A program made the position numbers and the translations under genes. Below the pieces are notes generated by a model. The model had not been told where the DNA came from. It worked only from the letters and a program-made list of their open reading frames with translations, and did no database searches. From positions 1,974,028-2,038,027 of the forward strand of contig CAWJJY010000007.1 in NCBI GenBank assembly GCA_963843385.1: a stretch of 64,000 nucleotides of DNA, in the 5' to 3' direction. This document shows positions 1-64,000 of the stretch, piece by piece (the stretch's first letter is position 1; every line of letters begins with the position of its first letter). The DNA is from an uncultured Acidobacteriota bacterium (GTDB taxonomy: Bacteria > Acidobacteriota > Vicinamibacteria > Vicinamibacterales > JAKQTR01).

Positions 1-2354
1 ACGTCGGGAACGTCAACGAATTCGCGTTCGACAAAACCGGCAAGTTCCTGGCCTGGACCGTCGACGCTGCCGACAAACTGGGCAACGGCCTCGAACTGCG
101 CACGATGGAGTCCGGAACGGTCGTGGCGCTCGACAGCGGGAAGGCGTCGTTCGAGCGCCTGGCCTGGACCGAATCCGGCGACGCGCTCGCCGTCCTCAAG
201 GGCACCGAGGACAAGCGCTACAAGGACAAGGTCTACGCGGTCGTCGGCTTCACCGGCTTCGGCGCGTCCCGGCCCGCAAAGGTCGTCTACGACCCGGCCA
301 CCGACAAGACGTTCCCCGAGGGAATGGCGATCAGCCCGAACCGGACTCCGACCTGGACCGAAAGCCTCGACGCGATCCTCTTCGGCCTCCGGGAGCCGAA
401 GAAGGCCGATCCGAAACCGGGTGCGAAGCCCGGCGACAAGCCGGACGAGAGTGCAGGGGCCAAGCCCGCGCCGGCCACGCCGCCCGCCGCGGCGGCAGAG
501 GACGCCGAGGACAAGCCCGACCTGGTGATCTGGCACTACAAGGATCCGCGCCTCCAGTCGCAGCAGATCGTGCAGGAGGCGATGGACAAGAACTTCAGTT
601 ACCTGTCGATCTTCCGCGTCAAGGAGAAGAAGTTCATCCGCCTCGCCGACGACACCGTCCGGACCGTCGTGCCGGCACCAAAAGAACGGTTTGCGATCGG
701 CCAGGACCTGCGCGACTACGAGCTGCAGGGCAATCTCGACGGCCTCCGTTATTCGGACGTCTACCTCATCAACCTGCAGACCGGCGAACGGAAACTCGCG
801 CTGAAGAAGGCACGGAACATGGGACAGCCGTCGCCCGACGGCTCGAAGTTCTACTACTACGCAGATGGCCACTACTTCGCGTATGACATGGTCTCGGGAC
901 AGTCATCGAACCTGACGAAGACCGTTCCGATGTCGTTTGTCGACACCGAGGACGACCACAACATGATCAAGCCGCCCCGGCCGGCACTGGGCTGGACCAA
1001 GGACGGCGACGCGGTGCTGCTCTCGGACGGTTGGGACATCTGGAAAGTGCCGGTCAACCTCAGCGCGGCTGTGAACCTGACGGCCAACGGCACGAAGGAT
1101 GGCGTCCGGTACCGACGCGTGCTCCGCCTGGATCCCGACGAAAAGGGCATCGACCTGTCGGTTCCGCGCTATGTCGACATGTTCGGCGAATACACCAAGA
1201 AGGGCGGCATCGGGCGGATCGCCCCGGGCAAGCCGGGCGTGCAGCCGCTGCTCTGGGACGACGCCGCGTTCAGCGTGCTGAAGGCCAGGAAGTCGGATGT
1301 CTACCTCTATACCAGGTCGACACCCAGCAGTCCGGCCGACTACTACGCGACCGACTCTGGGCTGAAGCCCGGAAGGAAGATTACCGCGCTCGACGGACAG
1401 GTGAAGAGCTTCCTGTGGTCCGGCGGCGCGCAGATCATCAGCTACACGGCCACACTCGGCAAGGGCGGGCCCACCCGGAAGCTGCAGGGGTCGCTCTACC
1501 TCCCGGCCAACTACGAGAAGGGGAAGACCTATCCGACGCTCGTCTACATCTACGAGAAGCTGACGCAGGGCCACAACCAGTTCAGCGGCCCGAGCGCCAA
1601 CGGCTTCAACAAGACGGTCTACACGAGCAACGGCTACGCGGTCCTCATGCCGGACATCGTCTACAAGGTGAACGACCCGGGGATGTCGGCGGTGTGGTGC
1701 CTGACCGCGGCGGTGAAGGCGGCCATCGCGACCGGCGTGGTCGATCCGAAGCACATCGGCCTGCAGGGGCATTCGTGGGGCGGCTATCAGACCGCGTTCA
1801 CGGTGACGCAAACCGATCTGTTCGCGGCGGCGATCGCCGGGGCGCCGTTGACGAACATGGTCAGCATGTACAGCCTGATCTACAAGAACACGGGCGGCAC
1901 CAACCAGGCGATCTTCGAGAGCAGCCAGGGACGCTTCTACGGTGGCTACTGGGACAACTGGGAGGCGTATGTCCGCAATTCACCGGTGAACTTCGCGAAG
2001 AACGTGAAGACGCCGCTCGTCATTCTCCACAACGACAAGGATGGCGCCGTCGATTTCACACAGGGCGTGGAGTACTTCAATACGCTCCGGCGCCTCGGCA
2101 AACCGGTGGTCATGCTGGAGTACCCGGGTGAGAACCACGGGCTGGCCAAGCCTGCGAACCAGCAGGACTACACCGTCCGGATGAAGGAGTTCTTCGATTA
2201 CCACCTGATGGGCAAGCCCGCGCCCGACTGGTGGACAAGCGGCGTGCCTCGCCTGCAGATGGACGACTACATCAAGGCGCGGCTCGACGCGCAGAAGAAG
2301 AAGGCAGCACCGGAGGCACCGGCCAAGCCGGCGAAGGCGGAAGACAAGAAGTAG
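1..2354 (+). CDS. S9-family serine peptidase (prolyl oligopeptidase / dipeptidyl-peptidase-like); 5' end cut by the window edge
   Basis: The frame is open from nt 3 (VGNVNEFAFDKTGKFLAWTVD...), so the ORF-track Met at 105 is internal. C-terminal alpha/beta-hydrolase signatures are GLQGHSWGGYQ (GxSxGG nucleophile elbow), HNDKDGAVD and PGENHGL. Stop TAG at 2352-2354. Confidence 0.85.
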   Translation, partial: VGNVNEFAFDKTGKFLAWTVDAADKLGNGLELRTMESGTVVALDSGKASFERLAWTESGDALAVLKGTEDKRYKDKVYAVVGFTGFGASRPAKVVYDPATDKTFPEGMAISPNRTPTWTESLDAILFGLREPKKADPKPGAKPGDKPDESAGAKPAPATPPAAAAEDAEDKPDLVIWHYKDPRLQSQQIVQEAMDKNFSYLSIFRVKEKKFIRLADDTVRTVVPAPKERFAIGQDLRDYELQGNLDGLRYSDVYLINLQTGERKLALKKARNMGQPSPDGSKFYYYADGHYFAYDMVSGQSSNLTKTVPMSFVDTEDDHNMIKPPRPALGWTKDGDAVLLSDGWDIWKVPVNLSAAVNLTANGTKDGVRYRRVLRLDPDEKGIDLSVPRYVDMFGEYTKKGGIGRIAPGKPGVQPLLWDDAAFSVLKARKSDVYLYTRSTPSSPADYYATDSGLKPGRKITALDGQVKSFLWSGGAQIISYTATLGKGGPTRKLQGSLYLPANYEKGKTYPTLVYIYEKLTQGHNQFSGPSANGFNKTVYTSNGYAVLMPDIVYKVNDPGMSAVWCLTAAVKAAIATGVVDPKHIGLQGHSWGGYQTAFTVTQTDLFAAAIAGAPLTNMVSMYSLIYKNTGGTNQAIFESSQGRFYGGYWDNWEAYVRNSPVNFAKNVKTPLVILHNDKDGAVDFTQGVEYFNTLRRLGKPVVMLEYPGENHGLAKPANQQDYTVRMKEFFDYHLMGKPAPDWWTSGVPRLQMDDYIKARLDAQKKKAAPEAPAKPAKAEDKK

Positions 2355-2415
2355 GTTACAGGTTACAGGTTACAGGTTACAGGCGACAGGCGACAGGTGC
2401 AGGTGACAGGCGACT
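2354..2415. repeat. Imperfect tandem heptanucleotide repeat of about 9 units: (GGTTACA)x4 (GGCGACA)x2 GGTGCA GGTGACA GGCGACT
   Basis: Read directly. The units start at the G of the peptidase stop codon (2354) and run head-to-tail to 2415, in the gap between two convergent genes. Confidence 0.95.
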
Positions 2416-2464
2416 GGCTTCAGGACCGGAGCCTGACGGCTGAACACTCACCGTCGGTCGCGTC

Positions 2465-2528
2465 CTACGCCCCTGGGGGCACGATCTCGATCCGGATCGC
2501 GGGTAGCGTGAGGAGTTGCACGGGCCGG
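2465..2528 (-). repeat. Degenerate duplicate of the last ~64 nt (including the stop) of the 2604..4931 gene
   Basis: 2465-2528 aligns to 2604-2667 with about 5 mismatches (CTACGCCCCTGGGGGCACGATCTCGATCCGGATCGCGGGTAGCGTGAGGAGTTGCACGGGCCGG versus CTACGCCCCCGGCGGCACAATCTCGATCGGGATCGCGGGTAGCGTGAGGAGTTGCACGCGCCGG). Both copies translate to ...QLLTLPAI(R/P)IEIVPPGA*. Confidence 0.85.
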
Positions 2529-2544
2529 GTCTGAAGACCCGGCC
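2523..2544 (-). terminator. GC-rich hairpin GGCCGGGTC-TGAA-GACCCGGCC, a possible U-tract-less terminator of the 2604..4931 gene
   Basis: Perfect 9-bp stem with a 4-nt loop, 60 nt downstream of the stop at 2604. It abuts the duplicated 3'-end copy. No T/U run follows on either strand. Confidence 0.3.
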
Positions 2545-2603
2545 TCCGCGCGACGTCGACACCGCCGAGCGCCGATAGCCGCAGGCCACGAGCCGACAGG
2601 GAT

Positions 2604-4931
2604 CTACGCCCCCGGCGGCACAATCTCGATCGGGATCGCGGGTAGCGTGAGGAGTTGCACGCGCCGGCGAACCGCACCGGCCGGAGCGGTTGGCGGCGGC
2701 ACGCGCTCGCCAGACACGGTCACAATCAGATTTCCGCGGAAGCCGGGCTTGGTCTTGCCGGCCTCCGCCTGGAGGACGAACTCCGCTCCGGGCCCGGTGA
2801 GCGCGAGAGCCGTGAGCGCGATCCCATCGGGCGGTTCGCTCAGCTCGAACTGAATCTTCTCGAACGTCCGGATCCCGGGCGGGATGGTGACTCGAACACG
2901 CACCGAACCGCCGGCGGGCACTTTCAAAGGCTGCGGTCCAATGAGCCGGGCCGGGATCCGCGTCGCGCCGCGCGCCACCACCGACACCCTCAGGTCGTCG
3001 GTCGACGGCACGAGGTGCCAGTACGCGAACGCCTGCATCATGTTCTCGGAGGCGGCGGCTCGCCGCACGACAGGCTTCCCCTGAACCATTGCGCGCCCTT
3101 CGACGGCCACAGCCTGCGGTTCCTTCTGAGGTCTGACGGGCACGCTCAGGGTGAGCCGCACGGAATCCTGTCCGCCCGGGATGACGCCTCCGCTCAATTC
3201 GTACCCCTCCGGCGCGTCCTTCAGGCCAAGGACGATGTCGCCGGACCATCCATCCTTCCTGATCGCGAAGACCGTGACGGGGACCGAAGCGCCCGCGCCG
3301 GCGTTGATCGCGGACGGCGCGATGCGCAGGTCGAAATCAGGCTGCGGAGCGCTGACCCGGAGCCGGTACGCATACTCGGGACCGCCCTTGCGCTGCGTGT
3401 CCCACAGGCGCAGCACATACGTGCCGCTCGAGGGCAGCTTCGCCTTCAGGTACGAGTCCGCCTGGTGCGTGACGAGCCCTGCACCCTTGTCTTCGAAGTC
3501 GTCGTTGAAGGCCACTCGCGTTCCCGCGGGATCGATCAGTTCGACCGAAGAGTCGAGGGGCGATCCCAGGCGCCGCGCCGAAACTTCCGCGACGATCTGT
3601 TCGCCGGCACGCCCGTCGAATCGAAAGAGATCCACGTCGCCGGGCTGCTGGATGCGTCCGTTGGCGATGACCGGCAGTGACAGCTTCTGCGCATCCTTCG
3701 GAGCGTCGTTCGATTCTCTCTCGAACACCTCTGGCAGCGAGTCGAGCGCGAACGGCACGCGGTTGGACACGGCGATGCCTCGATGCATCGACAGCAACGC
3801 CGTCGACGGCCCGGCGCCCGACGCGTCCATCGTCAGCCTGTTGCTCGGGAGATTCCAGCCGATGACCTCCACCGGGGTGTTCGACCTGGATGGCCCGCCG
3901 AGAGGATAGATGGAGGTCACAAACGGCAGCTCGCCGATCGAGATGCGATACACGAAGTCTTCCCGTCCCCGGTACAGCGCGTCCCTGATCTCGAGGACAT
4001 ACTCGCCGTCGCTCGGAACATGAAAGTGAACGACCGGATCGACCTGGAACCGGAAGTCGTCGTCGTACGCCACTTCCCTGCCGCGAACATCGAAGAGGGC
4101 GAGCGTCGCCTGGAACCAGCCCGGCACCGCGTCGGCGAGATAGGGCATCAGCTCGCGGGCGCTGGCTGCAATGACGAGGTCCTGTCCTTTCCGCGCAGTG
4201 AAGCGGTATCGATCCACGTCACCCGGGGCGTACTGCTGGCCCTGGCGCAACGGGGCCTGCACGCGATCCGAATCGCCGGGAATCATCCGTCCGTTGACCG
4301 TGGCGGGCAGCGCGATGGTCAACTCGGTGTCGGCCCTGGTGGCCTTGAGTTCCTTCTCGCTGAACTCCGGCAACTGGCCGACGGCGAACACGAGCGGCTC
4401 GGTCAGCCCGAGCGGCGTCGCGAGCCTGAGATGGCGCATGCCGGGTTCTGTGTCCGCCGCGACGGTCACCTCGAGCGTGACGTACTCCGCGATCATGGGG
4501 TTCGCGTTGCGCCTCAGGGACTCGCCCATGCGCAGCCGCAGATCCTGCGCTTCCTTCCGGCTCGCGGGATCGGCCGGCGCTTTCTTGACGAGCGCCTGGA
4601 GTTTCTCCCGGAGGTCGTTGATCTGCATCATGGTCATCGGCTTGTTGTGCTCGATGACCTTGGCCGAGACACCGCGACCGGAGATCATGGCGCCTGCCAC
4701 CCCGTCGAGGAAGCGGCCGCCAACCTTCACCTGGCACGTCGTTCCCACCTGGGCTCCAGCCGGGTAGACATAGCCGACGTGCGGCATGTTCTGCTGCTGT
4801 TGCTGGGCGATGAGCGCGGGCGAGATCAGGAGCGCCGCGATCAGGCAGGCGCCGGCCCGTTCACCGGCCAGGACGGCCGGCCCGGCTCGACGTCCTTTCG
4901 CTCGCGTCAGGCACGATCGGAATGTCTTCAT
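2604..4931 (-). CDS. Secreted protein with two pre-peptidase C-terminal (PPC)-like domains; third gene of a DUF1549/DUF1553-DUF1501 cassette
   Basis: 775-aa ORF with a signal-like N-terminus (ACLIAALLISPALIAQQ). PPC-type modules include ESNDAPKDAQKLSLPVIANGRIQQPGDVDLFRFDGRAGE...NDDFED and PGDVDRYRFTARKGQDL...YDDDFRF. The ATG at 4931 lies 10 nt after the stop of the upstream gene. Confidence 0.7.
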   Translation of the reverse strand: MKTFRSCLTRAKGRRAGPAVLAGERAGACLIAALLISPALIAQQQQQNMPHVGYVYPAGAQVGTTCQVKVGGRFLDGVAGAMISGRGVSAKVIEHNKPMTMMQINDLREKLQALVKKAPADPASRKEAQDLRLRMGESLRRNANPMIAEYVTLEVTVAADTEPGMRHLRLATPLGLTEPLVFAVGQLPEFSEKELKATRADTELTIALPATVNGRMIPGDSDRVQAPLRQGQQYAPGDVDRYRFTARKGQDLVIAASARELMPYLADAVPGWFQATLALFDVRGREVAYDDDFRFQVDPVVHFHVPSDGEYVLEIRDALYRGREDFVYRISIGELPFVTSIYPLGGPSRSNTPVEVIGWNLPSNRLTMDASGAGPSTALLSMHRGIAVSNRVPFALDSLPEVFERESNDAPKDAQKLSLPVIANGRIQQPGDVDLFRFDGRAGEQIVAEVSARRLGSPLDSSVELIDPAGTRVAFNDDFEDKGAGLVTHQADSYLKAKLPSSGTYVLRLWDTQRKGGPEYAYRLRVSAPQPDFDLRIAPSAINAGAGASVPVTVFAIRKDGWSGDIVLGLKDAPEGYELSGGVIPGGQDSVRLTLSVPVRPQKEPQAVAVEGRAMVQGKPVVRRAAASENMMQAFAYWHLVPSTDDLRVSVVARGATRIPARLIGPQPLKVPAGGSVRVRVTIPPGIRTFEKIQFELSEPPDGIALTALALTGPGAEFVLQAEAGKTKPGFRGNLIVTVSGERVPPPTAPAGAVRRRVQLLTLPAIPIEIVPPGA

Positions 4932-4941
4932 GCGTCTTCGC

Positions 4942-6252
4942 CTACATGATCTCCATCAGCCGTCCATCGGACCGGCCTGATTCAGCACGTGTCGGCGCCA
5001 GGTGGACGTCCAACCCCTCCGGGTTGGGCAGCGTGGCTTCGGGATCGAGGCCCAGCAGTTCGTACAGGCTGGTGATGACGTCTTCCGGGTAGACGGGGCG
5101 GTCGGTCACCTGCTCGCCCCTGGCGTCGGTCGCCCCGATCACCCGCCCGCCCTTGAAGCCTCCCCCGGCCAGCACGGCCGAGAAGGCGGAGCCCCAGTGC
5201 CCGCGCCCGCCATTCCACGGGGCTTCCCACATGATCTTCGGTGTCCGGCCGAACTCACCGCTCCACCACACGATGGTGTTGTCGAGGAGGCCGCGCTCGG
5301 CGAGGTCCAGCAGCAGCGTCGCCATGCCACGGTCCATCTGGGGCAGGCGCTGGCGCATGGTCTGGAAATGCTGCTTGTGGGTGTCCCAGCCCTTGTAGTT
5401 GATCGTGACATACGGCACGCCGCGCTCGACCAGGCGTCGTGCGGCCAGGCACGACTGTCCGAACGTGTTGCGCCCGTAGCGCTCGCGCATCTCGTTGGTT
5501 TCCTGGGTGAGATCGAAGACCTTGCCCGCGTCGCCGAGGATGAGCTCGTAGGCCTGGTCTTCGGCCTGCGTGAACGCCTGGATCTGCGGGCTCGCCTTGA
5601 GGGCGTTGCCAAAGATGTTGAGCTGGTGGAGCAGGTCGCGCCGATCCCGCTGACGCTGTTCCGTGATGCCGGGGGTCACGACACCCTGCACCGCGAACGG
5701 TGTCTGTTGCGGGTCCCCGCCGGTCGCAAAGGGCGCGTAGCGAGGCCCCAGGAAACCGGACTCCGAGAAGCGCCCCTGCAGATCCTCCAGCACGACGTAA
5801 GGGGGAATCAGCCCGTTGTATCCAGCGTTGTAGCCCTTGAAAAGTGACACGACGGCGCCAACGCCCGGGTAGACCAGCCGGTCGCCGGGCTTGCGGCCGG
5901 TTTGAACCCAATAGGCGGCCGTCTCATGCGCATTGATGCCGTGGGTCATGCTGCGGATGATCGAGTACTTGTCCGCCTGCTTCGCCAGCATCGGCAGCAG
6001 CTCACCCACACGGACCCCGTCCACGTTGGTGGGAATCGGCGGACCGAGCGGACCGTGATAGTCGGATCCCGCATCAGGCTTGGGGTCAAACGTGTCGATG
6101 TGACACGGTCCTCCCCACATCCAGATCTGGATCACGGCCTTCGCCCGAGCCGGCTTCGCCGTCATGGCGCGGAGGCGAAGACGGTCGGCCAGCAGCATCG
6201 AGGCCGCGCCCACCACTCCCCCGCAGATTGCTTCCCGCCTCGTGACGATCAT
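4942..6252 (-). CDS. DUF1501 domain-containing protein (sulfatase-fold, Tat-type N-terminus)
   Basis: Motifs IWMWGGPCHIDTFDPKPDAG, VTINYKGWDTH and NGGRGHWGSAFSAVLAGGG. The N-terminus MIVTRREAICGGVVGAASML resembles a twin-arginine signal. Start placed at ATG 6250-6252 rather than the ORF-track 6285. Confidence 0.85.
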   Translation of the reverse strand: MIVTRREAICGGVVGAASMLLADRLRLRAMTAKPARAKAVIQIWMWGGPCHIDTFDPKPDAGSDYHGPLGPPIPTNVDGVRVGELLPMLAKQADKYSIIRSMTHGINAHETAAYWVQTGRKPGDRLVYPGVGAVVSLFKGYNAGYNGLIPPYVVLEDLQGRFSESGFLGPRYAPFATGGDPQQTPFAVQGVVTPGITEQRQRDRRDLLHQLNIFGNALKASPQIQAFTQAEDQAYELILGDAGKVFDLTQETNEMRERYGRNTFGQSCLAARRLVERGVPYVTINYKGWDTHKQHFQTMRQRLPQMDRGMATLLLDLAERGLLDNTIVWWSGEFGRTPKIMWEAPWNGGRGHWGSAFSAVLAGGGFKGGRVIGATDARGEQVTDRPVYPEDVITSLYELLGLDPEATLPNPEGLDVHLAPTRAESGRSDGRLMEIM

Positions 6253-6330
6253 CTCGCTCTCCAGACCTCCGCGCCACTCGCCCAACTGATCCGTCTCGCC
6301 CGCGCGGCGACGGCCACGCTCGCCGGTGTG

Positions 6331-7914
6331 TCAGTGCCGGTACCGGAACTCCGCCGTGTTGAGCAGGGCCCACGCGAGATCCACGGCGGCCTGACGCCTG
6401 TTCCCGCCGGTTGCCGACATGCGGCCAGCCACGGTCTTCAATTCCTCGTCGGTCGGAAGCCGCGAGAGGATCGTCAGGTAGAGCCGCGTGACGACCTGCC
6501 GAGGGTCTGGCCCGCCCTGGAGGAGCGCGGTCAACTTCGGGCCCTGCTGGATCTTGCGCTGAATTTCGCCGCCGTTCAGAAGGTAGAGCCGCTGGGCCGA
6601 GGTCGGCCGGCTGCTGCGCTCGGAGGCGAGACCCGAATCCCGAGGCGCCTTGCCGAACGCCTCCAGGAACGCGCTCGTAATGCTGCCGTCACCGATCGCG
6701 ATGGATCGCGTTTCGGGTGGAACGAACGTGTAGGGCTCGGGAATCGCGCTCTGATACTGTTCCGACATCCCGGTGATCTGGTTGATCGCGTCGATCAGCA
6801 CCTCCGCGTCGAGCGGGCGCAGGATGGCGAATGCGAAGTTGGCCTCGGCCGCCGGGTTGGTACTCCGCGAGAGAGTCGACAGTTGATAGGTGGTCGAGTT
6901 CGCGATCAGCCGATAGACGTGCTTCAGGTCATAACGCGAGCTGACGAGTTCGCGCTCGAGGTACGCCAGGAGGTCGGGATTGACCGGCGGGTTGTCCGGA
7001 CGGATGTCGTCGGGCTCGTGCACGATGCCGCGCCCCATCAGCCAGCACCAGACTCGATTGACCGCCGTGCGGGCGAACCACGGGTTGGTCGGGGTGAGAA
7101 GCCACGCCGTGAACGCCTCGCGCGGATCCTGGCCCGGCTGAATCCGCCCCGAGGTGCCGTCCGGAAAGACGGCAGCACGCGGCCCTCCGGCTCCCGGCCC
7201 GGTCATGCTCCTGCTCTGATCGAAGAAGACGATCTCCTCTTTCCACTCTCTGGTCGCCTTGTAGCCGATCTGCGAGAAGAACACGGACATGTCCGCCAGG
7301 CGCTCCTTCGGCCACTTCTCGGCTCGCGTCCCCATGAAGGTCAGCGCCACGGTCGAGGCCATGGAGGCCGAATCCTTGCTCTGCACCGCGCGGTAGAAGT
7401 TGACCGGAGGAACCCGGAAGTTGCTCCCGCTTTGCGTGAGCAGTTCGCGCGCGAACCGGTCGTAGGGCATGTTGTCGCTGACGGCAGCCCGGATCCAGTG
7501 GTGGTAAGCCTGGACCGCATTGGGCCACAGGTTGATCGGGAACTCGGACTTGACGCGAAGCACGTCGCCCCACTTCATGGCCCAGTAGTCGGCAAATTCC
7601 TCGCGCTCCAGCAGCCGGTCGACCAGGACCCCGCGCTTGTTCGCCGCCTGATCTTCGATGAACGCCGTGGCCTCGTCCAAGGTGGGAAGCGTGCCGATGA
7701 GGTCGAGGTACGCCCGGCGTACGAACACCGCATCGGAGCACACATTGGCGGGCTGGATGTTCAGCTGTTTGAGTTTCGCGAACACGAGCTCGTCGATCTT
7801 GTTCCTGGGCGACGGGCTGCCCGGGTTTTCGAACGGCTCCTGGGCCGACGCCGGAGACAAGAGCCCGCAGACGGCGCTGAGCAGGACGACGGCAGCTGTC
7901 GGCAGCGTCCTCAT
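6331..7914 (-). CDS. DUF1549 + DUF1553 domain-containing protein (planctomycete PSD1-type, no cytochrome c module seen)
   Basis: From ATG 7912-7914 the protein starts with a signal peptide, MRTLPTAAVVLLSAVCGLLSPASAQE. DUF1549-like block: YLDLIGTLPTLDEATAFIEDQ...EEFADYWAMKWGDVLRV. DUF1553-like block: NPWFARTAVNRVWCWLMGRGIV. It sits upstream of the DUF1501 gene, as in the classical pair. Confidence 0.85.
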   Translation of the reverse strand: MRTLPTAAVVLLSAVCGLLSPASAQEPFENPGSPSPRNKIDELVFAKLKQLNIQPANVCSDAVFVRRAYLDLIGTLPTLDEATAFIEDQAANKRGVLVDRLLEREEFADYWAMKWGDVLRVKSEFPINLWPNAVQAYHHWIRAAVSDNMPYDRFARELLTQSGSNFRVPPVNFYRAVQSKDSASMASTVALTFMGTRAEKWPKERLADMSVFFSQIGYKATREWKEEIVFFDQSRSMTGPGAGGPRAAVFPDGTSGRIQPGQDPREAFTAWLLTPTNPWFARTAVNRVWCWLMGRGIVHEPDDIRPDNPPVNPDLLAYLERELVSSRYDLKHVYRLIANSTTYQLSTLSRSTNPAAEANFAFAILRPLDAEVLIDAINQITGMSEQYQSAIPEPYTFVPPETRSIAIGDGSITSAFLEAFGKAPRDSGLASERSSRPTSAQRLYLLNGGEIQRKIQQGPKLTALLQGGPDPRQVVTRLYLTILSRLPTDEELKTVAGRMSATGGNRRQAAVDLAWALLNTAEFRYRH

Positions 7915-8060
7915 GAGGCAGCCCGCGCAAGGACATCGCCGTCTCCCGGCGACGTGTCGAACAACTGTTCGAGACTCCCTACCGCGCACGGGCCGGCGAT
8001 GGCGACGACCTCCCTGCCCCCGGTATCGCCCCCGCGCACGCGGACAACCGTGTTGACAGG
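7911..8060 (-). pseudogene. Remnant of the 5' end of a type I-beta DAHP synthase (or KDO8P synthase)-like gene, about 45 codons
   Basis: ORF 7911..8309(-) ends ...PVNTVVRVRGGDTGGREVVAIAGPCAVGSLEQLFDTSPG.... This matches the N-terminal signature of 3-deoxy-7-phosphoheptulonate synthases (..V.V....G.....VIAGPCSVES.EQ). The frame stops about 15 codons later in an ATGA overlap with the DUF1549 start. No further DAHPS-like sequence is present. Confidence 0.35.
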
Positions 8061-8311
8061 CCGTGCCTCGCGCGGGTAGTGGGTCAGTTTGCTCCGCGGC
8101 CCCTCGAACCGAGCCGCCGAGGCGTCAGTTCGCAAATCGAGCCGTGAGGGCCGAGTCACGCTGCCGGGGCTGGGGGCCCCCGGGATCGTCAGGTCAGCTA
8201 CGAGTCCCGGAAGGCTCGATTTGCCGGCGAGTGTGAGCGGGGACGCGGAGCAAACTGATCCACTACCCGCGCGCGATGCCAACCGAAGTGCCTGGGTGAT
8301 GAGAATCAACG

Positions 8312-8926
8312 TCAGGATCGTCCAAGGCCGCGGCCGCGCGGGATGATGGCGATGGCCTCGATCTCGATCAGCAGGTCCTCCCGGCAGAGCCGGGCCTGGA
8401 TGCCCGTGCTGGCCGGAAGGGGATCAAGACCGAGCCAACCGAAGAACGCCGTGCGCACCTCGTTGAAGTCCTTGTAGTCCCGCTCGATGTCGCGAAGGTA
8501 GCAGGTCGTCCGGACGATGTCGTGCCAGGTGGCCTGTTCCGATTCGAGCAGCGCCGTGATGTTCCGGTAGGTCCGCCACAGCTGGGCGCGGAAATCGCCG
8601 ACGTGCCTGGTCAAGCCCGCGTCGTCGATGCTCGCCGTCCCGGAAATCATGAGCATCGTCTTGTCGCCGATGTCGAAGCGCAGGCCGCGAGAGAACGAGG
8701 ACGGCCGCGCGTAGTCGTAAGCCTCGTTGAGAACGGACTCCGCCCGGATGGCCCGCTTTTCAATCGGGCGATCGGCCACCTCGCCAGCCGGGACGGGCGG
8801 AGCCTCGAGAACACCGCCTTCCCTGGTGAGGATTCCAAGTGCCGCCATTTCTTCACCTTCCGCCTCGGAATGCACCCGCAGCACGCGGGCAGGCGCTTTG
8901 GTGCTCTCCATGGTCGTCGATGGCAT
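8312..8926 (-). CDS. RidA/YjgF-superfamily protein with a ~70-aa N-terminal extension (possibly FkbO/Hyg5/XanB2 chorismatase-like)
   Basis: LMISGTASIDDAGLTRHVGDFRAQLWRTYRNITALLESEQATWHDIVRTTCYLRDIERDYKDFNEV...PASTGIQARL...LIEIEAIAI is the YjgF/RidA-fold core. The SGTASI..G....GD...Q....NI..LL pattern is also what I recall for chorismatases. Confidence 0.7.
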   Translation of the reverse strand: MPSTTMESTKAPARVLRVHSEAEGEEMAALGILTREGGVLEAPPVPAGEVADRPIEKRAIRAESVLNEAYDYARPSSFSRGLRFDIGDKTMLMISGTASIDDAGLTRHVGDFRAQLWRTYRNITALLESEQATWHDIVRTTCYLRDIERDYKDFNEVRTAFFGWLGLDPLPASTGIQARLCREDLLIEIEAIAIIPRGRGLGRS

Positions 8927-9099
8927 CGAGTGTCCCTTCTCGCGCTACACAGAACTGGTCACGTTGCTGGGTTTAGACCCTCGGCCGGCGGCGGATGTTA
9001 CATCGAGAACCCTCGCAATTTGCATGATCGTTGCCCAGGTGTGTGACCTTCTGATATCTGAGTGGTCTAATAGGAATAAGCGAACGTGAAAGGTCATTC

Positions 9100-10806
9100 A
9101 TGCCATCAGCGGACCGGCTGATCCGTCACGGATGCTCTGTCGCCCGGCTTGCGATTCTGGCGGCGGTAACCGGGTGCGCCTCCCACGCGGGTCCCGTGAC
9201 CCGTGTCGATCTTCCCGTCCAGCCAGCTTCGGGCCTGGAACCGGACGAGCGGGCGGTCGTCCACGTCTTGAACCGGGCGACCTTCGGACCTCGCCCGGGC
9301 GATGCGATGGCGGTCGCTTCTCTCGGCATCGCACACTATCTGGATCTGCAGCTCCACCCGGATCGAGTGGACGACTCCGTCCTGGAAGCGCGTCTGGCGG
9401 CCATGCCCACCCTCTCGGCCACGCCTCGCGCCATCGCGGATGAATACGTGAAGCCGGCAGACATGGAACGGCGGCGCCGGCAGGCCGAGGTGGCGGCGGC
9501 GAACGCGGCTTCGATGGCGTCAGGCGGAGGCGCGGCCTCGACGGCTGCTGCCGCGCGGCCGCCCGAACCCGACGTGTTCAAGCGCGAGCGAGAGGTGCTC
9601 TCTGAGCTCAACGCGCAGAAGATTCTTCGTGCCGTCTACAGCGAACGGCAGCTGCAGGAGGTGCTGGTCGACTTCTGGTTCAACCACTTCAACGTCTTTG
9701 TGGGCAAGGGCGCGGACCGGCTCTACGTGGCGGAGTATGAAAACTCCGTTCTCCGGCCGCGCGTGTTCGGCACGTTCAGAAGCCTGCTGGGCGCCGTCGC
9801 AGAAAGTCCGGCCATGCTGTTCTATCTCGACAATTGGCTCAGCACCGACCCGAACGGACTGCACCCCGCGCCGGCTGCGCGGCTCACGGCGGGGCGGCGG
9901 GCCGGCCGGCCCCTGCCCGTGTCGCGGCCGCCGGTCAAGCCGGCCCAGGCACGCTCGGGCCTGAACGAGAACTACGCGCGCGAGCTGATGGAATTGCACA
10001 CGCTCGGCGTGGACGGCGGATACACCCAGCGCGACGTCACGGAGGTGGCCCGCTGCTTCACCGGCTGGACCATCGCCGGACCGAACAACGGCGGAGGGTT
10101 CTCGTTCGATCCGCGCCGGCACGACGAAGGGGAGAAGGTCGTGCTCGGTCACGTCATCAGGGCGGGCGGCGGGAAAAGCGACGGCGACAGGGTGCTCGAC
10201 ATCCTCGCGAGTCATCCATCGACGGCACGATTCGTTGCGACCAAGCTGGTGCGCCGCTTCGTCGCCGATGATCCGCCCGGGTCTCTGGTCGAACGGGCCG
10301 CGGCCCGGTTTCGAGAGACGCACGGAGATCTTCGAGAAGTCGTCCGCACGATTTTGATGTCCGGCGAGTTCGCCTCGCCGGGCACCTACGCATCCAAGGT
10401 GAAGACGCCTCTCGAGTTCGTTGTCAGCGCCCTGCGGGCGACCAGCGCGCGGGTCGACAATCCCGCGCCGGCCGTCAACGCGTTACGCGTGCTCGGCATG
10501 CCGGTCTACGGATGTCAGCCTCCAACCGGTTACGCGGACCGCGCCGACGCGTGGGCCGCTGCCGGGACGCTGCTCGAACGCATGAGCTTCGCCGCGGCCT
10601 TGTCGGCAAACCGGCTGCCAGGCATCTTCGTCGACCTGCCGAGCCTCGCGGGATCCGCCGAATCGGCGGTCGATCGCGCGCGGCTCGCTCACGTGTTGAT
10701 CGGACCCGATCAGACACCGGCCACCATCGCCGTTCTCGCCCGGCAGTCGAGCATTCGGGACGAGGTCGCGCTGGCGCTCGGATCACCTGACTTTCAGCGG
10801 CGTTGA
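9100..10806 (+). CDS. DUF1800 domain-containing lipoprotein
   Basis: Lipobox-like LAILAAVTGCAS. DUF1800 blocks: LVDFWFNHFNVFVGKG, NENYARELMELHTLGVDGGYTQRDV and CFTGWT. Its stop lies 9 nt before the ATG of its DUF1501 partner. Confidence 0.85.
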   Translation: MPSADRLIRHGCSVARLAILAAVTGCASHAGPVTRVDLPVQPASGLEPDERAVVHVLNRATFGPRPGDAMAVASLGIAHYLDLQLHPDRVDDSVLEARLAAMPTLSATPRAIADEYVKPADMERRRRQAEVAAANAASMASGGGAASTAAAARPPEPDVFKREREVLSELNAQKILRAVYSERQLQEVLVDFWFNHFNVFVGKGADRLYVAEYENSVLRPRVFGTFRSLLGAVAESPAMLFYLDNWLSTDPNGLHPAPAARLTAGRRAGRPLPVSRPPVKPAQARSGLNENYARELMELHTLGVDGGYTQRDVTEVARCFTGWTIAGPNNGGGFSFDPRRHDEGEKVVLGHVIRAGGGKSDGDRVLDILASHPSTARFVATKLVRRFVADDPPGSLVERAAARFRETHGDLREVVRTILMSGEFASPGTYASKVKTPLEFVVSALRATSARVDNPAPAVNALRVLGMPVYGCQPPTGYADRADAWAAAGTLLERMSFAAALSANRLPGIFVDLPSLAGSAESAVDRARLAHVLIGPDQTPATIAVLARQSSIRDEVALALGSPDFQRR

Positions 10807-10814
10807 GAGGTCCC

Positions 10815-12053
10815 ATGCTGACTCGTCGAGTGTTCCTGAAGAATGGTGCCCTGGCGTTCGTCACGCTGGGGCTCGGGCCACGGTTCCTCACCCGGACCGT
10901 CGAAGCGGCCGGCGCGCCCGGTCGCAGAAAGGTCCTGATCGCGATCTTCCAGCGCGGCGCCGTGGACGGTCTCAACGTGGTCGTCCCCTACGGCGAGGCA
11001 CCGTACTACCAGGGACGTCCAGGCATCGGCGTACCGCGGCCTCGGCTCATCGACGATGCCGCAATTGACCTGGACGGCTTCTTCGCGTTCCATCCTCGCC
11101 TCGCTCCGCTCAAGCCGATCTTCGATCGCCGGCACCTCGCCGTCATTCACGCGTGCGGCTCACCCGACCCGACGCGCTCGCACTTCGACGCGCAGGACTA
11201 CATGGAGAGCGCCACGCCAGGCAACAAGAGCACGAACGACGGCTGGCTCAATCGGACGCTGTTGGTTTCGCCCGACGCCGCGCCAACGCCGTTCAGGGCC
11301 GTCGCCCTGTCGCCGCAGCTCCCGCGGGCGCTGCTTGGACGAGCGCCTGCGCTCGCGCTCGGGCAACTGGCGCAGTTTGGCGTGCGAGGCGGATCCCCGT
11401 CGCTTTCCGATGCGTTCGCGGAGGAATACCGCTCCTCCACCGATCCGAGGCTCCGGGCGCAGGGCCGCGAGGCTTTTGAAGCCGTCAGGATGTTGAGGTC
11501 CGCCGCCCCGGCGACGTATCAGCCAGCAAGCGGCGCAGATTATCCGCGGTCGCCATTCGGAAACGCGCTCAAGGAAATTGCCCAGCTGGTGAAAGCGGAC
11601 GTCGGCGTCCAGGTCGCCTTCGCGGAGCTGGGCGGCTGGGATACCCACGTCAACCAGGGCGCATCGCTCGGACAGCTCGCCAACCGCCTCGACGACTTCG
11701 CCAGGAGCCTCGGCGCGTTGACACTGGACCTCGACGATCGGCTGGACGACGTGGTGATCATGACGATGTCGGAGTTCGGACGCACCGTGAAGCAGAACGG
11801 AAACGGCGGGACCGACCACGGTCACGGCAACGCGATGTTCGTGATTGGCGGGAACGTCCACGGCGGGCGCGTGCTCGGGCGATGGCCCGGACTGCGGCCC
11901 GAACAGCTCTACGAGGGCCGAGACCTCTCGGTGACCACCGACTTCCGTGATGTGTTCGGGGAAGTCCTCGAGCGCCACCTCGGCATCCAGGATCCCGGAC
12001 CCGTCTTCCCGGGCTACCGGCTCGAGCCGGCGCGATTCATCGGGCTGCTCTGA
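10815..12053 (+). CDS. DUF1501 domain-containing protein (partner of DUF1800), Tat-type signal
   Basis: MLTRRVFLKNGALAFVTLGL from ATG 10815. Motifs ELGGWDTHVNQG, MSEFGRTVKQNGNGGTDHGHGNAMFVIGGNVHGGRV. Confidence 0.85.
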   Translation: MLTRRVFLKNGALAFVTLGLGPRFLTRTVEAAGAPGRRKVLIAIFQRGAVDGLNVVVPYGEAPYYQGRPGIGVPRPRLIDDAAIDLDGFFAFHPRLAPLKPIFDRRHLAVIHACGSPDPTRSHFDAQDYMESATPGNKSTNDGWLNRTLLVSPDAAPTPFRAVALSPQLPRALLGRAPALALGQLAQFGVRGGSPSLSDAFAEEYRSSTDPRLRAQGREAFEAVRMLRSAAPATYQPASGADYPRSPFGNALKEIAQLVKADVGVQVAFAELGGWDTHVNQGASLGQLANRLDDFARSLGALTLDLDDRLDDVVIMTMSEFGRTVKQNGNGGTDHGHGNAMFVIGGNVHGGRVLGRWPGLRPEQLYEGRDLSVTTDFRDVFGEVLERHLGIQDPGPVFPGYRLEPARFIGLL

Positions 12054-12143
12054 TCCGCGCACTCAGCTGAGTTGACCACGCCCCTGGAAGGGAGCACGTG
12101 GGCTCTTGGCCCGCGTGCCCGGGGCGAAGGGGCTCTACACCAG

Positions 12144-12167
12144 TGGGCCACCGGGATTGGCGGCCCA
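12144..12167 (-). terminator. Hairpin 13 nt after the metzincin gene stop (minus-strand RNA UGGGCCGCC-AAUCCC-GGUGGCCCA)
   Basis: 9-bp stem including one G-U pair that forms only on the minus-strand transcript, with a 6-nt loop. No U tract follows, so the call is tentative. Confidence 0.4.
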
Positions 12168-12179
12168 AGCGCCTGACCC

Positions 12180-13115
12180 TTACGACTCGTCGCTTCGGCT
12201 GCCGGGGTCACCGACGAGCCGTCGCCAGCCGAACTGCACGTGCGGCAGTCGGCGCTCGATCCATCTCACCTCGTCTTCGTATCCCGTATCGTGCCAGTAA
12301 CGCTGCAGCCTGCGGTAGCGCTCGACGATGTCGAAGCCGATCGCCCAGTGGAGTTTCCGGAGATCCACCGGGCAGAGGTGCAGCGGGCGCCGATCGCTCT
12401 CCGCCATGTCGGCCGATCCGTTCATCAGGCACCGGTAGTAGATGCAGTGCGCCATGCCGATGATGTGACCGACCTCGTGCGCCACGACGCGACAGCAGCG
12501 CCGCTTCAGGACACGGCGGGCCGCGTGATCGGAATCGTCGCAGTAGGGCGGGCCGAAGCGGGCCATGCTGAACACGCCGACGCGGTTCTGCTCGGATGCC
12601 TCACCGAACACGAAGTTCACGATGGCGTGCGGGAACAGGTCGCGCGCGGTCATGCCGATCACGCACAGGGCGTCGGAGGGCCGCGCGGCCGCCGCAATCG
12701 CCGCGAGCAGATCGCCGGCGAGCACCTGCCGTGCACCCGACTCCCGGTCGATTCGCGTCGCGGTGGATCGGATGTCGAATCGCAGCGGCGGCAGCACCGA
12801 CGCCTCCAGGCCGAAGAACGCCCGGCAGAAGGCCGCGATTGAGTCGAGGCACGGGGCGGCATCGGGCGGAAGGTCATCGAACGGCTGCAGGCAGACCCGG
12901 CGGCGAGCCGGGTCGAGCCGGGCGGCGGTGCGGCAGTAGTCCTCGAAGGTCTGGCCCGATTCCTCATGGATGGCCAGCCAGTCGTGCGGCGCGGGAGGCT
13001 GAATCGGCTCGAAGCCAGGGTCGGGCTCGCACGCACGCCGCAACTCGGGCGGGAGATCGCTGGTCGAACCGAGCGCCTTCCGCCGCTCTCGGCGCGTCAG
13101 CGCTGCAGGCTGCAT
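12180..13115 (-). CDS. Archaemetzincin (peptidase M54, AMZ-like) zinc metalloprotease
   Basis: HEVGHIIGMAHCIYYRCLMNGSADMAESDRRPLHLCPVDLRKL fits the HExxHxxGxxHCxxxxCxM...CxxC archaemetzincin signature. Upstream blocks (PHDWLAIHEESGQTFEDY, DALCVIGMTARDLFPHAIVNFVFGEAS...VGVFSMARFG) resemble the long eukaryote-type AMZ proteins. Start uncertain: ATG 13115 (GAGG upstream; GC3 drops above it), or alternatively 13187 or 13346. Confidence 0.8.
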   Translation of the reverse strand: MQPAALTRRERRKALGSTSDLPPELRRACEPDPGFEPIQPPAPHDWLAIHEESGQTFEDYCRTAARLDPARRRVCLQPFDDLPPDAAPCLDSIAAFCRAFFGLEASVLPPLRFDIRSTATRIDRESGARQVLAGDLLAAIAAAARPSDALCVIGMTARDLFPHAIVNFVFGEASEQNRVGVFSMARFGPPYCDDSDHAARRVLKRRCCRVVAHEVGHIIGMAHCIYYRCLMNGSADMAESDRRPLHLCPVDLRKLHWAIGFDIVERYRRLQRYWHDTGYEDEVRWIERRLPHVQFGWRRLVGDPGSRSDES

Positions 13116-13506
13116 CGTCGCCTCGACGGGGCATCCGACATGGACGCAAACGACGGCCGATCGTTGCGGTCGAACAGATCGGACCATCAGTCTCCCATGC
13201 ACGACACGGGCCAGTATCCGAGGCGAGGCGGGCGCCGGTAGTGGCGTCGCTGGTTGAAGTTGCACGCCACGGAACCCGGGTCGCCCGATCGCCGGCGTTT
13301 CATTCTGCGACGATGCGCGGCACTTTGAGCCTCGACTCTGCGACACCTGACGCCGGTAGGTGTATGCTGGTCGCGATCATCGGTCGTGCAACAGGTGATC
13401 GCTCCTCAGGTACGCGGCCGACGGTCCACTGGCCGCACGAACGACGGAGCTCCCGACGCGTCGCTCCCCGCCCCTTCGATCATCCAGACCCCCGTGACTG
13501 GCGGTC

Positions 13507-15192
13507 ATGACACTCCATCGAGATCTGCAGCTCACGGAACTGCTGGAATTCCGACGGGAAGAGGGTCAGATCTGGATGCACGAGCAGCGGGTCCTGATCC
13601 TCAGCGCGGCGGCCATGGGTCTGCTGCGCAAGGAACTGATCGACACGCTGGGGCAGGACAACGCCCGGCATGTCCTGATGCGCTTCGGCTTCGCCGACGG
13701 TTATCACGACGCCATGGCGCTGCGTGAGCACTTCAACTGGCATGATCCGCTGGAGGGCCTCGCGCTCGGGCCGGCGCTCCACTCCCTCGAGGGGTTCGTG
13801 TTGGCGGATCTGATTCATCTCGACTTCGAGGCTCGCGAGGGCAGATTCGATGCGCGCGGGATGTGCCGCCATTCGTACGAGGCCGAGCAGCACCTCATTC
13901 AGCGTGGCGCGAGCGATGACCCCGTCTGCTGGACGCTCGTCGGGTACGCGAGCGGATATACGAGCGCGTGCACCGGGTTGGAGATCTATTTCAAGGAATT
14001 GGCGTGCGCGGCCGCGCACGCCCCCGAATGCACGCTCATCGGCAAGGACGCCGGCAGCTGGGAGGGTGAGGCCGAGCGCCTGCGGAGGGACTACCGCGGC
14101 CCCGTCCTTGCCGAGGAAGTCGCACGGATTACGGGCGCGGTGCACGCCGAGCGCCAGGCCACGGCCAAGCTGGAGCGAGGCATCGCACGGCAGTCGGTCG
14201 ACGTGGACCTGCTGCACCGGCGCGTGACCGACTACGCCCTCACCCACCACCTGGTGCTGGTCAGCCAGGCCCTTCGCGCCGCGCTCGAACTCGCCGCCCG
14301 GGTCGCTCCGCTCGATACGACCGTGCTCGTGAGCGGTGAGAGCGGCACGGGCAAGGAGGCCGTGGTCCGGATGATTCACGAGCAGAGTTCGCGCGCGCGC
14401 GGTCCGCTGGTGTGCATCAACTGCGCGGCCATGCCCGAGATGCTCCTGGAATCCGAGCTCTTCGGCCACGTAAGGGGCGCGTTCACCGACGCCGTGCGCG
14501 ACAAGGCAGGCCTCTTCGAGGTCGCGAGCAACGGCACGCTGTTCCTGGACGAGGTCGGCGAGATCCCGCTCTCGCTGCAGGCAAAGCTCCTCCGAGCCCT
14601 GCAGGACGGTGAGATCCGGCGCGTCGGCGGTGAGAAGACCATTCGCGTCAACACGCGCATCGTCGCGGCCACCAATCGCGACCTGCGGGGCGAGGTCCAG
14701 GCGGGGAGGTTCAGAGAAGATCTCTACTACCGGCTCGCGGCCTTCATGCTGACGGTGCCGCCGCTGCGCGAACGGCGAGAGGCCATCCCGGCGCTCGCGC
14801 AGGCGCTGCTGCAGCGCGTGTCGGCGCGGTGCGGAAAGCACGTGCTGACCATCGCGCCGGACGCGATGACCAGGCTGATGGACTATGAATGGCCCGGCAA
14901 CGTGCGGGAGTTGCAGCACGTGATCGAGAGCGCGGTCATCATGGCCACGGGCCCCCGGATCACCGCCGCGGAACTGCCTACCGATCTGCACGCGCCCGCC
15001 GGGGCACCCGCGGGGGGCTCCTCCTTCGATCTCACGCTGCACGAGCGTGAGGTCATCACCCAGGCGCTCGCGCGGTTCAAGGGCAACCGCCGCCGCGCGG
15101 CCGAAGCGCTGAACATCAGCCGGGCCACGCTCTGGAGGAAGATCAAGCGGTACGGGGTAACGCAGGCTGGCGACACCGACTCCGAGGCCTGA
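13507..15192 (+). CDS. Sigma-54-dependent transcriptional activator of the XylR/DmpR type (XylR_N + V4R sensor, AAA+ domain, Fis-type HTH)
   Basis: N-terminus: EGQIWMHEQRVLILSAAAMGLLRKELIDTLG..ARHVLMRFGFADGYHDA. V4R-like block: CWTLVGYASGYTSACTG...CAAAHAPECTLIGK. AAA+ motifs: SGESGTGKE, ESELFGHVRGAFTDA (a GAFTGA variant), LFLDEVGEI. C-terminal HTH: NRRRAAEALNISRATLWRKIKRYG. Confidence 0.9.
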   Translation: MTLHRDLQLTELLEFRREEGQIWMHEQRVLILSAAAMGLLRKELIDTLGQDNARHVLMRFGFADGYHDAMALREHFNWHDPLEGLALGPALHSLEGFVLADLIHLDFEAREGRFDARGMCRHSYEAEQHLIQRGASDDPVCWTLVGYASGYTSACTGLEIYFKELACAAAHAPECTLIGKDAGSWEGEAERLRRDYRGPVLAEEVARITGAVHAERQATAKLERGIARQSVDVDLLHRRVTDYALTHHLVLVSQALRAALELAARVAPLDTTVLVSGESGTGKEAVVRMIHEQSSRARGPLVCINCAAMPEMLLESELFGHVRGAFTDAVRDKAGLFEVASNGTLFLDEVGEIPLSLQAKLLRALQDGEIRRVGGEKTIRVNTRIVAATNRDLRGEVQAGRFREDLYYRLAAFMLTVPPLRERREAIPALAQALLQRVSARCGKHVLTIAPDAMTRLMDYEWPGNVRELQHVIESAVIMATGPRITAAELPTDLHAPAGAPAGGSSFDLTLHEREVITQALARFKGNRRRAAEALNISRATLWRKIKRYGVTQAGDTDSEA

Positions 15193-15305
15193 CGACGGGG
15201 AGTAGACAGGACGCCATCTCGGGGCCAACCTGCGCTGCACCCGACCCGCTTGCTCACGCCCAGAGGTGTGCGATCAGGACAAGGCGAGACGGCAATCCCG
15301 TCGCG

Positions 15306-17510
15306 TCAGCGGACGACGTACATCGGGAACCGCGGGAACGCGAAGGTCCCCGCCTGATCGTCGATGACGTTGACCTGGCACGTATAGAGGCCGGGTGCGA
15401 GCGAGCCGGGAGCGACCGTCAGCTGGAAGCCGACAGCCTTCCGGTCCGGGACGGTGAGCGCGTCGGCGGCGGTGACCTCGGTCTGATAGACCGGCCGCGA
15501 TCCCTTGAAGAAGGTCAGATTCGACAGCACGTGAACCGGCGCGCCCGGCGCTGGTCGGGAACTCCTGGCCGAGGCCGGCGGCGCGGCCTGTGCCCCAGAC
15601 GTCGTTGCCGGCTCCTTCTCAGCCGGTCTACCCGGATCGTACAACTCGTAGAAGACGGCGAACGGCTGACTGCCGGACACGACTCGCGCGACGCTCGGAA
15701 CGAGTTCATCGGTCCCGCGCACCAGCGGATCCACGGCCTTGCTCTTCTTCGACGCAGCCGGACGCATCGTCCCGAGAACAACCGAGCTGAGCTTCACGTC
15801 GGTCCGATCCAGGTTCGGCACGATCAGCGTGCTGTCGAGCGATCCGACCGTGCCGACCTGGTTCTCTCGCACGACGACCTTCAGCTTGTAGACTCCGGGC
15901 GGCAGCTCGAAGCTCGTGTCGTACTGAACATTCCGGCGCCGGACATCCTGCGTCGCGTTCACCGACAGCCGGACCGTGTCGCGAATCCATGCCACGGGAG
16001 TGTTCCGGCCGTCGCGCACCACGCCAAGCACGTCGAGCGACGCCCGCTCGGTATCGCTCGCCTTCGAGAACGGGATGTAGGACCCGGGTACGATCAGCCA
16101 GAGCGGCACGCGGTACCGGTTCTCCTGCAGCCGGAAATAGCCCGCTTCGCCATGCATGGGCAGGTCGGTCACTGCCAGGTCGGACAGCAGGTACTCCTGG
16201 AGCTGCTGCTCGCGGTCGTCGCGGCCGGAGTGTGAGAAATCACGCGGACCGTAGTAGCCGGAGCGGTACTCGAGCTTCAAGCCCTGACGCTTCGTTGCGA
16301 CCCTGATGCGGCGGTAGCGCCCGTCCCGGGCCGAGTTGGTGCTCGAGTACCCGAGGAGATAGTAGGCGGTCGTATCCTTGACGACCTGGTCGAAGACCAC
16401 GCCGAGATCGTTGGTGTCGAAGAAGGCGTGGCCGCCGGTATCCTCGGCGATCTTCGACAGGGTGTCCTGCGATGCGCTCATCTGGTTCCGCGCGTTCTCG
16501 ACGGTCCGGCCGGAAAATGCGCCCTGGCCTCTCACGCTGGCCTGGCTGGCATCACCGCCGGGCACCGAGGCCTGCAGGCCCCGTGCGTCGGCCGCGTAAA
16601 TCGACATGTTGGCGCGCACCGCGCGGTCGGTCAGCGTGCGGAGCGCGGCCTCGTTCTCCAGCCCCTGCTGGGTCATGCCCGAGCTGAAGTAGATGATGGA
16701 CTTCTTCTGCTCGATGCCTGCCAGCACGTCGGCCAGCGAGCGCAGGGCATCGATCCGGCGATCGGTATTGAAGATGTTGAACTCGGAGTCGTCTGCCGCG
16801 AACGCGTTGCCGGTGTCAGGCGTCTCGTCGGCCGCGCCGGTAGTACCTTCGGCGAAGCCGGCCGCCAAGGTCGGATCCAGGCTGTTCAGGGCGGTCAGCA
16901 GCGCCTGGCGATCCGTCGTGAAATCCTGGGGCACGCCGAGCGAGGTGCCGAGCGACACCACCGCCACGGTGTCGGCCGGAGACAGCTTCGTGTTGACGTA
17001 GTCGCGCGCCGACTGGATGGCGCGTGCGACATCTTCCGGCTGCATCGAGCTGACATCGAAGAAGAACACGAGCACCCGCCGGTCCCGGAGGTCCATGGCC
17101 GGGCGCGACGAGAGCGGGGCGGCCGGAGAAGCGGGTGCAACGGGCGCGGCCGGCGCCGGATTGACCGGCGCCTTGTTGAGGTTTGCCAGCAGCGGCGCGG
17201 CCGGTTCTACGGCGGCCGGCATCGGCGCGGTGTCGAGCTCCTCGAAATCGAACGTGCTGATCGACTGGGGCCGGTTGTCCTCGGTCACCACGAAGTCGTC
17301 AGCGGTCAGCCCACGCACGACCTGTCCGTTCTTGTCGCGAACCACCACGTTCACGATGACCATGTCGCGCGCGGCGCGGAAGGTCACCGTTGGCTGGGCG
17401 CCTTGCGGTACCCGCGACTGCTGCGACTGTGAGGCGTGCAGCGGCAGGCAGAACACGCCCGCCATCATGACGGCAACAAGGCGAGGACGGACGAGCAGGT
17501 GGCGTCGCAT
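15306..17510 (-). CDS. VWA domain-containing secreted protein (VWFA-related acidobacterial type)
   Basis: Signal peptide MRRHLLVRPRLVAVMMAGVFCLPLHASQ. N-terminal block: TFRAARDMVIVNVVVRDKNGQVVRGLTADDFVVTEDNRPQSISTFDF. MIDAS-like VLVFFFDVSSM. The start lies 3 nt after the stop of the upstream barrel gene. Confidence 0.8.
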   Translation of the reverse strand: MRRHLLVRPRLVAVMMAGVFCLPLHASQSQQSRVPQGAQPTVTFRAARDMVIVNVVVRDKNGQVVRGLTADDFVVTEDNRPQSISTFDFEELDTAPMPAAVEPAAPLLANLNKAPVNPAPAAPVAPASPAAPLSSRPAMDLRDRRVLVFFFDVSSMQPEDVARAIQSARDYVNTKLSPADTVAVVSLGTSLGVPQDFTTDRQALLTALNSLDPTLAAGFAEGTTGAADETPDTGNAFAADDSEFNIFNTDRRIDALRSLADVLAGIEQKKSIIYFSSGMTQQGLENEAALRTLTDRAVRANMSIYAADARGLQASVPGGDASQASVRGQGAFSGRTVENARNQMSASQDTLSKIAEDTGGHAFFDTNDLGVVFDQVVKDTTAYYLLGYSSTNSARDGRYRRIRVATKRQGLKLEYRSGYYGPRDFSHSGRDDREQQLQEYLLSDLAVTDLPMHGEAGYFRLQENRYRVPLWLIVPGSYIPFSKASDTERASLDVLGVVRDGRNTPVAWIRDTVRLSVNATQDVRRRNVQYDTSFELPPGVYKLKVVVRENQVGTVGSLDSTLIVPNLDRTDVKLSSVVLGTMRPAASKKSKAVDPLVRGTDELVPSVARVVSGSQPFAVFYELYDPGRPAEKEPATTSGAQAAPPASARSSRPAPGAPVHVLSNLTFFKGSRPVYQTEVTAADALTVPDRKAVGFQLTVAPGSLAPGLYTCQVNVIDDQAGTFAFPRFPMYVVR

Positions 17511-17513
17511 GGC

Positions 17514-20500
17514 TTAGAAGGAAGCCCGCAGGAACAGCTGGACACTGCGCATCGGGCGCATGGAGGTGACCTGACCGAAGGTCGGCGAGTTCACGATCGC
17601 ATCGATCGATCCGTACTGCGCCGTGTTGAACACGTTGCTGGCCTGGATGCGAATGTTGAGGTTCCGCGTGCTGCCAATCATGATGGTCTTGTTCAGGTTC
17701 ATGGAGACGTTCAGCGACGAGGGCCCGGTGATCATGTTGCGGCCGGCATTCCCGAACTGGCCGGGCGCTGGCACCGAGAACGCCGCCGTGTTGAAGAAGC
17801 GCAGCACGGTCGGATCGTCCACGGTGATCGTCTGGCCCGTGTAGTTCGCCCTGAGGCTCCCGTTGACGCCGGATCCAAGATCGACCGAGCTGCCCAGCAC
17901 GCGCGCCGTCAGCGGCGTGCCCGTCGCCCACGTGACGCTGGTCGCCCAGGTCCAGCCGCCGACGATCTTCGCGGCCACCCCGTCGTTGTTGAGCCAGGGC
18001 CGGTTGGGGCCAAACGGCAGCGCGAAGGTGACGTCTCCATTGAGCCGGTGACGCTGATCAAAACTCGAAGGCCCCCACTCGGCCGCCAGGTTCGTGTCGT
18101 CCTGCGCCACGATGCCCGACCCTCCCCCGAGCGTGGAGGCATCGTCCATCGACTTCGACCAGGTGTAGGACACGCCGCCGCCGATGCCCCCGGTCGGCCG
18201 TTTCCGGATCCGGAACGAGAAGGCGGTCATCTTCGAGTGCCCGGTCGAGGTCTCCCAGATGAACGGCTGCACACCGGGAATCCGGAGGCCGGACGGACCG
18301 CGGTTCGGCGCGCGCAGCACGTCCAGATTGCCGCCCCGCGTGCCGGTGTAAGCCGCCCCGACGCTGATGGTCCGCGTGAGCTCCCGCTGGACGTCGAGAT
18401 TCCAGATCTGGAGGTGACCGAGGCGGTAGTTGGGATCGATGCCGAAGTTGTTCGTCGTCGTCACCGCGGCCGGCGTGCCGAAGACAGAGGCCACCAGCAG
18501 TGGCGAGGTCGACGTGCCAGCCAGCGAATTGGTGACCGCGTAGGGCGGCTGCGCCGCAAGCCTCTGGGCGATGCCCGCGTATGTCGGCGAACTGTAGCTG
18601 AGGCCGTAGCCGCCGCGCACGGTCATCCTGGTTTGCGGCCGCCACGCGAATCCCAGCCGCGGGGCGAAGTTGTTCCGATCAGCATTGAACCCCGCCGTCG
18701 AGTACGCGCCCGAAAAAGGGCCCGTCTGGCCCGCCAGCACGGGAACGGCCGCTGTGAAGCCGGGCGTGACGTCCAGGTTGACGAGCCGGTCATTCGCTTC
18801 GAAGTACGGTGAGAGGAATTCATAGCGCAGGCCGAGATTGAACGTGAGATTGGCCCTCGCGCGCCAGTCATCCTGGACGAACAGGCTCCAGGCGTGGGAG
18901 CGATACCGCGTCATGCCTGGCCCGTATTGCAGCGTCGCCTGCTGGGCCTCGCCGAGCAGGAAATCGGCGAAGTCCAGGCCGCTGCGGGTACCGAGGGCAA
19001 CGCCGCGCGTCGCATAGATGCCGGTGAACACGAACTGGCCGCCCGGATTCGTATCCGAGCGGGAGTCGGTCAGCATGGCGCGGAAGTCGCCGCCCCATCG
19101 CAGCGTGTGCCGCCCGCGGAGCTTGGTCTGCGTCAGCCCGATGGTCACCGTACGGTCGGCCCGGTCCGAGGGGTTCGTGTCGCGCAATGAGGTAAACGAG
19201 GAGAACGACAGGCTCGGGACGCCCCATGAGAAGGGGTCCTGCGACACGCCGAGGATCCCGGCGTCGCCGGTCACGTTGGTCTGGAACGCGTGTTGATTGA
19301 ACGTCGACGCGTGGCGGCTGTTGTACTGGATGTGAAACGCGCTGAAGATGCCGCCCAGGGCGAAGTTGAAATTGACGGGCACGTCCCAACCGGTCGTCTT
19401 GTTGGAACCCGCCGTGGTGGGGAAGATGCCTGGCTGGTTGCCGGTCGACCGGGAGTAGTGGATGCCGACACTGAGGTTCATGCCCCGTCCGCCGCCACCG
19501 CCGCGCCCGCCGCCGCCCCGGCCACCGCCGCCGCCGCCGCGCCCGACCTGCGGCGTCGTGAACGAGCGGGTCAGCCGGAAATTGATGTCGTCCTGTTGCC
19601 GACTCGTGGTCGTCGCGTAATGGAAGTTCTTCGCGGTCCCGTCGAGGTTCGGCTCGGGGAAGTACTTGAGCAAGACCTTCGCAGCGGGGCTGATCCGGTC
19701 ATCCGGGATCCGGTTGCCCGGGAAGCCCTGCCCCGTGACCGGGTCGTAGACCGTCACGGGGTACGAGGAGAAATCACCTGCCCGCACCGCGTCGGTCGGA
19801 ACCGTGGCGTAGCTGTCCTGCAGCGTCGACCCATGAGTGCCGGTGTAGTTGAGGAAGAAGTTGGTGCGCGGCCCTGCGTCGAACAGGCCGGGGATCTTCA
19901 ACTGGCCGCCGACGTTCAAGCCGAAACGGTGCTGCAGGTAGTCGGGTTTGGCCGGCGCAGCCGATCCGAACGGATACGGGGCGGCGTCGAGCATCGAGCC
20001 GGAGAGGCTGTAGGTGAACTGGCCTCGCGGGCGGTTGTTCTGGCCTCGGGCGGCCATGCCGAGACGGCCCGCCAGTTGCGGGCCGCCGCCGCGCCCGCCC
20101 CCGGCTCCGCGGCCTCCGCCCATGTCGCCGCGTCCGCCTCCGCCAGCCGGCCCCATCCCGCCGCGGCCCTGACCACCGCGCCCGCCCTGGCCCCCGCCGT
20201 CGCCGCCGAAATTGGCGGCACCAGGAAGTCCTTCGAACCCGCCGAATCCATCCGGCCGCCCGCCGCCTGCCCCGTCGCCCATCATGCCCATTCCCGGAGG
20301 CCCGCCCTCCCCCATCGGAGCGAACACGAGGAACGGGTTGACCTGGCCAGCCGATCCCGTCGCGACGACGCTGTTGGCCGAGCTGTCAATCGAGAACCCG
20401 GGAGGCAGACTCAACTGCGCGGCAGCAATCTCCGCCTCGCGGGCAGGATCCGCCGACGCAGCCTGCAGCGCCGGGTCATCTCCCGTCCCGGGCGAACCGC

Positions 20501-21053
20501 CGGCCGGGGCCCGGGCCAGCCCCGCGCGCGGTGCCGTGGCGGTTCGCGGTGCCGGAACGCGGGCAGCGCCGAGGTCAGCGGCGTTGCGGACCGGCGCAGA
20601 CGGGGCCGTAGCAGGCGCGGCAGGCGCGGCAGGCGCTGAGGAGGGAGACGTCGGGGTCTGTACCGAAGCTTGACCTGTAGGGGTCTGCGAGGACTCGGGC
20701 GACTTTGCGCGCGAGGCCAGCACCATGGTCACGTCCAGGCGCGCACGGCACGTTGAATCCACGATGACTTCGCCGGCGAACGGCTGGAAGCCTGTGAGCG
20801 CGGTTCGTATCTGGTAGCGACCCGGTCCAGGAACCGGCAGGGCGTAGGTCCCCTCGACACCGGTCGAACTGGTGAGGTTCCCGCCGGCTTCGGTGCTGGT
20901 CGCCGTAATCGCCACGCCGGGAAGCAGGTACGAACCCGACCCGACAGTACCCGACACGGTGCACGCCCTCGGGGCGCTCGCACTCTGGGACCGTTCCTGC
21001 GCCCAGCCTGTGCCCGGCAGAAGCAGAACCAGGAGAACCGCCATCTCTCGCAT
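17514..21053 (-). CDS. TonB-dependent-receptor-like outer-membrane beta-barrel with an N-terminal carboxypeptidase-regulatory-like domain
   Basis: Signal MREMAVLLVLLLPGTGWAQE. CarboxypepD_reg-like block: CTVSGTVGSGSYLLPGVAITATSTEAGGNLTSSTGVEGTYALPVPGPGRYQIRTALTGFQP. Long beta-strand-rich C-terminal part ending ...VQLFLRASF, with the terminal aromatic typical of OMPs. Confidence 0.8.
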   Translation of the reverse strand: MREMAVLLVLLLPGTGWAQERSQSASAPRACTVSGTVGSGSYLLPGVAITATSTEAGGNLTSSTGVEGTYALPVPGPGRYQIRTALTGFQPFAGEVIVDSTCRARLDVTMVLASRAKSPESSQTPTGQASVQTPTSPSSAPAAPAAPATAPSAPVRNAADLGAARVPAPRTATAPRAGLARAPAGGSPGTGDDPALQAASADPAREAEIAAAQLSLPPGFSIDSSANSVVATGSAGQVNPFLVFAPMGEGGPPGMGMMGDGAGGGRPDGFGGFEGLPGAANFGGDGGGQGGRGGQGRGGMGPAGGGGRGDMGGGRGAGGGRGGGPQLAGRLGMAARGQNNRPRGQFTYSLSGSMLDAAPYPFGSAAPAKPDYLQHRFGLNVGGQLKIPGLFDAGPRTNFFLNYTGTHGSTLQDSYATVPTDAVRAGDFSSYPVTVYDPVTGQGFPGNRIPDDRISPAAKVLLKYFPEPNLDGTAKNFHYATTTSRQQDDINFRLTRSFTTPQVGRGGGGGGRGGGGRGGGGGRGMNLSVGIHYSRSTGNQPGIFPTTAGSNKTTGWDVPVNFNFALGGIFSAFHIQYNSRHASTFNQHAFQTNVTGDAGILGVSQDPFSWGVPSLSFSSFTSLRDTNPSDRADRTVTIGLTQTKLRGRHTLRWGGDFRAMLTDSRSDTNPGGQFVFTGIYATRGVALGTRSGLDFADFLLGEAQQATLQYGPGMTRYRSHAWSLFVQDDWRARANLTFNLGLRYEFLSPYFEANDRLVNLDVTPGFTAAVPVLAGQTGPFSGAYSTAGFNADRNNFAPRLGFAWRPQTRMTVRGGYGLSYSSPTYAGIAQRLAAQPPYAVTNSLAGTSTSPLLVASVFGTPAAVTTTNNFGIDPNYRLGHLQIWNLDVQRELTRTISVGAAYTGTRGGNLDVLRAPNRGPSGLRIPGVQPFIWETSTGHSKMTAFSFRIRKRPTGGIGGGVSYTWSKSMDDASTLGGGSGIVAQDDTNLAAEWGPSSFDQRHRLNGDVTFALPFGPNRPWLNNDGVAAKIVGGWTWATSVTWATGTPLTARVLGSSVDLGSGVNGSLRANYTGQTITVDDPTVLRFFNTAAFSVPAPGQFGNAGRNMITGPSSLNVSMNLNKTIMIGSTRNLNIRIQASNVFNTAQYGSIDAIVNSPTFGQVTSMRPMRSVQLFLRASF
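20019..20315 (-). repeat. Gly/Arg/Met-rich low-complexity insert inside the barrel gene (aa ~247-345); a second RGG tract lies at 19482..19544
   Basis: MGEGGPPGMGMMGDGAGGGRPDGFGGFEGLPGAANFGGDGGGQGGRGGQGRGGMGPAGGGGRGDMGGGRGAGGGRGGGPQ and, further on, VGRGGGGGGRGGGGRGGGGGRG. Confidence 0.8.
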
Positions 21054-21394
21054 ATGTGAACCCTGCAGGTGACGACCTCAGCCGTCATGGCACGAGCCGT
21101 CCGCACCCAGGCCACGCGCCCGTACGGGAACCGACATGACGCACAACCCGCCGGTCCTGCCGGAATGACGCGTCACCTCGGCCCGGACCCGCTCAACTGA
21201 TTCCGTGACCCCGGCGCCGGCGACGAAGACCCGCTGCCCTCGAATACCCATCCATACGACGCGCCCGCCCCTGGCGTTTGCAGCAGAGGCGGGATTCGCC
21301 ACCCCTTCAGTGCGAACCTCGCCTCTTATTACGCTGGAGCCATGGCGTGCTGATGGCAAGTCTGTGAAAACATTGTGACAGCGTCCGCCGAAGT

Positions 21395-22243
21395 TCACCA
21401 CTCCCGCTTGATGTCAGGACAGAAACCGGGTTCGAAGCCTCGTGCCCGCTCGCGGCGCGCGAGTGGATCGTCATCGGCCCGGTCGAGAGGCAGGATTCCC
21501 AGCCGGACGAGCTGAGGGCGGTATTCGTAGCGGATGGTGAGGGTGGCTGCAGGCGTGGATTCCAGGTCGAGGTAGACCTGCCGCACCGCGTGATCGGTGG
21601 TCCGCCCGATCCCGGTTGCGGCGTATTCGGTTGTCTGGGACGCCAGCTTCGAAGCCGTTTCCGCCGACCCGCCGCTGCCAGCCTCCGCGGCGCTTTGCGA
21701 GGGCCGAGCGGCTTCGTCACGTCGCCTGGCATCCTGCCCGGCGGTCTCACCCCGCGGCGAGGCGGCCGGCAGAGCCAGGTTGTTGATCCTCGGCACGCGC
21801 TCGCGGAAGAACACGGCCATGATCAGTCCAAGGTCGTCAGTCCTGCCGAGCATCTGCCCGTACGATTTCGCTTCCGTCGTGAACTCGAACCGCCGTGCGT
21901 GGCTCATGCTGGTCTGCCAGCCGCTGATCGTGATGGTCTGGTAGGGTTCCAGCACCCATTTCCGGGCTTCCGATGCGGTCGTGTGCCTGGCGTCGATCGT
22001 GTTGAGGCCATCCACCGATAATGCGACCGCCACCCGCACGGGATAGGGATTGTGGATCCGGATCGCGTACTCCTTGTTCCTGACGGCCTCGATGTAGGTG
22101 GTCCCCTGGGCGGGGTACCGCGGGCGCGGACTGTTGTCCACGAGCACGTCGATTCGGGGCCCGGGGGAATAGCTGCTGGACGTGGCTGCTGATGCAACAG
22201 CCAGCAGGAACAGCGCAACGGCAACGGTCACTCGGTGATGCAT
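21395..22243 (-). CDS. Secreted hypothetical protein (no family recognised)
   Basis: ATG 22243 is preceded by a strong AAGGAGG. Signal MHHRVTVAVALFLLAVASAATSSS. A conserved-looking N-domain (YIEAVRNKEYAIRIHNPYPVRVAVALSVDGLNTIDARH...ITISGWQTS...RFEFTTE) is followed by a low-complexity linker and a C-terminal module. Confidence 0.6.
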   Translation of the reverse strand: MHHRVTVAVALFLLAVASAATSSSYSPGPRIDVLVDNSPRPRYPAQGTTYIEAVRNKEYAIRIHNPYPVRVAVALSVDGLNTIDARHTTASEARKWVLEPYQTITISGWQTSMSHARRFEFTTEAKSYGQMLGRTDDLGLIMAVFFRERVPRINNLALPAASPRGETAGQDARRRDEAARPSQSAAEAGSGGSAETASKLASQTTEYAATGIGRTTDHAVRQVYLDLESTPAATLTIRYEYRPQLVRLGILPLDRADDDPLARRERARGFEPGFCPDIKREW

Positions 22244-22448
22244 GTCGTCCTCCTTGGTATGAGAACGACGGCGGTCCGGATTCTTGCAGGTGGGCGCAGG
22301 GCGTGGCGGCGCGCGTCGGCCGTTCAGCAGATTCATCTTTGGCTGGAGCGAGTGTGGCCGGCTGAAATTCGCGGTTGGCGGCGCCCGGTCCGTCTCGATG
22401 CTGCTCGAGATCGGATCGGGCGCCGAGCGTCGGACTGCCGCGTTCAGG

Positions 22449-23318
22449 CTAGTGCAGGCCCGTCAGGCTGACGTTGAGGGCCGTGATTTCGCGCGGCTTC
22501 ACCGTGACGTCCTTGGTGAACGGCGCGAACCCCTCTTTTCTTATCTCCACCCGGTGGACCCCGGCCGGCAGGTCGACGATGAGCCGGGGCTGGCCTGGGA
22601 GTCCCTGCCAGCGTTCGCCGTCGATGGTGATCTCGGCATCTGCCGGCTGCACGCGAATGGCCAGCTGGCCGAAGTTGGTGGCCTCCGCACCGGCGGGTTC
22701 AGCCATCTCCTGCCGGATTTCGCCTGGCCGCGCCGGGGGAGCACCAGACGGCGGTGGCTGTCCGGGCATCATCCGTCGTGGCGGCTGCATTTCACCTGGC
22801 GGCGGCTCCAGGTCCGCCGGAGGCGCTGCCGGCGTCGGCTTTGGCCCGCTGGATTCGCCTGGCGCAAGCCGCTGCATCCGCCCCTGGATCTTGTAGCCTT
22901 TTCCGGGGCTGAAGTAGCGGCGCTCCGTTATTGTCCGGTAACCGTCGAGGTACACCTCGATTTGGTGTCCGCCGGGCATCACGTGCAATCTCTGAAAGAG
23001 ACCGTCGAAGTCGTCAACGATGCCGGCGAAGCGGCCGTCGACATAGACTTCGGCGTTATTCGGTTCGACCTGGATCCGGACATCCGACGATGCGTTGTAC
23101 CTACCGTAGTAGGGGTACGGGTAGGGCGGATAGATCCCGAACGGACTCCAGAACGGATAGCCCCAGCCCCAGCTCGGGCCCCAGAACACACCAACGCGGA
23201 CTCCGGTCCTGCCCCGCATGCCGGGTCCGCGTCGCCACTGCGCCTCGGTCGATGTCGCCGAGGCCACAACGACCAGGCAAGCCAGGGCCAGCAATCCAAT
23301 TGGCGTCTTCCACCGCAT
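22449..23318 (-). CDS. PEGA domain-containing secreted protein (two PEGA modules)
   Basis: ATG 23318 lies 8 nt after a GGAGG. Signal MRWKTPIGLLALACLVVVASATS. PEGA modules: VRIQVEPNNAEVYVDGRFAGIVDDF...HQIEVYLDGYRTI and LAIRVQPADAEITIDGERW...VHRVEIRKEGFAPFTKDVTVKPREITALNVSL. Confidence 0.8.
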   Translation of the reverse strand: MRWKTPIGLLALACLVVVASATSTEAQWRRGPGMRGRTGVRVGVFWGPSWGWGYPFWSPFGIYPPYPYPYYGRYNASSDVRIQVEPNNAEVYVDGRFAGIVDDFDGLFQRLHVMPGGHQIEVYLDGYRTITERRYFSPGKGYKIQGRMQRLAPGESSGPKPTPAAPPADLEPPPGEMQPPRRMMPGQPPPSGAPPARPGEIRQEMAEPAGAEATNFGQLAIRVQPADAEITIDGERWQGLPGQPRLIVDLPAGVHRVEIRKEGFAPFTKDVTVKPREITALNVSLTGLH

Positions 23319-23675
23319 GACACACACCTCCCTAGCCCGCGTTCTTCCCGAACGCTGCGCGTTCGCTCATAACGCGCCGGCGGCGTGAGCGTTGGGCAGG
23401 CCGCCGGTTTCGACACCGCGCGGCGCGCGGTGCTCAAGACGTCGCCCGGGCTAGCCCTGAGCGAGGGCCTGACACTCGGGCCCGCGTCGAAGCCCGGAGG
23501 GCGGCATGTCCCTCGCCTTCACGGACAGGCCGGGCTAGCAGGCACGGATGATTACTGCAATGATGGTGCCGAAAGGCCCGACGCTGTTTTCGGCTGTCCT
23601 GCCCCGGTTGCCCGACGCTTGGCGCGCTCGCTGTCCTCCCTGGATATCTGGTTGTCGTCCCCGGTGGACCGGGAA

Positions 23676-24452
23676 TCAGTCGGGTGTAGCCCGTTCCGAC
23701 GGCCCGAAGGGGCCCATCCAATCGATGAAGCTCGCCCGGCTCAGCGGATTCGCCATCCAGCTCGTGTCCGGTGTCGGGATCTGTAGACATTCGAGCACGG
23801 TCGGCCACCGCGGGCCGACCGGCACGACCGAGGGCGCGCCTCTCCGGCTAATCCATCGCAACTTCTGCTGTCGGACGCATTCGAGCGCCAGCTCGAGGGT
23901 TCGGCGCACATCGCCGCCGCAGTAGCTCAACACGGCCTCGAACTCGCCGGCACGCCACAGCCGCGGAGCGTCCTTCCCGCTGATAGCCGTCATCTCGCCG
24001 CCCGAGGTCCTCACGTCGTGAAGCTTGGAGGCCAGGCCCATGCCGGTGAGTGCCGTGTCGAGCGCGAGCGGGTGGCCTCGCTGGCAGACCAGCCAGAACA
24101 TCATGTCCACGCTCCCGAGCGCGAGTCGCGCGCAGTGCTCGGTCCGGCCGGTCTCGCCCGCAAGGACCTGGAAATCGAAGCTCGTGCCATTCCAGGTGAC
24201 GAGCGTGTCCCCGCCGCCAACGATCTTCATCAGCTCGTCGATGACCAGGTCAACCGCCTGGCGGTTCATGGCGCCGGTCTCCGAAACGTAGTAGTCGGGA
24301 TGTTCCCGTGGGTTGAAGCGGAGCCAGGGTTCCTTCTCGCCTTCGCGCATCAGCGCGACGCAGGCAACTCCCAGTGGCGCCAGGGCCATCCAATCGCGGG
24401 CCTCGTCGGGAAGCTCCTTGGCAATCTCGATGTCGAACGCCACCAGCGCCAT
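23676..24452 (-). CDS. Stand-alone DEDD-type 3'-5' exonuclease related to the PolB exonuclease domain (DNA_pol_B_exo2-like)
   Basis: ExoI is VAFDIEIA, ExoII is LVTWNGTSFDFQVL, ExoIII is ISGKDAPRLWRAGEFEAVLSYCGGDVRRTLEL. A ~70-aa C-terminal extension has no recognisable motif. AGGAAGGA RBS lies before ATG 24452. Confidence 0.7.
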   Translation of the reverse strand: MALVAFDIEIAKELPDEARDWMALAPLGVACVALMREGEKEPWLRFNPREHPDYYVSETGAMNRQAVDLVIDELMKIVGGGDTLVTWNGTSFDFQVLAGETGRTEHCARLALGSVDMMFWLVCQRGHPLALDTALTGMGLASKLHDVRTSGGEMTAISGKDAPRLWRAGEFEAVLSYCGGDVRRTLELALECVRQQKLRWISRRGAPSVVPVGPRWPTVLECLQIPTPDTSWMANPLSRASFIDWMGPFGPSERATPD

Positions 24453-24593
24453 GACGGTGTCCTTCCTGGATCGACCCGCTTCGCCCCCGGCCCGCCGCTC
24501 TCGACGCCGGCGATCCGTCCGTCAGCGCTCGATCCGGTCCGGCATCCTGCGCGCCACGCCCTGGCGATCTGGCTGGCCCGGCCGCCTGCCGGG

Positions 24594-25235
24594 CTACCGG
24601 CGCGCGATAACCTCGAACGTGACGTCCACCTCGTCACGCACGTGGATGGTGCCGCCGGCGGCGGTGACCGGCGTGATGCCAAACTCGGTTTGTTTGATGG
24701 TCAACGAGCCCTTCGCGGTCAAGGTCCGGGACTGTCCTGCCATCGCATAGGTCACCGCGCAGATGACCGGACGGGTGACCCCGCGCAAGGTGAGTTCGCC
24801 TTCGAATCCGGCCAGCCGCCCCCCGGAGTCGCCACCGGCGATTGGCCCCGTGCTGCGCCGCGACTTGTAGGCCATCGTCGGGAACTTCAGGACATCCAGC
24901 ACCTTAGGACTGAGCATCACGCGCTGGACCTCGGCACGTGCGCTCGGGGATTCACTCTCGTCAACGACGCGCAGTGCGCGTGCGTCGAAGCTGATCGCGA
25001 CGTCGGTGGGCTGGCTGCCGTCCGGATACACCGTGACCGCTCCGCTCAGGGCTGGTGCGACGACCTCGTGGATGTGGCCGGCGAATCCCAGAATCCCGGA
25101 TTTCCCGACGTGAATTCTCACCGAGCTGGCTGGGGCGTCGACCGTAAACGTCCAGACATCGACCGACGCGTGGCCGGCGGAGGTGGCGAGCGCCACGGCG
25201 ATCGCCGCGAAGGTGAAGCGCGTGGGCTGTTTCAT
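24594..25235 (-). CDS. YceI family periplasmic protein
   Basis: Signal MKQPTRFTFAAIAVALATSAGHA. YceI-like blocks: SSVRIHVGKSGILGFAGHIHEV and GELTLRGVTRPV...SLTIKQTEFGITP. Confidence 0.8.
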   Translation of the reverse strand: MKQPTRFTFAAIAVALATSAGHASVDVWTFTVDAPASSVRIHVGKSGILGFAGHIHEVVAPALSGAVTVYPDGSQPTDVAISFDARALRVVDESESPSARAEVQRVMLSPKVLDVLKFPTMAYKSRRSTGPIAGGDSGGRLAGFEGELTLRGVTRPVICAVTYAMAGQSRTLTAKGSLTIKQTEFGITPVTAAGGTIHVRDEVDVTFEVIARR

Positions 25236-25259
25236 CGGGACCTTTCGAGGGTCGATCGC

Positions 25260-26252
25260 CTAGTGGCAGACACCGCGACCGTTGTCGTGGAACGTTCCGC
25301 CGGCTGCCGCCACGAATTCCCAGGTGTAGCCCGCCGCTTCCAGGCCCAGCTTCAATACGCCGTAGGTGACGCCACGAACCAGGCTGTTCGGTTTCGGTGT
25401 GCCGAAGTTGTACAAGTCAGCGCCGCCGGTTCCGACGACGATCTGGACGATGCCGCGCGCCGCGTCAGGACGGCCATCGGGATCCTGCGGTGCGAATCGC
25501 TCGTAGGAATGGTCGTGGCCGTTCAGCACGATCTCGACGTTGTGGTCGTAGAGCACACGCCAGAGGTCACGCATGACGGTGGTCGGCGAGTTCCGGCTCG
25601 ACGACGAGAAGAGCGGATGGTGCCAGTACGCAATCGTACACCTGGCGCTGCTCGCAGACAGATCCGCCTGGAGCCAGTCTAATTGCTGGGAACCCACGGT
25701 CGCCCTTTCCACGCTGTTCAAGGCGACCATGTGCCATCCCGCGTAGTCGTAGCTGTAGTAGCCGTTGCCCTCGGGCCCTGCCGCGCCCTGGAAGTACTGG
25801 AAGTACCCCATCAGCGAGCCGCCTTCATAGTCGTGGTTGCCGGGCGTCGGGCGCGTTCGGGAGAGGAAACGCCCCCAGGTCGGTCCGTAGCAGCGCTGAT
25901 ACTGGGCCAGCGTCGCGCCGCCGTAGACATCGTCGCCGGTAGTGAACACCAACCCTGGAGTCGCATCGATCAGCGCCGCCGTGGATTCGGCCGCGCCCGG
26001 GCACTGGCCGATGTCTCCGGCGCCGACGAAGGTCGGGGCCGTTGGCGGCGGGTCTGGCGGGATGGGGGTGGGCCCGGAGGAGGACGCCTTGCCGCACTGC
26101 GAGATCAGGATCAGCGACGCGCCGATTCCGGCCGCCTGCAGGAAGACCCAAGCCGTCCGAACGACGCGCACCCGGGCGGATCGAGTCGCGTGCAGCCGAC
26201 GCGCAGCGGATTGCCACCCGGAAGGCACCTGTGTTAGGTTCTGGCGGTCCAT
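25260..26252 (-). CDS. Calcineurin-like metallophosphoesterase (secreted or membrane-anchored)
   Basis: Motifs VGAGDIGQC, FTTGDDVYGG, PTPGNHDYE, AYWHHPLFSS and LNGHDHSYERF. An N-terminal hydrophobic segment is present. Confidence 0.85.
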   Translation of the reverse strand: MDRQNLTQVPSGWQSAARRLHATRSARVRVVRTAWVFLQAAGIGASLILISQCGKASSSGPTPIPPDPPPTAPTFVGAGDIGQCPGAAESTAALIDATPGLVFTTGDDVYGGATLAQYQRCYGPTWGRFLSRTRPTPGNHDYEGGSLMGYFQYFQGAAGPEGNGYYSYDYAGWHMVALNSVERATVGSQQLDWLQADLSASSARCTIAYWHHPLFSSSSRNSPTTVMRDLWRVLYDHNVEIVLNGHDHSYERFAPQDPDGRPDAARGIVQIVVGTGGADLYNFGTPKPNSLVRGVTYGVLKLGLEAAGYTWEFVAAAGGTFHDNGRGVCH

Positions 26253-26330
26253 AGTGTGCCGTTCAGAGTGGTCGTCCGTTCTGTCTCTCGACTGAGGTTA
26301 TCAAATCCGAACAGGGAATGGGAGTCCTGG

Positions 26331-27458
26331 ATGCCAGTCCCGACCAAGGCCAGCGGCGACGGATTGATCCTGTCGCCCCGCGAGGCGCTCGTCGCCGGCG
26401 GCGCCGCCGAGGAATTCGAGAAGCGCGTCCAGGAACTCTTCAAGGCGGGCTACCGGAACCTGGTCACCGATCTGCGCGGCGTCACCCAGATCGACAGCGC
26501 CGGCATCCGGTCGCTGGTGCGAGGGCTCACGACCTCGCAGCGGCTCGGCGGCAGCTTCAGGCTCGTGGCTCCGTCCCCGCAGGTGAAGGAAGTCCTCGCG
26601 CTGTCACGCATGGATTCGATCTTCCCGGTCTTCGATTCGATCGATCCCGCGATGACCAAGAAGCGGCCCTGGAAGAGCATCCTGCTCTTCATCGGCGGCG
26701 CCCTGTTGATTGCGGCGTTGGGGCTGAGCGGGTTCTGGCACGGACTTCCGATTCCGGGTGAGACAGGTCAGCTCGATCAGCTCACCGGCCGGGCGCCGAT
26801 CGGGATCGGCACCCCTTCCGCGTCGCCGTGGCAGCCGTTTGTCGAACTGAGCAAGCTGGTCCTGGCCGCCACCATCGGGATCATCGTGACGGCCGTCCAT
26901 CGCCGGTACCGAAGTGAGCGGCCGCAAACCCAGTCGATGGAACAGGCCCAGGTGCTGCTGTGCATCTCGGGCGCGATGATGATGATCATCATCGGCAACT
27001 CGCTCGCGCGGGCCTTCGGCATTGCCGGCGCCGCAAGCATCATCCGCTTCAGGACACCGGTCGAAGATCCCAAGGACATCACGATCCTGTTCCTGCTGAT
27101 GGGGCTGGGGATGTCGGCGGGCTTGGGAGCCTTCGGGGTGGCCGGGCTCGGCACCTTGTTCCTCTGCGCGCTGCTCGTCGTGCTCGATCGCGTCGGATCG
27201 CGGCGGCCGCGAACCATGATGGTGGACATCGCCGCCGAAGGCCGCGATTTCCCGACCTCCCACGTGCAGAGCGTCTTCGCCCGCAACAAGGTCATCTTCG
27301 AGCCGCGCGAGGTGTCGCAGGGCAAGGAGATGTCGGTCCGGTATCACGCGCTGCTCGACGCGGACCAGTCGCTCGAAGATCTGAGCGAGCAGCTGATGGC
27401 CGGCGGCAAGGCGGGCGTCAAGGCGGTATCCTGGGAACTGCCCAAGAAGAGCGAATGA
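26331..27458 (+). CDS. Fusion protein: N-terminal STAS (anti-sigma-factor-antagonist-like) domain + DUF4956 membrane domain
   Basis: ATG 26331 follows GGGAATGGGAG. STAS block: LVTDLRGVTQIDSAGIRSLVRGLTTSQRLGGSFRLVAPSPQVKEVLALSRMDSIFPVFDS. TM helices and the DUF4956 core follow: NSLARAFGIAGAASIIRFRTPVEDPKDITILFLLMGLGMSAGLG. Confidence 0.75.
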   Translation: MPVPTKASGDGLILSPREALVAGGAAEEFEKRVQELFKAGYRNLVTDLRGVTQIDSAGIRSLVRGLTTSQRLGGSFRLVAPSPQVKEVLALSRMDSIFPVFDSIDPAMTKKRPWKSILLFIGGALLIAALGLSGFWHGLPIPGETGQLDQLTGRAPIGIGTPSASPWQPFVELSKLVLAATIGIIVTAVHRRYRSERPQTQSMEQAQVLLCISGAMMMIIIGNSLARAFGIAGAASIIRFRTPVEDPKDITILFLLMGLGMSAGLGAFGVAGLGTLFLCALLVVLDRVGSRRPRTMMVDIAAEGRDFPTSHVQSVFARNKVIFEPREVSQGKEMSVRYHALLDADQSLEDLSEQLMAGGKAGVKAVSWELPKKSE

Positions 27459-27462
27459 CCTG

Positions 27463-28350
27463 ATGCCAGCCAAACGAGGCTCACGGCCGCGCGCGACGCG
27501 GCGCCGATCCGCCGACCGCGTGGTGGTCGCCCCGAAGGGCCGGCGGGATGCCGTGCTGGAAGTCATCGGCGCGGCGCGCAAGCGGCTGATCCTCTCCGTC
27601 TTCCGCTGCGATGACTTCGCGATCCTCGATGGCCTCGCCGACGCGCTCCGGCGCAAGGTGCGGGTCGAGGTGCTGCTGACGCCGCGTGCCAAGGGCTGGG
27701 AGAAGCGCCTCAAGGATCTGTGGGACGTGCTCGAAGGCATGGGCGCCACGCTTCACCGGTACGCGGATCCGGTGGTCAAGTATCACGCCAAGTACATCGT
27801 CGCCGACAAGGGGCCGGCGCTCGTCGCGTCGCTGAACCTGACGCGCAAGTGCCTGACGGGCACGGTGGACTTCGTCGTCACGACCTACAACCGGGGCGTC
27901 GTGTCGGGGCTGACGCGGCTGTTCGATGCGGACCGCACCTCCTCGGGCGGGCCGCTGCCTCGTGGCCTCAGCCCCCGCCTCATCATCGGCCCGGAACGGG
28001 CCCGCCAGCAGTTCACCACGCTCATCCAGCAGGCCAGGCGCAGCATCCGGCTCATCGACCCGAAGGTGACCGATCCCTCCATGGTGTCGCTGCTCAAGGC
28101 CCGCAAGGCCGCAGGCATCAAGGTGACCGTGCTCGGACGCGGGTCGATCCGCGGCCTGGCCACACATGGCAAGCTGCTCGTCATCGACGGGAAGATCGCC
28201 GTCATCGGCAGCGTGTCGTTATCGGCGCTGAGTCTCGACTTCCGCCGCGAGGTCGCCATCGTCGTCACCGACCCGGACGCCGTGAAGACGCTGAACACCT
28301 TCTTTCAACAGAATGCGACCGGCGGCCGCCGCCGTGGCCGGTCCTCGTGA
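27463..28350 (+). CDS. Small cytoplasmic phospholipase D-superfamily protein with two HKD motifs
   Basis: HKD motifs are KYHAKYIVADKGPALVASLNLT and ATHGKLLVIDGKIAVIGSVSLS. No TM segment. ATG lies 4 nt after the upstream stop. Confidence 0.8.
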   Translation: MPAKRGSRPRATRRRSADRVVVAPKGRRDAVLEVIGAARKRLILSVFRCDDFAILDGLADALRRKVRVEVLLTPRAKGWEKRLKDLWDVLEGMGATLHRYADPVVKYHAKYIVADKGPALVASLNLTRKCLTGTVDFVVTTYNRGVVSGLTRLFDADRTSSGGPLPRGLSPRLIIGPERARQQFTTLIQQARRSIRLIDPKVTDPSMVSLLKARKAAGIKVTVLGRGSIRGLATHGKLLVIDGKIAVIGSVSLSALSLDFRREVAIVVTDPDAVKTLNTFFQQNATGGRRRGRSS

Positions 28351-28363
28351 AGGAGCTGGCGAG

Positions 28364-29908
28364 ATGACGGCACCGAGGGGCATTTTCGCGGCCGCATGGG
28401 CGACGATCGTGCTCTCAGCGCCGGTTGCCGCACAACACGACGCCGCGCTGACCGGGGCCGGACTTCGGGCTGCGATCATCCGGTCGGACTCCGCCGGCGT
28501 TTCGGACGCGCGCGCGGCACAGGCGGACGCGCGCGAGGCACAGGCGGCCGCGGCCGAGAAGGCACAGAAGCCCGCGGATCAGGCCGAGGCTGCGAAGAAG
28601 AAGAAGACCCCGGACCAGGCCGCCCCAGAGGAGAAGGCCAAGAAGGCTGGAAAGAAGGAGAAGGAGGCTGCCGCGTCAGCGCCCGAGGACGGGCTGGTCT
28701 GGAAAGACAGGCCGTCGCTGCGATTCGGGAAGAACTTCCAGATGGACCTGCGGGTGAAGCTGCAGGAAGAAGCAATCCAATCGCCGATTGATCTCGCACC
28801 GTTCGGACACGCCAAGACTTTCGAGGGGCACCGGCAGCGCCTGGGGGTCAAGGGCGAGGTCCTTCAGCACTTCGAGTTCGAGGTCGAACGCGACTTCGTG
28901 AACGGCGGCGACTGGAAGAACGTCTACGTCAACTTCAAGTACCTGCCGTTCGCACAGCTCCAGGCCGGGAAGTTCAAGATCCCGTTCGGGTACGAGCTGC
29001 TGACCAGCGCGGTCGATCTGGATTTCGTCTACCGCACGCGCGCCAGCGACTCGATCGCCGCGGGACGCGACGTCGGGGTCATGCTCCACGGGCGCTTGCA
29101 CAAGAAGGTCATTCAGTACCAACTCGGCTGGTTCAAGCACGACGGCGACAACTCCCCTTCACTTGCGCCCCCGGTTCTCCTCCCCGGCGAGCAGGCCGGG
29201 GAACAGAAGGGCGCGATCGCCGGCCGGGTGACCATCGAGCCGCTGAAACTCGGTTCCACGCCGGCGCACCTGAACAGCCTGTCGATCGGTGGGTCGGTGG
29301 TCGTCAGCACGATCCCGGAAGGCCAGAACAACCTGCACGGTCACATGGTGCTCTCCGACAATTTCTTCCATCGTGATTTCTACACCAAGGGCCGCCGCCT
29401 GAGGATCGGGGCCGAAGCGGCGTGGGCGCCAGGACCCTATTCCTTCAGCGCCGAGTACATCCGATCGAGCGAGCAGCGGATCGGCCTCGGCGTCGGGAAC
29501 GATGCCGGCCTGAACACCGATCTGCCGGACCTCACGGGCCGCGGTTGGTATCTCGCCGGGACGTGGGCGCTGACCGGCGAGAAGAAGGAAGGCGGCATCA
29601 AGCCCAAGCGCCCGCTGTTCCAGGGCGGGTTCGGCGCGATCGAACTCGCCGCGCGCTACGAGTCGCTGGGATTCGGGAGCGACGGGCCCGCTGGCGACCC
29701 GGAGTCCAAGAGCCCGCGGGCCGCCAACGTCCGGCGCAATACCGAGCGGGCCGTGACCTTCGGCGTGAACTGGTACATGAACAAGTGGCTCAAGCTGCAG
29801 ATCAACGGCATCAACGAGTCGATCGACGATCCGCTTCGGGGGCCGACGCCCGACTCGCCCAAGACGTCGTGGATGAGCGTTGTCACGCAGTTGCAGTTCG
29901 TGCTGTAA
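28364..29908 (+). CDS. Phosphate-selective porin O/P (OprO/OprP)-like outer-membrane porin with a Lys/Ala/Glu-rich N-terminal extension
   Basis: AGGAG lies before ATG 28364. Signal MTAPRGIFAAAWATIVLSAPVAAQ. Porin_O_P-like blocks: RPSLRFGKNFQMDLRVKLQ, FEFEVERDF, QLQAGKFKIPFGYE, GRGWYLAGTWALTGE, FGVNWYMNKWLKLQ. Confidence 0.7.
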   Translation: MTAPRGIFAAAWATIVLSAPVAAQHDAALTGAGLRAAIIRSDSAGVSDARAAQADAREAQAAAAEKAQKPADQAEAAKKKKTPDQAAPEEKAKKAGKKEKEAAASAPEDGLVWKDRPSLRFGKNFQMDLRVKLQEEAIQSPIDLAPFGHAKTFEGHRQRLGVKGEVLQHFEFEVERDFVNGGDWKNVYVNFKYLPFAQLQAGKFKIPFGYELLTSAVDLDFVYRTRASDSIAAGRDVGVMLHGRLHKKVIQYQLGWFKHDGDNSPSLAPPVLLPGEQAGEQKGAIAGRVTIEPLKLGSTPAHLNSLSIGGSVVVSTIPEGQNNLHGHMVLSDNFFHRDFYTKGRRLRIGAEAAWAPGPYSFSAEYIRSSEQRIGLGVGNDAGLNTDLPDLTGRGWYLAGTWALTGEKKEGGIKPKRPLFQGGFGAIELAARYESLGFGSDGPAGDPESKSPRAANVRRNTERAVTFGVNWYMNKWLKLQINGINESIDDPLRGPTPDSPKTSWMSVVTQLQFVL

Positions 29909-29959
29909 CGCGCGGGTGCGCCTCGTGGCGACGTGGGTTCCTGGCAGGTGAGGTGACGC

Positions 29960-31279
29960 ATGACCACCGGTCGATTGTTCGCGGGCGCGGCGCTGGCCGC
30001 CATCGTGCTGGCCCTGCCGGGCCAGGCGGCCGCGCAAACCGCCGACGACCTCTTCAACGACCAGGTCCTGCACCGGATCGACCTGTGGGTCAACTCGCGG
30101 GACTGGGCCGTGCTGAAGTACGAGTTCGAGACCAACAACTACTATCCGGCAAATCTCAAGTGGAACGGCCAGACCGTCACCAACGTCGCCATCAGATCGC
30201 GCGGCCTGGGATCCCGCTCGGGCGTCAAGCCGGGGCTCAGGGTGGACTTCAACCGCTATGTCACGGGCCGGACGTTCCTGGGCTTGACCGCGGTCAACCT
30301 GAACAACATGACCCAGGATCCGACGGCGGTCCGCGAAGTGATGGCGATGAAGTTCTATCGCATGATGGGCCTGCCGGCGCCCCGCATCTCGCTTGCGGCG
30401 GTCTACATCAACAACGAGTACGCCGGCGCGTACGCGATCGTCGAGGAGATCAACGAGGTCTCGGTCTCACGCCTGTTCGGCGAGAACACCGGCTACCTGT
30501 TCGAATACAAGTGGCAGTTCGCCTGGGGTTTCGAGTACCTCGGATCGGACCTGGCCGCCTACGCTCCGCTGTACGAACCGAAGACGCATACGACCGAGTC
30601 GCAGGGCGCGCTCTACGGGCCGGTCGAGGCGATGATCCGGACCATCAACTCCGCCTCCGACGAGGAGTTCGTCCCGGCGGTCTCACAGTATCTGGACTTG
30701 TCGATCTTCATGCGCATGGCGGCGGTGCAGGCCTACCTCGCCGAACCGGACGGCCTGCTGGGGAACTGGGGCCTCAACAACAATTTCCTGTACCGGTTCA
30801 ACGGCCGGACGCTCAGCCAGTTCATCGCGTGGGACGCGTCGAGTGCGTTCTACGTCAGTACCTATCCGTTCGACGTGGGCCTGACCGATCGCGTGCTGAT
30901 GCAGCGGGCGATGGCGGTGCCCGACCTCCGGGCCATCTTCTTCAGCACGATCCTGGAAGCGGCCGCCTGGGCTGACCACGCGGACGAGCCGGGACAGCCG
31001 GGGTGGCTCGAGTCGGAGCTGACGCGATTCCAGAACCTGAACCGGTCGGCTGTCCTGGCGGACACTCAGAAGCCCTGGTCCAACGACGAGTACGACGTGG
31101 CGTCGGCCGACATCCTGTCCTTCGCCCGGACTCGCAGTCCGCTGGCCCGTCAGGTCGTCGCGCGGATGACGGCGCCCGACGGCCCGTACCCGACGCCGCT
31201 GTCGGCGATCGCCAAGGCCGGAGCTGCGCGAAAGACTGCTGCCAGGGCGCCGGAGGTCAGGAGAGCGCCCCGTCGATAG
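29960..31279 (+). CDS. Secreted CotH family protein (atypical protein-kinase fold)
   Basis: Signal MTTGRLFAGAALAAIVLALPGQAAAQ. CotH-like blocks: IDLWVNSRDWAVLKYEFETNNYYPANLKWNGQTVTNVAIRSRGLGSR, LNNMTQDPTAVREVMAMKFYRMMGLPAPR, NNFLYRF. Confidence 0.8.
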   Translation: MTTGRLFAGAALAAIVLALPGQAAAQTADDLFNDQVLHRIDLWVNSRDWAVLKYEFETNNYYPANLKWNGQTVTNVAIRSRGLGSRSGVKPGLRVDFNRYVTGRTFLGLTAVNLNNMTQDPTAVREVMAMKFYRMMGLPAPRISLAAVYINNEYAGAYAIVEEINEVSVSRLFGENTGYLFEYKWQFAWGFEYLGSDLAAYAPLYEPKTHTTESQGALYGPVEAMIRTINSASDEEFVPAVSQYLDLSIFMRMAAVQAYLAEPDGLLGNWGLNNNFLYRFNGRTLSQFIAWDASSAFYVSTYPFDVGLTDRVLMQRAMAVPDLRAIFFSTILEAAAWADHADEPGQPGWLESELTRFQNLNRSAVLADTQKPWSNDEYDVASADILSFARTRSPLARQVVARMTAPDGPYPTPLSAIAKAGAARKTAARAPEVRRAPRR

Positions 31280-31862
31280 CGCGCTTGGTGAGGCGCTGGC
31301 AGCGGCCGGCCTTCTCGCGGGTATCGAGAAACGCGATCATCTTGCGGCGCAGATCGGCCGGGTCGACCGGCGTCACCGCGGTGGAGAGGACGCCTCCGCA
31401 GAACTCGCCAAAACCTTCCAGCAGTTTTCCCTTCCAGCCTGCTGACTTCCCGCGCTCTTTGGCGCGGTAACAGGTGTCCGGCCGGGGCGCGAACCCCAGG
31501 ATCTGCGTGAGCCAGGCCTCGGGCAGTCCGGCCGCAACCCCCGCCGCGATGGCCGTGTCCACATAGGGCGCAGCGATCACGATGTGCCCCTGTTCGAGGG
31601 CGGGCCGGATCTCCCACCGCACGCGGAACGCGAGATCGGCGGCGTAGAGGAGAATCAGTGTCCTCGGCGAGAGCGTCAGGTATCGTCGCTTTCCAAGGCG
31701 CAGCTCGTAGAAGAGGCCCGACGCATCCCAGCGGCACACGCCGCCCGAAACCTTGCGCCCTCGGATGTGATGCCACAGATTCCTCGTGGCGTCCTCGAGA
31801 TCGGTGCCGCGGGTGCCCTCGACGGCAATCAACCGTGACCTAGCGGCGGATCGGCGCGCCAT
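31257..31862 (-). CDS. Thymidylate-kinase-fold protein with a degenerate P-loop (predicted pseudokinase partner)
   Basis: LIAVEGTRGTDLED replaces the EGxDGxGKS/T P-loop. LLYAADLAFRVRWEIRPALEQGHIVIAAPYVDTAIA parallels the Tmk LFAADR...I.PAL..G..V..DRY core but lacks the DR(Y/F) motif. It overlaps the upstream Tmk-like gene by 23 nt and the convergent CotH 3' end by 23 nt. Confidence 0.6.
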   Translation of the reverse strand: MARRSAARSRLIAVEGTRGTDLEDATRNLWHHIRGRKVSGGVCRWDASGLFYELRLGKRRYLTLSPRTLILLYAADLAFRVRWEIRPALEQGHIVIAAPYVDTAIAAGVAAGLPEAWLTQILGFAPRPDTCYRAKERGKSAGWKGKLLEGFGEFCGGVLSTAVTPVDPADLRRKMIAFLDTREKAGRCQRLTKRAIDGALS

Positions 31863-32652
31863 TGCGGACCTCCGCAGCTGAAGGGCTCCACGCCAGCCAG
31901 TCGGCGATTGCCTCCTGGTTCCACTGTCCCCAGGGGCGGCGCTGACTGTCCTGGAACAGGCGACGAATGTGCCGGTGCTGCTCGTAGATGGGTTGCTCTC
32001 CGTCGATGGTCACGAACTGGAAGATCAGGGCGAGGGACTCGTACTCGCGGATCATGCGCCCGATGAAGCGGCGATAGCTGCCGATCGGATCTGCCACTTT
32101 CGTGATGTCCTGGCCGGCGTCGTAGTACTTGGGCGCGCGCGTGGCGGCCACCCGCGTGGTGGACGTCTCGGCGGACACGGCAAAGTAGTAAACCAGATCC
32201 GGCCAGAAGAGCGGCGCGTGCGCCGCGAGCAGCCAGTCGAGATCGAGGCCGCGCGCCGACGCCCTTGCCAGCGACGTGAACAGGAAGCGGTCGGCCACGA
32301 CCACCTTGCCCTGCCAGAGCGCCGGGAGGATTTCGTTCTCGAGCCGGTGGCGGAAATCGGCCGCGTGCAGCAGGCACAGTTCCTCGGCGCTCAGGGCCCG
32401 CAGCCGGGTGCGCGCCTTCAGCAGCGGCTTGATCGCCCGCGACGAGGTGGATTTGGCCACGACGACCTGGTGGCCTTCATGCTCCAGCCATGTCTTGAAC
32501 AGACGGCGCTGCGTGGTCTTTCCTGCGCCGTCCGGTCCCTCGAAGGCGATCAGCAGGCCCCGCGTCTTCTCGCGGGAACGGACCAGGTCGGAGAGGCGGC
32601 GGGGCAATCCGGGCGTCGCCTGCCGCGGGCGCGATGTCTTGACGGCCATCAA
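31840..32652 (-). CDS. Thymidylate kinase (dTMP kinase) family protein with intact P-loop and a ~70-aa C-terminal extension
   Basis: LIAFEGPDGAGKTTQ (P-loop), LLHAADFRHRLENEILPALWQGKVVVADRFLFTSLA (DRF motif) and the LID-like region TTRVAATRAPKYYD. Confidence 0.75.
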   Translation of the reverse strand: MMAVKTSRPRQATPGLPRRLSDLVRSREKTRGLLIAFEGPDGAGKTTQRRLFKTWLEHEGHQVVVAKSTSSRAIKPLLKARTRLRALSAEELCLLHAADFRHRLENEILPALWQGKVVVADRFLFTSLARASARGLDLDWLLAAHAPLFWPDLVYYFAVSAETSTTRVAATRAPKYYDAGQDITKVADPIGSYRRFIGRMIREYESLALIFQFVTIDGEQPIYEQHRHIRRLFQDSQRRPWGQWNQEAIADWLAWSPSAAEVRNGAPIRR

Positions 32653-32814
32653 GTTCGAACCGGCCTCGCCGGTATGGCTCCTTCCTCGTCTTCGAAAGCT
32701 GGCGCTCTGCCGTGCGCGTATTCTAGCCGAAACCTCATCGAACGCGAGCGATCGTTTCGCGCGCGCCCCTCCGGCAGGTCATGGCGCCACCGATTCGCCC
32801 CGGGTGCGCGGAGG

Positions 32815-32843
32815 TGGCCACCGATGATCAGCCCAGGTAGAAT
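32815..32843 (+). promoter_or_regulatory. Candidate sigma-70-type promoter TGGCCA-N17-TAGAAT upstream of the flavoprotein gene
   Basis: The hexamers were read directly. The -10 ends 3 nt before GTG 32846, which argues that the true start codon may be the next in-frame GTG at 32861 with a very short leader. Confidence 0.35.
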
Positions 32844-32845
32844 CC

Positions 32846-34084
32846 GTGAGGCGATCGCCTGTGTCCACCTCCTTCGACCTCATCGTGATTGGTGCCGGCG
32901 CGGCAGGAATGATGTGTGCCGCCGAGGCGGGGCGCCGTGGCCGTCGCGTGCTGCTCATCGACCACTGGACCAGGATCGGCGAGCGCATCCGGATCTCGGG
33001 CGGCGGGCGCTGCAACTTCACCAACCTGCAGGTCGGGGCCGATCGTTTCCTGTCGCAGAACCCGCACTTCTGCCGCTCGGCGCTCGCACGCTACACGCCG
33101 CGCGACTTCATTTCCCTGCTCGACCGCCATCACGTCGGCTACGAGGAACGCGAACACGGGCAACTCTTCTGCACGCGATCCGCCCAGGACGTGATCGGAC
33201 TTCTCAGAACTGAATGTGAACAGGCGGGCGTGCAGGTTGCGCACCCATGCGAGGTCGGCCGCGTGGAGCCGCTCGTGGACGGCGGCGATCCGGTGAATGC
33301 ACGATTCCTCGTCGCGACCGGTCAGGGGTCCTTTCGCAGCCGGTCCGTGGTTGTCGCCACCGGCGGGCTCGCCGCGCCGAAACTCGGCGCCAGTCCGCTC
33401 GGATACACGATCGCGGAGCGGTTCGGACTGCCCGTCGTGGCGCCCCGCCCGGCACTGGTCCCGCTGGCGCTTGCCCCCGAGGCTCTGTCATCGTTCCAGC
33501 CGCTGGCGGGTGTGTCGATCGAGACGGCGACCAGGTGCGCATCGCCGGCCGCGGTCGAATTTCGCGGGAAAACCCTGGTCACTCACCGTGGCCTTTCGGG
33601 GCCAGCCATCCTCCAGATCTCGAGCTACTGGCAGCAAGCGGCGTCCCGCGGCAGCAGCGCGCCGATCGAAGTCGACCTCCTGCCTGGACTGAGCGCGTCG
33701 GCGTGGCTGTCGGAGCATCGCCGAAGCCGGGCGCTGCTGGCCAATCTGCTGTCCGAGATGATGCCTCGCCGGTTCGCCCACGAATGGTGCGCGTTGTTCG
33801 GCTGGCACAAACCTATTGCCGACATGACCAACCGCGAAGTCGAGGCGGCTGGGCAGAGCCTGAACGGGTGGAGCCTGCTGCCGTCGGGAACCCTTGGCTA
33901 CGAGAAGGCCGAGGTCACGCTCGGAGGAGTGGATACCTCCGCGCTCTCGTCGAAGACCATGGAAGCCACGACGGTACCCGGGTTGTATTTCGTGGGTGAG
34001 GTAGTCGACGTCACCGGATGGCTCGGCGGCTACAACTTCCAGTGGGCATGGTCATCGGGTTGGGTCGCCGGACAATTCGCTTGA
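32846..34084 (+). CDS. HI0933/YhiN (BaiN)-family NAD(P)/FAD-dependent oxidoreductase
   Basis: FDLIVIGAGAAGMMCAAEAGRRGRRVLLIDH (Rossmann GxGxxG), RISGGGRCNFTN, VVATGGLAAPKLGASPLGY and a C-terminal GGYNFQWAWSSGWVAG. The start may be GTG 32861. Confidence 0.85.
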   Translation: MRRSPVSTSFDLIVIGAGAAGMMCAAEAGRRGRRVLLIDHWTRIGERIRISGGGRCNFTNLQVGADRFLSQNPHFCRSALARYTPRDFISLLDRHHVGYEEREHGQLFCTRSAQDVIGLLRTECEQAGVQVAHPCEVGRVEPLVDGGDPVNARFLVATGQGSFRSRSVVVATGGLAAPKLGASPLGYTIAERFGLPVVAPRPALVPLALAPEALSSFQPLAGVSIETATRCASPAAVEFRGKTLVTHRGLSGPAILQISSYWQQAASRGSSAPIEVDLLPGLSASAWLSEHRRSRALLANLLSEMMPRRFAHEWCALFGWHKPIADMTNREVEAAGQSLNGWSLLPSGTLGYEKAEVTLGGVDTSALSSKTMEATTVPGLYFVGEVVDVTGWLGGYNFQWAWSSGWVAGQFA

Positions 34085-34249
34085 GTGGGACACGCCCGCT
34101 GCCTTCGATCTGCCCGCCACCGATCGATCGTCTCTTCAGAGCACGTCGAGGTCGAAGCGGCTCGCTGGACCCCTGGCGGCTGCGACGCCGGGCAACCCGG
34201 GCGGGCACCACAGGAGGTCCCCGCTCGGGCGCCGGCCTGGCGCAGTGCG

Positions 34250-35734
34250 CTATTGTGAGACCTTCTTGCCGTCGGTGTCGTAGGTTTCGACGGTCCCGAA
34301 CGTCTTCATCGCGTTGCCGATCTTGGAGGCGTCCCCCACCACGACGATTTGAAGCTTCGACGGGTCGAAGTACTTCCTGGCGGCGGCCTGGAGTTCCGCC
34401 GCGGTCACGGCCATGATGCGATCGGGATACCTGTCCCAATAGTCGGCTGGCAGTTTGTAGAGCCAGCGTGTCACGTAGTTGCCCAGGATCGTATCGGGCG
34501 ACTCCAGCGACAACGCGAAGTTCGCCACGAGCAGCCGCTTCTTGTCTCCCAACGCCTCGTCGGTCATCGGCGTGTCCCGCAGGTTGGCGATCTCCTGCAG
34601 CGTTTCGCGGACCGCACCCTCGGTCACCTCCGTCCGGACCTCGGCCCGTGCCACCCAGTCACCGCGGTGAAGCAACGCCGTGACCGAGCTGTACGCCCCG
34701 TAGGTCCACCCCTTGTCCTCGCGAAGGTTCAGGAACAGGCGCCCGGTAGGGCCACCGCCGATGATTTCGTTCAGCACCCGGAACGTATCGTAATCGGCGC
34801 TGGTCCGCGAAAGCCCGGACGCCGCGACCGCGACGTTCGACTGCACCGACCCGGGCCGGTTCACGAGGTACACCATGGCCGGCCCGACCGGCGCAGGCTC
34901 CTGCACGGTCGGCTTCGCGGCGCCCGCTTTCTTCCAGGGCCCGAAGACGGCGGTCAGTTTCTGCTTCGCGGCGGGGACCGAGATGTCGCCGACGATCGCA
35001 ATCAACGCATTGTCGGGCACGTAGTGGGTTCGATGGAACTCGGCGAGCATGGCGCGCGTCGCCCTGCCCAGCGCGTCGGGCGTCGGGGCCGTTCGGCTCG
35101 CGGGATGGCTGCCGTAGAGCACCCGGTTCACCATCTCGACCGACAGGAAGTTCGGCATGCTCCGGTTCTGCATCAGCGCCGCGTTGGTCCGCGTCTTGTA
35201 GCGTCCGAGTTCCTCCTCCGAGAACGACGGATTGAGGAGGATGTCGCCGGCGAGCCCGAGCACCGCGTCCACGTTCTCCGTGAGCGTGCTGCCGCTGATG
35301 GTCGCGGTCACGCTCGACATGCCGACGCTGACGTTGAGACTGGCGGCAATGGTCTCGAGCTGCTGAGAGATCTCCGCGGACGTCTTGGTCGTCGTGCCCT
35401 CGCGCATCATGGCGCCGGCAAACGACGCCAGTCCCGGAAGGTCCGGCGGATCGAAATACCCGCCCGCGCCGGGAACGATGACCTGGAACGAGATGAGCGG
35501 CAGCCGATGGTCCTCGAGCACGAGGACGTGGACGAGGTTGGCGAGGTCGAATTCCTGCGGCTTCGGCAGCGAGACTTTCAGAATTTCCTTCGAGACAGGG
35601 GCCTTCCCTTTCAGGACGACGCCCTTCAGGGACTGGCCCGGCGCCGCCGTGGTCCCCTGGGGGGCCTGCGCGGTGACCAGGGCAACCGACAGACCGATCA
35701 GTGCGGTCAAGGCGAGTGCATGCCTGATGCGCAT
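34250..35734 (-). CDS. M16-family (pitrilysin-like) peptidase subunit lacking the HxxEH zinc motif (probably non-catalytic)
   Basis: Signal MRIRHALALTALIGLSVALVTAQ from ATG 35734. M16 fold blocks are present but no HxxEH (GLASFAGAMMREGTT occupies the equivalent position). Its start overlaps the stop of the upstream M16 gene by 1 nt (TGATG). Confidence 0.8.
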   Translation of the reverse strand: MRIRHALALTALIGLSVALVTAQAPQGTTAAPGQSLKGVVLKGKAPVSKEILKVSLPKPQEFDLANLVHVLVLEDHRLPLISFQVIVPGAGGYFDPPDLPGLASFAGAMMREGTTTKTSAEISQQLETIAASLNVSVGMSSVTATISGSTLTENVDAVLGLAGDILLNPSFSEEELGRYKTRTNAALMQNRSMPNFLSVEMVNRVLYGSHPASRTAPTPDALGRATRAMLAEFHRTHYVPDNALIAIVGDISVPAAKQKLTAVFGPWKKAGAAKPTVQEPAPVGPAMVYLVNRPGSVQSNVAVAASGLSRTSADYDTFRVLNEIIGGGPTGRLFLNLREDKGWTYGAYSSVTALLHRGDWVARAEVRTEVTEGAVRETLQEIANLRDTPMTDEALGDKKRLLVANFALSLESPDTILGNYVTRWLYKLPADYWDRYPDRIMAVTAAELQAAARKYFDPSKLQIVVVGDASKIGNAMKTFGTVETYDTDGKKVSQ

Positions 35735-37095
35735 CACACGCCTCCCTTCTGCGCGCCGGCCGGCTTGGGCGCCGTGATGACGACGGTCCGGTTCTGCGTG
35801 GTCAGGTACCGGCTCGCGACCCGCTGGATATCGGCCGCCGTCAGATTGGCAATTCGATCCGGGCGCGTGTTGATCAGCCCGGGATCGCCGAAGTAGACCG
35901 CGAGTTGCGAGATGAGCACCGCCCTGCCGACCGTCGTCCCGAGGTTGCGGACGTAGCTGGCCCGCATGCTGTTGCGAGCCTTGTCCAGCTCCCACGCCTC
36001 GATCGTCCCCGTCTTCACCTTCTCGAGCTCGGCCGTCAGCGCCTTCTCGACGTCGGCGACCGCCTTGCCGGGCGCGACCAGGGCGATCACCCGGAACAGG
36101 CTGGGCCCGCGGCTCTCGTCTGCCATCGCCGACACGTTGGTCGCGAGCTGCTGTTGCCGCACGACGTTCTCGTAGAGCCGCGAGCTTCGGCCCCCGGACA
36201 GGATATTCGCCAGCACGGTCAGGGCGTCGTGGTCAGGGGTCAGGCTTTGCGGGATGTGGTAGACCATGTCGATCCGCGGCAGGCGCGCGAGGCCGTCTTC
36301 GACGGTGAGGCGTTTCTCAGCCGTCTGCACGGGCTCGTCGACGACCACCGGCGATGGCGGCGCCTGCGACGGAATCGACTCGAAGAACTTCTGGACCCGT
36401 GCCAGGCAGTCCGGCGTCTTGACGTCGCCGACAATCGCAATGACGGCGTTGTTCGGCGCGTAGTAGGTCCTGAAGAACCCCTTCACGTCATCGACCGTCG
36501 CCGCGCTCAGATCGGTCATCGAACCGATGACCGAATGTTTGTAGGGGAAACTCTCGTACGCCAGTTCGTCGACCGCCTCGAACGTCTTGCCGTAGGGCTG
36601 GTTGTCCACCCCCTGGCGGCGTTCCTCCTGCACCGTGTTGATCTGGTTCTGCAGGTTCTCGGGCGTGATGGCCGAGGCCAGCGTGCGCATCCGATCCGCC
36701 TCGAGGAAGAGGGCCAGGTCGAGCTGATTGGCGGGCAGCTGCTCGAAGTAGTTGGTCCGTTCCTTGTTGGTGGACCCGTTCATGTTGCCGCCGCTGCCGA
36801 ATACCAGAGCAAAATGCTCGCCGCTGCCCACGTTCTCGGACCCCTTGAACATCATGTGTTCGAACAGATGCGCAAAGCCCGTGCGACCCTGGCGCTCGTT
36901 GCGGGACCCGACGTTGTAGGTCACCGCCACCGAGAAGACCGGGGCGGTATGATCCTCTGCGATGATGACCCGAAGGCCGTTCTTGAGCTTGGTGTCCAGG
37001 AACTGGACCTTCGGTGCGGCAGCAGCCCCTACCGTGGCGGCCAGGCCGACCGCCACGACCAGAGCCAGGGCCGCACCTCCGATGACGCGTCTCAT
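35734..37095 (-). CDS. M16-family zinc peptidase, catalytic subunit
   Basis: GGAGGTG lies before ATG 37095. Signal MRRVIGGAALALVVAVGLAATVGA. Inverted zincin motif GFAHLFEHMMFKGS (HxxEH), followed by NGSTNKERTNYFE. Confidence 0.85.
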   Translation of the reverse strand: MRRVIGGAALALVVAVGLAATVGAAAAPKVQFLDTKLKNGLRVIIAEDHTAPVFSVAVTYNVGSRNERQGRTGFAHLFEHMMFKGSENVGSGEHFALVFGSGGNMNGSTNKERTNYFEQLPANQLDLALFLEADRMRTLASAITPENLQNQINTVQEERRQGVDNQPYGKTFEAVDELAYESFPYKHSVIGSMTDLSAATVDDVKGFFRTYYAPNNAVIAIVGDVKTPDCLARVQKFFESIPSQAPPSPVVVDEPVQTAEKRLTVEDGLARLPRIDMVYHIPQSLTPDHDALTVLANILSGGRSSRLYENVVRQQQLATNVSAMADESRGPSLFRVIALVAPGKAVADVEKALTAELEKVKTGTIEAWELDKARNSMRASYVRNLGTTVGRAVLISQLAVYFGDPGLINTRPDRIANLTAADIQRVASRYLTTQNRTVVITAPKPAGAQKGGV

Positions 37096-37397
37096 GCACA
37101 CCTCCATGAAGTGTTGTCGCGGGGCACATTGTCGCACGGTTTCCGGGCCGCCGCCGGCCGGTCGCCGGGCGCGCGGGAGCCTGGAGCCGCCACCCCGGTG
37201 AAGGGGAGGGACCAACCTCCCGCATCCAGGTGCATTTCGCTCGGGTTTCGGGGTAAACGCCGGAAGCACCAAGTCGTATATATTTCGTGTACCGGGACCG
37301 GGTGGGCGTGTGCCCAGCGTGTCCCTTCAGCCGTCAACGGCCCTCGGCAGGCCCGGGGAGTCCTCTGGCACGTTTTCCTTCCGCTCTCGATACAACC

Positions 37398-38777
37398 ATG
37401 CGACGTTTTACACGCACTCGTCTGAACAGCATCGGTTCCGTCATCGGCGTCATGTCGTTGGTGGCGCTCGCCGGGGCCGCCGCCGGCTGCAACAAGGCCG
37501 CCGCGCCGGGTGGTCGTGGCAGCGGGCCTCGCCAGGATCGGGTCCAGATTCGTTCCGTGAAGATTCAGCGGATCGCGATCCAGCGCCAGGTGGAGATCTC
37601 GGGGACTCTGCTCTCGCCGGACCAGGCCAAGGTCAGCAGCGAGGTCGCGGGCGTGGTCCGTGAAGTGCCGATGCAGATCGGGACCGTCGTCCGGGCCGGC
37701 GATCCGCTCGTCATCCTCGACAAGCGGGAACTGACCATGGCCTTCGAGCGGGCCGAAAGCGCGTTGCGCCAGGTCGAAGCGCAACTCGAGATCAACGGCA
37801 CGGTGTCGGTCCTCCCTCCCGCCGACGACCAGATTGCGTCGGTTCGCCAGGCCGCGGCCACCCGAGACGATGCGGCGGCCAACCTGGCACGAGTCGAACG
37901 GCTGATCGCGCGAGGGATTCTGGCGCAGGTCGATCTGGACGCGGCGCGCACCAAGTCCAAGGTGGCCGAAGCCACGTATCAGTCCACGCTGGCCTCGGCG
38001 CGGAGCCTGAAAGCCAGCTTGCAGGACCGGAAAGCGTCGTATGACCTCGCGCGGAAGAAGCTCGAAGACGCGGTCATCAAGGCGCCGGTCGACGGGGCGG
38101 TCGCCGAGCGGCTGGTGCAGCCTGGCGAGTACATTCGCGAGAACGTCCAGGTCGCGACCATCGTGTCGATCAACCCGCTGAAGCTGAGGACCGCGGTCCA
38201 GGAGCGGTATGCCGGCCTGATCGCGCCCAAGCTCCCGGTGGAGTTCCAGGTGACCTCGTTCCCGGATCAGACCTTCAAGGGTGAGATGGCGTATGTGAGC
38301 CCCGCGGTCGATCAGGCGACGCGCACCTTCGTCGTCGAGGCCCTGATTCACAACGACGATCGAAGACTCAAACCCGGGTTCTTTGCCAAGGGCGTCGTCA
38401 CCACCAAGCTCGATCAGAACGTGCCGGCGGTGACCGAGAACGCGATCTCGACCCTCGCCGGCGTATCGGCCGTCTACGTGATCGAAGCAGGGAAGATCCG
38501 CCAGCAGGGGGTCGTCCTGGGCGTCAAGCAAGGGGAACTCTACGAGATCGTCGACGGCCTGACCGGGGCCGAGGAGCTCGCCGCGAGCAACCTGAACCAG
38601 CTGGCCACCGGCACGCTGGTGCAGACCGGACAGGGCGGCCAGGCGCCGGCCGAGGGGGCGCAGCCCGGTGTCGGTGAACGCTCCGGCAGGCGCGGTGACG
38701 GAACCGGGGCCGGAGGCGGGGGCGGGCGGCGCGGTCGACGCGGCCAGGGCGCCGCCGAGCAGGGAGGACAGCGGTGA
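37398..38777 (+). CDS. RND efflux periplasmic adaptor (membrane fusion protein), lipoprotein, with a Gly/Arg-rich C-terminal tail
   Basis: Lipobox LAGAAAGC. HlyD/MFP blocks: VSSEVAGVVREVPMQIGTVVRAGDPLVILD, a coiled-coil hairpin, VIKAPVDGAVAERLVQPGEYI and VYVIEAGKIRQQGVVLG. Confidence 0.85.
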   Translation: MRRFTRTRLNSIGSVIGVMSLVALAGAAAGCNKAAAPGGRGSGPRQDRVQIRSVKIQRIAIQRQVEISGTLLSPDQAKVSSEVAGVVREVPMQIGTVVRAGDPLVILDKRELTMAFERAESALRQVEAQLEINGTVSVLPPADDQIASVRQAAATRDDAAANLARVERLIARGILAQVDLDAARTKSKVAEATYQSTLASARSLKASLQDRKASYDLARKKLEDAVIKAPVDGAVAERLVQPGEYIRENVQVATIVSINPLKLRTAVQERYAGLIAPKLPVEFQVTSFPDQTFKGEMAYVSPAVDQATRTFVVEALIHNDDRRLKPGFFAKGVVTTKLDQNVPAVTENAISTLAGVSAVYVIEAGKIRQQGVVLGVKQGELYEIVDGLTGAEELAASNLNQLATGTLVQTGQGGQAPAEGAQPGVGERSGRRGDGTGAGGGGGRRGRRGQGAAEQGGQR

Positions 38778-41700
38778 AACTAGCCGATGTCAGCGTGCGG
38801 CGGCCGGTCTTCGCGGTCATGATGACCGCCGCCTTGATCGTCATGGGATGGTTCTCGTACCGGCAGCTCGGCCTGGACCTGATGCCGAAGACCGACTACC
38901 CGGTCGTCTCCGTCGGGACGTCGCTGTCGGGCGCGAGCTCGGAGGAGATCGAGACCTCGATCACCAAGCCGGTCGAAGAAGCGGTCAACAGCATCGCGGG
39001 CGTCGACGAGCTCAGCGCCAGCTCGAGCCAGGGCAACTCCCGCGTGTCGATCACCTTCGTCCTCGAGCGCGAAATCGAATCGGCGACGCAGGACGTGCGC
39101 GACAAGGTCGCCGGGATCATGCGCCAGTTCCCGCGGGACACGCTGCCGCCGACGGTCAACAAGATGGACCCCGACTCCTCCCCGATCCTGACGATCCTCG
39201 TCTCGGGTCAGCGATCGCCGAAGGAGATCTCCCAGATCGCGGACAAGAACATCAAGCAGGTGATCGAGACGATCGAGGGCGTCGGGGGCGTGTCCCTCCA
39301 GGGCGATCGGCGCCGCGAGATCCAGCTGCTGCTCAACGCGGACCGGCTGAACGCCTACAACCTCAGCGTCGACCAGGTTCGGAGCGCCGTCCAGCGGCAG
39401 AACGTCGAAATCCCCGGCGGCTCGTTCACGGCGGGTGCGTCGGACATCGCGATGCGCACGATGGGGCGCCTCACCAACGTCCGCGACTTCAACGACATCC
39501 TGATTTCCTATCGCGACGGCATGGCGATCCGCTTCGGCGACGTGGGCCGGGTCACCGACGCGATCGAGGAGGTCCGCAGCTCCACGCGGCTGGACGGCCG
39601 GCCGGCCATCTCCCTGATGATCCGGAAGCAGACGGGTACCAACACCGTCGACATCGTCGACCGGGTCCTGGCCCGCCTCAAGCGCATCGAAGGCACGCTC
39701 CCGCCGGATATCACGATGCAGCCGATCCGCGATCAGTCGCGGTTCATCCGGAAATCGTTCGAAGAGATCAGGATGCACCTGCTCTTCGGCGGGCTGCTGG
39801 CCAGCTTCGTCGTCTTCCTCTTCATGCGGAACATCCGGCTGACCGTGATCGCGGCGCTCGCGATTCCGACGTCGATCATCGGCACGTTCTCCGTGATGAA
39901 GGCGCTCGACTTCACGTTGAACAACATGACGATGCTGGCCTTATCACTGGCCACGGGCATCGTCATCGACGATGCCATCGTCGTGCTGGAGAATATTTTC
40001 CGATACATCGAGGAGAAGAAAGTCTCGCCCAAGGAGGCGGCGATGAAAGCCACGGCCGAAATCGGCCTGGCTGTCATGGCCACGACGCTGTCGCTGGTGG
40101 TCATCTTCCTGCCGGTGGCCTTCATGACCGGTCAGGTCGGCCGCTACTTCTACAGCTTCGGCATCACCTCGGCAGCGGCGATGCTGATTTCGATGTTCGT
40201 CTCCTTCACGCTGACCCCTGCGCTCTGCTCCTGGTGGTTGCGCTCGGTCGACGAGCGCGTCGGCGCCCACCGTGCGACGAAGTCCCAGGGCGCGTACGCC
40301 TTCGTCGATCGTTCCTACGGCCGGATGCTGGAGTGGTCGCTCCATCATCGCGGCTGGATGCTGGGGATCGCGGGCGTCGTGGTGGCGTCGGTCGTCGTGC
40401 TGTTCCCGTATGTCGGCAAGGAACTGGTACCCGACGACGATCAGAGCGAGTTCAGCATCAACGTCAGGCTGCCGCAAGGGACGAGCTACGCGCGCACTGA
40501 GGAATACATCAGGACCATCGAGGCCGACCTGCGCGACCCGCAGAAGCTCCCCGAGGTCGCCATGATCCTGGCCAGCGTCAACCCGGGCAGCGCAAATTTC
40601 TACATCGGGCTGAAGCCGCTGGAAGAGCGAACGCTGTCGCAGCAGGAGCTGATGCGGCGTGCCCGCGTGATGATGCGCAAGTACCCGGGCGCCCGTATCG
40701 GCGTCTCGGGGGGCACCGACCTCTCGGGCGCGTCGAGCGGCGGAGGCCGGGGCGGCGGAGGCGGGGGCTCGAACCGGCTCAGCGTCCTCATTCAAGGGCC
40801 CGAGATTGAGCAGCTGCAGATTTACGTGACCAAGCTGATGGCGCTCGTGCGGACCATCCCCGGCGTGGTCGACGTCGACTCCAACTTCGAGCCGACGCAG
40901 CCGGAAGTCCGCATCATGACCGACCGCGCGCGCGCGGCGGACCTGGGCGTGTCGATTGATTCGCTGGCGTCGAGCATGCGGTCGCTCGTCGGCGGCGAGG
41001 AGGTCGGCAAGTTCAAGGACGGCGACGACCAGTTCTCGGTGAAGCTGCGGCTGGACCAGCAGTTCCGGGACGACCCGGCGGGGCTCGGCTCGCTGCTGAT
41101 TCCGGCTGCGAGCGGCAAGACCGTCCGGGTCAGCGACGTCGCGCAGCTGGTGATGGACCGCGGGCCGGCCACCATCCAGCGCTACAACAGGCAGCGGCAG
41201 ATTTCCGTCAGCGCGAATCTCGACAAGGTACCGCTCGGCGACGCGGTTGCCGCGGCGCGTGTGAAGGTGACCGAGCTGAACATGAAGCCCGGCTACCAGG
41301 CCGTGTTCGGCGGAAGCGCCAGGACCCTCGACGAAGCGTCCAGCGACTTCGTCATCGCGATCTTCCTGGCCGTCGCGTTCATCTACATGGTGCTCGCGTC
41401 GCAGTTCAACAGCTTCATCCACCCGCTCACCATCATGACGGCGCTGCCCCTCAGCCTTCCGGCCGGCATCCTGTCGCTGATGGCCTTCGGGATGACGATC
41501 AACGTCTACAGCGCGATCGGGCTGATGATGCTGTTCGGCATCGTCAAGAAGAACTCGATCCTGCAGGTCGACTACACCAACACGCTGCGGGCCGAGGGCC
41601 TGGAACGCCACGAGGCGCTGATGGCCGCCAATCACGTGCGATTGCGGCCCATCCTCATGACGACGATGTCGATTGTCGCCGGCATGCTGCCGATCGCGTT

Positions 41701-41941
41701 CGGCAAGGGCGCGGGATCGGGCTCGCGCGCGTCGATGGCCGTCACGATCATCGGAGGCCAGATTCTCTGTCTGTTGCTCACGCTGCTGGTCACGCCGGTC
41801 GTGTATTCGTATTTCGACGACCTCCGCGAGCTCAAGATCACCGACCTCGTCAGGGCGCTCGCTAACCGGATCCGCGGCCGTAAGGCGGTCAAGGCGGCGC
41901 TGCCGGGCGCCCAGCCGACGCCGGCAACGCCGATCGAGTAG
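38774..41941 (+). CDS. RND efflux transporter permease (AcrB/HAE-type, 12 TM)
   Basis: VRRPVFAVMMTAALIVMGWFSYRQLGLDLMPKTDYPVVSV, LSLATGIVIDDAIVVLENI, FGIVKKNSILQVDY. GTG 38774 overlaps the adaptor gene stop (GTGA). Confidence 0.9.
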   Translation: MKLADVSVRRPVFAVMMTAALIVMGWFSYRQLGLDLMPKTDYPVVSVGTSLSGASSEEIETSITKPVEEAVNSIAGVDELSASSSQGNSRVSITFVLEREIESATQDVRDKVAGIMRQFPRDTLPPTVNKMDPDSSPILTILVSGQRSPKEISQIADKNIKQVIETIEGVGGVSLQGDRRREIQLLLNADRLNAYNLSVDQVRSAVQRQNVEIPGGSFTAGASDIAMRTMGRLTNVRDFNDILISYRDGMAIRFGDVGRVTDAIEEVRSSTRLDGRPAISLMIRKQTGTNTVDIVDRVLARLKRIEGTLPPDITMQPIRDQSRFIRKSFEEIRMHLLFGGLLASFVVFLFMRNIRLTVIAALAIPTSIIGTFSVMKALDFTLNNMTMLALSLATGIVIDDAIVVLENIFRYIEEKKVSPKEAAMKATAEIGLAVMATTLSLVVIFLPVAFMTGQVGRYFYSFGITSAAAMLISMFVSFTLTPALCSWWLRSVDERVGAHRATKSQGAYAFVDRSYGRMLEWSLHHRGWMLGIAGVVVASVVVLFPYVGKELVPDDDQSEFSINVRLPQGTSYARTEEYIRTIEADLRDPQKLPEVAMILASVNPGSANFYIGLKPLEERTLSQQELMRRARVMMRKYPGARIGVSGGTDLSGASSGGGRGGGGGGSNRLSVLIQGPEIEQLQIYVTKLMALVRTIPGVVDVDSNFEPTQPEVRIMTDRARAADLGVSIDSLASSMRSLVGGEEVGKFKDGDDQFSVKLRLDQQFRDDPAGLGSLLIPAASGKTVRVSDVAQLVMDRGPATIQRYNRQRQISVSANLDKVPLGDAVAAARVKVTELNMKPGYQAVFGGSARTLDEASSDFVIAIFLAVAFIYMVLASQFNSFIHPLTIMTALPLSLPAGILSLMAFGMTINVYSAIGLMMLFGIVKKNSILQVDYTNTLRAEGLERHEALMAANHVRLRPILMTTMSIVAGMLPIAFGKGAGSGSRASMAVTIIGGQILCLLLTLLVTPVVYSYFDDLRELKITDLVRALANRIRGRKAVKAALPGAQPTPATPIE

Positions 41942-41967
41942 CGGCTGGATTGTCCGGGAATGATTTC

Positions 41968-41997
41968 GGGGCCGGAGGACCTACGTCTTCCGGCCCC
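41968..41997 (+). terminator. Hairpin GGGGCCGGA-(12 nt loop)-TCCGGCCCC after the RND gene, between convergent genes
   Basis: Perfect 9-bp GC stem, 27 nt after the TAG at 41939-41941. No T tract follows. Confidence 0.4.
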
Positions 41998-42134
41998 ACT
42001 GCATGTACGGGCGGGTTCCGTGAACCTGCCAGCGTGTCCGATGGAGGGCGGCTCATTCGAGCCGCCATGCGCGCCGGGGCTGCCTTCGACTTCGCGCGGG
42101 CCGGGGAAGACCACGCCTCCATCCGCCACGCCGC

Positions 42135-43334
42135 CTACTGCCTGAAGATGCCGAGGCGCTGGAGACCGCTGACCGCGTTGAAGGTCACCAGCAGTTCCAG
42201 CCGACGGGCGTTCGGAATCGCGATCGTGTTGTGCGACGCCTGCGTGCCGAAGAACTGGAGGCCGAACTCGGGCGTGAGCTTGAACGTGGCTGTCTCGAAG
42301 AAGCGCTTGCCGCGAAAATATCGGTCCCCGTTCGTCGTGGGTGCGAGGTTGTCGATATCGGCATATCCGAGCCCCGCCGCAAACCGCCTGGTGATGGCCT
42401 TCTCGCCGTAGATCGCGTACCCGGAACCGCCCTGCGGGTCACGACGAAAGTACTGCTCGAACCTGACCATGTCCACGATGACGAGCGGCAGTGTCCTGGC
42501 CACGACCGCGTACCGGAACGTGGGCACCCCGGTCAGCCTCGAATACTCGGCTGACGCAGTCAGCTGCCTGGTGACGTTCTTGGTCGCGAAGAACTGGACG
42601 TAGTTCGGTTCATCGCTCAGCCGCCTGTAGCGGTTCGTGATGCTCGGGCTCGTCAGGTCGCCGAGGTACGCCGAGGTCACGCCAAACTCGTCGAGGAAGA
42701 AACCCTTCGGGCGTTTCACGCTCACACGTTCGCCGACCAGATACCCGTCATTGTCGTAGGTGGTGATCTCGGTGGACTCGCCGCGCATCACGCCGAAACC
42801 GCCGATGCTGATCTCGACGCCCGGCACCGGAACGGCCGCGACGTAGAACTGCTTGAGATACCAGTGATTGAAGCTGTCGCCGGTGCCGATGCCGGTGTTG
42901 TTCCAGCCGCCCGTGAACGTATTGCCAGTGGCGTAGACCGCATTGACCGTATAGCGCCCCTTCGGATCGAACTTGAACCGGCCCTTGAACTGGCCGGAAT
43001 CCTGGATCTGGCTGGTCGTCCGGACATCGCGGCTGTTCACGATCGTACGCTGGCGGAGAGAGACGGTTCCGATCTGCAGTTCGAACCAGCGGCTCAGCCT
43101 CGACGGCTTGGGCTTGGCCTCAGCATCCTTCCCTTTCTTCTGGGCCTTCTTGTCATCCGCGTTTCCGGTCACCGACGACGGGTTGGCGGCGACGCTGCTC
43201 TGAACCTCCGCCTGCGTGGTCTGACTCGAACGCTGCCGCGCCAGGAGACTCGAGGGAACCAGGACCAACGCCACGATCGAGATGGTGGCGATCTGGACGC
43301 GGGTAGCAATTGCCGGGCGGGCGGTTGACGTCAT
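42135..43334 (-). CDS. Putative outer-membrane beta-barrel / porin-like protein (family not recognised)
   Basis: GGAGG lies before ATG 43334. The hydrophobic N-terminus (RVQIATISIVALVLVPSSLLA) is followed by a Lys-rich linker. The rest alternates amphipathic strand-like segments rich in G/Y/F/T (RYTVNAVYATGNTFTGGWNNTG, GYAIYGEKAITRRFAAGLGYADI). Confidence 0.5.
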   Translation of the reverse strand: MTSTARPAIATRVQIATISIVALVLVPSSLLARQRSSQTTQAEVQSSVAANPSSVTGNADDKKAQKKGKDAEAKPKPSRLSRWFELQIGTVSLRQRTIVNSRDVRTTSQIQDSGQFKGRFKFDPKGRYTVNAVYATGNTFTGGWNNTGIGTGDSFNHWYLKQFYVAAVPVPGVEISIGGFGVMRGESTEITTYDNDGYLVGERVSVKRPKGFFLDEFGVTSAYLGDLTSPSITNRYRRLSDEPNYVQFFATKNVTRQLTASAEYSRLTGVPTFRYAVVARTLPLVIVDMVRFEQYFRRDPQGGSGYAIYGEKAITRRFAAGLGYADIDNLAPTTNGDRYFRGKRFFETATFKLTPEFGLQFFGTQASHNTIAIPNARRLELLVTFNAVSGLQRLGIFRQ

Positions 43335-43772
43335 CGGGGGCCTCCTTCGGCTGCTGGGGCTGACAGCGAACATCCACTGCAGTGGCCGGGTGCCGCCGAA
43401 GTTGAGCACGTGGCCACGCCCGTTCAAGCCGGTTCGACGAAACACCGATTGCACCGGCCTCGCCATCCTTGCGGCCGGTCCGGAACCCCGCGCCACGACC
43501 GCGCGACCGGGTCCCCCTCTTGGTCCCAGAGACCGATGAAGGCGTTTCCTGTGATGATAGCCCGAATCGTGTCCTGCTTCGCGCAGGTCCGGCCGGCATG
43601 CCCCGCGCGGCTGGATCCGGACGTGCCGTGAGCGGTCGTGCGGAGCCTGGATGCGGCGAGGTAGGTGCGGCCGCCTCGTCGAGTCACGGATATCGCGTCC
43701 CGAGTCAGAGCGGCGGCGAGCGGCGCATTCACGCCCGGGTGCGATCGAATCGGCGAGCGTGCGAGCAGGCGG

Positions 43773-46028
43773 TCATCCTGCCGCGCGCAGCCCGGCCGCC
43801 TGCACGCTGCCGAGCGTCGTCAGGTTCACGACGTCCTGCACGGAGTTGCCGTACTGCAGGAGCTGAACGGGCAATCGTGTTCCCGTCAGGATGGGGCCGA
43901 CCAGCACCGTGTCACCCACCGCCTGCAGCAGGTGCATGGCCATGTTGCCCGACTGCAGGTCGGGAAACACCAGGACATTGGCGTCCTTGTCGAGCGCGGA
44001 GAATCCGAAGTATCGGCTCCGAATCTCGCGGTTGACGGCCGTGGCGATCTGCATCTCGCCGTCCACGGCCAGGCCCGGAGAGCGTTCCTTGACGATTTCG
44101 GTCGCCCGCCGCACCTTTCGCGCAAACGGGTGGTCGACCGAGCCGAAGTTCGAGAACGACAACATCGCCACGCGGGGCTCGATGCCCAGCAGCCGGACCA
44201 TGCGCGAGGTCAACAGTGCCGTCTCCGCCAGGCCGTTCTCGTCGGGTTCGATGGCGACGGCGCAGTCGGCAAGGAAGAACACGTCCTTCGGCAGCAGCAC
44301 CATGTAGTAGCTCGACACGCGGCTGATCCCGGGCGCGGTCCCGATCGTCTCGAGCATCACACGCAGCGAGTCCGCGTAGTGGTGCTCGATGCCGCCGACG
44401 AGCAGGTCGGCGTCGCCGCTGTGGAGCATCATGGCGCCGAAATACTCCGGCCGACGGAGGCGCTGCTCCGCCGTGGGGCGCATCACCCCGCGCCGGCGCC
44501 GCTGGCGCACGTGCTCGTCGACATATGCATCGCGTTTCGGACTGCGGGAGGGATCCACGATGAGCAGGCCGGACGGGTCCAGCCCGGCGCGAACGAGGCC
44601 GGCGCGAATCTCGGCCTCGTCGCCGAGCAGGACGGGCCGCGCCACGCCTTCGTCAGCGAGGATGGCGGCGGCGCGCTGGATGATCTCGGAGGTGCCGTCG
44701 GCAAAGACGGTCCGAAGGGGTTCCTGCCTCGCCCTCACCATGAGCCGCCGCATCATGCCCGTGCCCGTTCCAATCCTCACGGTCAGGCTCTCCTGGTACG
44801 CCACGTCTTCGACCGGCCGGCCGGCCACGCCGTCCTTCACCGCCTGGCGTGCAACCGCCGCGGACTGGCGAACGAGGATCCGGGGATCGATGGGTTTCGG
44901 CAGCAGGTACTCCGGCCCGAAGCTGAGTCGTTCGTAACCGTACGCCCGGCTGACTTCGTCGGCCACTTCGTCGCGGGCCAGATCGGCGAGCGCCCTCGCG
45001 GCAGCCATCAGCATCCCGTCGGTGATCCGGGCCGCCTGGACGTCGAGGGCTCCGCGGAAGATGTACGGAAAGCTCAGGTGATCGACAATCGCGTTGGGAA
45101 AGCGCGTGAGGCTGGTCGCCACGATCACGTCGCGGCGGCTTTCTCGCGCGGACTCGTAGCCGATCTCAGGTTCGGGCGTCGCCATCGCCAGCACGATGGG
45201 GAACCGCGCCATCGAGCGGATCATCTGCTGTGAGAGCACGCCGCCGGCGGACGCCCCGATGAACACGTCGGCGCCCCGCAGCCCGTCCTCGAGCGCGCGC
45301 GGCGCATCCGCGCGTGAGAAGGCCCGCTGATGAGGTCCGATGTCCTGCCGGTCGGGATGCACGAGGCCGTTGAGGTCGTAGAGCCGGAGCTGTTCGGCCT
45401 TCGCGCCCATGCCGATCAGGAATCGCGCGCAGCCGATGCCGACCGTGCCCGCGCCGCAGATCACGATGGCCGCGTCGGCAATCGTCTTCTCCGCGAGATC
45501 GAGCGCGTTGAGGAGCGCGGCCGCCATCACGACCGCCGTGCTCTGGAGGTTCTCGTGCACGACGGGGATGCGAAGGCCCTCGCACAGGCGCGCGTAGATC
45601 TCGAGGCCTTCAGGGGCCTTGATGTCCTTGAGGTCGATTCCGCCGAAGGTCGGCTCGAGCATCTGGACCGTGTCGACGAAGCGGCCCGGGTCCCCGGTGT
45701 CGAGCTCGAGATCGAACACGTCGATGTCGGCCAGCCGCTTGAAGAGCACGGCCGTCCCTTCCTGCATGGGCTTCGCGGCGAGCGGCCCGACGTCCCCGAG
45801 CCCGGGCACCGCCGAACCGTTGGTGATGACGCCGACCAGGTTGCCACGGGCGGTGTACCGGAACGCCGCGTCGGGATCGGCGTGGATGGCGGCGCCCGGG
45901 AAACACGCACCGGGCAGGTAGGCCAGCCGCATTTCGCGGGCGGTGAGGCACGACTTCGTGGTCCGCAGCTCGATCTTCCCGGGCCGATCCGCTTCGTGGT
46001 ACGCGAGGGATTCATCGGGACGAATCAT
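43773..46028 (-). CDS. MaeB-type malic enzyme + phosphotransacetylase-like domain protein, with a divergent active site
   Basis: Overall collinear with NADP-malic enzyme MaeB (YTARGNLVGVITNGSAVPGLGDVG, EPTFGGIDLKDIKAPE, CGAGTVGIGC, ATPEPEI, FPYIFRGALDV) plus a C-terminal PTA-like half. Its ATG overlaps the stop of the giant upstream gene (ATGA). See the findings for the substitutions. Confidence 0.8.
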   Translation of the reverse strand: MIRPDESLAYHEADRPGKIELRTTKSCLTAREMRLAYLPGACFPGAAIHADPDAAFRYTARGNLVGVITNGSAVPGLGDVGPLAAKPMQEGTAVLFKRLADIDVFDLELDTGDPGRFVDTVQMLEPTFGGIDLKDIKAPEGLEIYARLCEGLRIPVVHENLQSTAVVMAAALLNALDLAEKTIADAAIVICGAGTVGIGCARFLIGMGAKAEQLRLYDLNGLVHPDRQDIGPHQRAFSRADAPRALEDGLRGADVFIGASAGGVLSQQMIRSMARFPIVLAMATPEPEIGYESARESRRDVIVATSLTRFPNAIVDHLSFPYIFRGALDVQAARITDGMLMAAARALADLARDEVADEVSRAYGYERLSFGPEYLLPKPIDPRILVRQSAAVARQAVKDGVAGRPVEDVAYQESLTVRIGTGTGMMRRLMVRARQEPLRTVFADGTSEIIQRAAAILADEGVARPVLLGDEAEIRAGLVRAGLDPSGLLIVDPSRSPKRDAYVDEHVRQRRRRGVMRPTAEQRLRRPEYFGAMMLHSGDADLLVGGIEHHYADSLRVMLETIGTAPGISRVSSYYMVLLPKDVFFLADCAVAIEPDENGLAETALLTSRMVRLLGIEPRVAMLSFSNFGSVDHPFARKVRRATEIVKERSPGLAVDGEMQIATAVNREIRSRYFGFSALDKDANVLVFPDLQSGNMAMHLLQAVGDTVLVGPILTGTRLPVQLLQYGNSVQDVVNLTTLGSVQAAGLRAAG

Positions 46029-49000
46029 GACGGCACCTCCACCGACGGGCGCACCCGCAAGGGATGGCGGTCGGTCGCCTCACGCCAGACGGCAAACGCG
46101 GACGGAACCGGGCGAACCTGGAGCAGGCTCACGTGCGGACCCTCGAACCCGAACTCGATGTCGAGCGGCGTTCCGTACGCGTGTTCGAGCCGCAAAGCCG
46201 TCTCCACGACCTCGAGCAGTTCCGGATACTCGAGGGCCGGCCGGAGCCGCTGGTGGGCGAGCGTGTCGACCTTGACGGTGCCCTGCCCGAACCGTTCGTC
46301 GTAGACGACGCGCGAGCGTTTGTCGCTCGTCAGGTAGCGGAAGCGCGGCGGGGCGGCGCGGTCGCCGGACTTCGCCACCAGCACGTGGTCGGCCGCCACG
46401 GTCCCCGACACGATGCCTTCGCCGAGCCCGAGCCCGACGTTGATCACCAGCTCGCACGGGTTCGACTGCGCCGCATTGATCGTCTGGACCACGCCTGAGA
46501 CGCGCGACTGCACCATGCGCTGCACGATGACACCGCCGTGCGGGCACCGGCGGTCGTGGCGCTGCAGGCGGTCGCGAATCGCGCGCTCCGTCCAGAGCCC
46601 CGCCCATGCCCGTGTCAGCACCTCCAGCACCCGCGTCTCGCCGCGGATGAACAGAAAGGTCTCGAACTGGCCGGCCCGCGTCTCGCGCTCAGTGTCCTCC
46701 TCGAGCCCGGACGATCGGATGGCGACCGAGTCGGCGCCGAGATCGCGCCACGCGTGGCTCACCTCGACAGCCACGCTGGCCGGGAGGGTCATCCGCCGCC
46801 AGATGTCCTGGATTTCCGACGCCATCCACGTCGGTGTGCGGTCGGACCGATCGAGCACGGCTTCGATGGCCCGCCGCACGGTGCCGCCGGCACCGGCCGG
46901 CACCGCTTGCCGCGCCTCGAGGTCAAACCCGCTGTCCAAGGCCTCCTGAAACGCGCGGTCGGCGATGGCGAACCATCCCGGGATCGCCGCGCCGCCGAGA
47001 ACGCGCGCGGCCTCCGCGAGGTTGGCTGCCTTGCCCCCGACCAGCTGCTCGAGATCGATCCCGCCGTCGCGCGGGACGATGATGAGTCGGTTCGAGAGGG
47101 GCCCCCCTCCAGCCTCCGCGCGGACTCGAGCCGCGGTGGCCACGCGCTCCTCGGCGCCATCGCCAATTCCCTCGATGCCAAGCACCGCGTTCAGGCGGTT
47201 CAGCACAACCCCCAGCCGGCGCGCCGAGCCGAGGCCGGTGTCCGCGAGGATGTCTGCCCGCATTGCGTCCCGGAGTCGCAACAGCCGCTCGGCGGCCAGC
47301 GCGTCGAAGTCGTTCGAATCGCCGATGCCCAGCAGCGCGGGCTTCAGCCCGCATCCTTCGACGGTGGCCTGGACCTGCCGGCAGGACTGCTGTAAGTCGA
47401 ACACCGCCTGGCGCAGCGCCAGCACATCGTGCGCGGTTGTCGCGCGTGGAATCTGCGCGATGGCCCGTTGCCGGGCGTCGGCGAGTTTGCGGGAGAGTGC
47501 GGTTCCCACCTGCGTGACGGACTCGTGCGCGAAGCGTCCGACCTTCGAGTTGCCGATCAGCAGCGACAGCAGCGGCACGAGGTCTCCGCCGCTGCCGCCA
47601 GCGACTGACGCCGCCTCGCCGATCAACAGTTCCTCGACCCCATAGCGGGCCAGGCCCGGATCGGCGATGCGCGGAACGAGCCGTTCGAGCTGGTGCCGGC
47701 TGTGAAGCCGCCGGCCACGCTCTCCAAGCACTTCTTCGGGGCGTGCGCGAGAGAGGCTCTGGCACGCATCGGCGTAGAGGTGGAGCGCCGCGTGAAACGT
47801 GCACGCCAGCGGATCGTGGCCGAGCAGCCGGAGCAGTCCCTGGCCCGCGTCGAGCACCACGAGATCGCCGTCGCGGACGACGTCGTCGACCTCCCGGATG
47901 TCGACGAACTTCACGACCTGGTAGCCGGCGGTCTCGGACGCCTGTTCGCGATACCTGGAGCGTCGACAGGTCAGGCTCGTGTCTCCGCCGGCGGACCGGG
48001 CCCAAGTCCCTTGCACGATGACGGCCGGCCGGCCCGACTCGACCGCCACCAGACCGAGGTGGCTGAGGATTCCTCCGCCGGTAGACACAATCCCCGTCGC
48101 CGCGTGCAGGAATGGTGCATCGGCGGGCTCGAGCCGCTCGGTGACGAGCACACTCCCGGCGCAATCCTCCGGCCGGCGCCCGGCGGTGCCGATTCGAACC
48201 AGGCCCGTGGCGCGTCCGGGCGAGGCGGCCGTCGCGCGAACCAGTCGCTCGCCCGGAAACGCCGCGGCAGGCGGCCGCGGGTGCGGCGTGCGGAACCGGC
48301 GCCGGATCTCCTCTACGGCCGTCCCGTCATCGTCGGCATGCGGCGCCACGGCATCGCCCAGGTAGTTGGCTCGACGGAGCCTGGCAAACAGATCGGCCCC
48401 GTCGCACAACGGGCTGTCCTGCCACTCCCCTCCCGGCTCGGCGCGACGCCGGTAGAGCGCGCCATCCAATGCCGCGCACGCAATCCGTGCCACGCCCTCG
48501 TGGTCCCGCAGCAGAAAGACGCCCAGCGAGGCCCTTCCGAGCGAGAGTGAGGCGTGCTGCACGTCGTACGCGTTGATGCTGCCAATCGTCCGGAAGCGGA
48601 CGCTGCGATCGACGAGCGAGATCAGCCTGGCCACCTGCGCGGCCTGCGCCAGCACCGGCGAGGGCGAGTCCAGGATCTCCACCAGTCGGTCGACCGCGTG
48701 GACGGGTTCGAACACGTCCGGGCTCGATCCGACGGGCCCGTCGGATGTCTCGACCAGCTCGCCCTGGGCGACCGCGGAGCGTAAGGGTTCGAGAATGAGG
48801 GCCTCGAACGGCACCTGCCGCAACAAGCTGGGCACGGCGGCCGGATCGGCCCGCGCGATATTCAGTTGCTCGAGCACGGTCGTCACGTATTCACCGCAGG
48901 CCGCAGGAAACTCGACGGTGAACCGGTCCCGGTATGCACCCTCGCCTGTCCAGCGGACTTCCCGGACTCCCTCCGCTCCTTCTTCGATCGAAACCAGAAT

Positions 49001-51181
49001 GCCGGCCCGGTCCTTCGTCAGGAACTGTTGAACCGGCAGCGCACCCCAGTTCTGGTAGAAATCGGCCCAGGCCGACGCGACCTCCCGCCGGGCCTCGGCC
49101 GGGAGCGCCAGCGACGCAACGGTCCAGTCAACGTCCATCAAGTACGGCACCAGGCCGAACAGCCTTTTCGCCTGGGACACGAGATCGTCCATGCAGACGG
49201 CGCGCTCCTTGTCGTAGCGCGCATGAATGCGCGTCGAGTCGATCTCGACGATGAAGTCGAGCCGTTCGAACATGAGGCGAATGGCGTCGAGCGACGGGCA
49301 GGGGTGCCAGGCCAGTTCGTTGTTGCTGACGCCGAGGTACTGGAGGTCGATCATCCCGCCGCGCAGCGGCGGAGAGTAGTCGACCCTGATGAACGCCGGG
49401 TGATTTCGGAATCGCGCGAAATAGTGGACCTCGTTGCCGTAGCAGAAGACGCTGACCGTCGGAAACGTGCGATGCCCGTGCAGCAGCTGCCGGGCGAACG
49501 CGTCAACGATGAGCGCGACGGAGTCCGGCAGCGCCGGAGCCGTGTCGCCTCCGCCGGTCTCGTCCAGGTCGACGAATTCGAGAGGACGCGCGATCTCGAG
49601 TGGCCGCGACGGAGTCACGACGGCGAAATCGATCGTGCGCGTCGCTCGCGGCCCGGACGGCACCAATCCAAACGCCAGCTTCAGCCCCCGCTGGTGGAGA
49701 TAGCGCTTCAGGCCGTGGAGCGTGTGAATGTCGCGCGGCCCCGCGGGGTCCTCGAAGGCCTGCGCCATTCGACAGGCCTCGATCGGAACCTCGTCTCCAT
49801 CGCACCCGGCGAGCTCCCGCTCGATTCGCGACGTGATGTCGTCGAACACGCCGGCGAGGACCTCGGCTTCATCCCGGTGCGAGCTGAACATGGCGCCGAA
49901 GTCGGACACCAGTCGATCGAGCGTGTCGAAGACCTTCCGAAGGCGGAGACGAGTCAGCGGCGCGAGGTCCAGCAAGTCCGACAGCAGGTCGGCGTGGACG
50001 ACGTTGTAGGCCCTGAACCGGGCGACCGCGTCGCGCGCCGCGAAGGTTTCCGATGGGTCGGCCGCCTGGCCGCCGACCGCGACGACGATGGTCCGCTCGA
50101 ACACGCGGCGCACGCCGGGCCCGCGTTCGAGGATCGACGCTTCGGAAGGGGCGAGCACCAGCGGAAACGATCCCGCCACGCTGAGGCCCACGAAGGTCCG
50201 GGCCTCGAGCCCCATGTTGATACGGCCCCAGCCGAGCGCCGCCACCAGTTCCCTGAACCGCGACGCCCCACACTCGCGCTCGACACGCTGGAACGAGGCG
50301 AGCCCGTCCTTCGTGTCAACCAGGATGCGAGCCCGAATCAGGTCCTCGTGCGTGGCACGCGTGAAGGCCAGCGAGGGCCCGAGCACGGCGAAGCCCTCGT
50401 CGCCGAGCACGCGCCTGGCGAGGTCGTCTGAGGGTGGCCGCCCGTCAAGGTCGAGCAGGCGGGCCGCGAGGCGCTGAATGCCCGGCGTCTGACCCCGCTC
50501 GATCAGATTGGCTTCCGCGGCCGCCGTTACGCCCTCGACACCAGCGCCGCCATCCGTCCCGGCCCGGGCCCTGACGATCTGCCGGATCACCCGAAGGTCG
50601 GCGTCGCCAGAGAGTCCGCTGCCCTGCTGGTCGAGGCGATCGGCGAGAGCCTGGAGGACGGGATCCGACACGATGAGGGTCCCGGCATCGGCCGCCCGTG
50701 CGATGGCCTCGAGTGCGCGCCTGGCCAGCCCGGAGTCGTCGAGCGACAGCAGGGGCGCGAGGATCGGCCACGGATCGGACACGCTCTCGGCGAACTCTTC
50801 GAGCAGCCCAAACACGGAGGCAGCCACGGGGCCGGCGCGCCGGCCAAGCAGTGGCAGCAGTCGAGCGAATGACTCGCGGCTGGCGGGAAGGGCCCACGAC
50901 GCGCGCTGCCCTCTCACCTCGGCACAGGCGGCGTCGACCGTTTCCTGTCGAGGGAGATAGGACGAGCACGCCGCCGCAAGGGCACGAAGGGCGTCGTCGA
51001 GCAGATCACAGGAGAGGGATTCGCCAGCCGGCCGAGCGGCAGGCGGATGATCCGCCGGGCCCGATTCAACCTCTGGCACCGCCCGAAACCCCCGGGGGCC
51101 ACGCTGTCGTTGATGAACCGGTCCGATATGCGGGGGACGGGGGCCGTAGACACGAGCAGTATAGACCAGCCGCGAATCCAC
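46025..51181 (-). CDS. Giant (1,718 aa) PEP-utilising-enzyme-type phosphotransferase/dikinase-like protein: unknown N-terminal ~975 aa, phosphohistidine swivel domain, helical linker, C-terminal PPDK_N ATP-grasp domain
   Basis: Swivel domain, aa ~980-1060: GRATGLVRIG...VLVTERLEPADAPFLHAATGIVSTGGGILSHLGLVAVESGRPAVIV, with His1041. ATP-grasp, aa ~1366-1695: LVGGKAANLAEAARVLG..IPGWF, VAIRSSGLEEDTERETRAGQFETFL, VIVQRMVQSRVSGVVQT, NVGLGLGEGIVSG, PLDIEFGFEGPHVSLLQVRP. No PEP/pyruvate TIM-barrel motifs seen. Start is GTG 51181 and is uncertain. Confidence 0.8.
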   Translation of the reverse strand: MDSRLVYTARVYGPRPPHIGPVHQRQRGPRGFRAVPEVESGPADHPPAARPAGESLSCDLLDDALRALAAACSSYLPRQETVDAACAEVRGQRASWALPASRESFARLLPLLGRRAGPVAASVFGLLEEFAESVSDPWPILAPLLSLDDSGLARRALEAIARAADAGTLIVSDPVLQALADRLDQQGSGLSGDADLRVIRQIVRARAGTDGGAGVEGVTAAAEANLIERGQTPGIQRLAARLLDLDGRPPSDDLARRVLGDEGFAVLGPSLAFTRATHEDLIRARILVDTKDGLASFQRVERECGASRFRELVAALGWGRINMGLEARTFVGLSVAGSFPLVLAPSEASILERGPGVRRVFERTIVVAVGGQAADPSETFAARDAVARFRAYNVVHADLLSDLLDLAPLTRLRLRKVFDTLDRLVSDFGAMFSSHRDEAEVLAGVFDDITSRIERELAGCDGDEVPIEACRMAQAFEDPAGPRDIHTLHGLKRYLHQRGLKLAFGLVPSGPRATRTIDFAVVTPSRPLEIARPLEFVDLDETGGGDTAPALPDSVALIVDAFARQLLHGHRTFPTVSVFCYGNEVHYFARFRNHPAFIRVDYSPPLRGGMIDLQYLGVSNNELAWHPCPSLDAIRLMFERLDFIVEIDSTRIHARYDKERAVCMDDLVSQAKRLFGLVPYLMDVDWTVASLALPAEARREVASAWADFYQNWGALPVQQFLTKDRAGILVSIEEGAEGVREVRWTGEGAYRDRFTVEFPAACGEYVTTVLEQLNIARADPAAVPSLLRQVPFEALILEPLRSAVAQGELVETSDGPVGSSPDVFEPVHAVDRLVEILDSPSPVLAQAAQVARLISLVDRSVRFRTIGSINAYDVQHASLSLGRASLGVFLLRDHEGVARIACAALDGALYRRRAEPGGEWQDSPLCDGADLFARLRRANYLGDAVAPHADDDGTAVEEIRRRFRTPHPRPPAAAFPGERLVRATAASPGRATGLVRIGTAGRRPEDCAGSVLVTERLEPADAPFLHAATGIVSTGGGILSHLGLVAVESGRPAVIVQGTWARSAGGDTSLTCRRSRYREQASETAGYQVVKFVDIREVDDVVRDGDLVVLDAGQGLLRLLGHDPLACTFHAALHLYADACQSLSRARPEEVLGERGRRLHSRHQLERLVPRIADPGLARYGVEELLIGEAASVAGGSGGDLVPLLSLLIGNSKVGRFAHESVTQVGTALSRKLADARQRAIAQIPRATTAHDVLALRQAVFDLQQSCRQVQATVEGCGLKPALLGIGDSNDFDALAAERLLRLRDAMRADILADTGLGSARRLGVVLNRLNAVLGIEGIGDGAEERVATAARVRAEAGGGPLSNRLIIVPRDGGIDLEQLVGGKAANLAEAARVLGGAAIPGWFAIADRAFQEALDSGFDLEARQAVPAGAGGTVRRAIEAVLDRSDRTPTWMASEIQDIWRRMTLPASVAVEVSHAWRDLGADSVAIRSSGLEEDTERETRAGQFETFLFIRGETRVLEVLTRAWAGLWTERAIRDRLQRHDRRCPHGGVIVQRMVQSRVSGVVQTINAAQSNPCELVINVGLGLGEGIVSGTVAADHVLVAKSGDRAAPPRFRYLTSDKRSRVVYDERFGQGTVKVDTLAHQRLRPALEYPELLEVVETALRLEHAYGTPLDIEFGFEGPHVSLLQVRPVPSAFAVWREATDRHPLRVRPSVEVPS

Positions 51182-51228
51182 GGGGGATTACCTGAACCGA
51201 GCCCTCACCGCGTCACCGGCCGCGGCGA

Positions 51229-51251
51229 GCCGCTCGACTTCGACGAGCGGC
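51229..51251 (-). other. Hairpin (GCCGCTCG-7 nt-CGAGCGGC) in the 85-nt gap between the HlyD-family gene and the giant gene
   Basis: 8-bp perfect stem with no U tract. It could be a partial terminator, an attenuator or an mRNA-stability element. Confidence 0.3.
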
Positions 51252-51266
51252 GTGTGCTTCGCAGAG

Positions 51267-52493
51267 CTATCGCGCCGCCTGGATTTCGCGCAGCGTCACT
51301 CGAGTCCCGTCGGCGATCTGGTCGCCCGGATGGACGATGACCTGGTCGCCGGATTTCAGGCCGCCGAGCAGCTCGGCGGTCACGCCATTGCGCTGGCCAA
51401 TGGTCACGGGGCGAAGCCGCGCGCGACCGCTCTCGACCGAGAAGGCCGCCCATCGATCACCCTGTCGGAAAAGCGCGCTCGTGGGGATCTGCAGGGCGTC
51501 GGTGCGCTCCCACGTGATGATGCGAGCTTCGACGCGGTAGGCGTCGCCGAGCGTCCGCCACGCCTCGTACGGATCCTCAAGTTCGACCACCACCCAGACG
51601 CGCTGTTCCTCGACACCAAGGGCCGAGACCTTCAGGAACGCCGAGGGTTCGACACGCCGGACGCGCCCCTTGAGCGGGCTGGCTCCCCCCCACCGGTCGA
51701 TGAGCGCCGGCATGCCCGGTCGCATGCGCACCGCATCGGTTGACAGGAAGTCGGCGATGACCTCGAGCGCGGCGGGATCGGCCACCTCGATGAGCGGCTC
51801 TCCCTGCGCGACGACCGATTCGCTCTGCCGAATGCGTTTGAGAACCACGCCGTCAATCGGGGACCTCACCCCGACCGATTTCGGTGCACTGGCTGCGGTC
51901 ACGCCGCTGCCAGGCTCGACCAGCGTCGCGCGAGCAGTCTCCAGGTCGTGAGCTGCGGCTGCCACGGCCGCCTCGGCTGCCTGCAGCGAGCGCCCCCGCA
52001 CATCGGCCTCGGATGCGGCGGCGGCGCCGGCCTGGCGCGTGGCCAGTCCCTGCTCGACGAGCGACTGCATCCGATGGGCCTCTGACGAGGCAAAGTCGCT
52101 CGAAGCTTTGGCCTGCTCACGCTCGGCCCGCACGCGATCGAGCGTCGCAGAAGCCGCCTGGACCCGAGAGATGGACTCGGCGCGGGTCCTCGCGTCGAGC
52201 AGCGGCGGCGCAGCCGGCATCAGAGTCGCCAGGACCGTCTTGCCGCGCGCGACCGGATCGCCGGGCTCGAGTTCGATGCGCAACACCCGTCCGGCTACCG
52301 GCGCAGACACCACGAACCGTTCCCGGACGCGCGTGACCCCTTCATGGTCCAGGGTCACCCGCATCGGTCCCGACGTGATCGTCGCCTGATCGACCGCACT
52401 CGCACGCGGCAGCAGGGCTACGACGAGCGCTGCGAGCCCAACCAGCCCGATGACGGTCCAGATGATGACTCGTCGTCTGGTCGCGGTGGTCAT
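51267..52493 (-). CDS. HlyD/MacA-family periplasmic adaptor of an ABC exporter
   Basis: N-terminal TM anchor VIIWTVIGLVGLAALVVALL. Lipoyl-like block: VSAPVAGRVLRIELEPGDPVARGKTVLATL. A coiled-coil follows, then SPIDGVVLKRIRQSESVVAQGEPLIEVAD. Its start lies 3 nt after the permease stop. Confidence 0.85.
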   Translation of the reverse strand: MTTATRRRVIIWTVIGLVGLAALVVALLPRASAVDQATITSGPMRVTLDHEGVTRVRERFVVSAPVAGRVLRIELEPGDPVARGKTVLATLMPAAPPLLDARTRAESISRVQAASATLDRVRAEREQAKASSDFASSEAHRMQSLVEQGLATRQAGAAAASEADVRGRSLQAAEAAVAAAAHDLETARATLVEPGSGVTAASAPKSVGVRSPIDGVVLKRIRQSESVVAQGEPLIEVADPAALEVIADFLSTDAVRMRPGMPALIDRWGGASPLKGRVRRVEPSAFLKVSALGVEEQRVWVVVELEDPYEAWRTLGDAYRVEARIITWERTDALQIPTSALFRQGDRWAAFSVESGRARLRPVTIGQRNGVTAELLGGLKSGDQVIVHPGDQIADGTRVTLREIQAAR

Positions 52494-52496
52494 GTC

Positions 52497-54869
52497 TTAC
52501 TCCCTCGTCTTCAGGACTTCCACCAGGTCGAGCCGGTCGAGCCGGCCGCGGACGGCAATGGCCGAGATCGCCGTCGCGGCGGCGACGGTCAGGGCGGAGA
52601 ATGCGTAGGCGCCCGGGCGAACCACCAGCGGGAGCCTCCACAGCTCGGTGTCCATCGCGCCCCGCATCGATTCGACCATCCCGAGGCCGATCAGCAGGCC
52701 GGCCGGGATGGCGACGATCGTGAGAAGCGCGAGCTCACCGAGCAGGATGTAGGAAATCTCGCCTCGGCTGAAGCCGATGACCCGAAGCGTGGCCAGCTCG
52801 CGGCTTCGCTCCGACAGCGAGATGCGGGCGTTGTTGTAGACCACGCCGAAAGCGATGATCGCGGCAAACAGCACGAAGATGGCCAGCATCTGGTTCATGA
52901 GCGCCCCCATCGACTCTTGAAGGCTTTCGCGGGCCGCGCGTTTGAGCAACACGCTTCCGACTCGCGGGGTGGCCTTCAGACGCCGATACAGCTCATCTGT
53001 CTGCATCGCATCAACCTGCAGGTACGCTCCGGAGACGGTGTCTCCCTCCTCCATGAGTCGGTGGAGCGCGGCGAGGTTCATATAGACGTTCAGGCCCATG
53101 TATTCGTCGACCAGGTCGGCAACCGGGAGCGTCCTGGACGCACGTCCGCCTTCGAGAATGTCCACGGTCACGGCGTCTCCGCGCGACACGCCGAGCACGC
53201 GCCCGAGTTTCTCGGAGAGCACGAGGCCGTCGGGCGGAAGCGTGATCACCCGCATCGAGGCGTCGACGACCCGATTCAGGCGCGGGCTGGCGGGAGCGCC
53301 CAGGATCGCCGTGATTCGAGACCGCGCCCCGCTTCGAATTCGGACCGGCACGGCGCGGAACGGCTCGGCGTCGATCACCCCTGGCAGGCGGCGCAGTTCC
53401 TCGGTCGCAGACGACGACGAGGGTTCGACCAGGCTGACCATCACGTCGAATCGCTGGGCAACATCGAATTGCGTGTCCATCAGCATGTCGATTGAGCCGG
53501 TCGCGAAGCTGCCCACGACGAGCAGCGACCCCGCGAGTCCGACGCCGACGACCGACGCCACCGCCCGCCCAGGGTGGCGTTCCAGCGTGCGCACGATCAT
53601 CCGCTCGGGCTCGGGCAGGAATCGTTTCAGTCCGATGCGCTCTGCGAAGCTGACCCGGTACCGCGCAGGGAGCTCCGGGCGCATCGCTTCCGCGGGCGGG
53701 AGCTTCACCGCGCGTCCCACGGCGCCGACTGCCGCGAGAACGGCCGACGCGACGCCCACCGCCAGCGCACCGATCAACAAACGCGGCTGCAGACTGTAGA
53801 GCAGAATCGGGAAGTCGAAGAAATCCGTGTAGAGCTTCGTGTAGGCCTTCCCGAGCCACGCGCCAACGCCAATTCCGAGCACGGAGCCGGCCACGGCGAT
53901 GGCGAGACTCCATTTCACGTAGTGCCACGCGACCTCGAAGTTTCCGTAGCCCAGCGCTTTGATCGCGGCTATCTGCGGCCGCTGCACCGTCACGATGCGC
54001 TGCAGCACGACGTTGAGCAGGAACGCCGCCACGCCAAGGAAGATGACCGGGATGATCGCGCCGAAACCCTCGAGCTGCGCCAGTTCGTTCGCCAGGTACC
54101 AGTGAGAGGGCTGCAGGGCTCGCGGCATGGCTCCGATCCCGCCGTAGCCGCTCTCGAGGAGTCGATCGAGCCTGGCCACGACCTCGGCTTCCGACGCGCC
54201 TCGGGTCAACCGCAGCAGGACGCTGTTGAACGCGCCATCCAGGCTGAAGGCGGTCGAGAGCGCCCGGCGTTCCATCCAGAAGACGCCAAAGCGCTTCTCG
54301 TCGGGAATCAGCTCGCCGGGTCGAATCGGATAGACGTATTCGGGCGACAGCGCGAGGCCGACAATCCGCAGCGCGCGGCGACGGCCGTTGATGATCGCGA
54401 CCACTGAATCGCCGGGGCCCAGGCCGTGCGAGCGGGCGAACTTCTCGCTGGCGAGGACCTCGTCGGGCCGCCCGGCCTCGAGATAGCGCCCTTCGCGCAG
54501 GAAGATGTCGCAGAGCACCGGCCGCTCGGGCGCAGGCACCGAGATCAGGCGGCCGACGGCCGGCTCCGACAACCCGGGCACGTCCAGCGTCACGTCGACG
54601 ACGACCCGGGTGTCGACCTGGGCTACGCCGGGAATCTCGGCAATGGTCCCGGCGACCGAGTTCGGGGCACGCTTGAGCGAGGCGAACACGTCGGCGAATC
54701 GATACCGGTCGTAGTAGGTGCGCAGCGTGAGGTCGAGCGCGTCGAAGGTGGAAAACATCGACACGAATATCGAGATGCCAGCCGCCACCACGAGCGCGAT
54801 GGCGACAGCCTGGCCCTTGATACCCCAGAGGTCCCTCACGAGCTTGCGATCGAGCGCCGAGAGCTTCAT
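52497..54869 (-). CDS. ABC transporter permease with two FtsX-like (MacB/YbbP-type) modules
   Basis: From ATG 54869: MKLSALDRKLVRDLWGIKGQAVAIALVVAAG. Two repeats of a large periplasmic loop plus the 4-TM FtsX pattern (IAAIKALGYGNFEV..., LATLRVIGFSRGEISYILLGE...). Confidence 0.85.
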   Translation of the reverse strand: MKLSALDRKLVRDLWGIKGQAVAIALVVAAGISIFVSMFSTFDALDLTLRTYYDRYRFADVFASLKRAPNSVAGTIAEIPGVAQVDTRVVVDVTLDVPGLSEPAVGRLISVPAPERPVLCDIFLREGRYLEAGRPDEVLASEKFARSHGLGPGDSVVAIINGRRRALRIVGLALSPEYVYPIRPGELIPDEKRFGVFWMERRALSTAFSLDGAFNSVLLRLTRGASEAEVVARLDRLLESGYGGIGAMPRALQPSHWYLANELAQLEGFGAIIPVIFLGVAAFLLNVVLQRIVTVQRPQIAAIKALGYGNFEVAWHYVKWSLAIAVAGSVLGIGVGAWLGKAYTKLYTDFFDFPILLYSLQPRLLIGALAVGVASAVLAAVGAVGRAVKLPPAEAMRPELPARYRVSFAERIGLKRFLPEPERMIVRTLERHPGRAVASVVGVGLAGSLLVVGSFATGSIDMLMDTQFDVAQRFDVMVSLVEPSSSSATEELRRLPGVIDAEPFRAVPVRIRSGARSRITAILGAPASPRLNRVVDASMRVITLPPDGLVLSEKLGRVLGVSRGDAVTVDILEGGRASRTLPVADLVDEYMGLNVYMNLAALHRLMEEGDTVSGAYLQVDAMQTDELYRRLKATPRVGSVLLKRAARESLQESMGALMNQMLAIFVLFAAIIAFGVVYNNARISLSERSRELATLRVIGFSRGEISYILLGELALLTIVAIPAGLLIGLGMVESMRGAMDTELWRLPLVVRPGAYAFSALTVAAATAISAIAVRGRLDRLDLVEVLKTRE

Positions 54870-54897
54870 GGCCGCGTTCCGTCCGGGGGGCGGCTGG

Positions 54898-55638
54898 TCA
54901 CCACTTGATCTCGCGCGGAGACAGCCGTGTCGCGTTCCGCCTGTCGTCGACGATGCGTCCGTCGGCGAGCGTGACGACACGGTGAGCCATCGCCGCAATG
55001 GCGGCGTTGTGCGTGATGACACAGACCGTGGTGCCCGTCTCGCGATTGACCCGTTCGAGCGCCTCGAGCACGACCACCCCGGTCGTGATGTCGAGCGCGC
55101 CGGTCGGTTCGTCGCACAGCAGCACGTCCGGCCGCTTGGCGATGGCGCGCGCGATGGCGACCCGCTGCTGCTCGCCCCCCGACATCTGCGCCGGGAAGTG
55201 TTCCGCCCTGTCGTCGAGGCCCATCAGCGCGAGCGCGTCGCCCGGCTGGAGCGGGTCGTCGCAGATCTCGGTGACCAGGTCCACGTTTTCGCGGGCGGTC
55301 AGGCTCGGGATCAGGTTGTAGAACTGGAACACGAAGCCGACGCTGCGGCGCCGGTAGGCGGTCAGCCGCGACTCGTCGGCAGCGGTGAGGTCTTCCCCGC
55401 GAAAGAACACCTCGCCGCTGGTCGGCTGGTCGAGGCCGCCCAGGATGTTCAGCAGCGTGGATTTTCCGCTCCCCGAGTGGCCGAGCAGGACGAGGATCTG
55501 GCCCCGGTCCACGTCGAGATAGACACCCCGCAGTGCGTGCACCAGCACCTCGCCCATCGTGTAGATCTTCGTCACGTCGTGGACGTGGAAGATCGCCGAC
55601 TGATCCGCCTGCGGGTGATCAAGAGATGAAGGAAGCAT
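54898..55638 (-). CDS. ABC transporter ATP-binding protein (MacB/LolD-like)
   Basis: Walker A is [10 protein letters not shown]-loop is VFQFYNL, signature is [14 protein letters not shown], Walker B is [13 protein letters not shown]-loop is VITHN. Confidence 0.9.
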
Positions 55639-55651
55639 CGTGCTGTCGCTC

Positions 55652-56386
55652 TCAGTCCTGCTTCGTGATCCCGGGCTCGGCGATCCGGCGCCACAGGTCG
55701 AACACTCTCCGAAAGAGCCGGTCCTGCTCCACAGGACTCAGGTGATCGAGATGGTCGACCATCCAGTGATCGGCCGCCTGGTCGGCCGCCGTCAGGACGT
55801 CCAGCAACATGGCCGATGGGAGGTCAGCACGGACGGCCCCTGCCTGCTGGCCGCGTTCGATCAGGGCCGAGAGCCAGGCACGGCCCTGCTGGATCCGCGC
55901 CTTGAGCAGATCGTCCAGTTCGCTCGCCGGAAGCGGGTGATACAACAGGCGTCCGACACCGGCCAGCCAGGGCAGCTCACGGATCCGCTGCCGCGTGGCG
56001 AACGAGAGCGCCTCGAGACGAGGCCAGAAGGTGTCGGCCCGCAGCGCACCGATGTCGACCGATCGATCCGGGAAGAGCGTCTCCCACACCAGTTCCACGA
56101 CCGCCCCGAACAGGTCCGCCTTGCTGTCGAAGTAGTAGTAGAAGACGCCCTTGCTCAGTCCGAGCGCCTCGATGATGTGGTTGAGCGAGGCCCGCTCGAA
56201 CCCATGGGCGGCAAATTCCGAAGCCGCTGCCTCGAGAATGACCTGTCGCCTGGCAGGGTCCAGCCGGGCGAAGCGTGGACGTGGCACGGCCGCACCTCCA
56301 GTCGTTTCGGGGACTACTGAGCAGGACCGACGACACGCTTGCGGCGATCCAGTGGGGGCGGGAGGAACTCGATCGGACCAGAGCAC
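55652..56386 (-). CDS. TetR/AcrR-family transcriptional regulator, first gene of the ABC exporter operon
   Basis: HTH region: [48 protein letters not shown]. Its stop lies 13 nt before the ABC ATPase start. The true start (GTG 56386 or an internal GTG) is uncertain. Confidence 0.85.
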
Positions 56387-56420
56387 CCATGGCGAGCGCT
56401 CATCGTAGACTCAGTGATAG

Positions 56421-56432
56421 AACCGTACGGTT
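56421..56432. promoter_or_regulatory. Perfect 12-bp palindrome AACCGTACGGTT, a candidate TetR operator
   Basis: It lies 35 nt upstream of the tetR GTG in the divergent intergenic region. It is flanked by further partial inverted and direct repeats (GTAGAC...GTCTAC, GTGATA...TATCAC, TAGACT x2). Confidence 0.45.
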
Positions 56433-56503
56433 AGACTGCGTGGTCTACATTATCACGATTCCTGGCCGCTGACCAGAAGTCCTTGTTCCCCTGAGGACTC
56501 GGT

Positions 56504-56533
56504 GTGACTTCCGGGTCGGTCAGGGTGTAGAAT
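56504..56533 (+). promoter_or_regulatory. Candidate promoter GTGACT-N18-TAGAAT for the 56639 gene
   Basis: The hexamers were read directly in a locally AT-richer stretch. The predicted ~100-nt leader contains a T8 run (56617-56624) just before the GGAG RBS. Confidence 0.35.
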
Positions 56534-56638
56534 CTTTGGTGGTTTTATTGTGTCCCCTCGGAGAGGGTCCGCCGAAACCAGAGCAGTGGCTCCGTGCGCC
56601 CGGCCGGCGTGGTCCCTTTTTTTTGGAGACGAATACCG

Positions 56639-57835
56639 ATGACGCTCAACACATGTAAGCAAACCGCCGTCCTCGCCATCCTGGCCATGGTGCTCCTGGT
56701 CGCCGGAGCGACCGGCCTCGCCGCTCAGCCTGCGCCGAGCGACGGCTTCAAGAATCTTCAACGCCTTGGAGGTCCCTACCAGTTCAGCGCACAACTGAAG
56801 GACCTGGCCGCGGTCAAGCGGATGGCGGCGCGGAAGCCGATTCAGAAGGACCTCGGCACCGTGATGGAGAAAGCGGGACTGACTTCCCTGACGCAGAATG
56901 TCATCGACATCCTGTCCAAAGGCGATCCAGAGCAGCTCAAGGAGACCGAGTTCCAGCCGGGCGACACGATGGTCTGGATGGCGTTCCGTCGCGGCTCGAA
57001 GCCCGATATCGTCCGGAACCTGAAGTGGGCCGGCAAGAAGCCCTTCCCCGCATACATGTTCGTCATCGACGACATGGACAAGACCTACACGTTCATCCTG
57101 CCGAAGGCGTGCGCCAACCTGGCGCTTCAGTCCAGCGAGCCGAGCCGGGAGAAGGCCAAGCTGGACGCCGCGCAGCGAGAGAAGGAGCGTCTCGAACTCG
57201 AGCGCGTCAACCGAGAGAAGGCCGCGGCTGATGCGGCGCGGCTGGAGGCCGAACGCAAAGAGCAGGAACGCCTCGCCGCGGAGCGTGCCGCCGCTGCGGC
57301 TGCTGCAGCCGCCAAGGCCGAGGCCGACCGTCAGGAAGCCGCGCGCGTCGAGGCGCAGCGGGTGGAACAGGAGCGCATCGCCGCCGAGAAGGCGAAGGCA
57401 ATCGGCCTGTTCGCCGATTTCCTGTTCGGCAAAGAGCGCCGGGTGCGCGTCGACAACGTGGGCGGGCTCTGTGCGCCGCTGTTTGGCGCCAAGGTCGGCT
57501 ACATGTTCCAGGCGGGCCCGAATTTCTACATTGCGCCGGCCATCGGGGAAGCGCTGAACTTCGACCGCAATGCGAACTCGAGCTTCTTCGGCGAGGTCGA
57601 GGCCAACTACTTCGCGAACAAGAACCTGTTCGGAGCCGGTATCGCGGTGTGGGACATCACGCACAGCGACTGGGTGTCGCCGACCTTCATGGTCCACTAC
57701 GGCCGGCAGCTCAACCAGGATTCGCACGGCAACAAGGTGTTCTTCCTGGGTGAAGGCCGTCTATTCCTGAACCGGCTTGGTGACATCCAGAACAACTACC
57801 AGGCCTGGGCGGGCGTCCGGTTCATCCTGCGCTAG
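56639..57835 (+). CDS. Secreted protein: N-terminal domain, Glu/Ala/Arg/Lys coiled-coil (TolA-like) linker, C-terminal small beta-barrel-like domain
   Basis: Signal MTLNTCKQTAVLAILAMVLLVAGATGLAAQ. Coiled-coil: EKAKLDAAQREKERLELERVNREKAAADAARLEAERKEQERLAAERAAAAAAAAAKAEADRQEAARVEAQRVEQERIAAEKAK. The C-terminus is rich in G/F/Y/N strand-like segments and ends AWAGVRFILR. Confidence 0.6.
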   Translation: MTLNTCKQTAVLAILAMVLLVAGATGLAAQPAPSDGFKNLQRLGGPYQFSAQLKDLAAVKRMAARKPIQKDLGTVMEKAGLTSLTQNVIDILSKGDPEQLKETEFQPGDTMVWMAFRRGSKPDIVRNLKWAGKKPFPAYMFVIDDMDKTYTFILPKACANLALQSSEPSREKAKLDAAQREKERLELERVNREKAAADAARLEAERKEQERLAAERAAAAAAAAAKAEADRQEAARVEAQRVEQERIAAEKAKAIGLFADFLFGKERRVRVDNVGGLCAPLFGAKVGYMFQAGPNFYIAPAIGEALNFDRNANSSFFGEVEANYFANKNLFGAGIAVWDITHSDWVSPTFMVHYGRQLNQDSHGNKVFFLGEGRLFLNRLGDIQNNYQAWAGVRFILR

Positions 57836-57872
57836 GCGGGCGACACGGTCAGCCGCGCGAACGAAACACAGC

Positions 57873-57921
57873 ACGGGCGGTCCCGAGGTGCCGAGACACC
57901 GCGGGATCGCCCGTTTGTTTT
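57873..57921 (+). terminator. Rho-independent terminator of the 56639..57835 gene
   Basis: 13-bp stem ACGGGCGGTCCCG / CGGGATCGCCCGT (one G-U pair), with extra GGTG/CACC pairing inside the loop, followed directly by TTGTTTT. It lies 38 nt after the TAG. Confidence 0.7.
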
Positions 57922-57929
57922 GATGGCGG

Positions 57930-57971
57930 CCTGTCGGGCCGAATGACTCGGCCGTTCGGCTCGCCGACAGG
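57930..57971 (-). terminator. Compound hairpin (CCTGTCGG+GCCGAA ... TTCGGC+CCGACAGG) 44 nt after the DUF72 gene stop
   Basis: Two nested perfect stems of 8 and 6 bp. No U tract on the minus-strand transcript. Confidence 0.3.
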
Positions 57972-58014
57972 TCGGGCCCGTCAGTCCCTGGCAGAGGCGC
58001 CCGCCCGGCCGGGG

Positions 58015-59022
58015 CTAGACCGTTTCCGCGACGTAGCGTTCGGCGAGCGCTTCGATAGTCAGGGGCGCTGAACCTTCCGACTTGTTGTTCACCAACAGGA
58101 ACACCTGCCGGCCCGCCTTCGCCGATCGCCTGATGATCGAGATGGCGTCGCGGCGCATGGTGTCGTCGGGCTCGACCAGCCGGTCGAACGGCGCGAAGAC
58201 GTGGCGCTGTTCCTCGAACCACGAGCCGGGCCTCAACAGGAGGCGCACGACGACGAAGGGCAGATCCTCCGGAAGGATGGTCCGCACCTGGTCACCGGGC
58301 ATCGGCATCGCCGACCAGTAGTTGTAGACGTGAGCCGCGCCGTGGCGAAGCAGGACCCGGCGGTAGGCGTCGGTCAGCATGAACCGGTCGCGCAGTTCAA
58401 CGGCGTAGGTGAACGGCCGGGGCAGCTGCTCGAGAAACCTGTCGAGGGACTCGGTGAAGGCCGCGGCGTCGGCGGGCTGGCCCTGGGGCGGCGCGGAGAA
58501 CTGCAGGATGAATGGCCCGGCATGACCCGCGAACGCGCGGGCGAAGGGCTCGATCATTTCGGACTCGAAGCGCTGCGACGACAGGTAGTCCGGATTCGGC
58601 CCGGAACGGCGACGGGGTCCCGGCTCTCGAACGGAGGTCACCGCCGAAGGCGCCTTCGTGCAGCAGACGAACCCGTCCGGCAATTCTCCGGCGTACCGGT
58701 GCAGATCCTCTTCGGGAATCGGCGCGTAGTAGCCCCGATCGATTCCGACCGTGCGGAGAAGCGGGTGCCTGACGTATTCGCGCAGCCCCTCCCGGGCCAG
58801 CATCGACGCCGCACGCCGCCGCGAGTAGACAATCCCCTGCCATCCCGGGAAGCTCCACGAACTGGTCCCCATCCGCAGTTCCGGCGGCAGGGTGGCCGCC
58901 AGCACGCGGTAGCGCTCGTAGCGCTGCTCGAGGGGCGATCCCGGAGCCGGCCAGTCGCCTCCCCTTCCCTTGCGCGGGGGCTTCCCGGGTTCGAGTTCGA
59001 AGAGTCCCAGCTGGTCGGCCAT
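58015..59022 (-). CDS. DUF72 (UPF0759/YecE-like) domain-containing protein
   Basis: RMGTSSWSFPGWQGIVYS matches the DUF72 opening motif (GTSGWSY..W.G.FYP), and the rest is collinear with the TIM-barrel-like family. Its start lies 16 nt after the upstream Fe-S gene stop. Confidence 0.75.
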   Translation of the reverse strand: MADQLGLFELEPGKPPRKGRGGDWPAPGSPLEQRYERYRVLAATLPPELRMGTSSWSFPGWQGIVYSRRRAASMLAREGLREYVRHPLLRTVGIDRGYYAPIPEEDLHRYAGELPDGFVCCTKAPSAVTSVREPGPRRRSGPNPDYLSSQRFESEMIEPFARAFAGHAGPFILQFSAPPQGQPADAAAFTESLDRFLEQLPRPFTYAVELRDRFMLTDAYRRVLLRHGAAHVYNYWSAMPMPGDQVRTILPEDLPFVVVRLLLRPGSWFEEQRHVFAPFDRLVEPDDTMRRDAISIIRRSAKAGRQVFLLVNNKSEGSAPLTIEALAERYVAETV

Positions 59023-59038
59023 GGCGTGAGGTACGATT

Positions 59039-59839
59039 TTACATCCACCGCTCCGTCTGAACGTCTCCCCTGACGCCGATCTGGATGACCTTGATCGGAA
59101 CCTTCCGCGTGGCCTCGGCGACGGCCTGCTGCGCGAGTCTCACCAGGCCCCCGCAGCACGGCACCTCCATGACGGCGATGGTCAGCGTGTCGATTCCGGC
59201 CTGGTCGATCATCGCGGTCAGCTTCCGGACATACGCCTCCATGTGCTGATCGAGCTTCGGGCAGGCGATCGCCAGCGCCCGGCCGTCGAGGAAACGCTCG
59301 TGGAACTCGGCGACGGCGAATGCGACGCAGTCGGCCGCGAGCAGCACGTTCGCGCGCTGGAAGTACGGTGCGGTGGGCGCCACCAGGTGCAATTGGATCG
59401 GCCATTGTCGCAGCCGTGACGGACGCGGCGCACCTTCGGAAGCTGGCGCGGCGTTCGCCACGGGCCGGTCGAACATCTGGACTCGGCTTCCCGGACAGCC
59501 GCCCGCGTGTTCCTCGCGCACGACATGGAGCGACGCTCGTGCGGCCGGAACGCCCGCCGCCATGGGAACCACCGCCATCGGAACCGGAGCGGGAGCGGCT
59601 GCCCGGACCCGCCGCGCGACTTCGGCCTCGTCGAAGTCCGATGCCATGCGCTCGGTCACCTTCAGCGCACCGGTCGGGCACTCGCCCAGGCACGCACCGA
59701 GACCATCACAGAGCACCTCGGACACGAGACGGGCCTTGCCGTCGACGATCCGCAATGCGCCCTCGTGGCACGATGGCACGCAGACGCCGCAACCGTCGCA
59801 GAGTTCCTCATCGATTTGAATGATCTTCCTGAGCGCCAT
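59039..59839 (-). CDS. 4Fe-4S dicluster domain-containing protein with a Cys-rich C-terminal domain
   Basis: From ATG 59839 (GAGGA upstream): MALRKIIQIDEELCDGCGVCVPSCHEGALRIVDGKARLVSEVLCDGLGACLGECPTGAL (two CxxCxxCxxxC-type clusters). C-terminal region: LLAADCVAFA...IACPKLD...VMEVPCCGGL. Confidence 0.75.
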   Translation of the reverse strand: MALRKIIQIDEELCDGCGVCVPSCHEGALRIVDGKARLVSEVLCDGLGACLGECPTGALKVTERMASDFDEAEVARRVRAAAPAPVPMAVVPMAAGVPAARASLHVVREEHAGGCPGSRVQMFDRPVANAAPASEGAPRPSRLRQWPIQLHLVAPTAPYFQRANVLLAADCVAFAVAEFHERFLDGRALAIACPKLDQHMEAYVRKLTAMIDQAGIDTLTIAVMEVPCCGGLVRLAQQAVAEATRKVPIKVIQIGVRGDVQTERWM

Positions 59840-60073
59840 TGCTGTGTTTCCTCGAGTTGTGGCCGGCGTCATCTTGCCTGCGATCCCGCTCCGCCCGTCC
59901 GGTGCAGCGTGGCGGTACGGCACGATCGACCGCTCATCCATGACCTGTCAGTCTGCCGGTCACATCAACAATAGTCGACCGACCCCTTCCGCGCCTATGA
60001 CGGCGGTCAGGTCCGCGGGCTCGCGGCCACAGCCCGGGCGGCACGGGCGTCGGCAAGGCCGCCGGAGGGCCTG

Positions 60074-60082
60074 TGTTATGCT
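60074..60082 (+). promoter_or_regulatory. Extended -10 element TGTTATGCT 9 nt before the permease ATG (possible leaderless or very short-leader mRNA)
   Basis: TGn + TATGCT read directly at 60074-60082, with ATG at 60092. No purine-rich RBS lies in between (CACGCGGGA). Confidence 0.3.
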
Positions 60083-60091
60083 CACGCGGGA

Positions 60092-61429
60092 ATGGCCGAA
60101 TTCAAGCGCAGCTTGACGCTGTTCGACATGACCATGATCGCCATCGGCGGGACGATCGGGTCGGGCATCTTCCTGACGCCGTCGAGCATCGCCCAGGCGA
60201 TCTCGGCACCCTGGCTGATCATGGCCGTCTGGGTGGTCGGCGGCATGATCACGCTGGCTGGCGCGCTCACCTTCTCCGAGGCATCGGCCATGATGCCTCG
60301 CGCCGGCGGACAGTACGCGTTCCTCACGAGAGCCTACGGTGACCTGGTCGGATTCCTCTTCGGGTGGGCCTACTTCCTGGTGGTCAACGCGGGCGGACTC
60401 GGAGCGCTGAGCGTCGCCTTCGCGACCTATCTGGGCTTCTTCGTGCCGCTCGGGGTGGCCGGGACCAAGATCGCCGCGGTGACCGGCCTGCTGCTGCTCA
60501 CGCTGGTCAACATCCTGGGCGTCCGGGCCGGCGCGATCTTCTCTGACGTCTTCACGATCCTCAAGATTGCCGGCATCATGGGCCTGGTGGCGGTCGGGTT
60601 CGCCCTTGGCTCTCCGCACACGACCGACTTCTCGATGTCGATCGGGCAGACCGGCACCGGCGGCCTGTGGGGACCGCTCGCGCTCGCGATGGTTGGCGTG
60701 CTGTGGTCCTACGGCGGCTGGCAGCACGCCACCTACGCCACCGCCGAAGTCATCGATCCGCAACGCACGCTGCCGCGCGCCATGACGCTCGCGGCGCTGG
60801 CCGTCACCGCCATCTACGTCTCGTCGAACGTCGCGTACCTCTGGCTCCTGACGCCGGCTCAGATCGCCGCGTCACCGCGTGTCGCGGCCGACGCCATCGG
60901 GGGCGTGCTTGGCGGGGTCGGCGGGAGCCTGATTTCCATCGCGATTTTCATCTCCACCTTCGGCGTGGTCGGCATCTACACGCTCACCGCCCCGCGCATC
61001 TACTACGCCATGGCGGCCGACGGGCTCTTCTTCAGGAAGGTCGCCGAGATCCACCCGCGGTTTCACACACCAGCCTTCTCGATCGCCCTGCAATCGCTCT
61101 GGGCGGCTGTGCTCATCCTGTTCTGGGGCACCTTCGAGAACCTGATCTCGTATGTCGTGTTCACCGACTGGATCTTCTTCGCCCTCGGCGGCGCGAGCGT
61201 CATCGTGCTTCGGCGCAGGATGCCCGGCGCCGACCGGCCGTTTCGCGTTCCCGGGTATCCTCTGGTGCCGCTCTTCTTCGTGGCCACCTCGGTCTGGTTC
61301 GTGGCGATGACGCTGTGGCAGAAGCCGGAGGAGGCCTGGGCTGGAATCCTCTTTCTCGGGATGGGCGTTCCGGTTTACTACTACTGGAAGCGCAAGAATC
61401 GACGTGCCGTGCCCGGCGGCGAGTCGTAG
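60092..61429 (+). CDS. APC-superfamily amino acid permease
   Basis: 12-TM pattern. Opening motif: LTLFDMTMIAIGGTIGSGIFLTPSSIA. Further blocks: FSEASAMMPRAGGQYAF, VLWSYGGWQHATYATAEV. Confidence 0.85.
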   Translation: MAEFKRSLTLFDMTMIAIGGTIGSGIFLTPSSIAQAISAPWLIMAVWVVGGMITLAGALTFSEASAMMPRAGGQYAFLTRAYGDLVGFLFGWAYFLVVNAGGLGALSVAFATYLGFFVPLGVAGTKIAAVTGLLLLTLVNILGVRAGAIFSDVFTILKIAGIMGLVAVGFALGSPHTTDFSMSIGQTGTGGLWGPLALAMVGVLWSYGGWQHATYATAEVIDPQRTLPRAMTLAALAVTAIYVSSNVAYLWLLTPAQIAASPRVAADAIGGVLGGVGGSLISIAIFISTFGVVGIYTLTAPRIYYAMAADGLFFRKVAEIHPRFHTPAFSIALQSLWAAVLILFWGTFENLISYVVFTDWIFFALGGASVIVLRRRMPGADRPFRVPGYPLVPLFFVATSVWFVAMTLWQKPEEAWAGILFLGMGVPVYYYWKRKNRRAVPGGES

Positions 61430-61483
61430 GCGATCCTCGACACGCGCCTGCGCCAGACGAGGCACACCGAGCATCATCAGGCC

Positions 61484-63991
61484 ATGAGCCAATCCAACTC
61501 CATCGATGAGCGGCTGCGCACGGCGGCGACCCGCCCGGGCCCGCCCCGGCGAGGCAGGCGCTGGGTCCGGCGGATTGCACTCGGACTCGCGGTCGCCGTG
61601 GTCGTCCTGATTGCCCTGGGTTTCTGGCGCCTTCAGGCCGCCCTGCCCGATACCACCGGGACCATTCGGGTTGCCGGGTTGCGGGCGCGCGCGGAGATCC
61701 TGCGCGACACGGACGATATTCCGCACATCCGCGCGGCAAGCGAGACCGACGCGCTGTTTGCGCTCGGATATGTTCACGCGCAGGATCGCCTCTGGCAGAT
61801 GGACTTCCAGCGCCGTGTCGCCCAGGGCCGGCTGTCGGAGATCCTCGGCACCGGAACGCTGAAGACCGATCGGCTGCTCCGCACGATCGGCCTGGCTCGT
61901 GCCGGGCGGGATGCCTGGGCTCACCTCGACGGCAACGTCAGGGGCCTCATCGAAGCCTACGTCGCCGGCATCAACGCATTCCTGGCCGATCATCACGGCG
62001 GCAGCCTGCCGCTCGAATTCGCGCTGCTGAGGGTGTCGCCTGAACCCTGGAAGGGCGAGGACGTGCTCGCGTGGCAGAAGGCGATGGGCTGGCTCCTGAG
62101 CATGAACTGGGAAGAGGAGCTTCTGCGAGTGAAGCTGGCCGCACGGGTCGGCACGCAGGCTGCCGGCGAGTTGACGCCCGCCTACACGGCGAATGGGCCC
62201 ACGATTCTGTCCGCTGATTCAATACCTGGACCACAGGAGACTCCCGCGGCCGGACTCATCGTCCCGCCAAGGGCGCCCGATCCGGCCGCACGTCCCGGCC
62301 AGGCGCTCGTGCGTGAGCTCGCGCAGCTCACCGCGGAGATTCACGCGGTGCCCTTCATGCCCCAGGCCGGCGGCGGCAGCAACAACTGGGTGATCTCGGG
62401 CGGCCGAACGGTGACCGGCAAGCCGCTGCTCGCCAACGATCCACACCTGGGTGGGCAGTCGCCATCCATCTGGTACCTGGCTCACGTCTCGGGCGGCGAT
62501 CTCGACGCCATCGGCGCGACACTGCCCGGCGCACCCGGCATCATCATCGGACACAACAGGCGCATCGCGTGGGGGGTGACCGCACTGCTGACCGACGTGG
62601 AGGACCTGTACATCGAGCACGTCAATGCCGCCGATCAGGCCGAGTACAACGGCGCGTGGGAACCGATGGCGGTGCTTCGCGAGGTCATCAAGGTCCGCGG
62701 CGGTCAGGACGTGCCGGTCCGCATCCGCATCACCCGGCATGGCCCGCTGGTCTCGGACATCCTCGACGACCCCGGAGAGGCGTTCGCGCTCCGCTGGACG
62801 GGGCACGACCTCGAGGACGACACGGCCGAGAGCTTCATGAAGATCGATCTGGCCAGGAACTGGGACGAGTTCGTCGCCGGGTTCGCCCGATTCCGGCTTC
62901 CGATGCAGAACTTCGTGTACGCGGACATCGACGGCAACATCGGCTACTACGGCCCGGGCGCCATCCCCGTTCGCGGCGGCGGCAGCGACGGCCGGATGCC
63001 GGTGCCGGGCTGGACCGACGCCTACGAGTGGCGGGGATACGTGCACGAGAGCGCGTGGCCCAAGGCCTACAACCCCGCGCGCGGATACATTGCCTCGGCC
63101 AACAACCAGGTGGCGCCGGATTCCTACCCGTACCTGGTGGGCACCAGCTGGGAACCCGCCTATCGCATCGCGAGAATCACCGAGCTCATCGAGGCGGCGC
63201 CACGCCTGGCGGCCGACGACATGGCACGCATCCAGCGTGACGTGCGCTCGGCGCAGGTCAAGGTCGTCCTGCCGTTCCTGCTTCGAGCCCGCCCGAGGGA
63301 TTCGCGAAGCCGGGACGCGATGGCGCGCCTCGAGAAGTGGGACGGAAGCATCGCCGCCGAGAGCCCCGACGCAGCGCTCTACGAGGCCTGGTACACCGCG
63401 ACGGTCCATCGGCTCTTCTCCGATGAGCTTGGCGAGGATCTGTGGACCGAGTACGCACGGCACCCCAGCCTGGTCGCCAAGGCCCTCGATCGCGTGATCC
63501 AGTCCCGCGATGCCGCGTGGTGCGACGACGTGCGGACCAAGGAGCCGGAAAGCTGCGAGACGATTCTCGGCGACTCGCTGGCGACCGCCCTCGACGATGA
63601 GGAAGCGCGGCAGGGCACGTCGAACATCGCGAACTGGCGCTGGGACCGCGTGAACGCCGCGACGTTCCCCCATCTGCCCTTCGATCGGGTGGGTCTGCTC
63701 CGCCGCTTCTTCAGCCGTACGGTCCCGCGCGGCGGCGACTCCTTTACGGTGACGCCGACCATGCCGGTCCGCGAGGAGATCTTCATCTCATCCTACCGGC
63801 AGATCATCGATCTGTCGTCGCTCGATACCTCGCGCTTCGTGATCCCGATGGGACAGTCCGGGTACGTGTGGAGCAGGCACTACGCAGACCTGCTCGATCG
63901 CTGGAGCAAGGTCGAGTATGTCCCTATGCGATTCACAGCCGCCGCGGTCGACGCAGCCGTGTCCGCCAGGCTGACCCTCGAGCCGAAGTAG
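61484..63991 (+). CDS. Penicillin acylase / AHL-acylase family Ntn-hydrolase (peptidase S45)
   Basis: N-terminal anchor RIALGLAVAVVVLIALGFW. Alpha-subunit blocks: DTDDIPHIRAASETDALFALGYVHAQDRLWQMDF. Autoprocessing site ...QAGGG|SNNWVISG, with Ser as the beta-subunit N-terminal nucleophile. Further blocks: LLANDPHL, NFVYADIDGNIGY. Confidence 0.85.
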   Translation: MSQSNSIDERLRTAATRPGPPRRGRRWVRRIALGLAVAVVVLIALGFWRLQAALPDTTGTIRVAGLRARAEILRDTDDIPHIRAASETDALFALGYVHAQDRLWQMDFQRRVAQGRLSEILGTGTLKTDRLLRTIGLARAGRDAWAHLDGNVRGLIEAYVAGINAFLADHHGGSLPLEFALLRVSPEPWKGEDVLAWQKAMGWLLSMNWEEELLRVKLAARVGTQAAGELTPAYTANGPTILSADSIPGPQETPAAGLIVPPRAPDPAARPGQALVRELAQLTAEIHAVPFMPQAGGGSNNWVISGGRTVTGKPLLANDPHLGGQSPSIWYLAHVSGGDLDAIGATLPGAPGIIIGHNRRIAWGVTALLTDVEDLYIEHVNAADQAEYNGAWEPMAVLREVIKVRGGQDVPVRIRITRHGPLVSDILDDPGEAFALRWTGHDLEDDTAESFMKIDLARNWDEFVAGFARFRLPMQNFVYADIDGNIGYYGPGAIPVRGGGSDGRMPVPGWTDAYEWRGYVHESAWPKAYNPARGYIASANNQVAPDSYPYLVGTSWEPAYRIARITELIEAAPRLAADDMARIQRDVRSAQVKVVLPFLLRARPRDSRSRDAMARLEKWDGSIAAESPDAALYEAWYTATVHRLFSDELGEDLWTEYARHPSLVAKALDRVIQSRDAAWCDDVRTKEPESCETILGDSLATALDDEEARQGTSNIANWRWDRVNAATFPHLPFDRVGLLRRFFSRTVPRGGDSFTVTPTMPVREEIFISSYRQIIDLSSLDTSRFVIPMGQSGYVWSRHYADLLDRWSKVEYVPMRFTAAAVDAAVSARLTLEPK

Positions 63992-64000
63992 CGCCCGCCA

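Follow-up and report, generated by a model that had tools for sequence, protein, structure and literature searches.

The window, a stretch of 64,000 nucleotides from an uncultured soil Acidobacteriota bacterium, carried four consecutive plus-strand genes (g1 to g4), flanked by a divergent phosphatase gene and a convergent pair of dTMP-kinase-like genes (Table 1). Coordinates recomputed from the window sequence agreed with the gaps of 4, 13 and 51 nt given in a first-pass annotation of this DNA, and the divergence from a metallophosphoesterase gene described there was borne out, with a Metallophos domain above the cut-off. The five Pfam families named for the four proteins (PF01740, PF16316, PF13091, PF07396 and PF08757) all passed their cut-offs. 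Terminator-like sites between g1 and g4 did not exceed the number expected from shuffled sequence. A longer reading frame for g3, starting at 28313, was rejected, as the orthologue N-termini gave it no support.

Table 1. Genes and putative promoter of the STAS-DUF4956 locus, in window coordinates.
Feature	Coordinates	Strand	Remarks
Metallophosphoesterase gene, purple-acid-phosphatase-like	25260..26252	-	Divergent from g1; Pfam Metallophos
Putative sigma-70-type promoter	26211..26240	+	TTGCCA, 18 nt, extended -10 TGtTAGGTT
g1, STAS-DUF4956 inner-membrane protein	26331..27458	+	ATG start, GGGAG Shine-Dalgarno
g2, two-HKD PLD-superfamily enzyme	27463..28350	+	Start 4 nt past g1 stop
g3, OprO/OprP-family outer-membrane beta-barrel	28364..29908	+	AGGAG Shine-Dalgarno; 13-nt gap
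g4, Sec-exported CotH-family kinase-like protein	29960..31279	+	51-nt gap; Pfam CotH
dTMP-kinase-like paralogue, degenerate P-loop	31257..31862	-	Convergent; 23-nt overlap with g4 end; weak Thymidylate_kin
dTMP-kinase-family P-loop kinase (FEGPDGAGKTT)	31840..32649	-	Convergent; Pfam Thymidylate_kin

The phosphatase gene and g1 were separated by an intergenic gap of 78 nt, and the putative operon promoter sat within the 5' end of the phosphatase gene, implying a leader of ca. 85 nt. A consensus promoter scan did not flag this element; we read it as a putative promoter because its position and sequence were kept both in the clade of the window and in its sister clade (L006-L014, L004).

The g1 product was composed of a STAS domain of the anti-sigma-antagonist type, a transmembrane helix, a variable loop, a five-helix, MgtC-like DUF4956 domain and a C-terminal domain resembling both ACT domains and the C-domain of MgtC. 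STAS (PF01740) scored 56.4 bits against a cut-off of 22.6, DUF4956 (PF16316) scored 38.3 bits against 30.6, and NCBIfam TIGR00377 reached 52.5 bits, under its cut-off of 53.45. The protein had over 2,200 homologues, and the same architecture, with PF16316, was present in all 120 matches listed; the segment RAFGIAGAA..RFRTPVEDPKD in the DUF4956 membrane domain was invariant. An AF2 model (pLDDT 69) placed STAS at residues 1-108, helices at 114-288 and a beta-alpha-beta-beta-alpha-beta fold at 294-369. In Foldseek searches (TMt, TM-score normalised to target length; TMq, to query length), the STAS domain matched TM1081, SpoIIAA and RsbV with TMt of 0.75-0.89. Identity to the SpoIIAA/RsbV group was up to 34%, and the motif D55-S56-x-G58 (DSxG) was invariant among 17 homologues, S56 occupying what we take to be the position of the SpoIIAA phospho-site Ser58. 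Unlike SpoIIAA and RsbV, the STAS domain here was fused to a membrane protein or, in L087, encoded beside the dTMP-kinase-like pair; no SpoIIAB/RsbW-type kinase was found nearby, no HATPase_c anti-sigma gene occurred in the window, and a PP2C phosphatase lay near the operon only in loci of the sister clade (type B, below). The membrane domain was weakly similar to MgtC (PF02308, 18.3 bits, E 0.003, under the gathering score of 31.4) and the C-terminal domain matched the MgtC C-domain (2lqj, TMt 0.65), but g1 differed from MgtC in its additional N-terminal STAS domain and transmembrane helix and in its gene partners. The literature describes MgtC, a relative of DUF4956, as a regulatory protein with other membrane proteins as binding partners.

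The compact g2 product contained two HxK(x)4D motifs in a single chain and matched PLDc_2 (PF13091) over two stretches, with 95.1 bits against a cut-off of 27. It is a predicted soluble protein with neither a signal peptide nor a transmembrane helix. Among 24 homologues, H108, K110, D115, N125, H235 and D242 were invariant, and K237 was kept in at least 90%. The best Foldseek matches of the AF2 model (pLDDT 84) were the PLD 7e0m, the PPK1 C1/C2 domains, vaccinia F13 and PLD3/4. The first-pass annotation had drawn on the shared fold of PLD and PPK1 catalytic domains; PPK1 was indeed among the best structural matches (TMq 0.64-0.73), but this argument is weak because F13 and PLD3 matched the g2 model equally well, and the N and head domains of PPK1 were missing from g2, leaving a resemblance only. 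Assignment as ClsB (30.4 against 281) or as bacterial cardiolipin synthase (30.3 against 290) was rejected at the equivalog cut-offs, as was assignment as DISARM DrmC (61.8 against a cut-off of 133), for which only generic DrmC matches were obtained.

The OprO/P-family assignment of g3, which carried a Sec signal peptide, was upheld by a near-full-length match to Porin_O_P (PF07396, 95.8 bits against a cut-off of 20.9, profile positions 25-370 of 370), and a PDB search with a profile of 20 g3 orthologues gave matches (E 9e-19) to OprP (2o4v) and OprO (4rjw/4rjx) alone, the only solved relatives. OprP and OprO of Pseudomonas aeruginosa are phosphate- and pyrophosphate-selective porins, and the earlier reading had leaned on that selectivity. 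However, it should not be assumed for g3: the position of OprP Lys121 was Q or L in the g3 family, and Porin_O_P relatives have been tied to other anions in NCBIfam (ExtI) and linked to anions other than phosphate in one proteomics paper. The position of OprP R34 was K and that of R60 was R, with only part of the barrel aligning. A further difference from OprP and OprO was that g3 lacked an upstream Pho box and was co-operonic with CotH and DUF4956 genes rather than a stand-alone Pho-regulon gene. The N-terminal tail of g3, rich in Lys, Ala and Glu (ca. 28496-28739), was not conserved in most orthologues.

The g4 product matched CotH (PF08757) with 105.1 bits against a cut-off of 23.8, and its PDB match was Bacillus cereus CotH (5jd9, 3.5e-6). 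The Sec signal peptide, which ends AAAQ before T, was conserved, and D263, N and D292 were kept in 34 orthologues; the last is the WD Asp, presumably equivalent to D251 of B. subtilis. By its sequence, g4 has intact catalytic residues and is kinase-like by family. D263 occupied the position of the catalytic D228 of the B. subtilis spore-coat kinase, of which the D228Q variant is inactive (PMC7821199). In contrast to the Bacillus protein, g4 was Sec-exported in a non-sporulating diderm, and the substrates CotB and CotG were absent. Given its Sec signal peptide in a diderm, g4 would act in the periplasm or beyond the cell, locations that normally lack ATP.

The divergent gene encoded a phosphatase matching Metallophos (45.4 bits against 21.5), with Metallophos_C (21.7 bits) just below its cut-off of 23. 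All five purple-acid-phosphatase motifs were read in its translation (GDIG, GDDVY, GNHDY, WHH and GHDH), and its closest PDB sequences were purple acid phosphatases (6gja, 5e-8). The N-terminus had a Cys after LILISQ followed by a Ser/Pro-rich linker, and most orthologues had clear lipoboxes; the protein is probably a lipoprotein. Of the convergent pair, the gene adjacent to g4 had a weak Thymidylate_kin match (E 0.0011), clustered with the neighbouring kinase gene and shared 46% identity with the corresponding gene of L087, a distant locus; its family adjoined the cluster in most type-A loci (below), rearranged ones included, and it is a possible accessory member. The outer gene matched Thymidylate_kin (E 9e-24) and 2plr (E 7e-32) and was 62% identical to its counterpart in L087, whose operon has a gene for a stand-alone STAS protein as well. 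This gene could be either an accessory member or a housekeeping tmk, the latter because it passed the dTMP-kinase equivalog cut-off (TIGR00041, 91.6 bits against 83.25). We take the pair to share the fold class of PPK2 (the thymidylate-kinase fold), but this is a resemblance only: for the kinase, PPK2 appeared neither among the Pfam families at E values up to 1 nor among the 40 PDB matches listed, and the matches were to dTMP kinases only.

A relative of g1 was encoded in 227 species-representative genomes. We fetched 80 such loci, nearly all labelled Vicinamibacterales or Acidobacteriota, and counted synteny in the 70 with at least 4.5 kb downstream of g1. The PLD gene followed g1 in 48 of these 70, a porin gene was present in 51 and a CotH gene in 45; the combination suggested by the first-pass annotation thus proved strongly syntenic, with the STAS-DUF4956, PLD, porin and CotH genes complete and in that order in 32. 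Synteny persisted to 53% g1 identity, with flanking genes varying among loci, and was far beyond chance. The same families were still together in rearranged loci (L017, L050, L057, L049 and L092), and closely related DUF4956 proteins without STAS had the same partners in L087, L088, L089, L091 and one JGI contig. A phosphatase family member lay within or adjoining the cluster in 42 of the 70 loci. CotH or porin genes were missing in some loci, the PLD gene was absent in type B, and in 10 of the 70 none of PLD, porin and CotH followed g1 in the conserved layout; L035 had its porin and CotH genes downstream of g1 but on the other strand.

These loci represent a vertically inherited, functionally linked cluster of Acidobacteriota, mainly Vicinamibacterales. 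Its recurrent core is an inner-membrane DUF4956 (MgtC-like) protein whose STAS and ACT-like domains are cytoplasmic, an outer-membrane porin of the OprO/P family and an exported CotH, around which phosphoryl-group enzymes are exchanged. The ancestral form, type A, found in the window, has the cytoplasmic two-HKD PLD, the purple-acid-phosphatase predicted lipoprotein and usually the dTMP-kinase-like pair. The four-gene unit originally proposed was real and syntenic, but probably too narrowly drawn: the PLD is dispensable in one clade, and the cluster is accompanied by the phosphatase and the dTMP-kinase-like pair. The unit is probably larger than four genes, likely including the phosphatase, and the convergent pair are perhaps further members.

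Type B formed a single clade in the phylogenetic tree, placed within type A as the sister group of the window clade. Here the PLD was replaced by Ppx-GppA (exopolyphosphatase) and PhoU in a tight six-gene operon, which in L001 ran g1, porin, CotH, Ppx-GppA, PhoU and M28 with gaps of 36, 11, 10, 37 and 4 nt, and from which CHAD and histidine phosphatase (His_Phos_1) genes diverged. The phoB/phoR genes lay upstream in most type-B loci, and phosphate transporter genes occurred at several (pstSCAB in L001, pstS also in L013, PHO4-type in L003, L008, L012 and L014). This operon, with Ppx-GppA and PhoU beside CHAD, phoBR and pst/pit genes, was the best evidence here for a role in phosphate or polyphosphate. 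Within the window no pst, pho, ppk, ppx or VTC genes were found, which bore out the earlier remark on missing VTC and PPK genes, and no VTC domain occurred in the window's large reading frames or among the genes called in 13 other contexts. A Pho box upstream of 26331 had been proposed as a check. The clade Pho box, GTWACA-N5-GTAACA, was found before phoB and pit genes, but the region upstream of g1 lacked it in the window and in all orthologous loci other than L052 and L053, each of which had a copy with one mismatch; the window contained a single match, at 22938, which was at chance level. With no Pho box and a good -35 box in the putative promoter of g1, direct PhoB control was not indicated. 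The view that every component points to (poly)phosphate chemistry thus kept its domain assignments and gained the Ppx/PhoU/phoBR context of type B, but lost the Pho box and the conserved porin Lys121. Vicinamibacteraceae cells have been reported to store polyphosphate in situ.

By guilt by association in the sister clade, we tentatively favor, at a little short of even confidence, a module for phosphate or polyphosphate handling across the whole envelope, which would be the Gram-negative equivalent of the VTC–DUF4956–CotH genes found in Firmicutes and Actinobacteria. Cytoplasmic enzymes working at the DUF4956 protein would make or trim phospho-anhydrides or phosphodiesters. That protein, gated by its phosphorylatable STAS domain and ACT-like domain, would pass those species to the periplasm or signal their availability. 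The exported CotH could then use them to phosphorylate an envelope target, while the predicted lipoprotein phosphatase and the anion porin would recycle or exchange phosphate with the outside.

A Pho-regulon-type scavenging set with no export step is rather unlikely, though it deserves serious weight. The phosphatase would free phosphate from organic esters, the porin would admit phosphate, pyrophosphate and short polyphosphate, the PLD would recycle phosphate from phospholipids or nucleic acids, and g1 would act as a regulator in the manner of MgtC on PhoR, with CotH auxiliary or unrelated. The recurrence of PAP-type or NPP-type phosphoesterases with the cluster, the OprO/P family of g3, the phoBR, pst and pit genes adjoining type-B loci and the TonB-dependent receptors inserted in several loci are all consistent with scavenging, as is the reported precedent that MgtC promotes phosphate uptake via PhoR. 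However, the missing Pho box at the g1 promoter, in the window and most loci, argues against it, and it leaves unexplained why an exported, apparently catalytically intact CotH is the most constant partner of DUF4956, here and in Gram-positives. Another reading is a system modifying the envelope or an exopolymer, in which CotH would phosphorylate a glycan, a lipid or an outer-membrane protein, such as the Lys-rich porin tail, and the PLD would be a phosphatidyl or phosphoryl transferase building or remodelling a phosphodiester-containing envelope component. In Gram-positives, the DUF4956–CotH genes adjoin Pel polysaccharide loci and influence aggregation, the repeats known to serve as CotH substrates are rich in Ser, Lys and Arg, and Lys-rich, Ser/Thr-containing N-terminal tails occur on the window porin and some orthologues. 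We nevertheless consider this reading improbable: glycosyltransferase or polysaccharide-export genes were found neither in the window nor in the conserved flanks, most porin orthologues lack the tail, and the reading does not account for the link of type B with Ppx, PhoU and CHAD.

It is also conceivable, though very improbable, that the genes are mere neighbors in a conserved local gene order, or a mobile defence island around a DrmC-like PLD nuclease. One large subgroup was flanked by the housekeeping genes FKBP, RluD and sucA/sucB, so that some of the synteny is inherited; the PLD had its generic DrmC matches, and the outer kinase gene may be the housekeeping tmk considered above. Against this, the families stayed together despite inversions, insertions and varied flanks, also in the STAS-less relatives; gaps of 4-13 nt separated genes; the GC content of the operon matched that of its surroundings; and a search for further DISARM or defence components found none beside the PLD, whose DrmC score was far below the cut-off.

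No paper on this exact gene set was found in the literature searched, in agreement with the first-pass annotation, which also noted correctly that DUF4956 and CotH genes recur with a VTC-type polyphosphate polymerase. The closest known relative of the envelope-spanning module favored here is the VTC–DUF4956–CotH neighborhood of Gram-positives, itself uncharacterised, in which the genes for CotH, a polyphosphate polymerase and a DUF4956 protein directly adjoin Pel loci; Pel-dependent aggregation of S. intermedius drops when the DUF4956 and CotH genes are deleted (bioRxiv 10.1101/768473 = PMC7112168; PMC12345266). Compared with the set in streptococci, clostridia and bifidobacteria, the cluster has a two-HKD PLD (Ppx in the sister clade) in place of VTC, a STAS domain fused to DUF4956, an OprO/P-type porin and a PAP-type predicted lipoprotein, and it occurs in diderm Acidobacteriota with no Pel or other polysaccharide genes. 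Both sets pair a DUF4956 protein (MgtC-like transmembrane domain and ACT-like C-terminus) with a secreted CotH, as seen in the window and 45 of the 70 loci, and with a cytoplasmic phosphoryl-transfer enzyme, and the function of both is presumed to concern phosphate.

The four plus-strand genes belonged to a conserved and functionally linked cluster that joins a DUF4956 membrane protein, an OprO/P-type porin, and an exported CotH kinase with exchangeable phosphoryl-group enzymes. Their coordinates and short gaps agreed with the operon proposed in the first-pass annotation, and a signal scan of the operon detected no promoter-like or terminator-like signals above background between the genes, in a window with a GC content of ca. 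67%. All five expected Pfam domains scored above the curated cut-offs: STAS and DUF4956 in the first product, two copies of PLDc_2 in the second, Porin_O_P in the third, and CotH in the fourth. A ca. 40-bp motif, CCTTTGCCCAGCTTTAnCATACGTGGTACCGTTTCGCCAC, was conserved 5' of the STAS-DUF4956 gene in many other of the related loci (numbered L) fetched for synteny comparison (L026, L027, L036, L038, L039, L055, L056, L061, L066–L068, L070–L073, L076–L078, L080, L081, L083–L085), and it can be parsed into a −35 TTGCCC, 17 nt of spacer, and an extended −10 TGGTACCGT. The motif ended only 10–25 nt before the start codon, implying a very short leader, and a regulator may bind within its conserved spacer.

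Coordinates of features in the window and in related loci (L numbers)
Feature	Location	Strand	Remarks
Phosphatase gene	25260-26252	-	Divergent from operon
Putative operon promoter	26211-26240		TTGCCA, 18 nt, TGtTAGGTT; kept in window clade and sister clade
STAS-DUF4956 gene	26331-27458	+	Shine-Dalgarno upstream
PLD gene	27463-28350	+	4 nt after STAS-DUF4956
Porin gene	28364-29908	+	13 nt after PLD; Shine-Dalgarno upstream
Porin N-terminal tail	28496-28739		Low-complexity
CotH gene	29960-31279	+	51 nt after porin; Shine-Dalgarno upstream
dTMP-kinase-like pair	31257-31862, 31840-32649	-	L087 counterpart 14732-16605
c28 gene	L004:11139-12314		Also L015, L019, L021, L034
Probable type-B Pho box copies	L003:4478-4494, L008:2703-2719, L011:3485-3501, L012:4422-4438, L012:1554-1570, L014:3332-3348		Upstream of phoB, PHO4/pit genes
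FHA-GAF-SpoIIE phosphatase	L001:17057-18661		Counterparts in other type-B loci
Type-B 5' leader	L001:9869-10000		Also L012, L014, 5' of STAS-DUF4956
TonB-dependent receptor gene	L088:11613-13535, L090:11956-14149, L092:9937-12168		In or beside cluster
PLD-porin single ORF	L006:11136-13568		810 aa
DUF1501 gene sets	4942-12053		Two sets
XylR-type sigma-54 activator	13498-15192		Near DUF1501 gene sets
1,720-aa protein	46025-51187	-	

A relative of the STAS-DUF4956 protein was encoded in 227 GTDB species-representative genomes, and the best 80 of these loci were nearly all labelled Vicinamibacterales or Acidobacteriota; homologues with the same architecture numbered more than 2,200. Synteny was assessed by tblastn of the window proteins against the loci and by independent ORF clustering. 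The ancestral order was the divergent phosphatase, STAS-DUF4956, PLD, porin, CotH, and a convergent dTMP-kinase-like pair, and the recurrence of the DUF4956, PLD, Porin_O_P, and CotH genes was upheld, as all four stood in order in 32 of 70 loci whose length allowed a judgement. One of the loci, L047, comes from a Luteitalea MAG carrying the cluster. One large subgroup was flanked by the housekeeping genes FKBP, RluD, and sucA/sucB, indicating that the synteny is partly inherited. The retention of the same families in rearranged loci with differing flanks (e.g., L017, L050, L057, L049, L092) argues for selection keeping the cluster together. Scanning 1.8 billion cluster representatives in full with HMMER also recovered close relatives of ca. 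270 aa lacking the STAS domain; in their contexts, PLD, Porin_O_P, and CotH were again present, as were the kinase pair and a phosphoesterase of PAP or NPP type. TonB-dependent receptor genes lay in or beside the cluster in several relatives. In L002, which is almost identical to the window region, the phosphatase, YceI, and CotH genes were split or shortened, and in L006 the PLD and porin genes were read as one ORF; in both cases, indel errors of long-read sequencing seem a likelier cause than biology.

The strongest evidence here for a core role in phosphate or polyphosphate homeostasis was the context of a monophyletic clade (type B) that is the sister group of the window clade, falls inside the ancestral type, and has lost the PLD gene and the kinase pair. 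The operon in L001 encoded the STAS-DUF4956 protein, porin, CotH, Ppx-GppA, PhoU, and an M28 peptidase, its genes being separated by 36, 11, 10, 37, and 4 nt; the remaining type-B loci had STAS-DUF4956 and Ppx in common, and most kept the porin, CotH, and M28 genes. CHAD and histidine phosphatase genes diverged from this operon, glgC and phoB/phoR lay upstream, pstSCAB-phoU or PHO4-type transporters surrounded it, and an FHA-GAF-SpoIIE (PP2C) phosphatase was encoded two to three genes downstream. Vicinamibacteraceae cells store polyphosphate in situ according to independent literature. A conserved segment, TTACGCTATA..GGAGTCAG, was common to the type-B 5' leaders; after it came a GC-rich hairpin that lacked a T-run, and this may be a leader structure.

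The phoB and pit promoters of the type-B clade yielded a probable Pho box, the direct repeat GTWACA-N5-GTAACA, which resembles the TT(A/T)ACA repeats of Bacillus PhoP. Across the window and 84 loci, perfect copies occurred only at type-B phoB and pit promoters, and 14 matches were found at one mismatch or fewer, compared with 2–6 in shuffled sequence. A Pho box upstream of position 26331, as envisaged in the first-pass annotation, was not borne out: this repeat was not present 5' of the STAS-DUF4956 gene in the window and was absent from all but two orthologous loci. Given this absence and the putative TTGCCA/TGtTAGGTT promoter, direct PhoB control of the operon is not indicated by the sequence. 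No phosphate genes were found elsewhere in the window. At some distance from the operon, a 1,720-aa protein carried C-terminal PPDK_N ATP-binding and PEP-utilizers mobile domains behind a large N-terminal part without a Pfam match. Two DUF1501 gene sets were paired with PSCyt2/PSD1 or DUF1800 genes, pairings typical of Planctomycetes and Acidobacteria for which we know of no function, and a XylR-type sigma-54 activator gene lay near them.

Structure prediction and fold search resolved the STAS-DUF4956 protein into an N-terminal STAS domain, a transmembrane helix, a variable loop, five further helices forming the DUF4956 region, whose likeness to MgtC is weak and under the Pfam cut-off, and a C-terminal beta-alpha-beta-beta-alpha-beta domain, which resembles the MgtC C-domain (2lqj) and ACT domains in fold. 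The fold search returned no full-length match and nothing informative for the membrane domain; only the STAS and ACT/MgtC-C domains matched. The STAS domain was of the single-domain anti-sigma-antagonist type; its TM-scores against TM1081, SpoIIAA, and RsbV, when normalised to the length of the target, reached 0.89. An Asp-Ser-x-Gly motif was invariant in the homologue alignment, and by a residue count on the SpoIIAA sequence it would stand at the SpoIIAA phospho-serine position. The FHA-GAF-SpoIIE phosphatase of type-B loci is a candidate for acting on this serine. The best-conserved stretch, RAFGIAGAA...RFRTPVEDPKD, lay between two membrane helices.

The PLD enzyme was a compact soluble protein in which both HKD motifs were invariant or nearly so. 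Its model (pLDDT 84) matched bacterial PLD, PPK1 C1/C2, vaccinia F13, and PLD3/4 about equally, and the earlier argument from the PPK1 fold proved weak: PPK1 was among the top matches, yet no better than F13 or PLD3, which leaves a resemblance rather than a relationship. Scores fell far below all equivalog cut-offs for cardiolipin synthase, the nuclease NucT, and DrmC, and a cardiolipin synthase or NucT identity was rejected. The divergent gene encoded a metallophosphoesterase with five PAP metal-binding motifs, purple acid phosphatases being nearest among solved structures, and the mostly clear lipoboxes followed by Pro/Gly linkers in its orthologues indicate that it is probably an exported lipoprotein phosphatase. 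In the kinase pair, one member had an intact P-loop and scored above the TIGR00041 cut-off, and the other had a degenerate P-loop; dTMP kinases were the sole matches, and a PPK2 identity was rejected. The pair could be either housekeeping tmk or a component of the system. It stayed with the cluster through rearrangements and in the STAS-less relatives, and in L087 its operon contained a stand-alone STAS gene homologous to the STAS domain of the fusion. This arrangement looks like a split version of STAS-DUF4956, and it links STAS, kinase pair, and DUF4956.

The assignment of the porin to the OprO/P family stood, as OprP and OprO were the only PDB matches of the orthologue profile, but the position of OprP Lys121 was Q or L in this family. 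The N-terminal tail of the window porin was rich in Lys, Ala, and Glu and presumably periplasmic; Lys-rich, Ser/Thr-containing tails were also seen in L007, L016, L024, L025, and L049. Such tails occurred in only a minority of orthologues and were rejected as a conserved feature. Known CotH substrates are Ser/Lys/Arg-rich (PMC7821199). The CotH protein had a Sec signal peptide, and the Asp corresponding to D228, the catalytic residue of B. subtilis CotH (PMC7821199), was retained in every one of the 34 orthologues examined, as were the Asn and Asp after it. In some loci where porin and CotH were absent, an unannotated secreted protein of ca. 400 aa (c28) followed STAS-DUF4956, or STAS-DUF4956, PLD, and the kinase pair. 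At the level of motifs c28 is similar to the N-lobe and catalytic loop of CotH, but kinship with CotH is unproven (hhalign probability 0.3%, no Pfam match).

We infer that the cluster moves or senses phosphate species across the envelope. The (poly)phosphate or phospho-ester role first proposed was favoured by the domains, the synteny, and the type-B pho context, while the Pho box was absent and the mechanism is a working hypothesis. At the DUF4956 protein, which its STAS and ACT-like domains would gate, cytoplasmic enzymes would prepare or trim a species of phospho-anhydride or phosphodiester type; CotH would use that phospho-species in the periplasm, and the phosphatase and porin would recycle or exchange phosphate.

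Other explanations were weighed against this envelope traffic of phosphate. A plain phosphate-scavenging set, with the STAS-DUF4956 protein as an MgtC-like regulator, is possible but doubtful. An envelope-modification system appears unlikely. Coincidental synteny or a defence island is very improbable, inherited flanks in one subgroup notwithstanding, since rearranged loci keep the families together and PADLOC returned only generic DrmC-like PLD matches, on which the defence reading was rejected.

CotH-family kinases are widespread in non-sporulating bacteria and often secreted; we know of neither substrates nor a phosphoryl donor for those outside the cytoplasm, and DUF4956, their recurrent partner, is to our knowledge also uncharacterised. 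A more specific form of phosphate traffic, quite unlikely when taken as a whole, would make DUF4956 the missing inner-membrane link that passes a phosphoryl donor (polyphosphate or nucleotide) outward so that exported CotH kinases can work. As parts of that same long shot, the donor would be made in Acidobacteria by a new pairing of the two-HKD PLD and a dTMP-kinase-like heterodimer instead of VTC, and the whole would be governed via the phosphorylatable STAS domain. The two-HKD PLD fold is that of the PPK1 catalytic domains, and the dTMP-kinase-like fold class is that of PPK2. If true, this would be a new way to make or export polyphosphate, and the question of what fuels the extracytoplasmic kinases of bacteria would have a general answer. 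In this cluster the DUF4956-CotH pair occurs in a diderm and is joined by an anion porin of the outer membrane and by exchangeable phosphate/polyphosphate enzymes, and the natural variant wired into a pho, pst, ppx, and CHAD neighbourhood gives the concrete idea of phosphate/polyphosphate traffic across the envelope. The host group abounds in soils and wastewater; it stores polyphosphate and is relevant for phosphorus cycling.

No description of this cluster was found in the literature searched, in line with the first-pass view that the exact combination was not a described system. The closest one is the set of accessory genes adjoining Gram-positive Pel loci, namely cotH, a VTC-type polyphosphate polymerase, and DUF4956, which agrees with the uncharacterised neighbourhood described in the first-pass annotation; in S. 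intermedius, Pel-dependent aggregation is weaker once the DUF4956 and CotH genes are deleted, and a role in phosphate was suspected by the authors of that work (bioRxiv 10.1101/768473; PMC7112168; PMC12345266). Both sets have the DUF4956-CotH pair in common. However, the present cluster lacks VTC, in whose place PLD (or Ppx) stands, fuses STAS to DUF4956, additionally encodes an outer-membrane porin together with a lipoprotein phosphatase, and has no polysaccharide genes nearby. The DUF4956-CotH association had thus already been noticed, and the present cluster is a new Gram-negative variant of it.

Follow-up and report, generated by a model that had tools for sequence, protein, structure and literature searches.

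A permuted histidine-relay dikinase family and its obligate malic-enzyme-like neighbour in uncultured bacteria

What might a giant dikinase-like protein phosphorylate when it carries an ATP-grasp and a phosphohistidine domain in reversed order, and why does a malic-enzyme-like gene lie directly beside it? A locus in the 64,000-nt stretch of DNA analysed here (the window) raises both questions. In most bacteria, the direction in which carbon flows is set at the node linking pyruvate, phosphoenolpyruvate (PEP) and malate, and to our knowledge its enzymes are believed to be fully catalogued. The giant protein described below belongs to a family of ATP-driven histidine-relay phosphotransferases that is as yet uncharacterised; we found no paper that deals with the family, with locus tag PITCH_A1880002 or with MaeB paralogues whose catalytic residues are altered.

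The giant gene, its family and its recognisable domains

The giant gene occupies 46025..51181 on the reverse strand, the same strand as every feature given below, and encodes 1,718 aa when read from a GTG at 51181. As the first-pass annotation of this DNA had described, it is a single uninterrupted 5.16-kb open reading frame (ORF). Its GC content at codon positions 1, 2 and 3 (0.75/0.50/0.84) has a coding-type profile, with the GC3 signal extending along the entire ORF. The start codon is uncertain, since GTG codons at position 1 (51181) and position 35 (51079) are both candidates; the first ~40 residues are seldom covered by homologue alignments. A promoter and terminator scan of 43300..51600 found none.

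Full-length homologues number more than 140 (33–77% identity, ~1,600–1,790 aa) and are collinear with the window protein. They come from metagenome-assembled genomes (MAGs) of at least ten phyla, among them Acidobacteriota, Gemmatimonadota, Eisenbacteria, Krumholzibacteriota, Bacteroidota/Ignavibacteria, Calditrichia and Planctomycetota, and the module also occurs in deltaproteobacterial lineages and Hyphomicrobiales. Every member is from an uncultured MAG; the family is known from genes alone. That the giant is an artefact, several genes joined by a frameshift or misassembly, is virtually out of the question because so many homologues are collinear: more than 100 independent full-length copies of 1,600–1,790 aa share an identical domain order across various assemblies and phyla, single-chain AlphaFold models are confident and the GC3 coding signal is unbroken. 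Frameshifts do occur in some long-read MAG copies (loci L030, L062 and L063). An apparent natural fusion of giant and MaeB-like gene, a 2,435-aa open frame in L030, turned out to be a frameshift inside the giant, and the true junction there is a TCATGA overlap identical to that of the window.

AlphaFold models of the giant (pLDDT 88) place, from the N to the C terminus, an ARM-like solenoid, an orphan α/β core, a swivel histidine domain, a helical linker and an ATP-grasp domain. The C-terminal ATP-grasp (PPDK_N type; aa ~1366–1705, 46067..47086) is the most readily recognised. PF01326 matched aa 1379–1692 (E = 5e-51, Pfam), sequence matches in the PDB were to PEP synthase and rifampin phosphotransferase (E from 1e-27 to 1e-31), the closest solved structure was rifampin phosphotransferase 5hv6 (E = 2e-17, TMt 0.88, Foldseek), and hhalign aligned the domain to E. 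coli PpsA 10–339 (99.8%). Every ATP-grasp motif read from the letters in the first pass lies in the region given for it: GGKAANL (1382–1388), RSSGLEEDT (1489–1497), AGQFETF (1503–1509), VIVQRMV (1551–1557), GLGEGIVSG (1585–1593) and PLDIEFG (1672–1678).

Upstream in the chain lies the swivel (PEP-utilizers mobile) domain (aa ~976–1122, 47816..48256), identified by PF00391 (aa 1009–1112, E = 2.4e-9), by the strands of the AlphaFold model, by a Foldseek match to the PPDK phosphocarrier domain 2fm4 (TMt 0.70) and by hhalign alignment to E. coli PpsA 388–441. An earlier placement at aa ~980–1060 had the domain and its histidine right but its extent too short: counting a family-specific β-hairpin insertion of ~35 aa, which homologues also have, it covers aa ~979–1121. 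The predicted phospho-carrier, His1041, ends the motif TGGGILSH (codon CAC, 48059..48061), in exact agreement with the first-pass reading. All 62 aligned homologues have this histidine, as does even L056, a distant relative; the ATP-grasp motifs, too, are invariant in the family. Between the two domains, the all-helical linker (aa ~1123–1365, 47087..47815; AlphaFold helices, high pLDDT) had no match in Pfam, NCBIfam or the PDB, in line with the earlier view that it belongs to no nameable family.

The N-terminal solenoid and the orphan core

The N terminus had been described as HEAT-like. Residues ~60–320 (50222..51004) are indeed modelled as an all-helical ARM/HEAT-like α-solenoid, and the top Foldseek matches of the N-terminal model were designed ARM repeats and importins, although at weak significance (E = 5.8e-3, prob 0.90). 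The solenoid is less conserved than the remainder of the giant, and in L056 a WD40 propeller takes its place. The solenoid is probably a protein-docking module. A second conserved partner was sought for L056, and no homologues of this WD40-type relative were found.

The following α/β core (aa ~321–975, 48257..50221) is defined by conservation and high pLDDT. It holds ~50 invariant residues, mostly polar, in homologue alignments, including the motifs TLHGLKRYLHQRGL (487–500), FCYGNEVHY (579–587), HPAFIRVDYSPPLRGGMIDL (594–613) and TRIHARYDKER (650–660), and is presumed to be the acceptor-binding or phosphotransfer site. The first-pass statement that the N-terminal ~975 aa match no family was borne out: aa 1–975 had no match in Pfam, NCBIfam or PDB sequences. 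Pfam gave no match to the core of the giant or of 13 homologues, NCBIfam and PADLOC gave none for the giant's N-terminal core, and phmmer and profile hmmsearch searches of PDB sequences (E ≤ 10) returned no relative. Foldseek searches of the PDB and BFVD with the N-terminal model returned weak ARM-repeat matches alone; as the model spanned all of aa 60–975, these probably swamped weaker core matches. A profile search of 1.84e9 representative proteins gave 227 matches, and the best 150 of the 227 all belong to the same family, which suggests that the core occurs almost only in the giant's family among these 1.84 billion proteins.

The core does not appear to be a disguised version of a known dikinase part. 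As a degenerate TIM barrel it scored 0.1% in hhalign against E. coli PpsA, TIM barrel included, a comparison in which the giant's ATP-grasp and swivel domains were both recovered as positive controls; as a duplicated ATP-grasp it scored 0.4% against the giant's own. The AlphaFold fold consists of antiparallel strands and helices rather than a (β/α)8 barrel. PF02896, the PEP/pyruvate TIM barrel, was absent from the giant at E ≤ 1 in the Pfam search that found PF00391 and PF01326 as predicted, and so the earlier claim of a missing barrel stands on Pfam, hhalign and the modelled fold together.

An obligate, active-site-altered MaeB paralogue

A MaeB-like gene lies directly downstream of the giant on the same strand in all 54 loci with enough DNA downstream of the giant to be scored. 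The first-pass annotation had proposed examining how far architecture and neighbour co-occur; in these 54 loci they are always together, and from the partner's side the giant was upstream in 3/3 sampled loci. Half of the scored loci (27/54) have the same 4-nt ATGA overlap between giant stop and partner start as the window (46025..46028), indicating translational coupling, and in 47/54 the gap is at most 60 nt.

No third gene is conserved: all-against-all ORF clustering of 57 loci gave none, and no family recurred in more than 3 of the 86 flanking ORFs surveyed with Pfam. The majority of the pair's neighbours are unrelated to the pyruvate node. In some loci, a genuine malic enzyme lies directly upstream of the pair (L060), an oxaloacetate decarboxylase adjoins it (L059), a canonical MaeB is encoded within 10 kb (L025, L032 and L043), and fumarase, a citrate transporter and a 2-oxoacid dehydrogenase E1 also occur as neighbours. 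The window giant itself sits amid efflux genes (AcrB, HlyD/MacB and TetR).

The partner in the window (751 aa, 43773..46028) is a hybrid malic-enzyme paralogue with the three-domain architecture of MaeB, comprising a malic N domain, a Rossmann Malic_M domain and a PTA-like domain (malic, Malic_M and PTA_PTB in Pfam). It is 41% identical to E. coli MaeB, the PDB entries that it matches best are MaeB structures from Bdellovibrio and E. coli (E ~1e-180), and it scores 648 bits on NCBIfam NADP-ME against a cut-off of 1178. Partner identity across phyla is high (65–90%). The neighbour had been called MaeB-like, which holds for the architecture but not for the active site, which is systematically altered.

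The roles of the residues concerned (the general acid/base Lys K107, E149, D174 and the Mg-site carboxylates of the Bdellovibrio enzyme) have been described (PMC7902834). K107 corresponds to E. coli K94, and in Bdellovibrio numbering the partner family changes E149 to K, D174 to E and D175 to N. The general acid/base Lys is absent from 46/46 partner relatives and, among the closest, from 120/120. In these 120, K94 is replaced by a hydrophobic residue throughout, E136 by K in 117, D161 by E in 119, D162 by N in all and N320 by D in 119; the substrate- and nicotinamide-site Asn residues of MaeB are replaced. The replacement residues are themselves conserved in the same 120 relatives, while the canonical MaeB proteins encoded at these loci, three in number, retain all of the residues replaced in the partner. 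Tyr39, the tautomerisation Tyr, is kept in 109/120, and the Rossmann GxGxxG motif is kept in the window partner. The acetyl-CoA pocket is partly conserved relative to Bdellovibrio MaeB (Y576, T614, N718, Y721, K722, P735 and Q748): the window partner has Y, N, P and Q unchanged but A for T, M for Y and H for K, with R738 also changed to L.

The partner retains its Rossmann motif, its tautomerisation Tyr and the folds of malic enzyme and PTA, but has lost two Mg-site carboxylates along with the general acid/base Lys. Given these losses and the new conserved residues gained in their place, we infer that the capacity to decarboxylate malate is gone. The partner is more likely a ligand-binding, regulatory or substrate-presenting subunit of the dikinase.

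What the pair may phosphorylate

Of the functional clues, the strongest is that the giant is obligately paired, and translationally coupled, with a MaeB paralogue whose active site is altered. This favours a two-subunit enzyme at the pyruvate/malate node over a polymer kinase working alone. Given the constant adjacency and a partner without the malic-enzyme catalytic residues, the two proteins probably make up a new enzyme of pyruvate/malate metabolism. We put at about an even chance the fuller reading of the pair as a two-gene histidine-relay dikinase module whose acceptor is a small molecule of this node. Its assignment to the malate/pyruvate/oxaloacetate/PEP node draws on the partner's ancestry and on the occasional, minority neighbour genes.

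In such a module, the C-terminal ATP-grasp would bind ATP and load His1041, the swivel domain would ferry the phosphoryl group to the conserved polar site of the N-terminal core, and a small acceptor would receive it there, with the MaeB-derived partner probably docking on the ARM repeats of the giant. Pyruvate is the leading candidate acceptor, and pyruvate + ATP -> PEP + AMP + Pi, run without the classical TIM barrel, the candidate reaction; because no acceptor-binding fold was recognised and the core has no relative of characterised function, the acceptor's identity is a guess. A tentative and rather improbable version makes the pair a previously unrecognised type of PEP-forming (or other C3-acid-phosphorylating) complex in which phosphate would pass to enolpyruvate in the metal-free, Lys-substituted 'dead' malic-enzyme pocket, in the core or in both. 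Either placing has its cost: taking the partner pocket as acceptor site leaves the conserved core without explanation, and taking the core leaves the partner without one. If true, the complex would be a second route from pyruvate to PEP, one without a TIM barrel, and acetyl-CoA or NADP(H) might gate it by way of the MaeB-derived subunit.

The module, spread over at least ten phyla, brings together a permuted dikinase, a 650-residue domain without sequence or structural relative and a malic-enzyme paralogue with catalytic residues replaced in a conserved manner. The giant usually carries the wrong label 'PEP synthase / pyruvate, water dikinase' and the partner the wrong label 'NADP malic enzyme'; metabolic reconstructions therefore credit uncultured lineages with two activities that may be absent, and also miss one as yet uncharacterised. 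Should its product be PEP or a different phosphorylated C3/C4 acid, the module would carry out a textbook reaction with a new enzyme architecture, and would clearly exemplify how a metabolic pseudo-enzyme can be taken on as a subunit.

The same evidence bears on readings in which the pair is not a metabolic enzyme. The giant could be a regulatory kinase whose histidine relay phosphorylates a protein, the simplest candidate being the MaeB-like partner, as Enzyme I does HPr, so that the pair would be a signalling or regulatory device. The N-terminal protein-interaction scaffolds (ARM-like here, WD40 in L056), a partner lacking catalytic residues yet 65–90% identical across phyla, and the tight translational coupling typical of stoichiometric partners would all suit it. 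However, the characterised ATP-grasp and swivel-histidine relatives that we considered (PpsA, PPDK, rifampin phosphotransferase, PigC/RedH and glucan dikinases) act on small molecules or glucans, and we know of none that phosphorylates a protein; moreover, a 650-aa core with ~50 invariant polar residues resembles a catalytic pocket, and conserved replacement residues in the partner suggest ligand binding over a passive substrate. We consider this reading unlikely. An anti-phage conflict system, with a repeat-domain sensor and an ATP-consuming effector, would fit a giant protein with interchangeable ARM/WD40 N termini and the sparse cross-phylum spread that suggests horizontal cassette transfer, but is extremely improbable given no PADLOC match, housekeeping or metabolic neighbourhoods instead of defence islands, and no viral structural relatives in a Foldseek search of BFVD.

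Other substrates have also to be weighed. We think it quite unlikely that the giant is a xenobiotic or secondary-metabolite phosphotransferase like RPH or PigC/RedH, its core binding an antibiotic or pigment precursor. Among the NCBIfam models that its ATP-grasp matches best are the PRK06241 'PEP synthase' group, rifamycin phosphotransferase, PigC and RedH; rifampin phosphotransferase is among the nearest solved structures, efflux genes surround the window gene and the phylum distribution is patchy. Yet NCBIfam scores are far under their cut-offs (155 bits against 999 for RPH, NF041857), the efflux neighbours are not kept at other loci, the sole conserved neighbour is a central-metabolism paralogue, and biosynthetic cluster genes are absent among the 86 neighbours. 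RPH and PigC/RedH illustrate that the relay can be paired with non-TIM acceptor domains. The domain order of RPH (ATP-grasp, rifampin-binding domain, C-terminal His) differs from the giant's, and no PDB chain matched the aa 60–975 model below E 5.8e-3 in Foldseek.

The first pass had proposed an ATP-dependent histidine-relay dikinase with a possibly polymeric substrate; both defining domains and the conserved histidine are there, but the polymer finds no support. A bacterial analogue of α-glucan, water dikinase is accordingly very unlikely. The order PF00391 (1009–1112) before PF01326 (1379–1692) is indeed that of GWD/PWD, with a substrate-binding N terminus, a phospho-His domain and a C-terminal PPDK_N-type domain; we set the giant beside GWD by description, its size is similar, a water-dikinase-type relay is presumed and the large N-terminal region could accommodate an extended ligand. 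For GWD of plants and algae, this order, the homology and the phosphohistidine His992 have been described (PMC12892837). In contrast, Pfam detected no CBM45, CBM20 or other carbohydrate-binding family at E ≤ 1 in the giant or in 13 homologues' cores, glycogen and starch genes were absent from the window and from the 86 immediate neighbours of homologues, and the giant is distributed in bacterial MAGs, where its obligate partner is no glucan enzyme but a paralogue of malic enzyme.

The module favoured here shares with PpsA and PPDK a homologous ATP-grasp (PF01326) and a swivel domain with a carrier His, and the three-site relay logic is expected for it too. It departs from them in its reversed order (His domain first, ATP-grasp last), its missing PEP/pyruvate barrel, its added ARM-like solenoid, 650-aa orphan core and 240-aa helical linker, and its obligate MaeB-like partner; the giant's NCBIfam scores are 177 bits on TIGR01418 (cut-off 740) and 179 on NF005057 (cut-off 598). 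In PpsA and PPDK, the Thr two residues before the carrier His is regulatory; PpsA has T-C-H there, whereas the giant has L-S-H and lacks the Thr. Split dikinases such as phenylphosphate synthase, whose relay runs over several polypeptides, are a precedent for work with accessory subunits. The giant's core had no detectable sequence relationship to their acceptor subunits; unlike them, the giant has all three relay parts on one chain and a malic-enzyme paralogue as its extra subunit, while its ATP-grasp matched the HpeI-type stand-alone ATP-grasp subunit (9goj).

Domain anatomy of the giant protein

The ORF of the 1,718-aa dikinase-like protein (46025..51181, minus strand; hereafter the giant) runs through 1,718 codons without interruption, as the first-pass annotation had read it, and its codon-position GC1/2/3 of 0.75/0.50/0.84 is a profile typical of a real gene, in surrounding DNA of 68% GC. 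The start codon is uncertain: GTG stands at both codon 1 and codon 35, and the first ~40 residues are seldom aligned by homologues. Each motif quoted in that annotation was found in its place, including the predicted phospho-carrier His1041 (codon CAC, 48059..48061). As anticipated, Pfam located the PEP-utilizers mobile (swivel) domain (PF00391) at aa 1009–1112 (E = 2.4e-9) and PPDK_N (PF01326) at aa 1379–1692 (E = 5e-51), with no further match; the TIM barrel PF02896 was absent even at E ≤ 1. NCBIfam matches were confined to the swivel and ATP-grasp regions, all far under the family cut-offs, and PDB sequence searches matched only the ATP-grasp of PEP synthase and rifampin phosphotransferase (RPH) and the phosphocarrier domain of PPDK.

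Two AlphaFold2 models, each built on 62-sequence alignments, were confident (aa 60–975, pLDDT 88.4, pTM 0.85; aa 960–1718, pLDDT 87.9, pTM 0.88). They predict an all-helical repeat region (aa ~60–320), an alpha/beta core (aa ~321–975), the swivel domain also seen by Pfam (aa ~979–1121), a helical linker of ~240 aa and, after it, the C-terminal ATP-grasp. Foldseek matched the ATP-grasp to the RPH ATP domain (5hv6, E = 2e-17, TMt 0.88) and the swivel to a phosphocarrier domain (2fm4, TMt 0.70). The HEAT-like N terminus proposed earlier stands as far as the helical repeats go, but the matches to designed ARM repeats and importins are weak (best E = 5.8e-3).

Within the N terminus, conservation is highest in the core, which has ~50 invariant residues, mostly polar, clustered in motifs (TLHGLKRYLHQRGL, FCYGNEVHY, HPAFxRxDYSPPLRGGMIDL and TRIHARYDKER). 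Such conservation resembles that of an active site more than that of a scaffold. The earlier view that the N-terminal ~975 aa belong to no nameable family held: the core had no Pfam match in the giant or 13 scanned homologues, a family profile found no PDB sequence at E ≤ 10, and Foldseek against PDB and BFVD gave nothing better than the ARM matches of the repeat region. Among 1.84 billion representative proteins, the core profile had only 227 matches at E ≤ 1e-3, the best 150 of which all belong to the giant family or its fragments. A degenerate PpsA-type TIM barrel was ruled out (hhalign probability 0.1% against E. coli PpsA, barrel included), in keeping with the barrel's reported absence, as was a duplicate of the giant's own ATP-grasp (0.4%); positive controls gave 99.8% (ATP-grasp) and 75.9% (swivel).

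The giant thus carries both sequence-defined features of the PEP-utilising dikinase superfamily, ATP-grasp and swivel His. However, it lacks the TIM barrel of PpsA and PPDK, has their domain order reversed and scores below threshold on their equivalog models, and on the membership tests for RPH it falls outside that family.

A family spread across MAGs and one distant relative

Searching 5.8 billion clustered proteins with the giant returned 141 matches. All of the best 120 have PF00391 ahead of PF01326, and most of them are 1,600–1,790 aa long with 33–77% identity and query coverage above 90%. When one genome per species was scanned, 54 loci with the giant emerged, every one in a MAG. These span Acidobacteriota (Vicinamibacteria, Thermoanaerobaculia and Terriglobia), Gemmatimonadota, Eisenbacteria, Krumholzibacteriota, Bacteroidota/Ignavibacteriales, Calditrichia, Planctomycetota, deltaproteobacterial lineages and Hyphomicrobiales. 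An assembly fusion, a concern raised with the original annotation, is excluded because conserved homologues occur across MAGs of many lineages. In three long-read MAGs, internal frameshifts split the giant gene (L062, 2807..8004; L063, 2867..7947) or mimic a fusion with its downstream neighbour (L030, 9884..17188); these frameshifts probably reflect sequencing error and not pseudogenes, and the apparent fusion in L030 is a frameshift artefact.

Public sources name the homologues in generic terms ('PEP-utilizing enzyme', 'pyruvate, water dikinase' or 'hypothetical'), and one member (SPD73417.1/UniRef100_A0A445MV79) is annotated 'Phosphoenolpyruvate synthase'. Our literature search found no paper on the family.

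One divergent relative was seen, a 2,076-aa ORF (L056, 1450..7680, plus strand) in an Actinomycetes MAG (JAJCYG010000117.1). Its core-like region (hhalign 97%) is joined by the swivel His and, at the C terminus, PPDK_N; a WD40 propeller stands where the giant has ARM repeats. The MaeB-like neighbour is absent from this locus, and the protein had no homologues in the 5.8-billion-protein collection. Core, swivel, linker and ATP-grasp thus make up the conserved enzyme chassis, while the N-terminal repeat module can be exchanged.

A remodelled malic-enzyme paralogue as constant partner

Directly downstream of the giant lies a MaeB-like gene (43773..46028, minus strand; the partner), whose start overlaps the giant's stop codon (GTGCCGTCATGATTCGT). 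In every locus with enough downstream DNA, the gene directly after the giant, on its strand, is a homologue of the partner with 55–91% identity, which answers affirmatively whether the two genes co-occur. Among 54 scorable junctions, 27 have a 4-nt ATGA-type overlap as in the window, 5 a 14-nt overlap and 15 a gap of at most 60 nt; viewed from the partner side, the giant was directly upstream in 3/3 sampled loci. All-against-all clustering of ORFs from 57 loci gave no conserved family beyond these two, and when 86 flanking ORFs were assigned to Pfam, no family occurred in more than three loci. The giant and partner form a real, widespread and uncharacterised two-gene module, an obligate and translationally coupled pair, and we regard a functional partnership between them as likely.

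The partner has the MaeB architecture of hybrid malic enzyme domains (Pfam malic, Malic_M and PTA_PTB) and shares 41% identity with E. coli MaeB. Its NCBIfam NADP-malic-enzyme score is 648 bits (cut-off 1178), and its Pfam 'malic' score is 51 bits, where E. coli MaeB reaches 112 and a canonical MaeB from one giant locus (L025) reaches 100. In Bdellovibrio MaeB, K107 is the general acid/base, coordinated by D174, E149 is the putative proton donor at the Mg site and Y52 is the tautomerisation residue (PMC7902834); with the register checked by alignment to the Bdellovibrio chains, K107, E149, D174 and Y52 correspond to E. coli K94, E136, D161 and Y39.

We counted residues at these and other sites (E. 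coli numbering) in 46 cassette partners and the 120 closest database relatives (P0252–P0371). Position K94 is M, I, V, L, A or T in the 46 partners and never Lys in either set. E136 is replaced by K (43/46 and 117/120), D161 by E or Q in the partners and by E in 119/120 relatives, and D162 by N throughout (46/46 and 120/120). N288 is mostly T in both sets; N319-N320 has become a hydrophobic residue followed by D in the partners, and N320 is D in 119/120 relatives. The partner keeps Tyr39, D137, K99 and the Rossmann GxGxxG, and only partly the acetyl-CoA pocket residues of Bdellovibrio MaeB (PMC7902834). All three canonical MaeB copies in giant loci (L025, L032 and L043) retain K, E, DD, N and NN.

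The near-invariance of the replacement residues marks the pocket as remodelled under selection, not decaying. Loss of the metal carboxylates and the Asn pair, together with the gained Lys, suggests that the site holds no metal and has ceased to bind a C4 dicarboxylate in the normal manner. The public annotation of the whole clade as 'NADP-dependent malic enzyme' is probably wrong, since the general acid/base Lys is missing in 120/120 relatives and K, E and N stand in for the Mg-site E, D and D; the partner shares MaeB's architecture but not its full set of catalytic residues.

Genomic context and a candidate His relay

Several neighbourhoods touch central carbon metabolism. On a Desulfobacterales contig (L060), the gene for a genuine large-type malic enzyme (8335..10053, plus strand; 572 aa, malic and Malic_M without a PTA domain) directly precedes the giant on its strand, so that the order is malic enzyme, giant, remodelled MaeB. 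On a 1.4-Mb contig (L059), genes for the beta and alpha (biotin) subunits of oxaloacetate decarboxylase (17339..20353, minus strand) adjoin the pair convergently. Citrate synthase is near the pair in L002, a canonical MaeB lies within 10 kb in three loci (L025, L032 and L043), and other flanking ORFs include fumarase, citrate transporters and 2-oxoacid dehydrogenase E1. With the partner's ancestry, these place the module at the pyruvate/malate/oxaloacetate node in a suggestive way only, because most neighbours are unrelated.

In the window, the pair sits among efflux genes, which encode an HlyD-type membrane-fusion protein and a MacB/FtsX permease (51267..55022, minus strand), a TetR regulator (55652..56386, minus strand) and an AcrB-type RND pump (38774..41941, plus strand), a setting peculiar to this genome and not conserved in other loci. 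Immediately beyond the partner, a 453-aa ORF (42135..43496, minus strand) has no Pfam match and is not conserved beside the pair elsewhere. Three further large window ORFs, putative genes, also lack a Pfam family: 15306..17510 (minus strand, 734 aa) and 24018..25682 (plus strand, 554 aa) at 1e-5, and 56453..57727 (minus strand, 424 aa) at 1e-3.

In the module, a permuted His-relay dikinase that contains an orphan domain has recruited a paralogue of malic enzyme; the first-pass observation is confirmed, and its interpretation is borne out in part. With an intact ATP-grasp, an intact swivel bearing an invariant His and a conserved polar core, the giant is very likely an ATP-driven His relay. By the established mechanism of PpsA, PPDK and RPH, ATP would bind the C-terminal ATP-grasp, His1041 would be loaded and the swivel would shuttle between ATP-grasp and acceptor site. 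Conservation and context suggest that this site may lie in the orphan core and that the partner may complete it. The partner would dock via the ARM repeats, as a subunit that binds a ligand, regulates or presents the substrate. The acceptor may be a small C3/C4 acid, for which pyruvate is the simplest candidate, albeit one proposed with low confidence.

Rival readings make the giant a protein-phosphorylating regulator, a xenobiotic phosphotransferase or a polymer dikinase. The last draws on the module order, which is that of plant GWD/PWD as the first-pass annotation had recognised, but the giant has neither their starch-binding modules nor a glucan context, and the shared order may reflect common descent or a convergent permutation. 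The pair could also be read as a defence system, but no defence genes were seen around it; the examined context likewise held no glucan or secondary-metabolite genes.

The swivel of the giant also carries a two-stranded beta-hairpin insertion of ~35 aa (aa 1068–1102; about 47876..47980, minus strand). The Pfam model lacks this hairpin but every family member examined has it, and it could serve as an arm that contacts the core or the partner.

Follow-up and report, generated by a model that had tools for sequence, protein, structure and literature searches.

Two overlapping genes lie on the reverse strand of the window, the whole 64,000-nucleotide stretch of DNA that was analysed (Table 1). The downstream gene encodes a malic enzyme-like (ME-like) protein, and the upstream gene encodes a giant dikinase-like protein. 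The ME-like protein has the conserved domains malic (PF00390; residues 19-148), Malic_M (PF03949; residues 161-356) and PTA_PTB (PF01515; residues 426-738), and the three-domain architecture of MaeB is complete as judged both from Pfam and from full-length alignment to the solved structures 9kru, 6zng and 8jzo. In phmmer searches of the PDB, residues 5-745 match Bdellovibrio (Bd) MaeB (9kru/6zng, E-value: 1e-180) and the protein also matches E. coli MaeB (8jzo, E-value: 5e-174), in both cases with few gaps. Full-length identity to the solved MaeBs is approximately 44-48%, and the end-to-end alignment bears out the original prediction that the protein is collinear with MaeB. Its score against the NCBIfam NADP-malic enzyme model NF009501 is below the cut-off (648.5 bits versus 1178). 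Homologues of this protein are named either NADP-malic enzyme or phosphate acyltransferase in the source annotations. Among the PADLOC defence models, the ME-like protein has only a marginal Rossmann-type match (E-value: 4e-4) and the giant protein has none; because nothing meaningful was obtained for either protein, a reading of the pair as an anti-phage defence system was dropped.

Table 1. Features of the ME-like gene and the giant gene in the window.
Feature	Position	Strand	Basis
ME-like/PTA-like gene, 751 aa, MaeB-derived clade with remodelled active site	43773..46028	-	ORF, Pfam, full-length structure alignment
PTA-like half, residues 426-738	43815..44753	-	Pfam PTA_PTB, E-value 5e-89
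Thr284 and segment P311-N312-A313-I314-V315-D316 (canonical PNQVNN)	45081..45179	-	Further pocket changes
GAGTVG dinucleotide-binding motif, residues 192-197	45438..45455	-	Three Gly kept in 60-62/62
Glu159-Asn160, at Asp-Asp pair (Bd D174 and next Asp)	45549..45554	-	Alignment counts
Lys134-Asp135, at metal-site Glu-Asp (Bd E149; E. coli E136-D137)	45624..45629	-	Alignment counts
Thr92, at general acid/base Lys (Bd K107, E. coli K94, human ME2 K183)	45753..45755	-	Canonical K 16/16
Tyr37, retained catalytic Tyr (Bd Y52)	45918..45920	-	Y in 60/62 clade members, 16/16 canonical MaeBs
Gene junction: ATGA start/stop overlap (46025-46028), GGAGG upstream (46036-46040)	46025..46040	-	Sequence read directly
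Giant dikinase-like gene, up to 1718 aa	46025..51181	-	ORF; homologue upstream in 66/66 loci; conservation profile
C-terminal ATP-grasp (PPDK_N), giant residues 1379-1692	46106..47047	-	Pfam E-value 5e-51, profile positions 2-309/328
Swivelling phosphohistidine domain, giant residues ~965-1112	47846..48289	-	Pfam PEP-utilizers, E-value 2e-9
Confidently modelled alpha/beta region without detectable homologue, giant residues ~320-970	48272..50224	-	AlphaFold2 model
Helical ARM/HEAT-like repeats, giant residues ~60-315	50237..51004	-	AlphaFold2 model (pLDDT 85); weak Foldseek matches

The giant dikinase-like protein

The start of the giant gene is uncertain because its first ~60 codons are not conserved. 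The helical region that follows has importin-alpha, condensin and PP2A repeat proteins as its best Foldseek matches in the PDB; these matches are weak (E-values of about 0.05), and the ARM/HEAT-like repeats that they suggest would be suited to protein binding. The alpha/beta region is modelled with a pLDDT of 85 and a pTM of 0.80, is most conserved at residues ~390-750 and has no Foldseek match in the PDB below an E-value of 0.06. No Pfam domain was found in residues 1-1000 at E-values of 1 or lower. A profile of the giant protein matched PDB sequences only in the His and ATP-grasp domains and nowhere in the N-terminal part, and the N-terminal models had no significant Foldseek match in the PDB (all E-values of 0.04 or higher), the fold giving no functional lead.

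The conserved orphan core carries many invariant Arg, His, Lys, Asp and Glu residues. When all 1.84 billion representatives were scanned, only 157 carried this core. Carriers long enough to judge have ~1,400-1,940 residues (most 1,600-1,760), while the others are shorter and are probably fragments; no other domain architecture for the core was found among the representatives scanned. Because the scan returned only giants and probable fragments, there is no alternative domain context from which a function could be borrowed.

The assignment as a dikinase comes from the C-terminal part of the protein. The predicted catalytic residue, His1041 (48059-48061), lies in the motif GGGILSH and is invariant (44/44), and the surrounding domain aligns to the His domains of PEP synthase and PPDK. 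The ATP-grasp domain matches PEP synthase and Rph in the PDB with E-values of 1e-27 to 1e-31. The PEP/pyruvate TIM barrel (PEP-utilizers_C) had no Pfam match in any segment of the giant protein at E-values of 1 or lower and no PDB sequence or fold match, and the NCBIfam PEP synthase and PPDK scores are far below their cut-offs. The ~650-residue conserved orphan region could be the acceptor domain.

Remodelled sites in the ME-like protein

In Bdellovibrio MaeB, K107 is the general acid/base, the metal site includes E149, D174 holds the Lys in position and Y52 performs the tautomerisation (PMC7902834). Subtracting 15 from these positions gives the ME-like positions in the ME half (T92, K134, E159 and Y37, respectively). 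Residues were tallied in a MAFFT alignment of 78 sequences, comprising 62 members of the ME-like clade and 16 canonical MaeBs. Around the general acid/base, the canonical motif GKPVMEGKG is AKPMQEGTA in the ME-like protein; around the metal-site Glu, INLEDIKAPE is IDLKDIKAPE (with D135 retained); and at the Asp-Asp pair, FHDDQHGTA is VHENLQSTA. These three motifs lie in the region that was flagged at first (45534-45773, residues 86-165). A fourth, the pocket-Asn motif YPNQVNNVL, is FPNAIVDHL (45075-45101), outside that region and inside the gene. All of these substitutions had been listed from a manual alignment that might have been shifted. Each is exact in both the phmmer/PDB and the MAFFT alignments, and alignment to characterised MaeBs leaves the catalytic Lys, the Glu and the Asp-Asp pair substituted.

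Position 92 is Ile, Met, Val or Leu in the clade, plus Thr in the window protein, with no Lys among the 57 residues tallied. Lys134 is found in 60 and Asp135 in 61 of the 62 clade members, where all 16 canonical MaeBs have Glu and Asp; Glu159 (61/62) and Asn160 (60/62) likewise stand where the canonical proteins have Asp-Asp (16/16). The Lys and the metal-site Glu and Asp-Asp are gone; the catalytic Tyr is kept, as is D135, which alone is retained of the Glu-Asp...Asp metal ligands and the Lys-positioning Asp.

In the dinucleotide-binding part of the ME half, the glycine motif GAGTVG is present, as had been claimed, and the adenosine-side contacts D218 (Bd D233; 57/62) and R227 (Bd R242; 56/62) are retained. 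In the alignment, T284 stands in place of the Asn that contacts nicotinamide, and Gln in place of the Lys that specifies NADP. NAD(P) binding is not assured because of the change at T284. The pocket Asn positions of canonical MaeB are occupied by T284, V315 (Val/Leu in the clade) and D316; T284 is found in 56 and D316 in 60 of the 62 members, with Asn in 16/16 canonical MaeBs at each position.

The PTA-like domain of MaeB is a hexameric acetyl-CoA sensor, and the roles of its acetyl-pocket and CoA-contacting residues in the Bdellovibrio protein are known (PMC7902834), as are those of the catalytic/site residues D307, S309, R310 and D316 of Methanosarcina thermophila Pta (MtPta; PMC10194888). 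At the first three of the MtPta positions, the ME-like protein has L723, Q725 and Y726 (43848-43862), and across the clade they are Leu/Val/Ile, Gln and Tyr. The position of MtPta D316 stays acidic (D732). The position of Bd Y576 is of the MaeB type in the clade (Tyr/Phe), where active Ptas have Ser or Thr, whereas the Pta-like 'SS' and 'ADC' motifs are kept in the clade and lost in canonical MaeBs. Both NCBIfam Pta models score below cut-off (TIGR00651: 229.6 versus 311 bits; NF007233: 265.9 versus 310). The CoA-nucleotide contacts R510, R513, R556, Q660 and N695, to the 3'-phosphate, pyrophosphate and adenine, are retained. Most of the CoA-nucleotide contacts of MaeB are kept in this way. 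The acyl pocket is remodelled, with Met/Leu and His/Gln in place of the Bd acetyl-pocket residues Y721 and K722. Because these two residues are replaced, the protein may bind another CoA ligand or none. By Pta criteria the PTA-like half looks non-catalytic, and sensor-like rather than enzymatic.

Conservation and linkage of the gene pair

The 62 ME-like relatives span at least nine phyla, with taxa that include Acidobacteriota, Gemmatimonadota, Eisenbacteria, Krumholzibacteria, Ignavibacteria, Calditrichia, Bacteroidota, Planctomycetota, Desulfatiglandales and others. They form a monophyletic clade in a neighbour-joining tree. The replacement residues recur across at least 120 clusters of proteins, are fixed in 56-62 of the 62 members and are found in none of the 16 canonical MaeBs, so that orthologues beside the giant gene in other genomes do carry the substitutions first seen here. 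Mean identity within the clade is 66% across phyla, compared to 47-52% for canonical MaeBs and 43% for the giant protein. Conservation is higher in the ME half, which has a mean pairwise identity of 70%, 197 of 420 columns conserved at 90% or more, and 34 of the 41 fixed differences that set the clade apart. A passive dead enzyme is argued against by the strong constraint on the replacement residues themselves in a monophyletic clade. The remodelled pocket is clearly still under selection, and the substitution pattern is neither chance nor the erosion of one gene.

In 66 of 66 clade loci, the gene immediately upstream of the ME-like gene is a homologue of the giant gene, whereas none of the 15 canonical MaeB loci sampled has one; this is a stronger linkage than the single locus of the original prediction could show. 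The ATGA overlap with the giant stop codon, read directly as had been reported, recurs as the same 4-nucleotide overlap in 38 of the 66 loci, and an overlap of any kind is found in 44. Pairwise identities of the two proteins are correlated (r = 0.88). The two genes are an obligate, tightly linked and co-inherited module. Translational coupling likely leads to their co-expression, which proves neither a 1:1 ratio of the proteins nor that they form a complex.

The window neighbours of the pair are not shared with other clade loci, and all-against-all clustering of flanking ORFs from the 66 loci gave no family present in more than 13. A scan for promoters and terminators at 43-52 kb of the window found none. 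Genes for an oxaloacetate decarboxylase Na+ pump (oadA, oadB and oadG) and biotin ligase adjoin the module in 9 of the 66 loci (14%; six of the nine are from Ignavibacteria), in three different arrangements, one of which is an oadA-oadB-giant-ME-like cluster with gaps of 1, 16 and -4 nucleotides. Oxaloacetate decarboxylase is the sole biologically suggestive neighbour family among the flanking ORFs; its genes are absent from this window.

Proposed function and comparison with known systems

The ME-like and giant genes, found together across many uncultured bacterial phyla, are an uncharacterised two-gene module and no ordinary malic enzyme. Judged by its residues, the ME-like gene product is predicted not to be a working malic enzyme. 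The best reading, a tentative one, makes it the partner subunit of a new dikinase, binding ligands without acting as a malic enzyme and probably working at the oxaloacetate/pyruvate node. The steps would be as follows. The ME-like protein would be co-produced with the ~1,700-residue giant and act as its partner subunit. The giant ATP-grasp domain would take a phosphoryl group from ATP, and His1041 would carry it and deliver it to an acceptor bound by the N-terminal domains, which are novel and highly conserved. The ME-like/PTA-like subunit would be a ligand-sensing and oligomerising module that gates the dikinase. It would read a dinucleotide, a CoA derivative and a ligand that resembles a C3/C4 acid, and this gating would reuse the domain-rotation allostery known from MaeB. 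The module would lie at the oxaloacetate/pyruvate/PEP node because oxaloacetate decarboxylase genes adjoin it in a subset of genomes.

A regulatory pseudoenzyme or a repurposed active site had been suggested at the outset, and both explanations still stand. A new catalytic site would account for the strict conservation of K134, E159, N160, T284, D316 and Tyr37 as well as a sensor pocket would. It is possible, with a probability well short of even, that the rebuilt pocket is a metal-independent active site acting on a C3/C4 oxo- or hydroxy-acid and coupled to the dikinase. Lys134, at the former cation-ligand position, could then serve as an electrophile or as a general acid/base, or form a Schiff base with a 2-oxo acid, and Tyr37 could still protonate C3; the pocket could be the acceptor site for phospho-His1041 or could act on the phosphorylated product. 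Such a role is favoured by the near invariance of Lys134, Glu159, Asn160, Asp316 (60/62) and Tyr37, by the better conservation of the ME half and the far higher conservation of the ME-like protein than of the giant, by the lack in the giant of the PEP/pyruvate TIM barrel, which in PEP synthase and PPDK normally holds the acceptor site, and by the pyruvate-making oxaloacetate decarboxylase that adjoins nine loci. However, variable hydrophobic residues occupy the former general-base position, the ~650-residue orphan region of the giant could itself be the acceptor domain, and no precedent for a metal-free catalyst with the malic-enzyme fold was found in the literature. An unlikely but specific form of the idea is a split dikinase, in which the remodelled pocket is the acceptor site and phospho-His1041 of the giant subunit phosphorylates a C3/C4 oxo-acid held in it. 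The pocket would descend from an oxaloacetate/enolpyruvate/pyruvate site, with Lys134 replacing the metal and Tyr37 kept. The reaction would convert, for example, pyruvate or oxaloacetate-derived enolpyruvate to PEP, or form another enol- or acyl-phosphate, and would be tied to the Na+-pumping oxaloacetate decarboxylase that adjoins the module in some genomes. If true, this would add a new route at the oxaloacetate/pyruvate/PEP node, and the malic-enzyme fold would for the first time be seen to catalyse a reaction without metal.

The remaining explanations conflict with the residues or with their conservation. The full MaeB architecture, the identity of ~45% and the retained Tyr, D135 and Rossmann motif could indicate a genuine NAD(P)-malic enzyme that performs the same chemistry with alternative residues. 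This is very improbable, as no tallied sequence has the general acid/base Lys, two of three metal ligands, the Lys-positioning Asp and the malate- and nicotinamide-contacting Asn residues are changed, the NCBIfam score is about half the cut-off, and the canonical MaeBs sampled never have a giant neighbour. It is equally hard to credit an active phosphate acyltransferase in the C-terminal half, with the ME half a mere appendage. The strong PTA_PTB match, the 'SS' and 'ADC' motifs, the acidic residue at the MtPta D316 position and one NCBI record naming a homologue 'phosphate acyltransferase' point that way, but Gln, Tyr and Leu/Val/Ile stand at the S309, R310 and D307 positions, Tyr/Phe replaces Ser/Thr, the scores fall under the NCBIfam Pta cut-offs and conservation is higher in the ME half. 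A decaying pseudogene, an assembly artefact or chance divergence would account for the loss of canonical residues and nothing more; it is ruled out by the intact ORF, by the recurrence of the same residues in 62 genomes and at least 120 protein clusters, and by the 66% identity across phyla.

Through the labels NADP-malic enzyme and phosphate acyltransferase, which these genes receive from automated annotation, a reaction of central metabolism is almost certainly mis-assigned when metabolism is reconstructed for Acidobacteriota, Gemmatimonadota, Ignavibacteria, Eisenbacteria, Krumholzibacteria and other uncultured lineages of soil and sediment. The clade is also a clean natural case of a scaffold whose catalytic residues were swapped as a set and then frozen, with an obvious partner. 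That partner is a predicted dikinase, with ~900 confidently folded residues that match nothing known. Its acceptor, once known, would enlarge a small superfamily (PEP synthase, PPDK, GWD, Rph and PigC) and could bring to light a reaction or point of control that is new for the oxaloacetate/pyruvate/PEP node.

A search of the literature on MaeB pseudoenzymes, on malic enzymes or malic-enzyme-like proteins together with dikinases or PPDK_N, and on bacterial water dikinases found no description of this module. The closest relatives of the ME-like protein are the hybrid MaeB-type NADP-malic enzymes (E. coli, Bdellovibrio 6ZNG/6ZNJ/8JZO/9KRU and Sinorhizobium DME/TME), which share its malic, Malic_M and PTA_PTB domains and its length. 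They also have in common the Tyr, GxGxxG, one metal-site Asp, a non-catalytic PTA-like half and most of the CoA-nucleotide contacts used in acetyl-CoA sensing. Unlike MaeB, the clade has lost the Lys, has Lys for the metal Glu, Glu-Asn for Asp-Asp, Thr, Val/Leu and Asp for the pocket Asn residues, and Met/Leu and His/Gln for the acetyl-pocket Tyr-Lys; it is also better conserved than the canonical MaeBs sampled and, unlike them, always lies behind a giant dikinase gene. With phosphotransacetylases (M. thermophila Pta, the E. coli Pta C-terminal domain and EutD) it shares the PTA_PTB fold, 'SS', 'ADC' and the acidic D316 position, but it lacks D307, S309 and R310 and has the MaeB-type Tyr/Phe in place of the Ser/Thr of the active enzymes.

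The giant protein has the same ATP-grasp (PPDK_N) and swivelling GGxxSH His domains as PEP synthase, PPDK, rifampin phosphotransferase (Rph) and PigC/RedH. It differs from these in its reversed order, with the His domain before a C-terminal ATP-grasp, in its obligate MaeB-derived partner gene, in having neither a PEP/pyruvate TIM barrel nor an Rph-type substrate domain, and in its ~900 N-terminal residues without known homologue. In alpha-glucan, water dikinase (GWD), N-terminal substrate recognition is followed by a phosphohistidine domain and a C-terminal nucleotide-binding domain. Like the plant and algal GWD/PWD proteins, the giant is large and has the same order of N-terminal region, phosphohistidine domain and nucleotide-binding domain; the phosphohistidine of potato GWD is His992 (PMC12892837). 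Unlike GWD/PWD, it is bacterial, has an ME-like partner and shows no sign of a glucan substrate, with no CBM45, CBM20 or other carbohydrate-binding domain found by Pfam (residues 1-1000, E-values of 1 or lower) and no significant Foldseek match. Finally, the ME-like protein resembles pseudoenzyme regulatory subunits in having a catalytic fold minus the canonical catalytic residues and a putative partnership with another enzyme. In contrast to such subunits generally, its substituted residues are themselves nearly invariant.

The malic enzyme-like protein and its altered residues

The 751-aa malic enzyme-like (ME-like) protein has three MaeB domains (Pfam; malic, residues 19-148; Malic_M, 161-356; PTA_PTB, 426-738). 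In a phmmer search of the PDB, residues 5-745 align with few gaps to Bdellovibrio MaeB (9kru/6zng; E-value: ~1e-180), and the protein aligns similarly to E. coli MaeB (8jzo; E-value: 5e-174, few gaps). It fails the cut-offs of both the NCBIfam NADP-malic enzyme model (648 bits against 1178) and the NCBIfam Pta model (230 bits against 311). The four motif differences of the original prediction are exact in the PDB MaeB alignments: the general-base Lys motif GKPVMEGKG is replaced by AKPMQEGTA, the metal-site Glu motif INLEDIKAPE by IDLKDIKAPE, the Asp-Asp motif FHDDQHGTA by VHENLQSTA and YPNQVNNVL by FPNAIVDHL. The NAD(P) Rossmann motif, rightly described as kept, is 192-GAGTVG-197, opposite the 207-GAGASA-212 motif named in Bdellovibrio MaeB (PMC7902834). 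In the latter protein, K107 is the general acid/base, E149 lies at the Mg2+ site, D174 coordinates K107 and Y52 serves the final tautomerisation (PMC7902834). With an offset of 15, these residues correspond to T92, K134, E159 and Y37 of the ME-like protein. Two further metal ligands are presumably located at D135 (retained) and N160, as placed from E255, D256 and D279 of human ME2.

Approximately 5.8 billion proteins were searched with the ME-like protein, giving at least 120 clusters (65-100% identity) in which the substituted motifs recur wherever a simple pattern match could detect them. Scanning a single genome for each GTDB species yielded 80 loci. Sixty-five encode ME-like relatives (the clade; 52-91% identity, all from MAGs) and belong to Acidobacteriota (including Vicinamibacteria, Thermoanaerobaculia and Terriglobia), Gemmatimonadota, Eisenbacteria, Krumholzibacteria, Ignavibacteria, Calditrichia, Bacteroidota, Planctomycetota, Desulfatiglandales and a few Pseudomonadota. 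The remaining 15 encode ordinary (canonical) MaeBs with 43-46% identity and every canonical residue. Residues were counted in an alignment of 62 clade members and 16 canonical MaeBs, the latter a small set, mostly Gemmatimonadales, with which the PDB MaeBs agree. Apart from the position of T92, orthologues beside the giant gene in other genomes carry the same substitutions, and this alignment shows the new residue set to be fixed across phyla. Of the adenosine-side contacts, D218 is kept in 57/62 clade members and R227 in 56/62.

Residues at selected positions in the clade and in canonical MaeBs
Position	Clade	Canonical
Tyr37	Y 60/62	Y 16/16
General-base Lys (T92 in the window)	I/M/V/L (57 tallied), no Lys	K 16/16
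Metal-site Glu	K134 60/62	E 16/16
D135	D 61/62	D 16/16
Lys-positioning Asp	E159 61/62	D 16/16
Metal-ligand Asp	N160 60/62	D 16/16
Nicotinamide-contacting Asn	T284 56/62	N 16/16
PNQVNN segment	PNA-(V/I/L)-x-D, D316 60/62	PNQVNN 16/16
GxGxxG	60-62/62	GxGxxA (third position Ala) 16/16
M. thermophila Pta D307	L/V/I	
M. thermophila Pta S309	Q 54/62	
M. thermophila Pta R310	Y 57/62	
M. thermophila Pta D316	E or D	
Bdellovibrio MaeB Y576	Y or F	

In 41 columns each group is at least 90% fixed, but for a different residue, and the ME half holds 34 of these columns; within-clade mean pairwise identity is 70% for the ME half and 64% for the PTA half. A neighbour-joining tree recovers the clade as monophyletic. 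Clade members average 66% identity to one another and 44% to canonical MaeBs; between phyla, canonical MaeBs are only 47-52% identical. Because of the group-specific fixed columns, the monophyly and the 66% cross-phylum identity, the replacement residues are judged to be under strong selection. Clade members thus resemble one another more across phyla than canonical MaeBs do (loci L002-L064 against L065-L081), and their identities between phyla are about as high as those within Acidobacteriota. Both observations suggest that constraint is unusually strong, that the two-gene module has spread horizontally, or a combination of the two.

The catalytic residues of Methanosarcina thermophila Pta are S309, R310 and D316, with D307 among those binding acetyl-CoA (PMC10194888). 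Active Ptas have Asp at MaeB V746 (equivalent to D307) and Ser/Thr at Y576 (PMC7902834). Judged from its residues, the PTA-like half is by canonical criteria no active Pta, as is also true of the PTA half of MaeB. The CoA-nucleotide contacts of MaeB are mostly retained in the clade (R535 as R in 59/62, K538 as R/K, R581 as R in 54/62, Q683 as Q in 62/62 and N718 as N in 54/62); at N616, 57/62 members have Asn and the window protein has Ala. The acetyl-pocket pair Y721/K722 of Bdellovibrio MaeB is replaced by M/L and H/Q. Most likely, this half still binds a CoA-type ligand with changed acyl specificity.

Linkage of the two genes and their neighbours

The upstream 1718-codon ORF encodes the giant dikinase-like protein, and the predicted ATGA start/stop overlap between the genes is real; GGAGG lies seven bases ahead of the ME-like ATG. 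By tblastn, 66/66 clade loci have a giant homologue immediately ahead of the ME-like gene, in the same orientation and running up to its start, as against 0/15 canonical MaeB loci. An identical 4-nt overlap (ATGA, GTGA or TTGA) is present at 38 of the 66 and an overlap of any length at 44, the rest having mostly gaps of <45 nt. No other window ORF is conserved beside the pair in the clade loci, and every flanking family is limited to at most 13 of all loci. Pairwise identities of the giant and ME-like proteins are correlated (r=0.88, n=42 loci; means of 43% and 66%, respectively). The constant upstream giant, the lack of another conserved neighbour and this correlation identify the pair as an autonomous two-gene module: the ME-like gene is inherited together with the gene for a dikinase-type protein, and the linkage between them is obligate and tight.

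Genes for a Na+-translocating oxaloacetate decarboxylase (OAD) are immediately beside the module in 9/66 loci: oadA (HMGL-like, PYC_OADA and biotinyl domains), oadB (OAD_beta) and a small oadG-like gene, with a biotin ligase gene also present in L034. They are convergent and directly downstream in Ignavibacteria L008, L016, L017, L026 and L058 and Eisenbacteria L035, co-directional and downstream in Ignavibacteria L034, and co-directional and upstream in Acidobacteriota L036 and L025. L036 has the order oadA-oadB-giant-MElike (gaps of 1, 16 and -4 nt), and in L025 the end of oadA is just ahead of the giant gene. OAD genes are absent from all 15 canonical MaeB loci and from the window. This link, a minority pattern that is partly phylogenetically redundant and recurs in different arrangements, points to the oxaloacetate/pyruvate/PEP node. 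In the Ignavibacterium MAG locus L008, oxidative pentose-phosphate genes follow the OAD operon.

In the window, a same-strand MacAB-type efflux set comes immediately ahead of the giant ORF, 85 bp away from it; in other genomes the module does not keep this neighbour. An RND efflux pair is convergent with the module. The 453-aa ORF 277 bp downstream of the ME-like gene has no Pfam match, and other loci show no counterpart of it beside the module; it may be either a genuine gene or a high-GC shadow ORF. The TonB-type barrel, penicillin-amidase family protein and amino-acid permease have no apparent tie to the module.

Coordinates of the module, its neighbours and related regions in other loci
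Feature	Position	Strand	Remark
ME-like gene	43773-46028	-	
Range originally flagged	45534-45773		ME-like residues 86-165
Giant ORF	46025-51181	-	
First ~60 codons of giant ORF	51004-51181	-	
MacAB-type set	51267-56386	-	
HlyD-type adaptor	51267-52493	-	MacAB-type set
FtsX-type permease	52497-55022	-	MacAB-type set
ABC ATPase	54898-55638	-	MacAB-type set
TetR regulator	55652-56386	-	MacAB-type set
RND efflux pair	37287-41941	+	
Membrane-fusion protein	37287-38777	+	RND pair
AcrB-family pump	38774-41941	+	RND pair
453-aa ORF	42135-43496	-	
DUF1501 and DUF1800 genes (together with next row)	4942-6285	-	
DUF1800/DUF1501 pair	9100-12053	+	translationally overlapped
TonB-dependent-type outer-membrane barrel	17514-21053	-	CarboxypepD_reg N-terminal domain
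Amino-acid permease	60092-61429	+	
Penicillin-amidase family protein	61484-63991	+	
OAD and module	L036:1990-12244		
OAD and module	L034:4951-16618		
OAD and module	L008:8220-13828		
6-phosphogluconolactonase, glucose-6-phosphate dehydrogenase, 6-phosphogluconate dehydrogenase	L008:13997-17153	-	

The giant protein and a model for the module

Alignments show that the giant keeps intact ATP-grasp and His-swivel hallmarks. It has the Pfam domains PPDK_N (ATP-grasp; residues 1379-1692, E-value: 5e-51) and PEP-utilizers (swivelling domain; ~1009-1112), and PDB alignments place in it a GGxxSH phosphohistidine motif whose His1041 is invariant (44/44). The phosphohistidine of potato GWD is His992 (PMC12892837). 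Pfam detected no PEP/pyruvate TIM barrel in any segment, and no carbohydrate-binding module is detectable in the giant. Residues 60-970 and 314-970 were modelled with confidence by AlphaFold2 (pLDDT 85, pTM 0.78-0.80). The models predict helical repeats at ~60-315, with weak best Foldseek matches to importin-alpha, condensin and PP2A-type ARM/HEAT proteins, and alpha/beta domains at ~320-970, for which there is no PDB fold match below E 0.06 (Foldseek), no Pfam match and no PDB sequence match. The most conserved part, residues ~390-750, contains numerous invariant Arg, His, Lys, Asp and Glu residues. Among 1.84 billion representatives, only 157 have this core; carriers of judgeable length are giants of ~1,400-1,940 aa (most 1,600-1,760), and the remaining shorter ones are probably fragments. 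Because the first ~60 codons, which are of low complexity, are not conserved, the true start is uncertain; as homologues are 1,650-1,700 aa long, translation probably begins further downstream than the GTG at 51181.

The two proteins are proposed to form a complex in which phosphate would pass from ATP to His1041 of the giant and then to an acceptor. The most probable reading, still tentative, is that the ME-like/PTA-like protein is a ligand-sensing and oligomerising partner that reuses the long-range domain-rotation allostery of MaeB, with the conserved orphan domains of the giant binding the acceptor. A somewhat less probable reading is that the rebuilt ME-like pocket is itself a metal-free catalytic site built around Lys134 and Tyr37, and possibly is the acceptor site. 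Three points keep this reading in play: the pocket residues are nearly invariant, the ME-like protein is more conserved than the giant, and the giant has no recognisable acceptor domain.

The canonical catalytic residues of both malic enzyme and Pta are lost in the aligned ME-like protein; that it is still an active malic enzyme is very unlikely, and an active Pta in its PTA-like half is equally doubtful. Decay to a pseudogene is scarcely credible, as the comparisons indicate that the ME-like genes are a conserved clade and not a decaying gene.

Source annotations of the clade and giant proteins read NADP-malic enzyme, phosphate acyltransferase or PEP-utilizing enzyme. No description of the clade or module was found in the searchable literature, where absence is no proof that they are undescribed. 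Both proteins of the module are members of known superfamilies; what is new is their pairing and, in the giant, the orphan region of ~650 residues. The giant has the domain order recognition region, His domain and C-terminal ATP-grasp. Plant glucan, water dikinases have this same order, unlike PEP synthase, PPDK and Rph.
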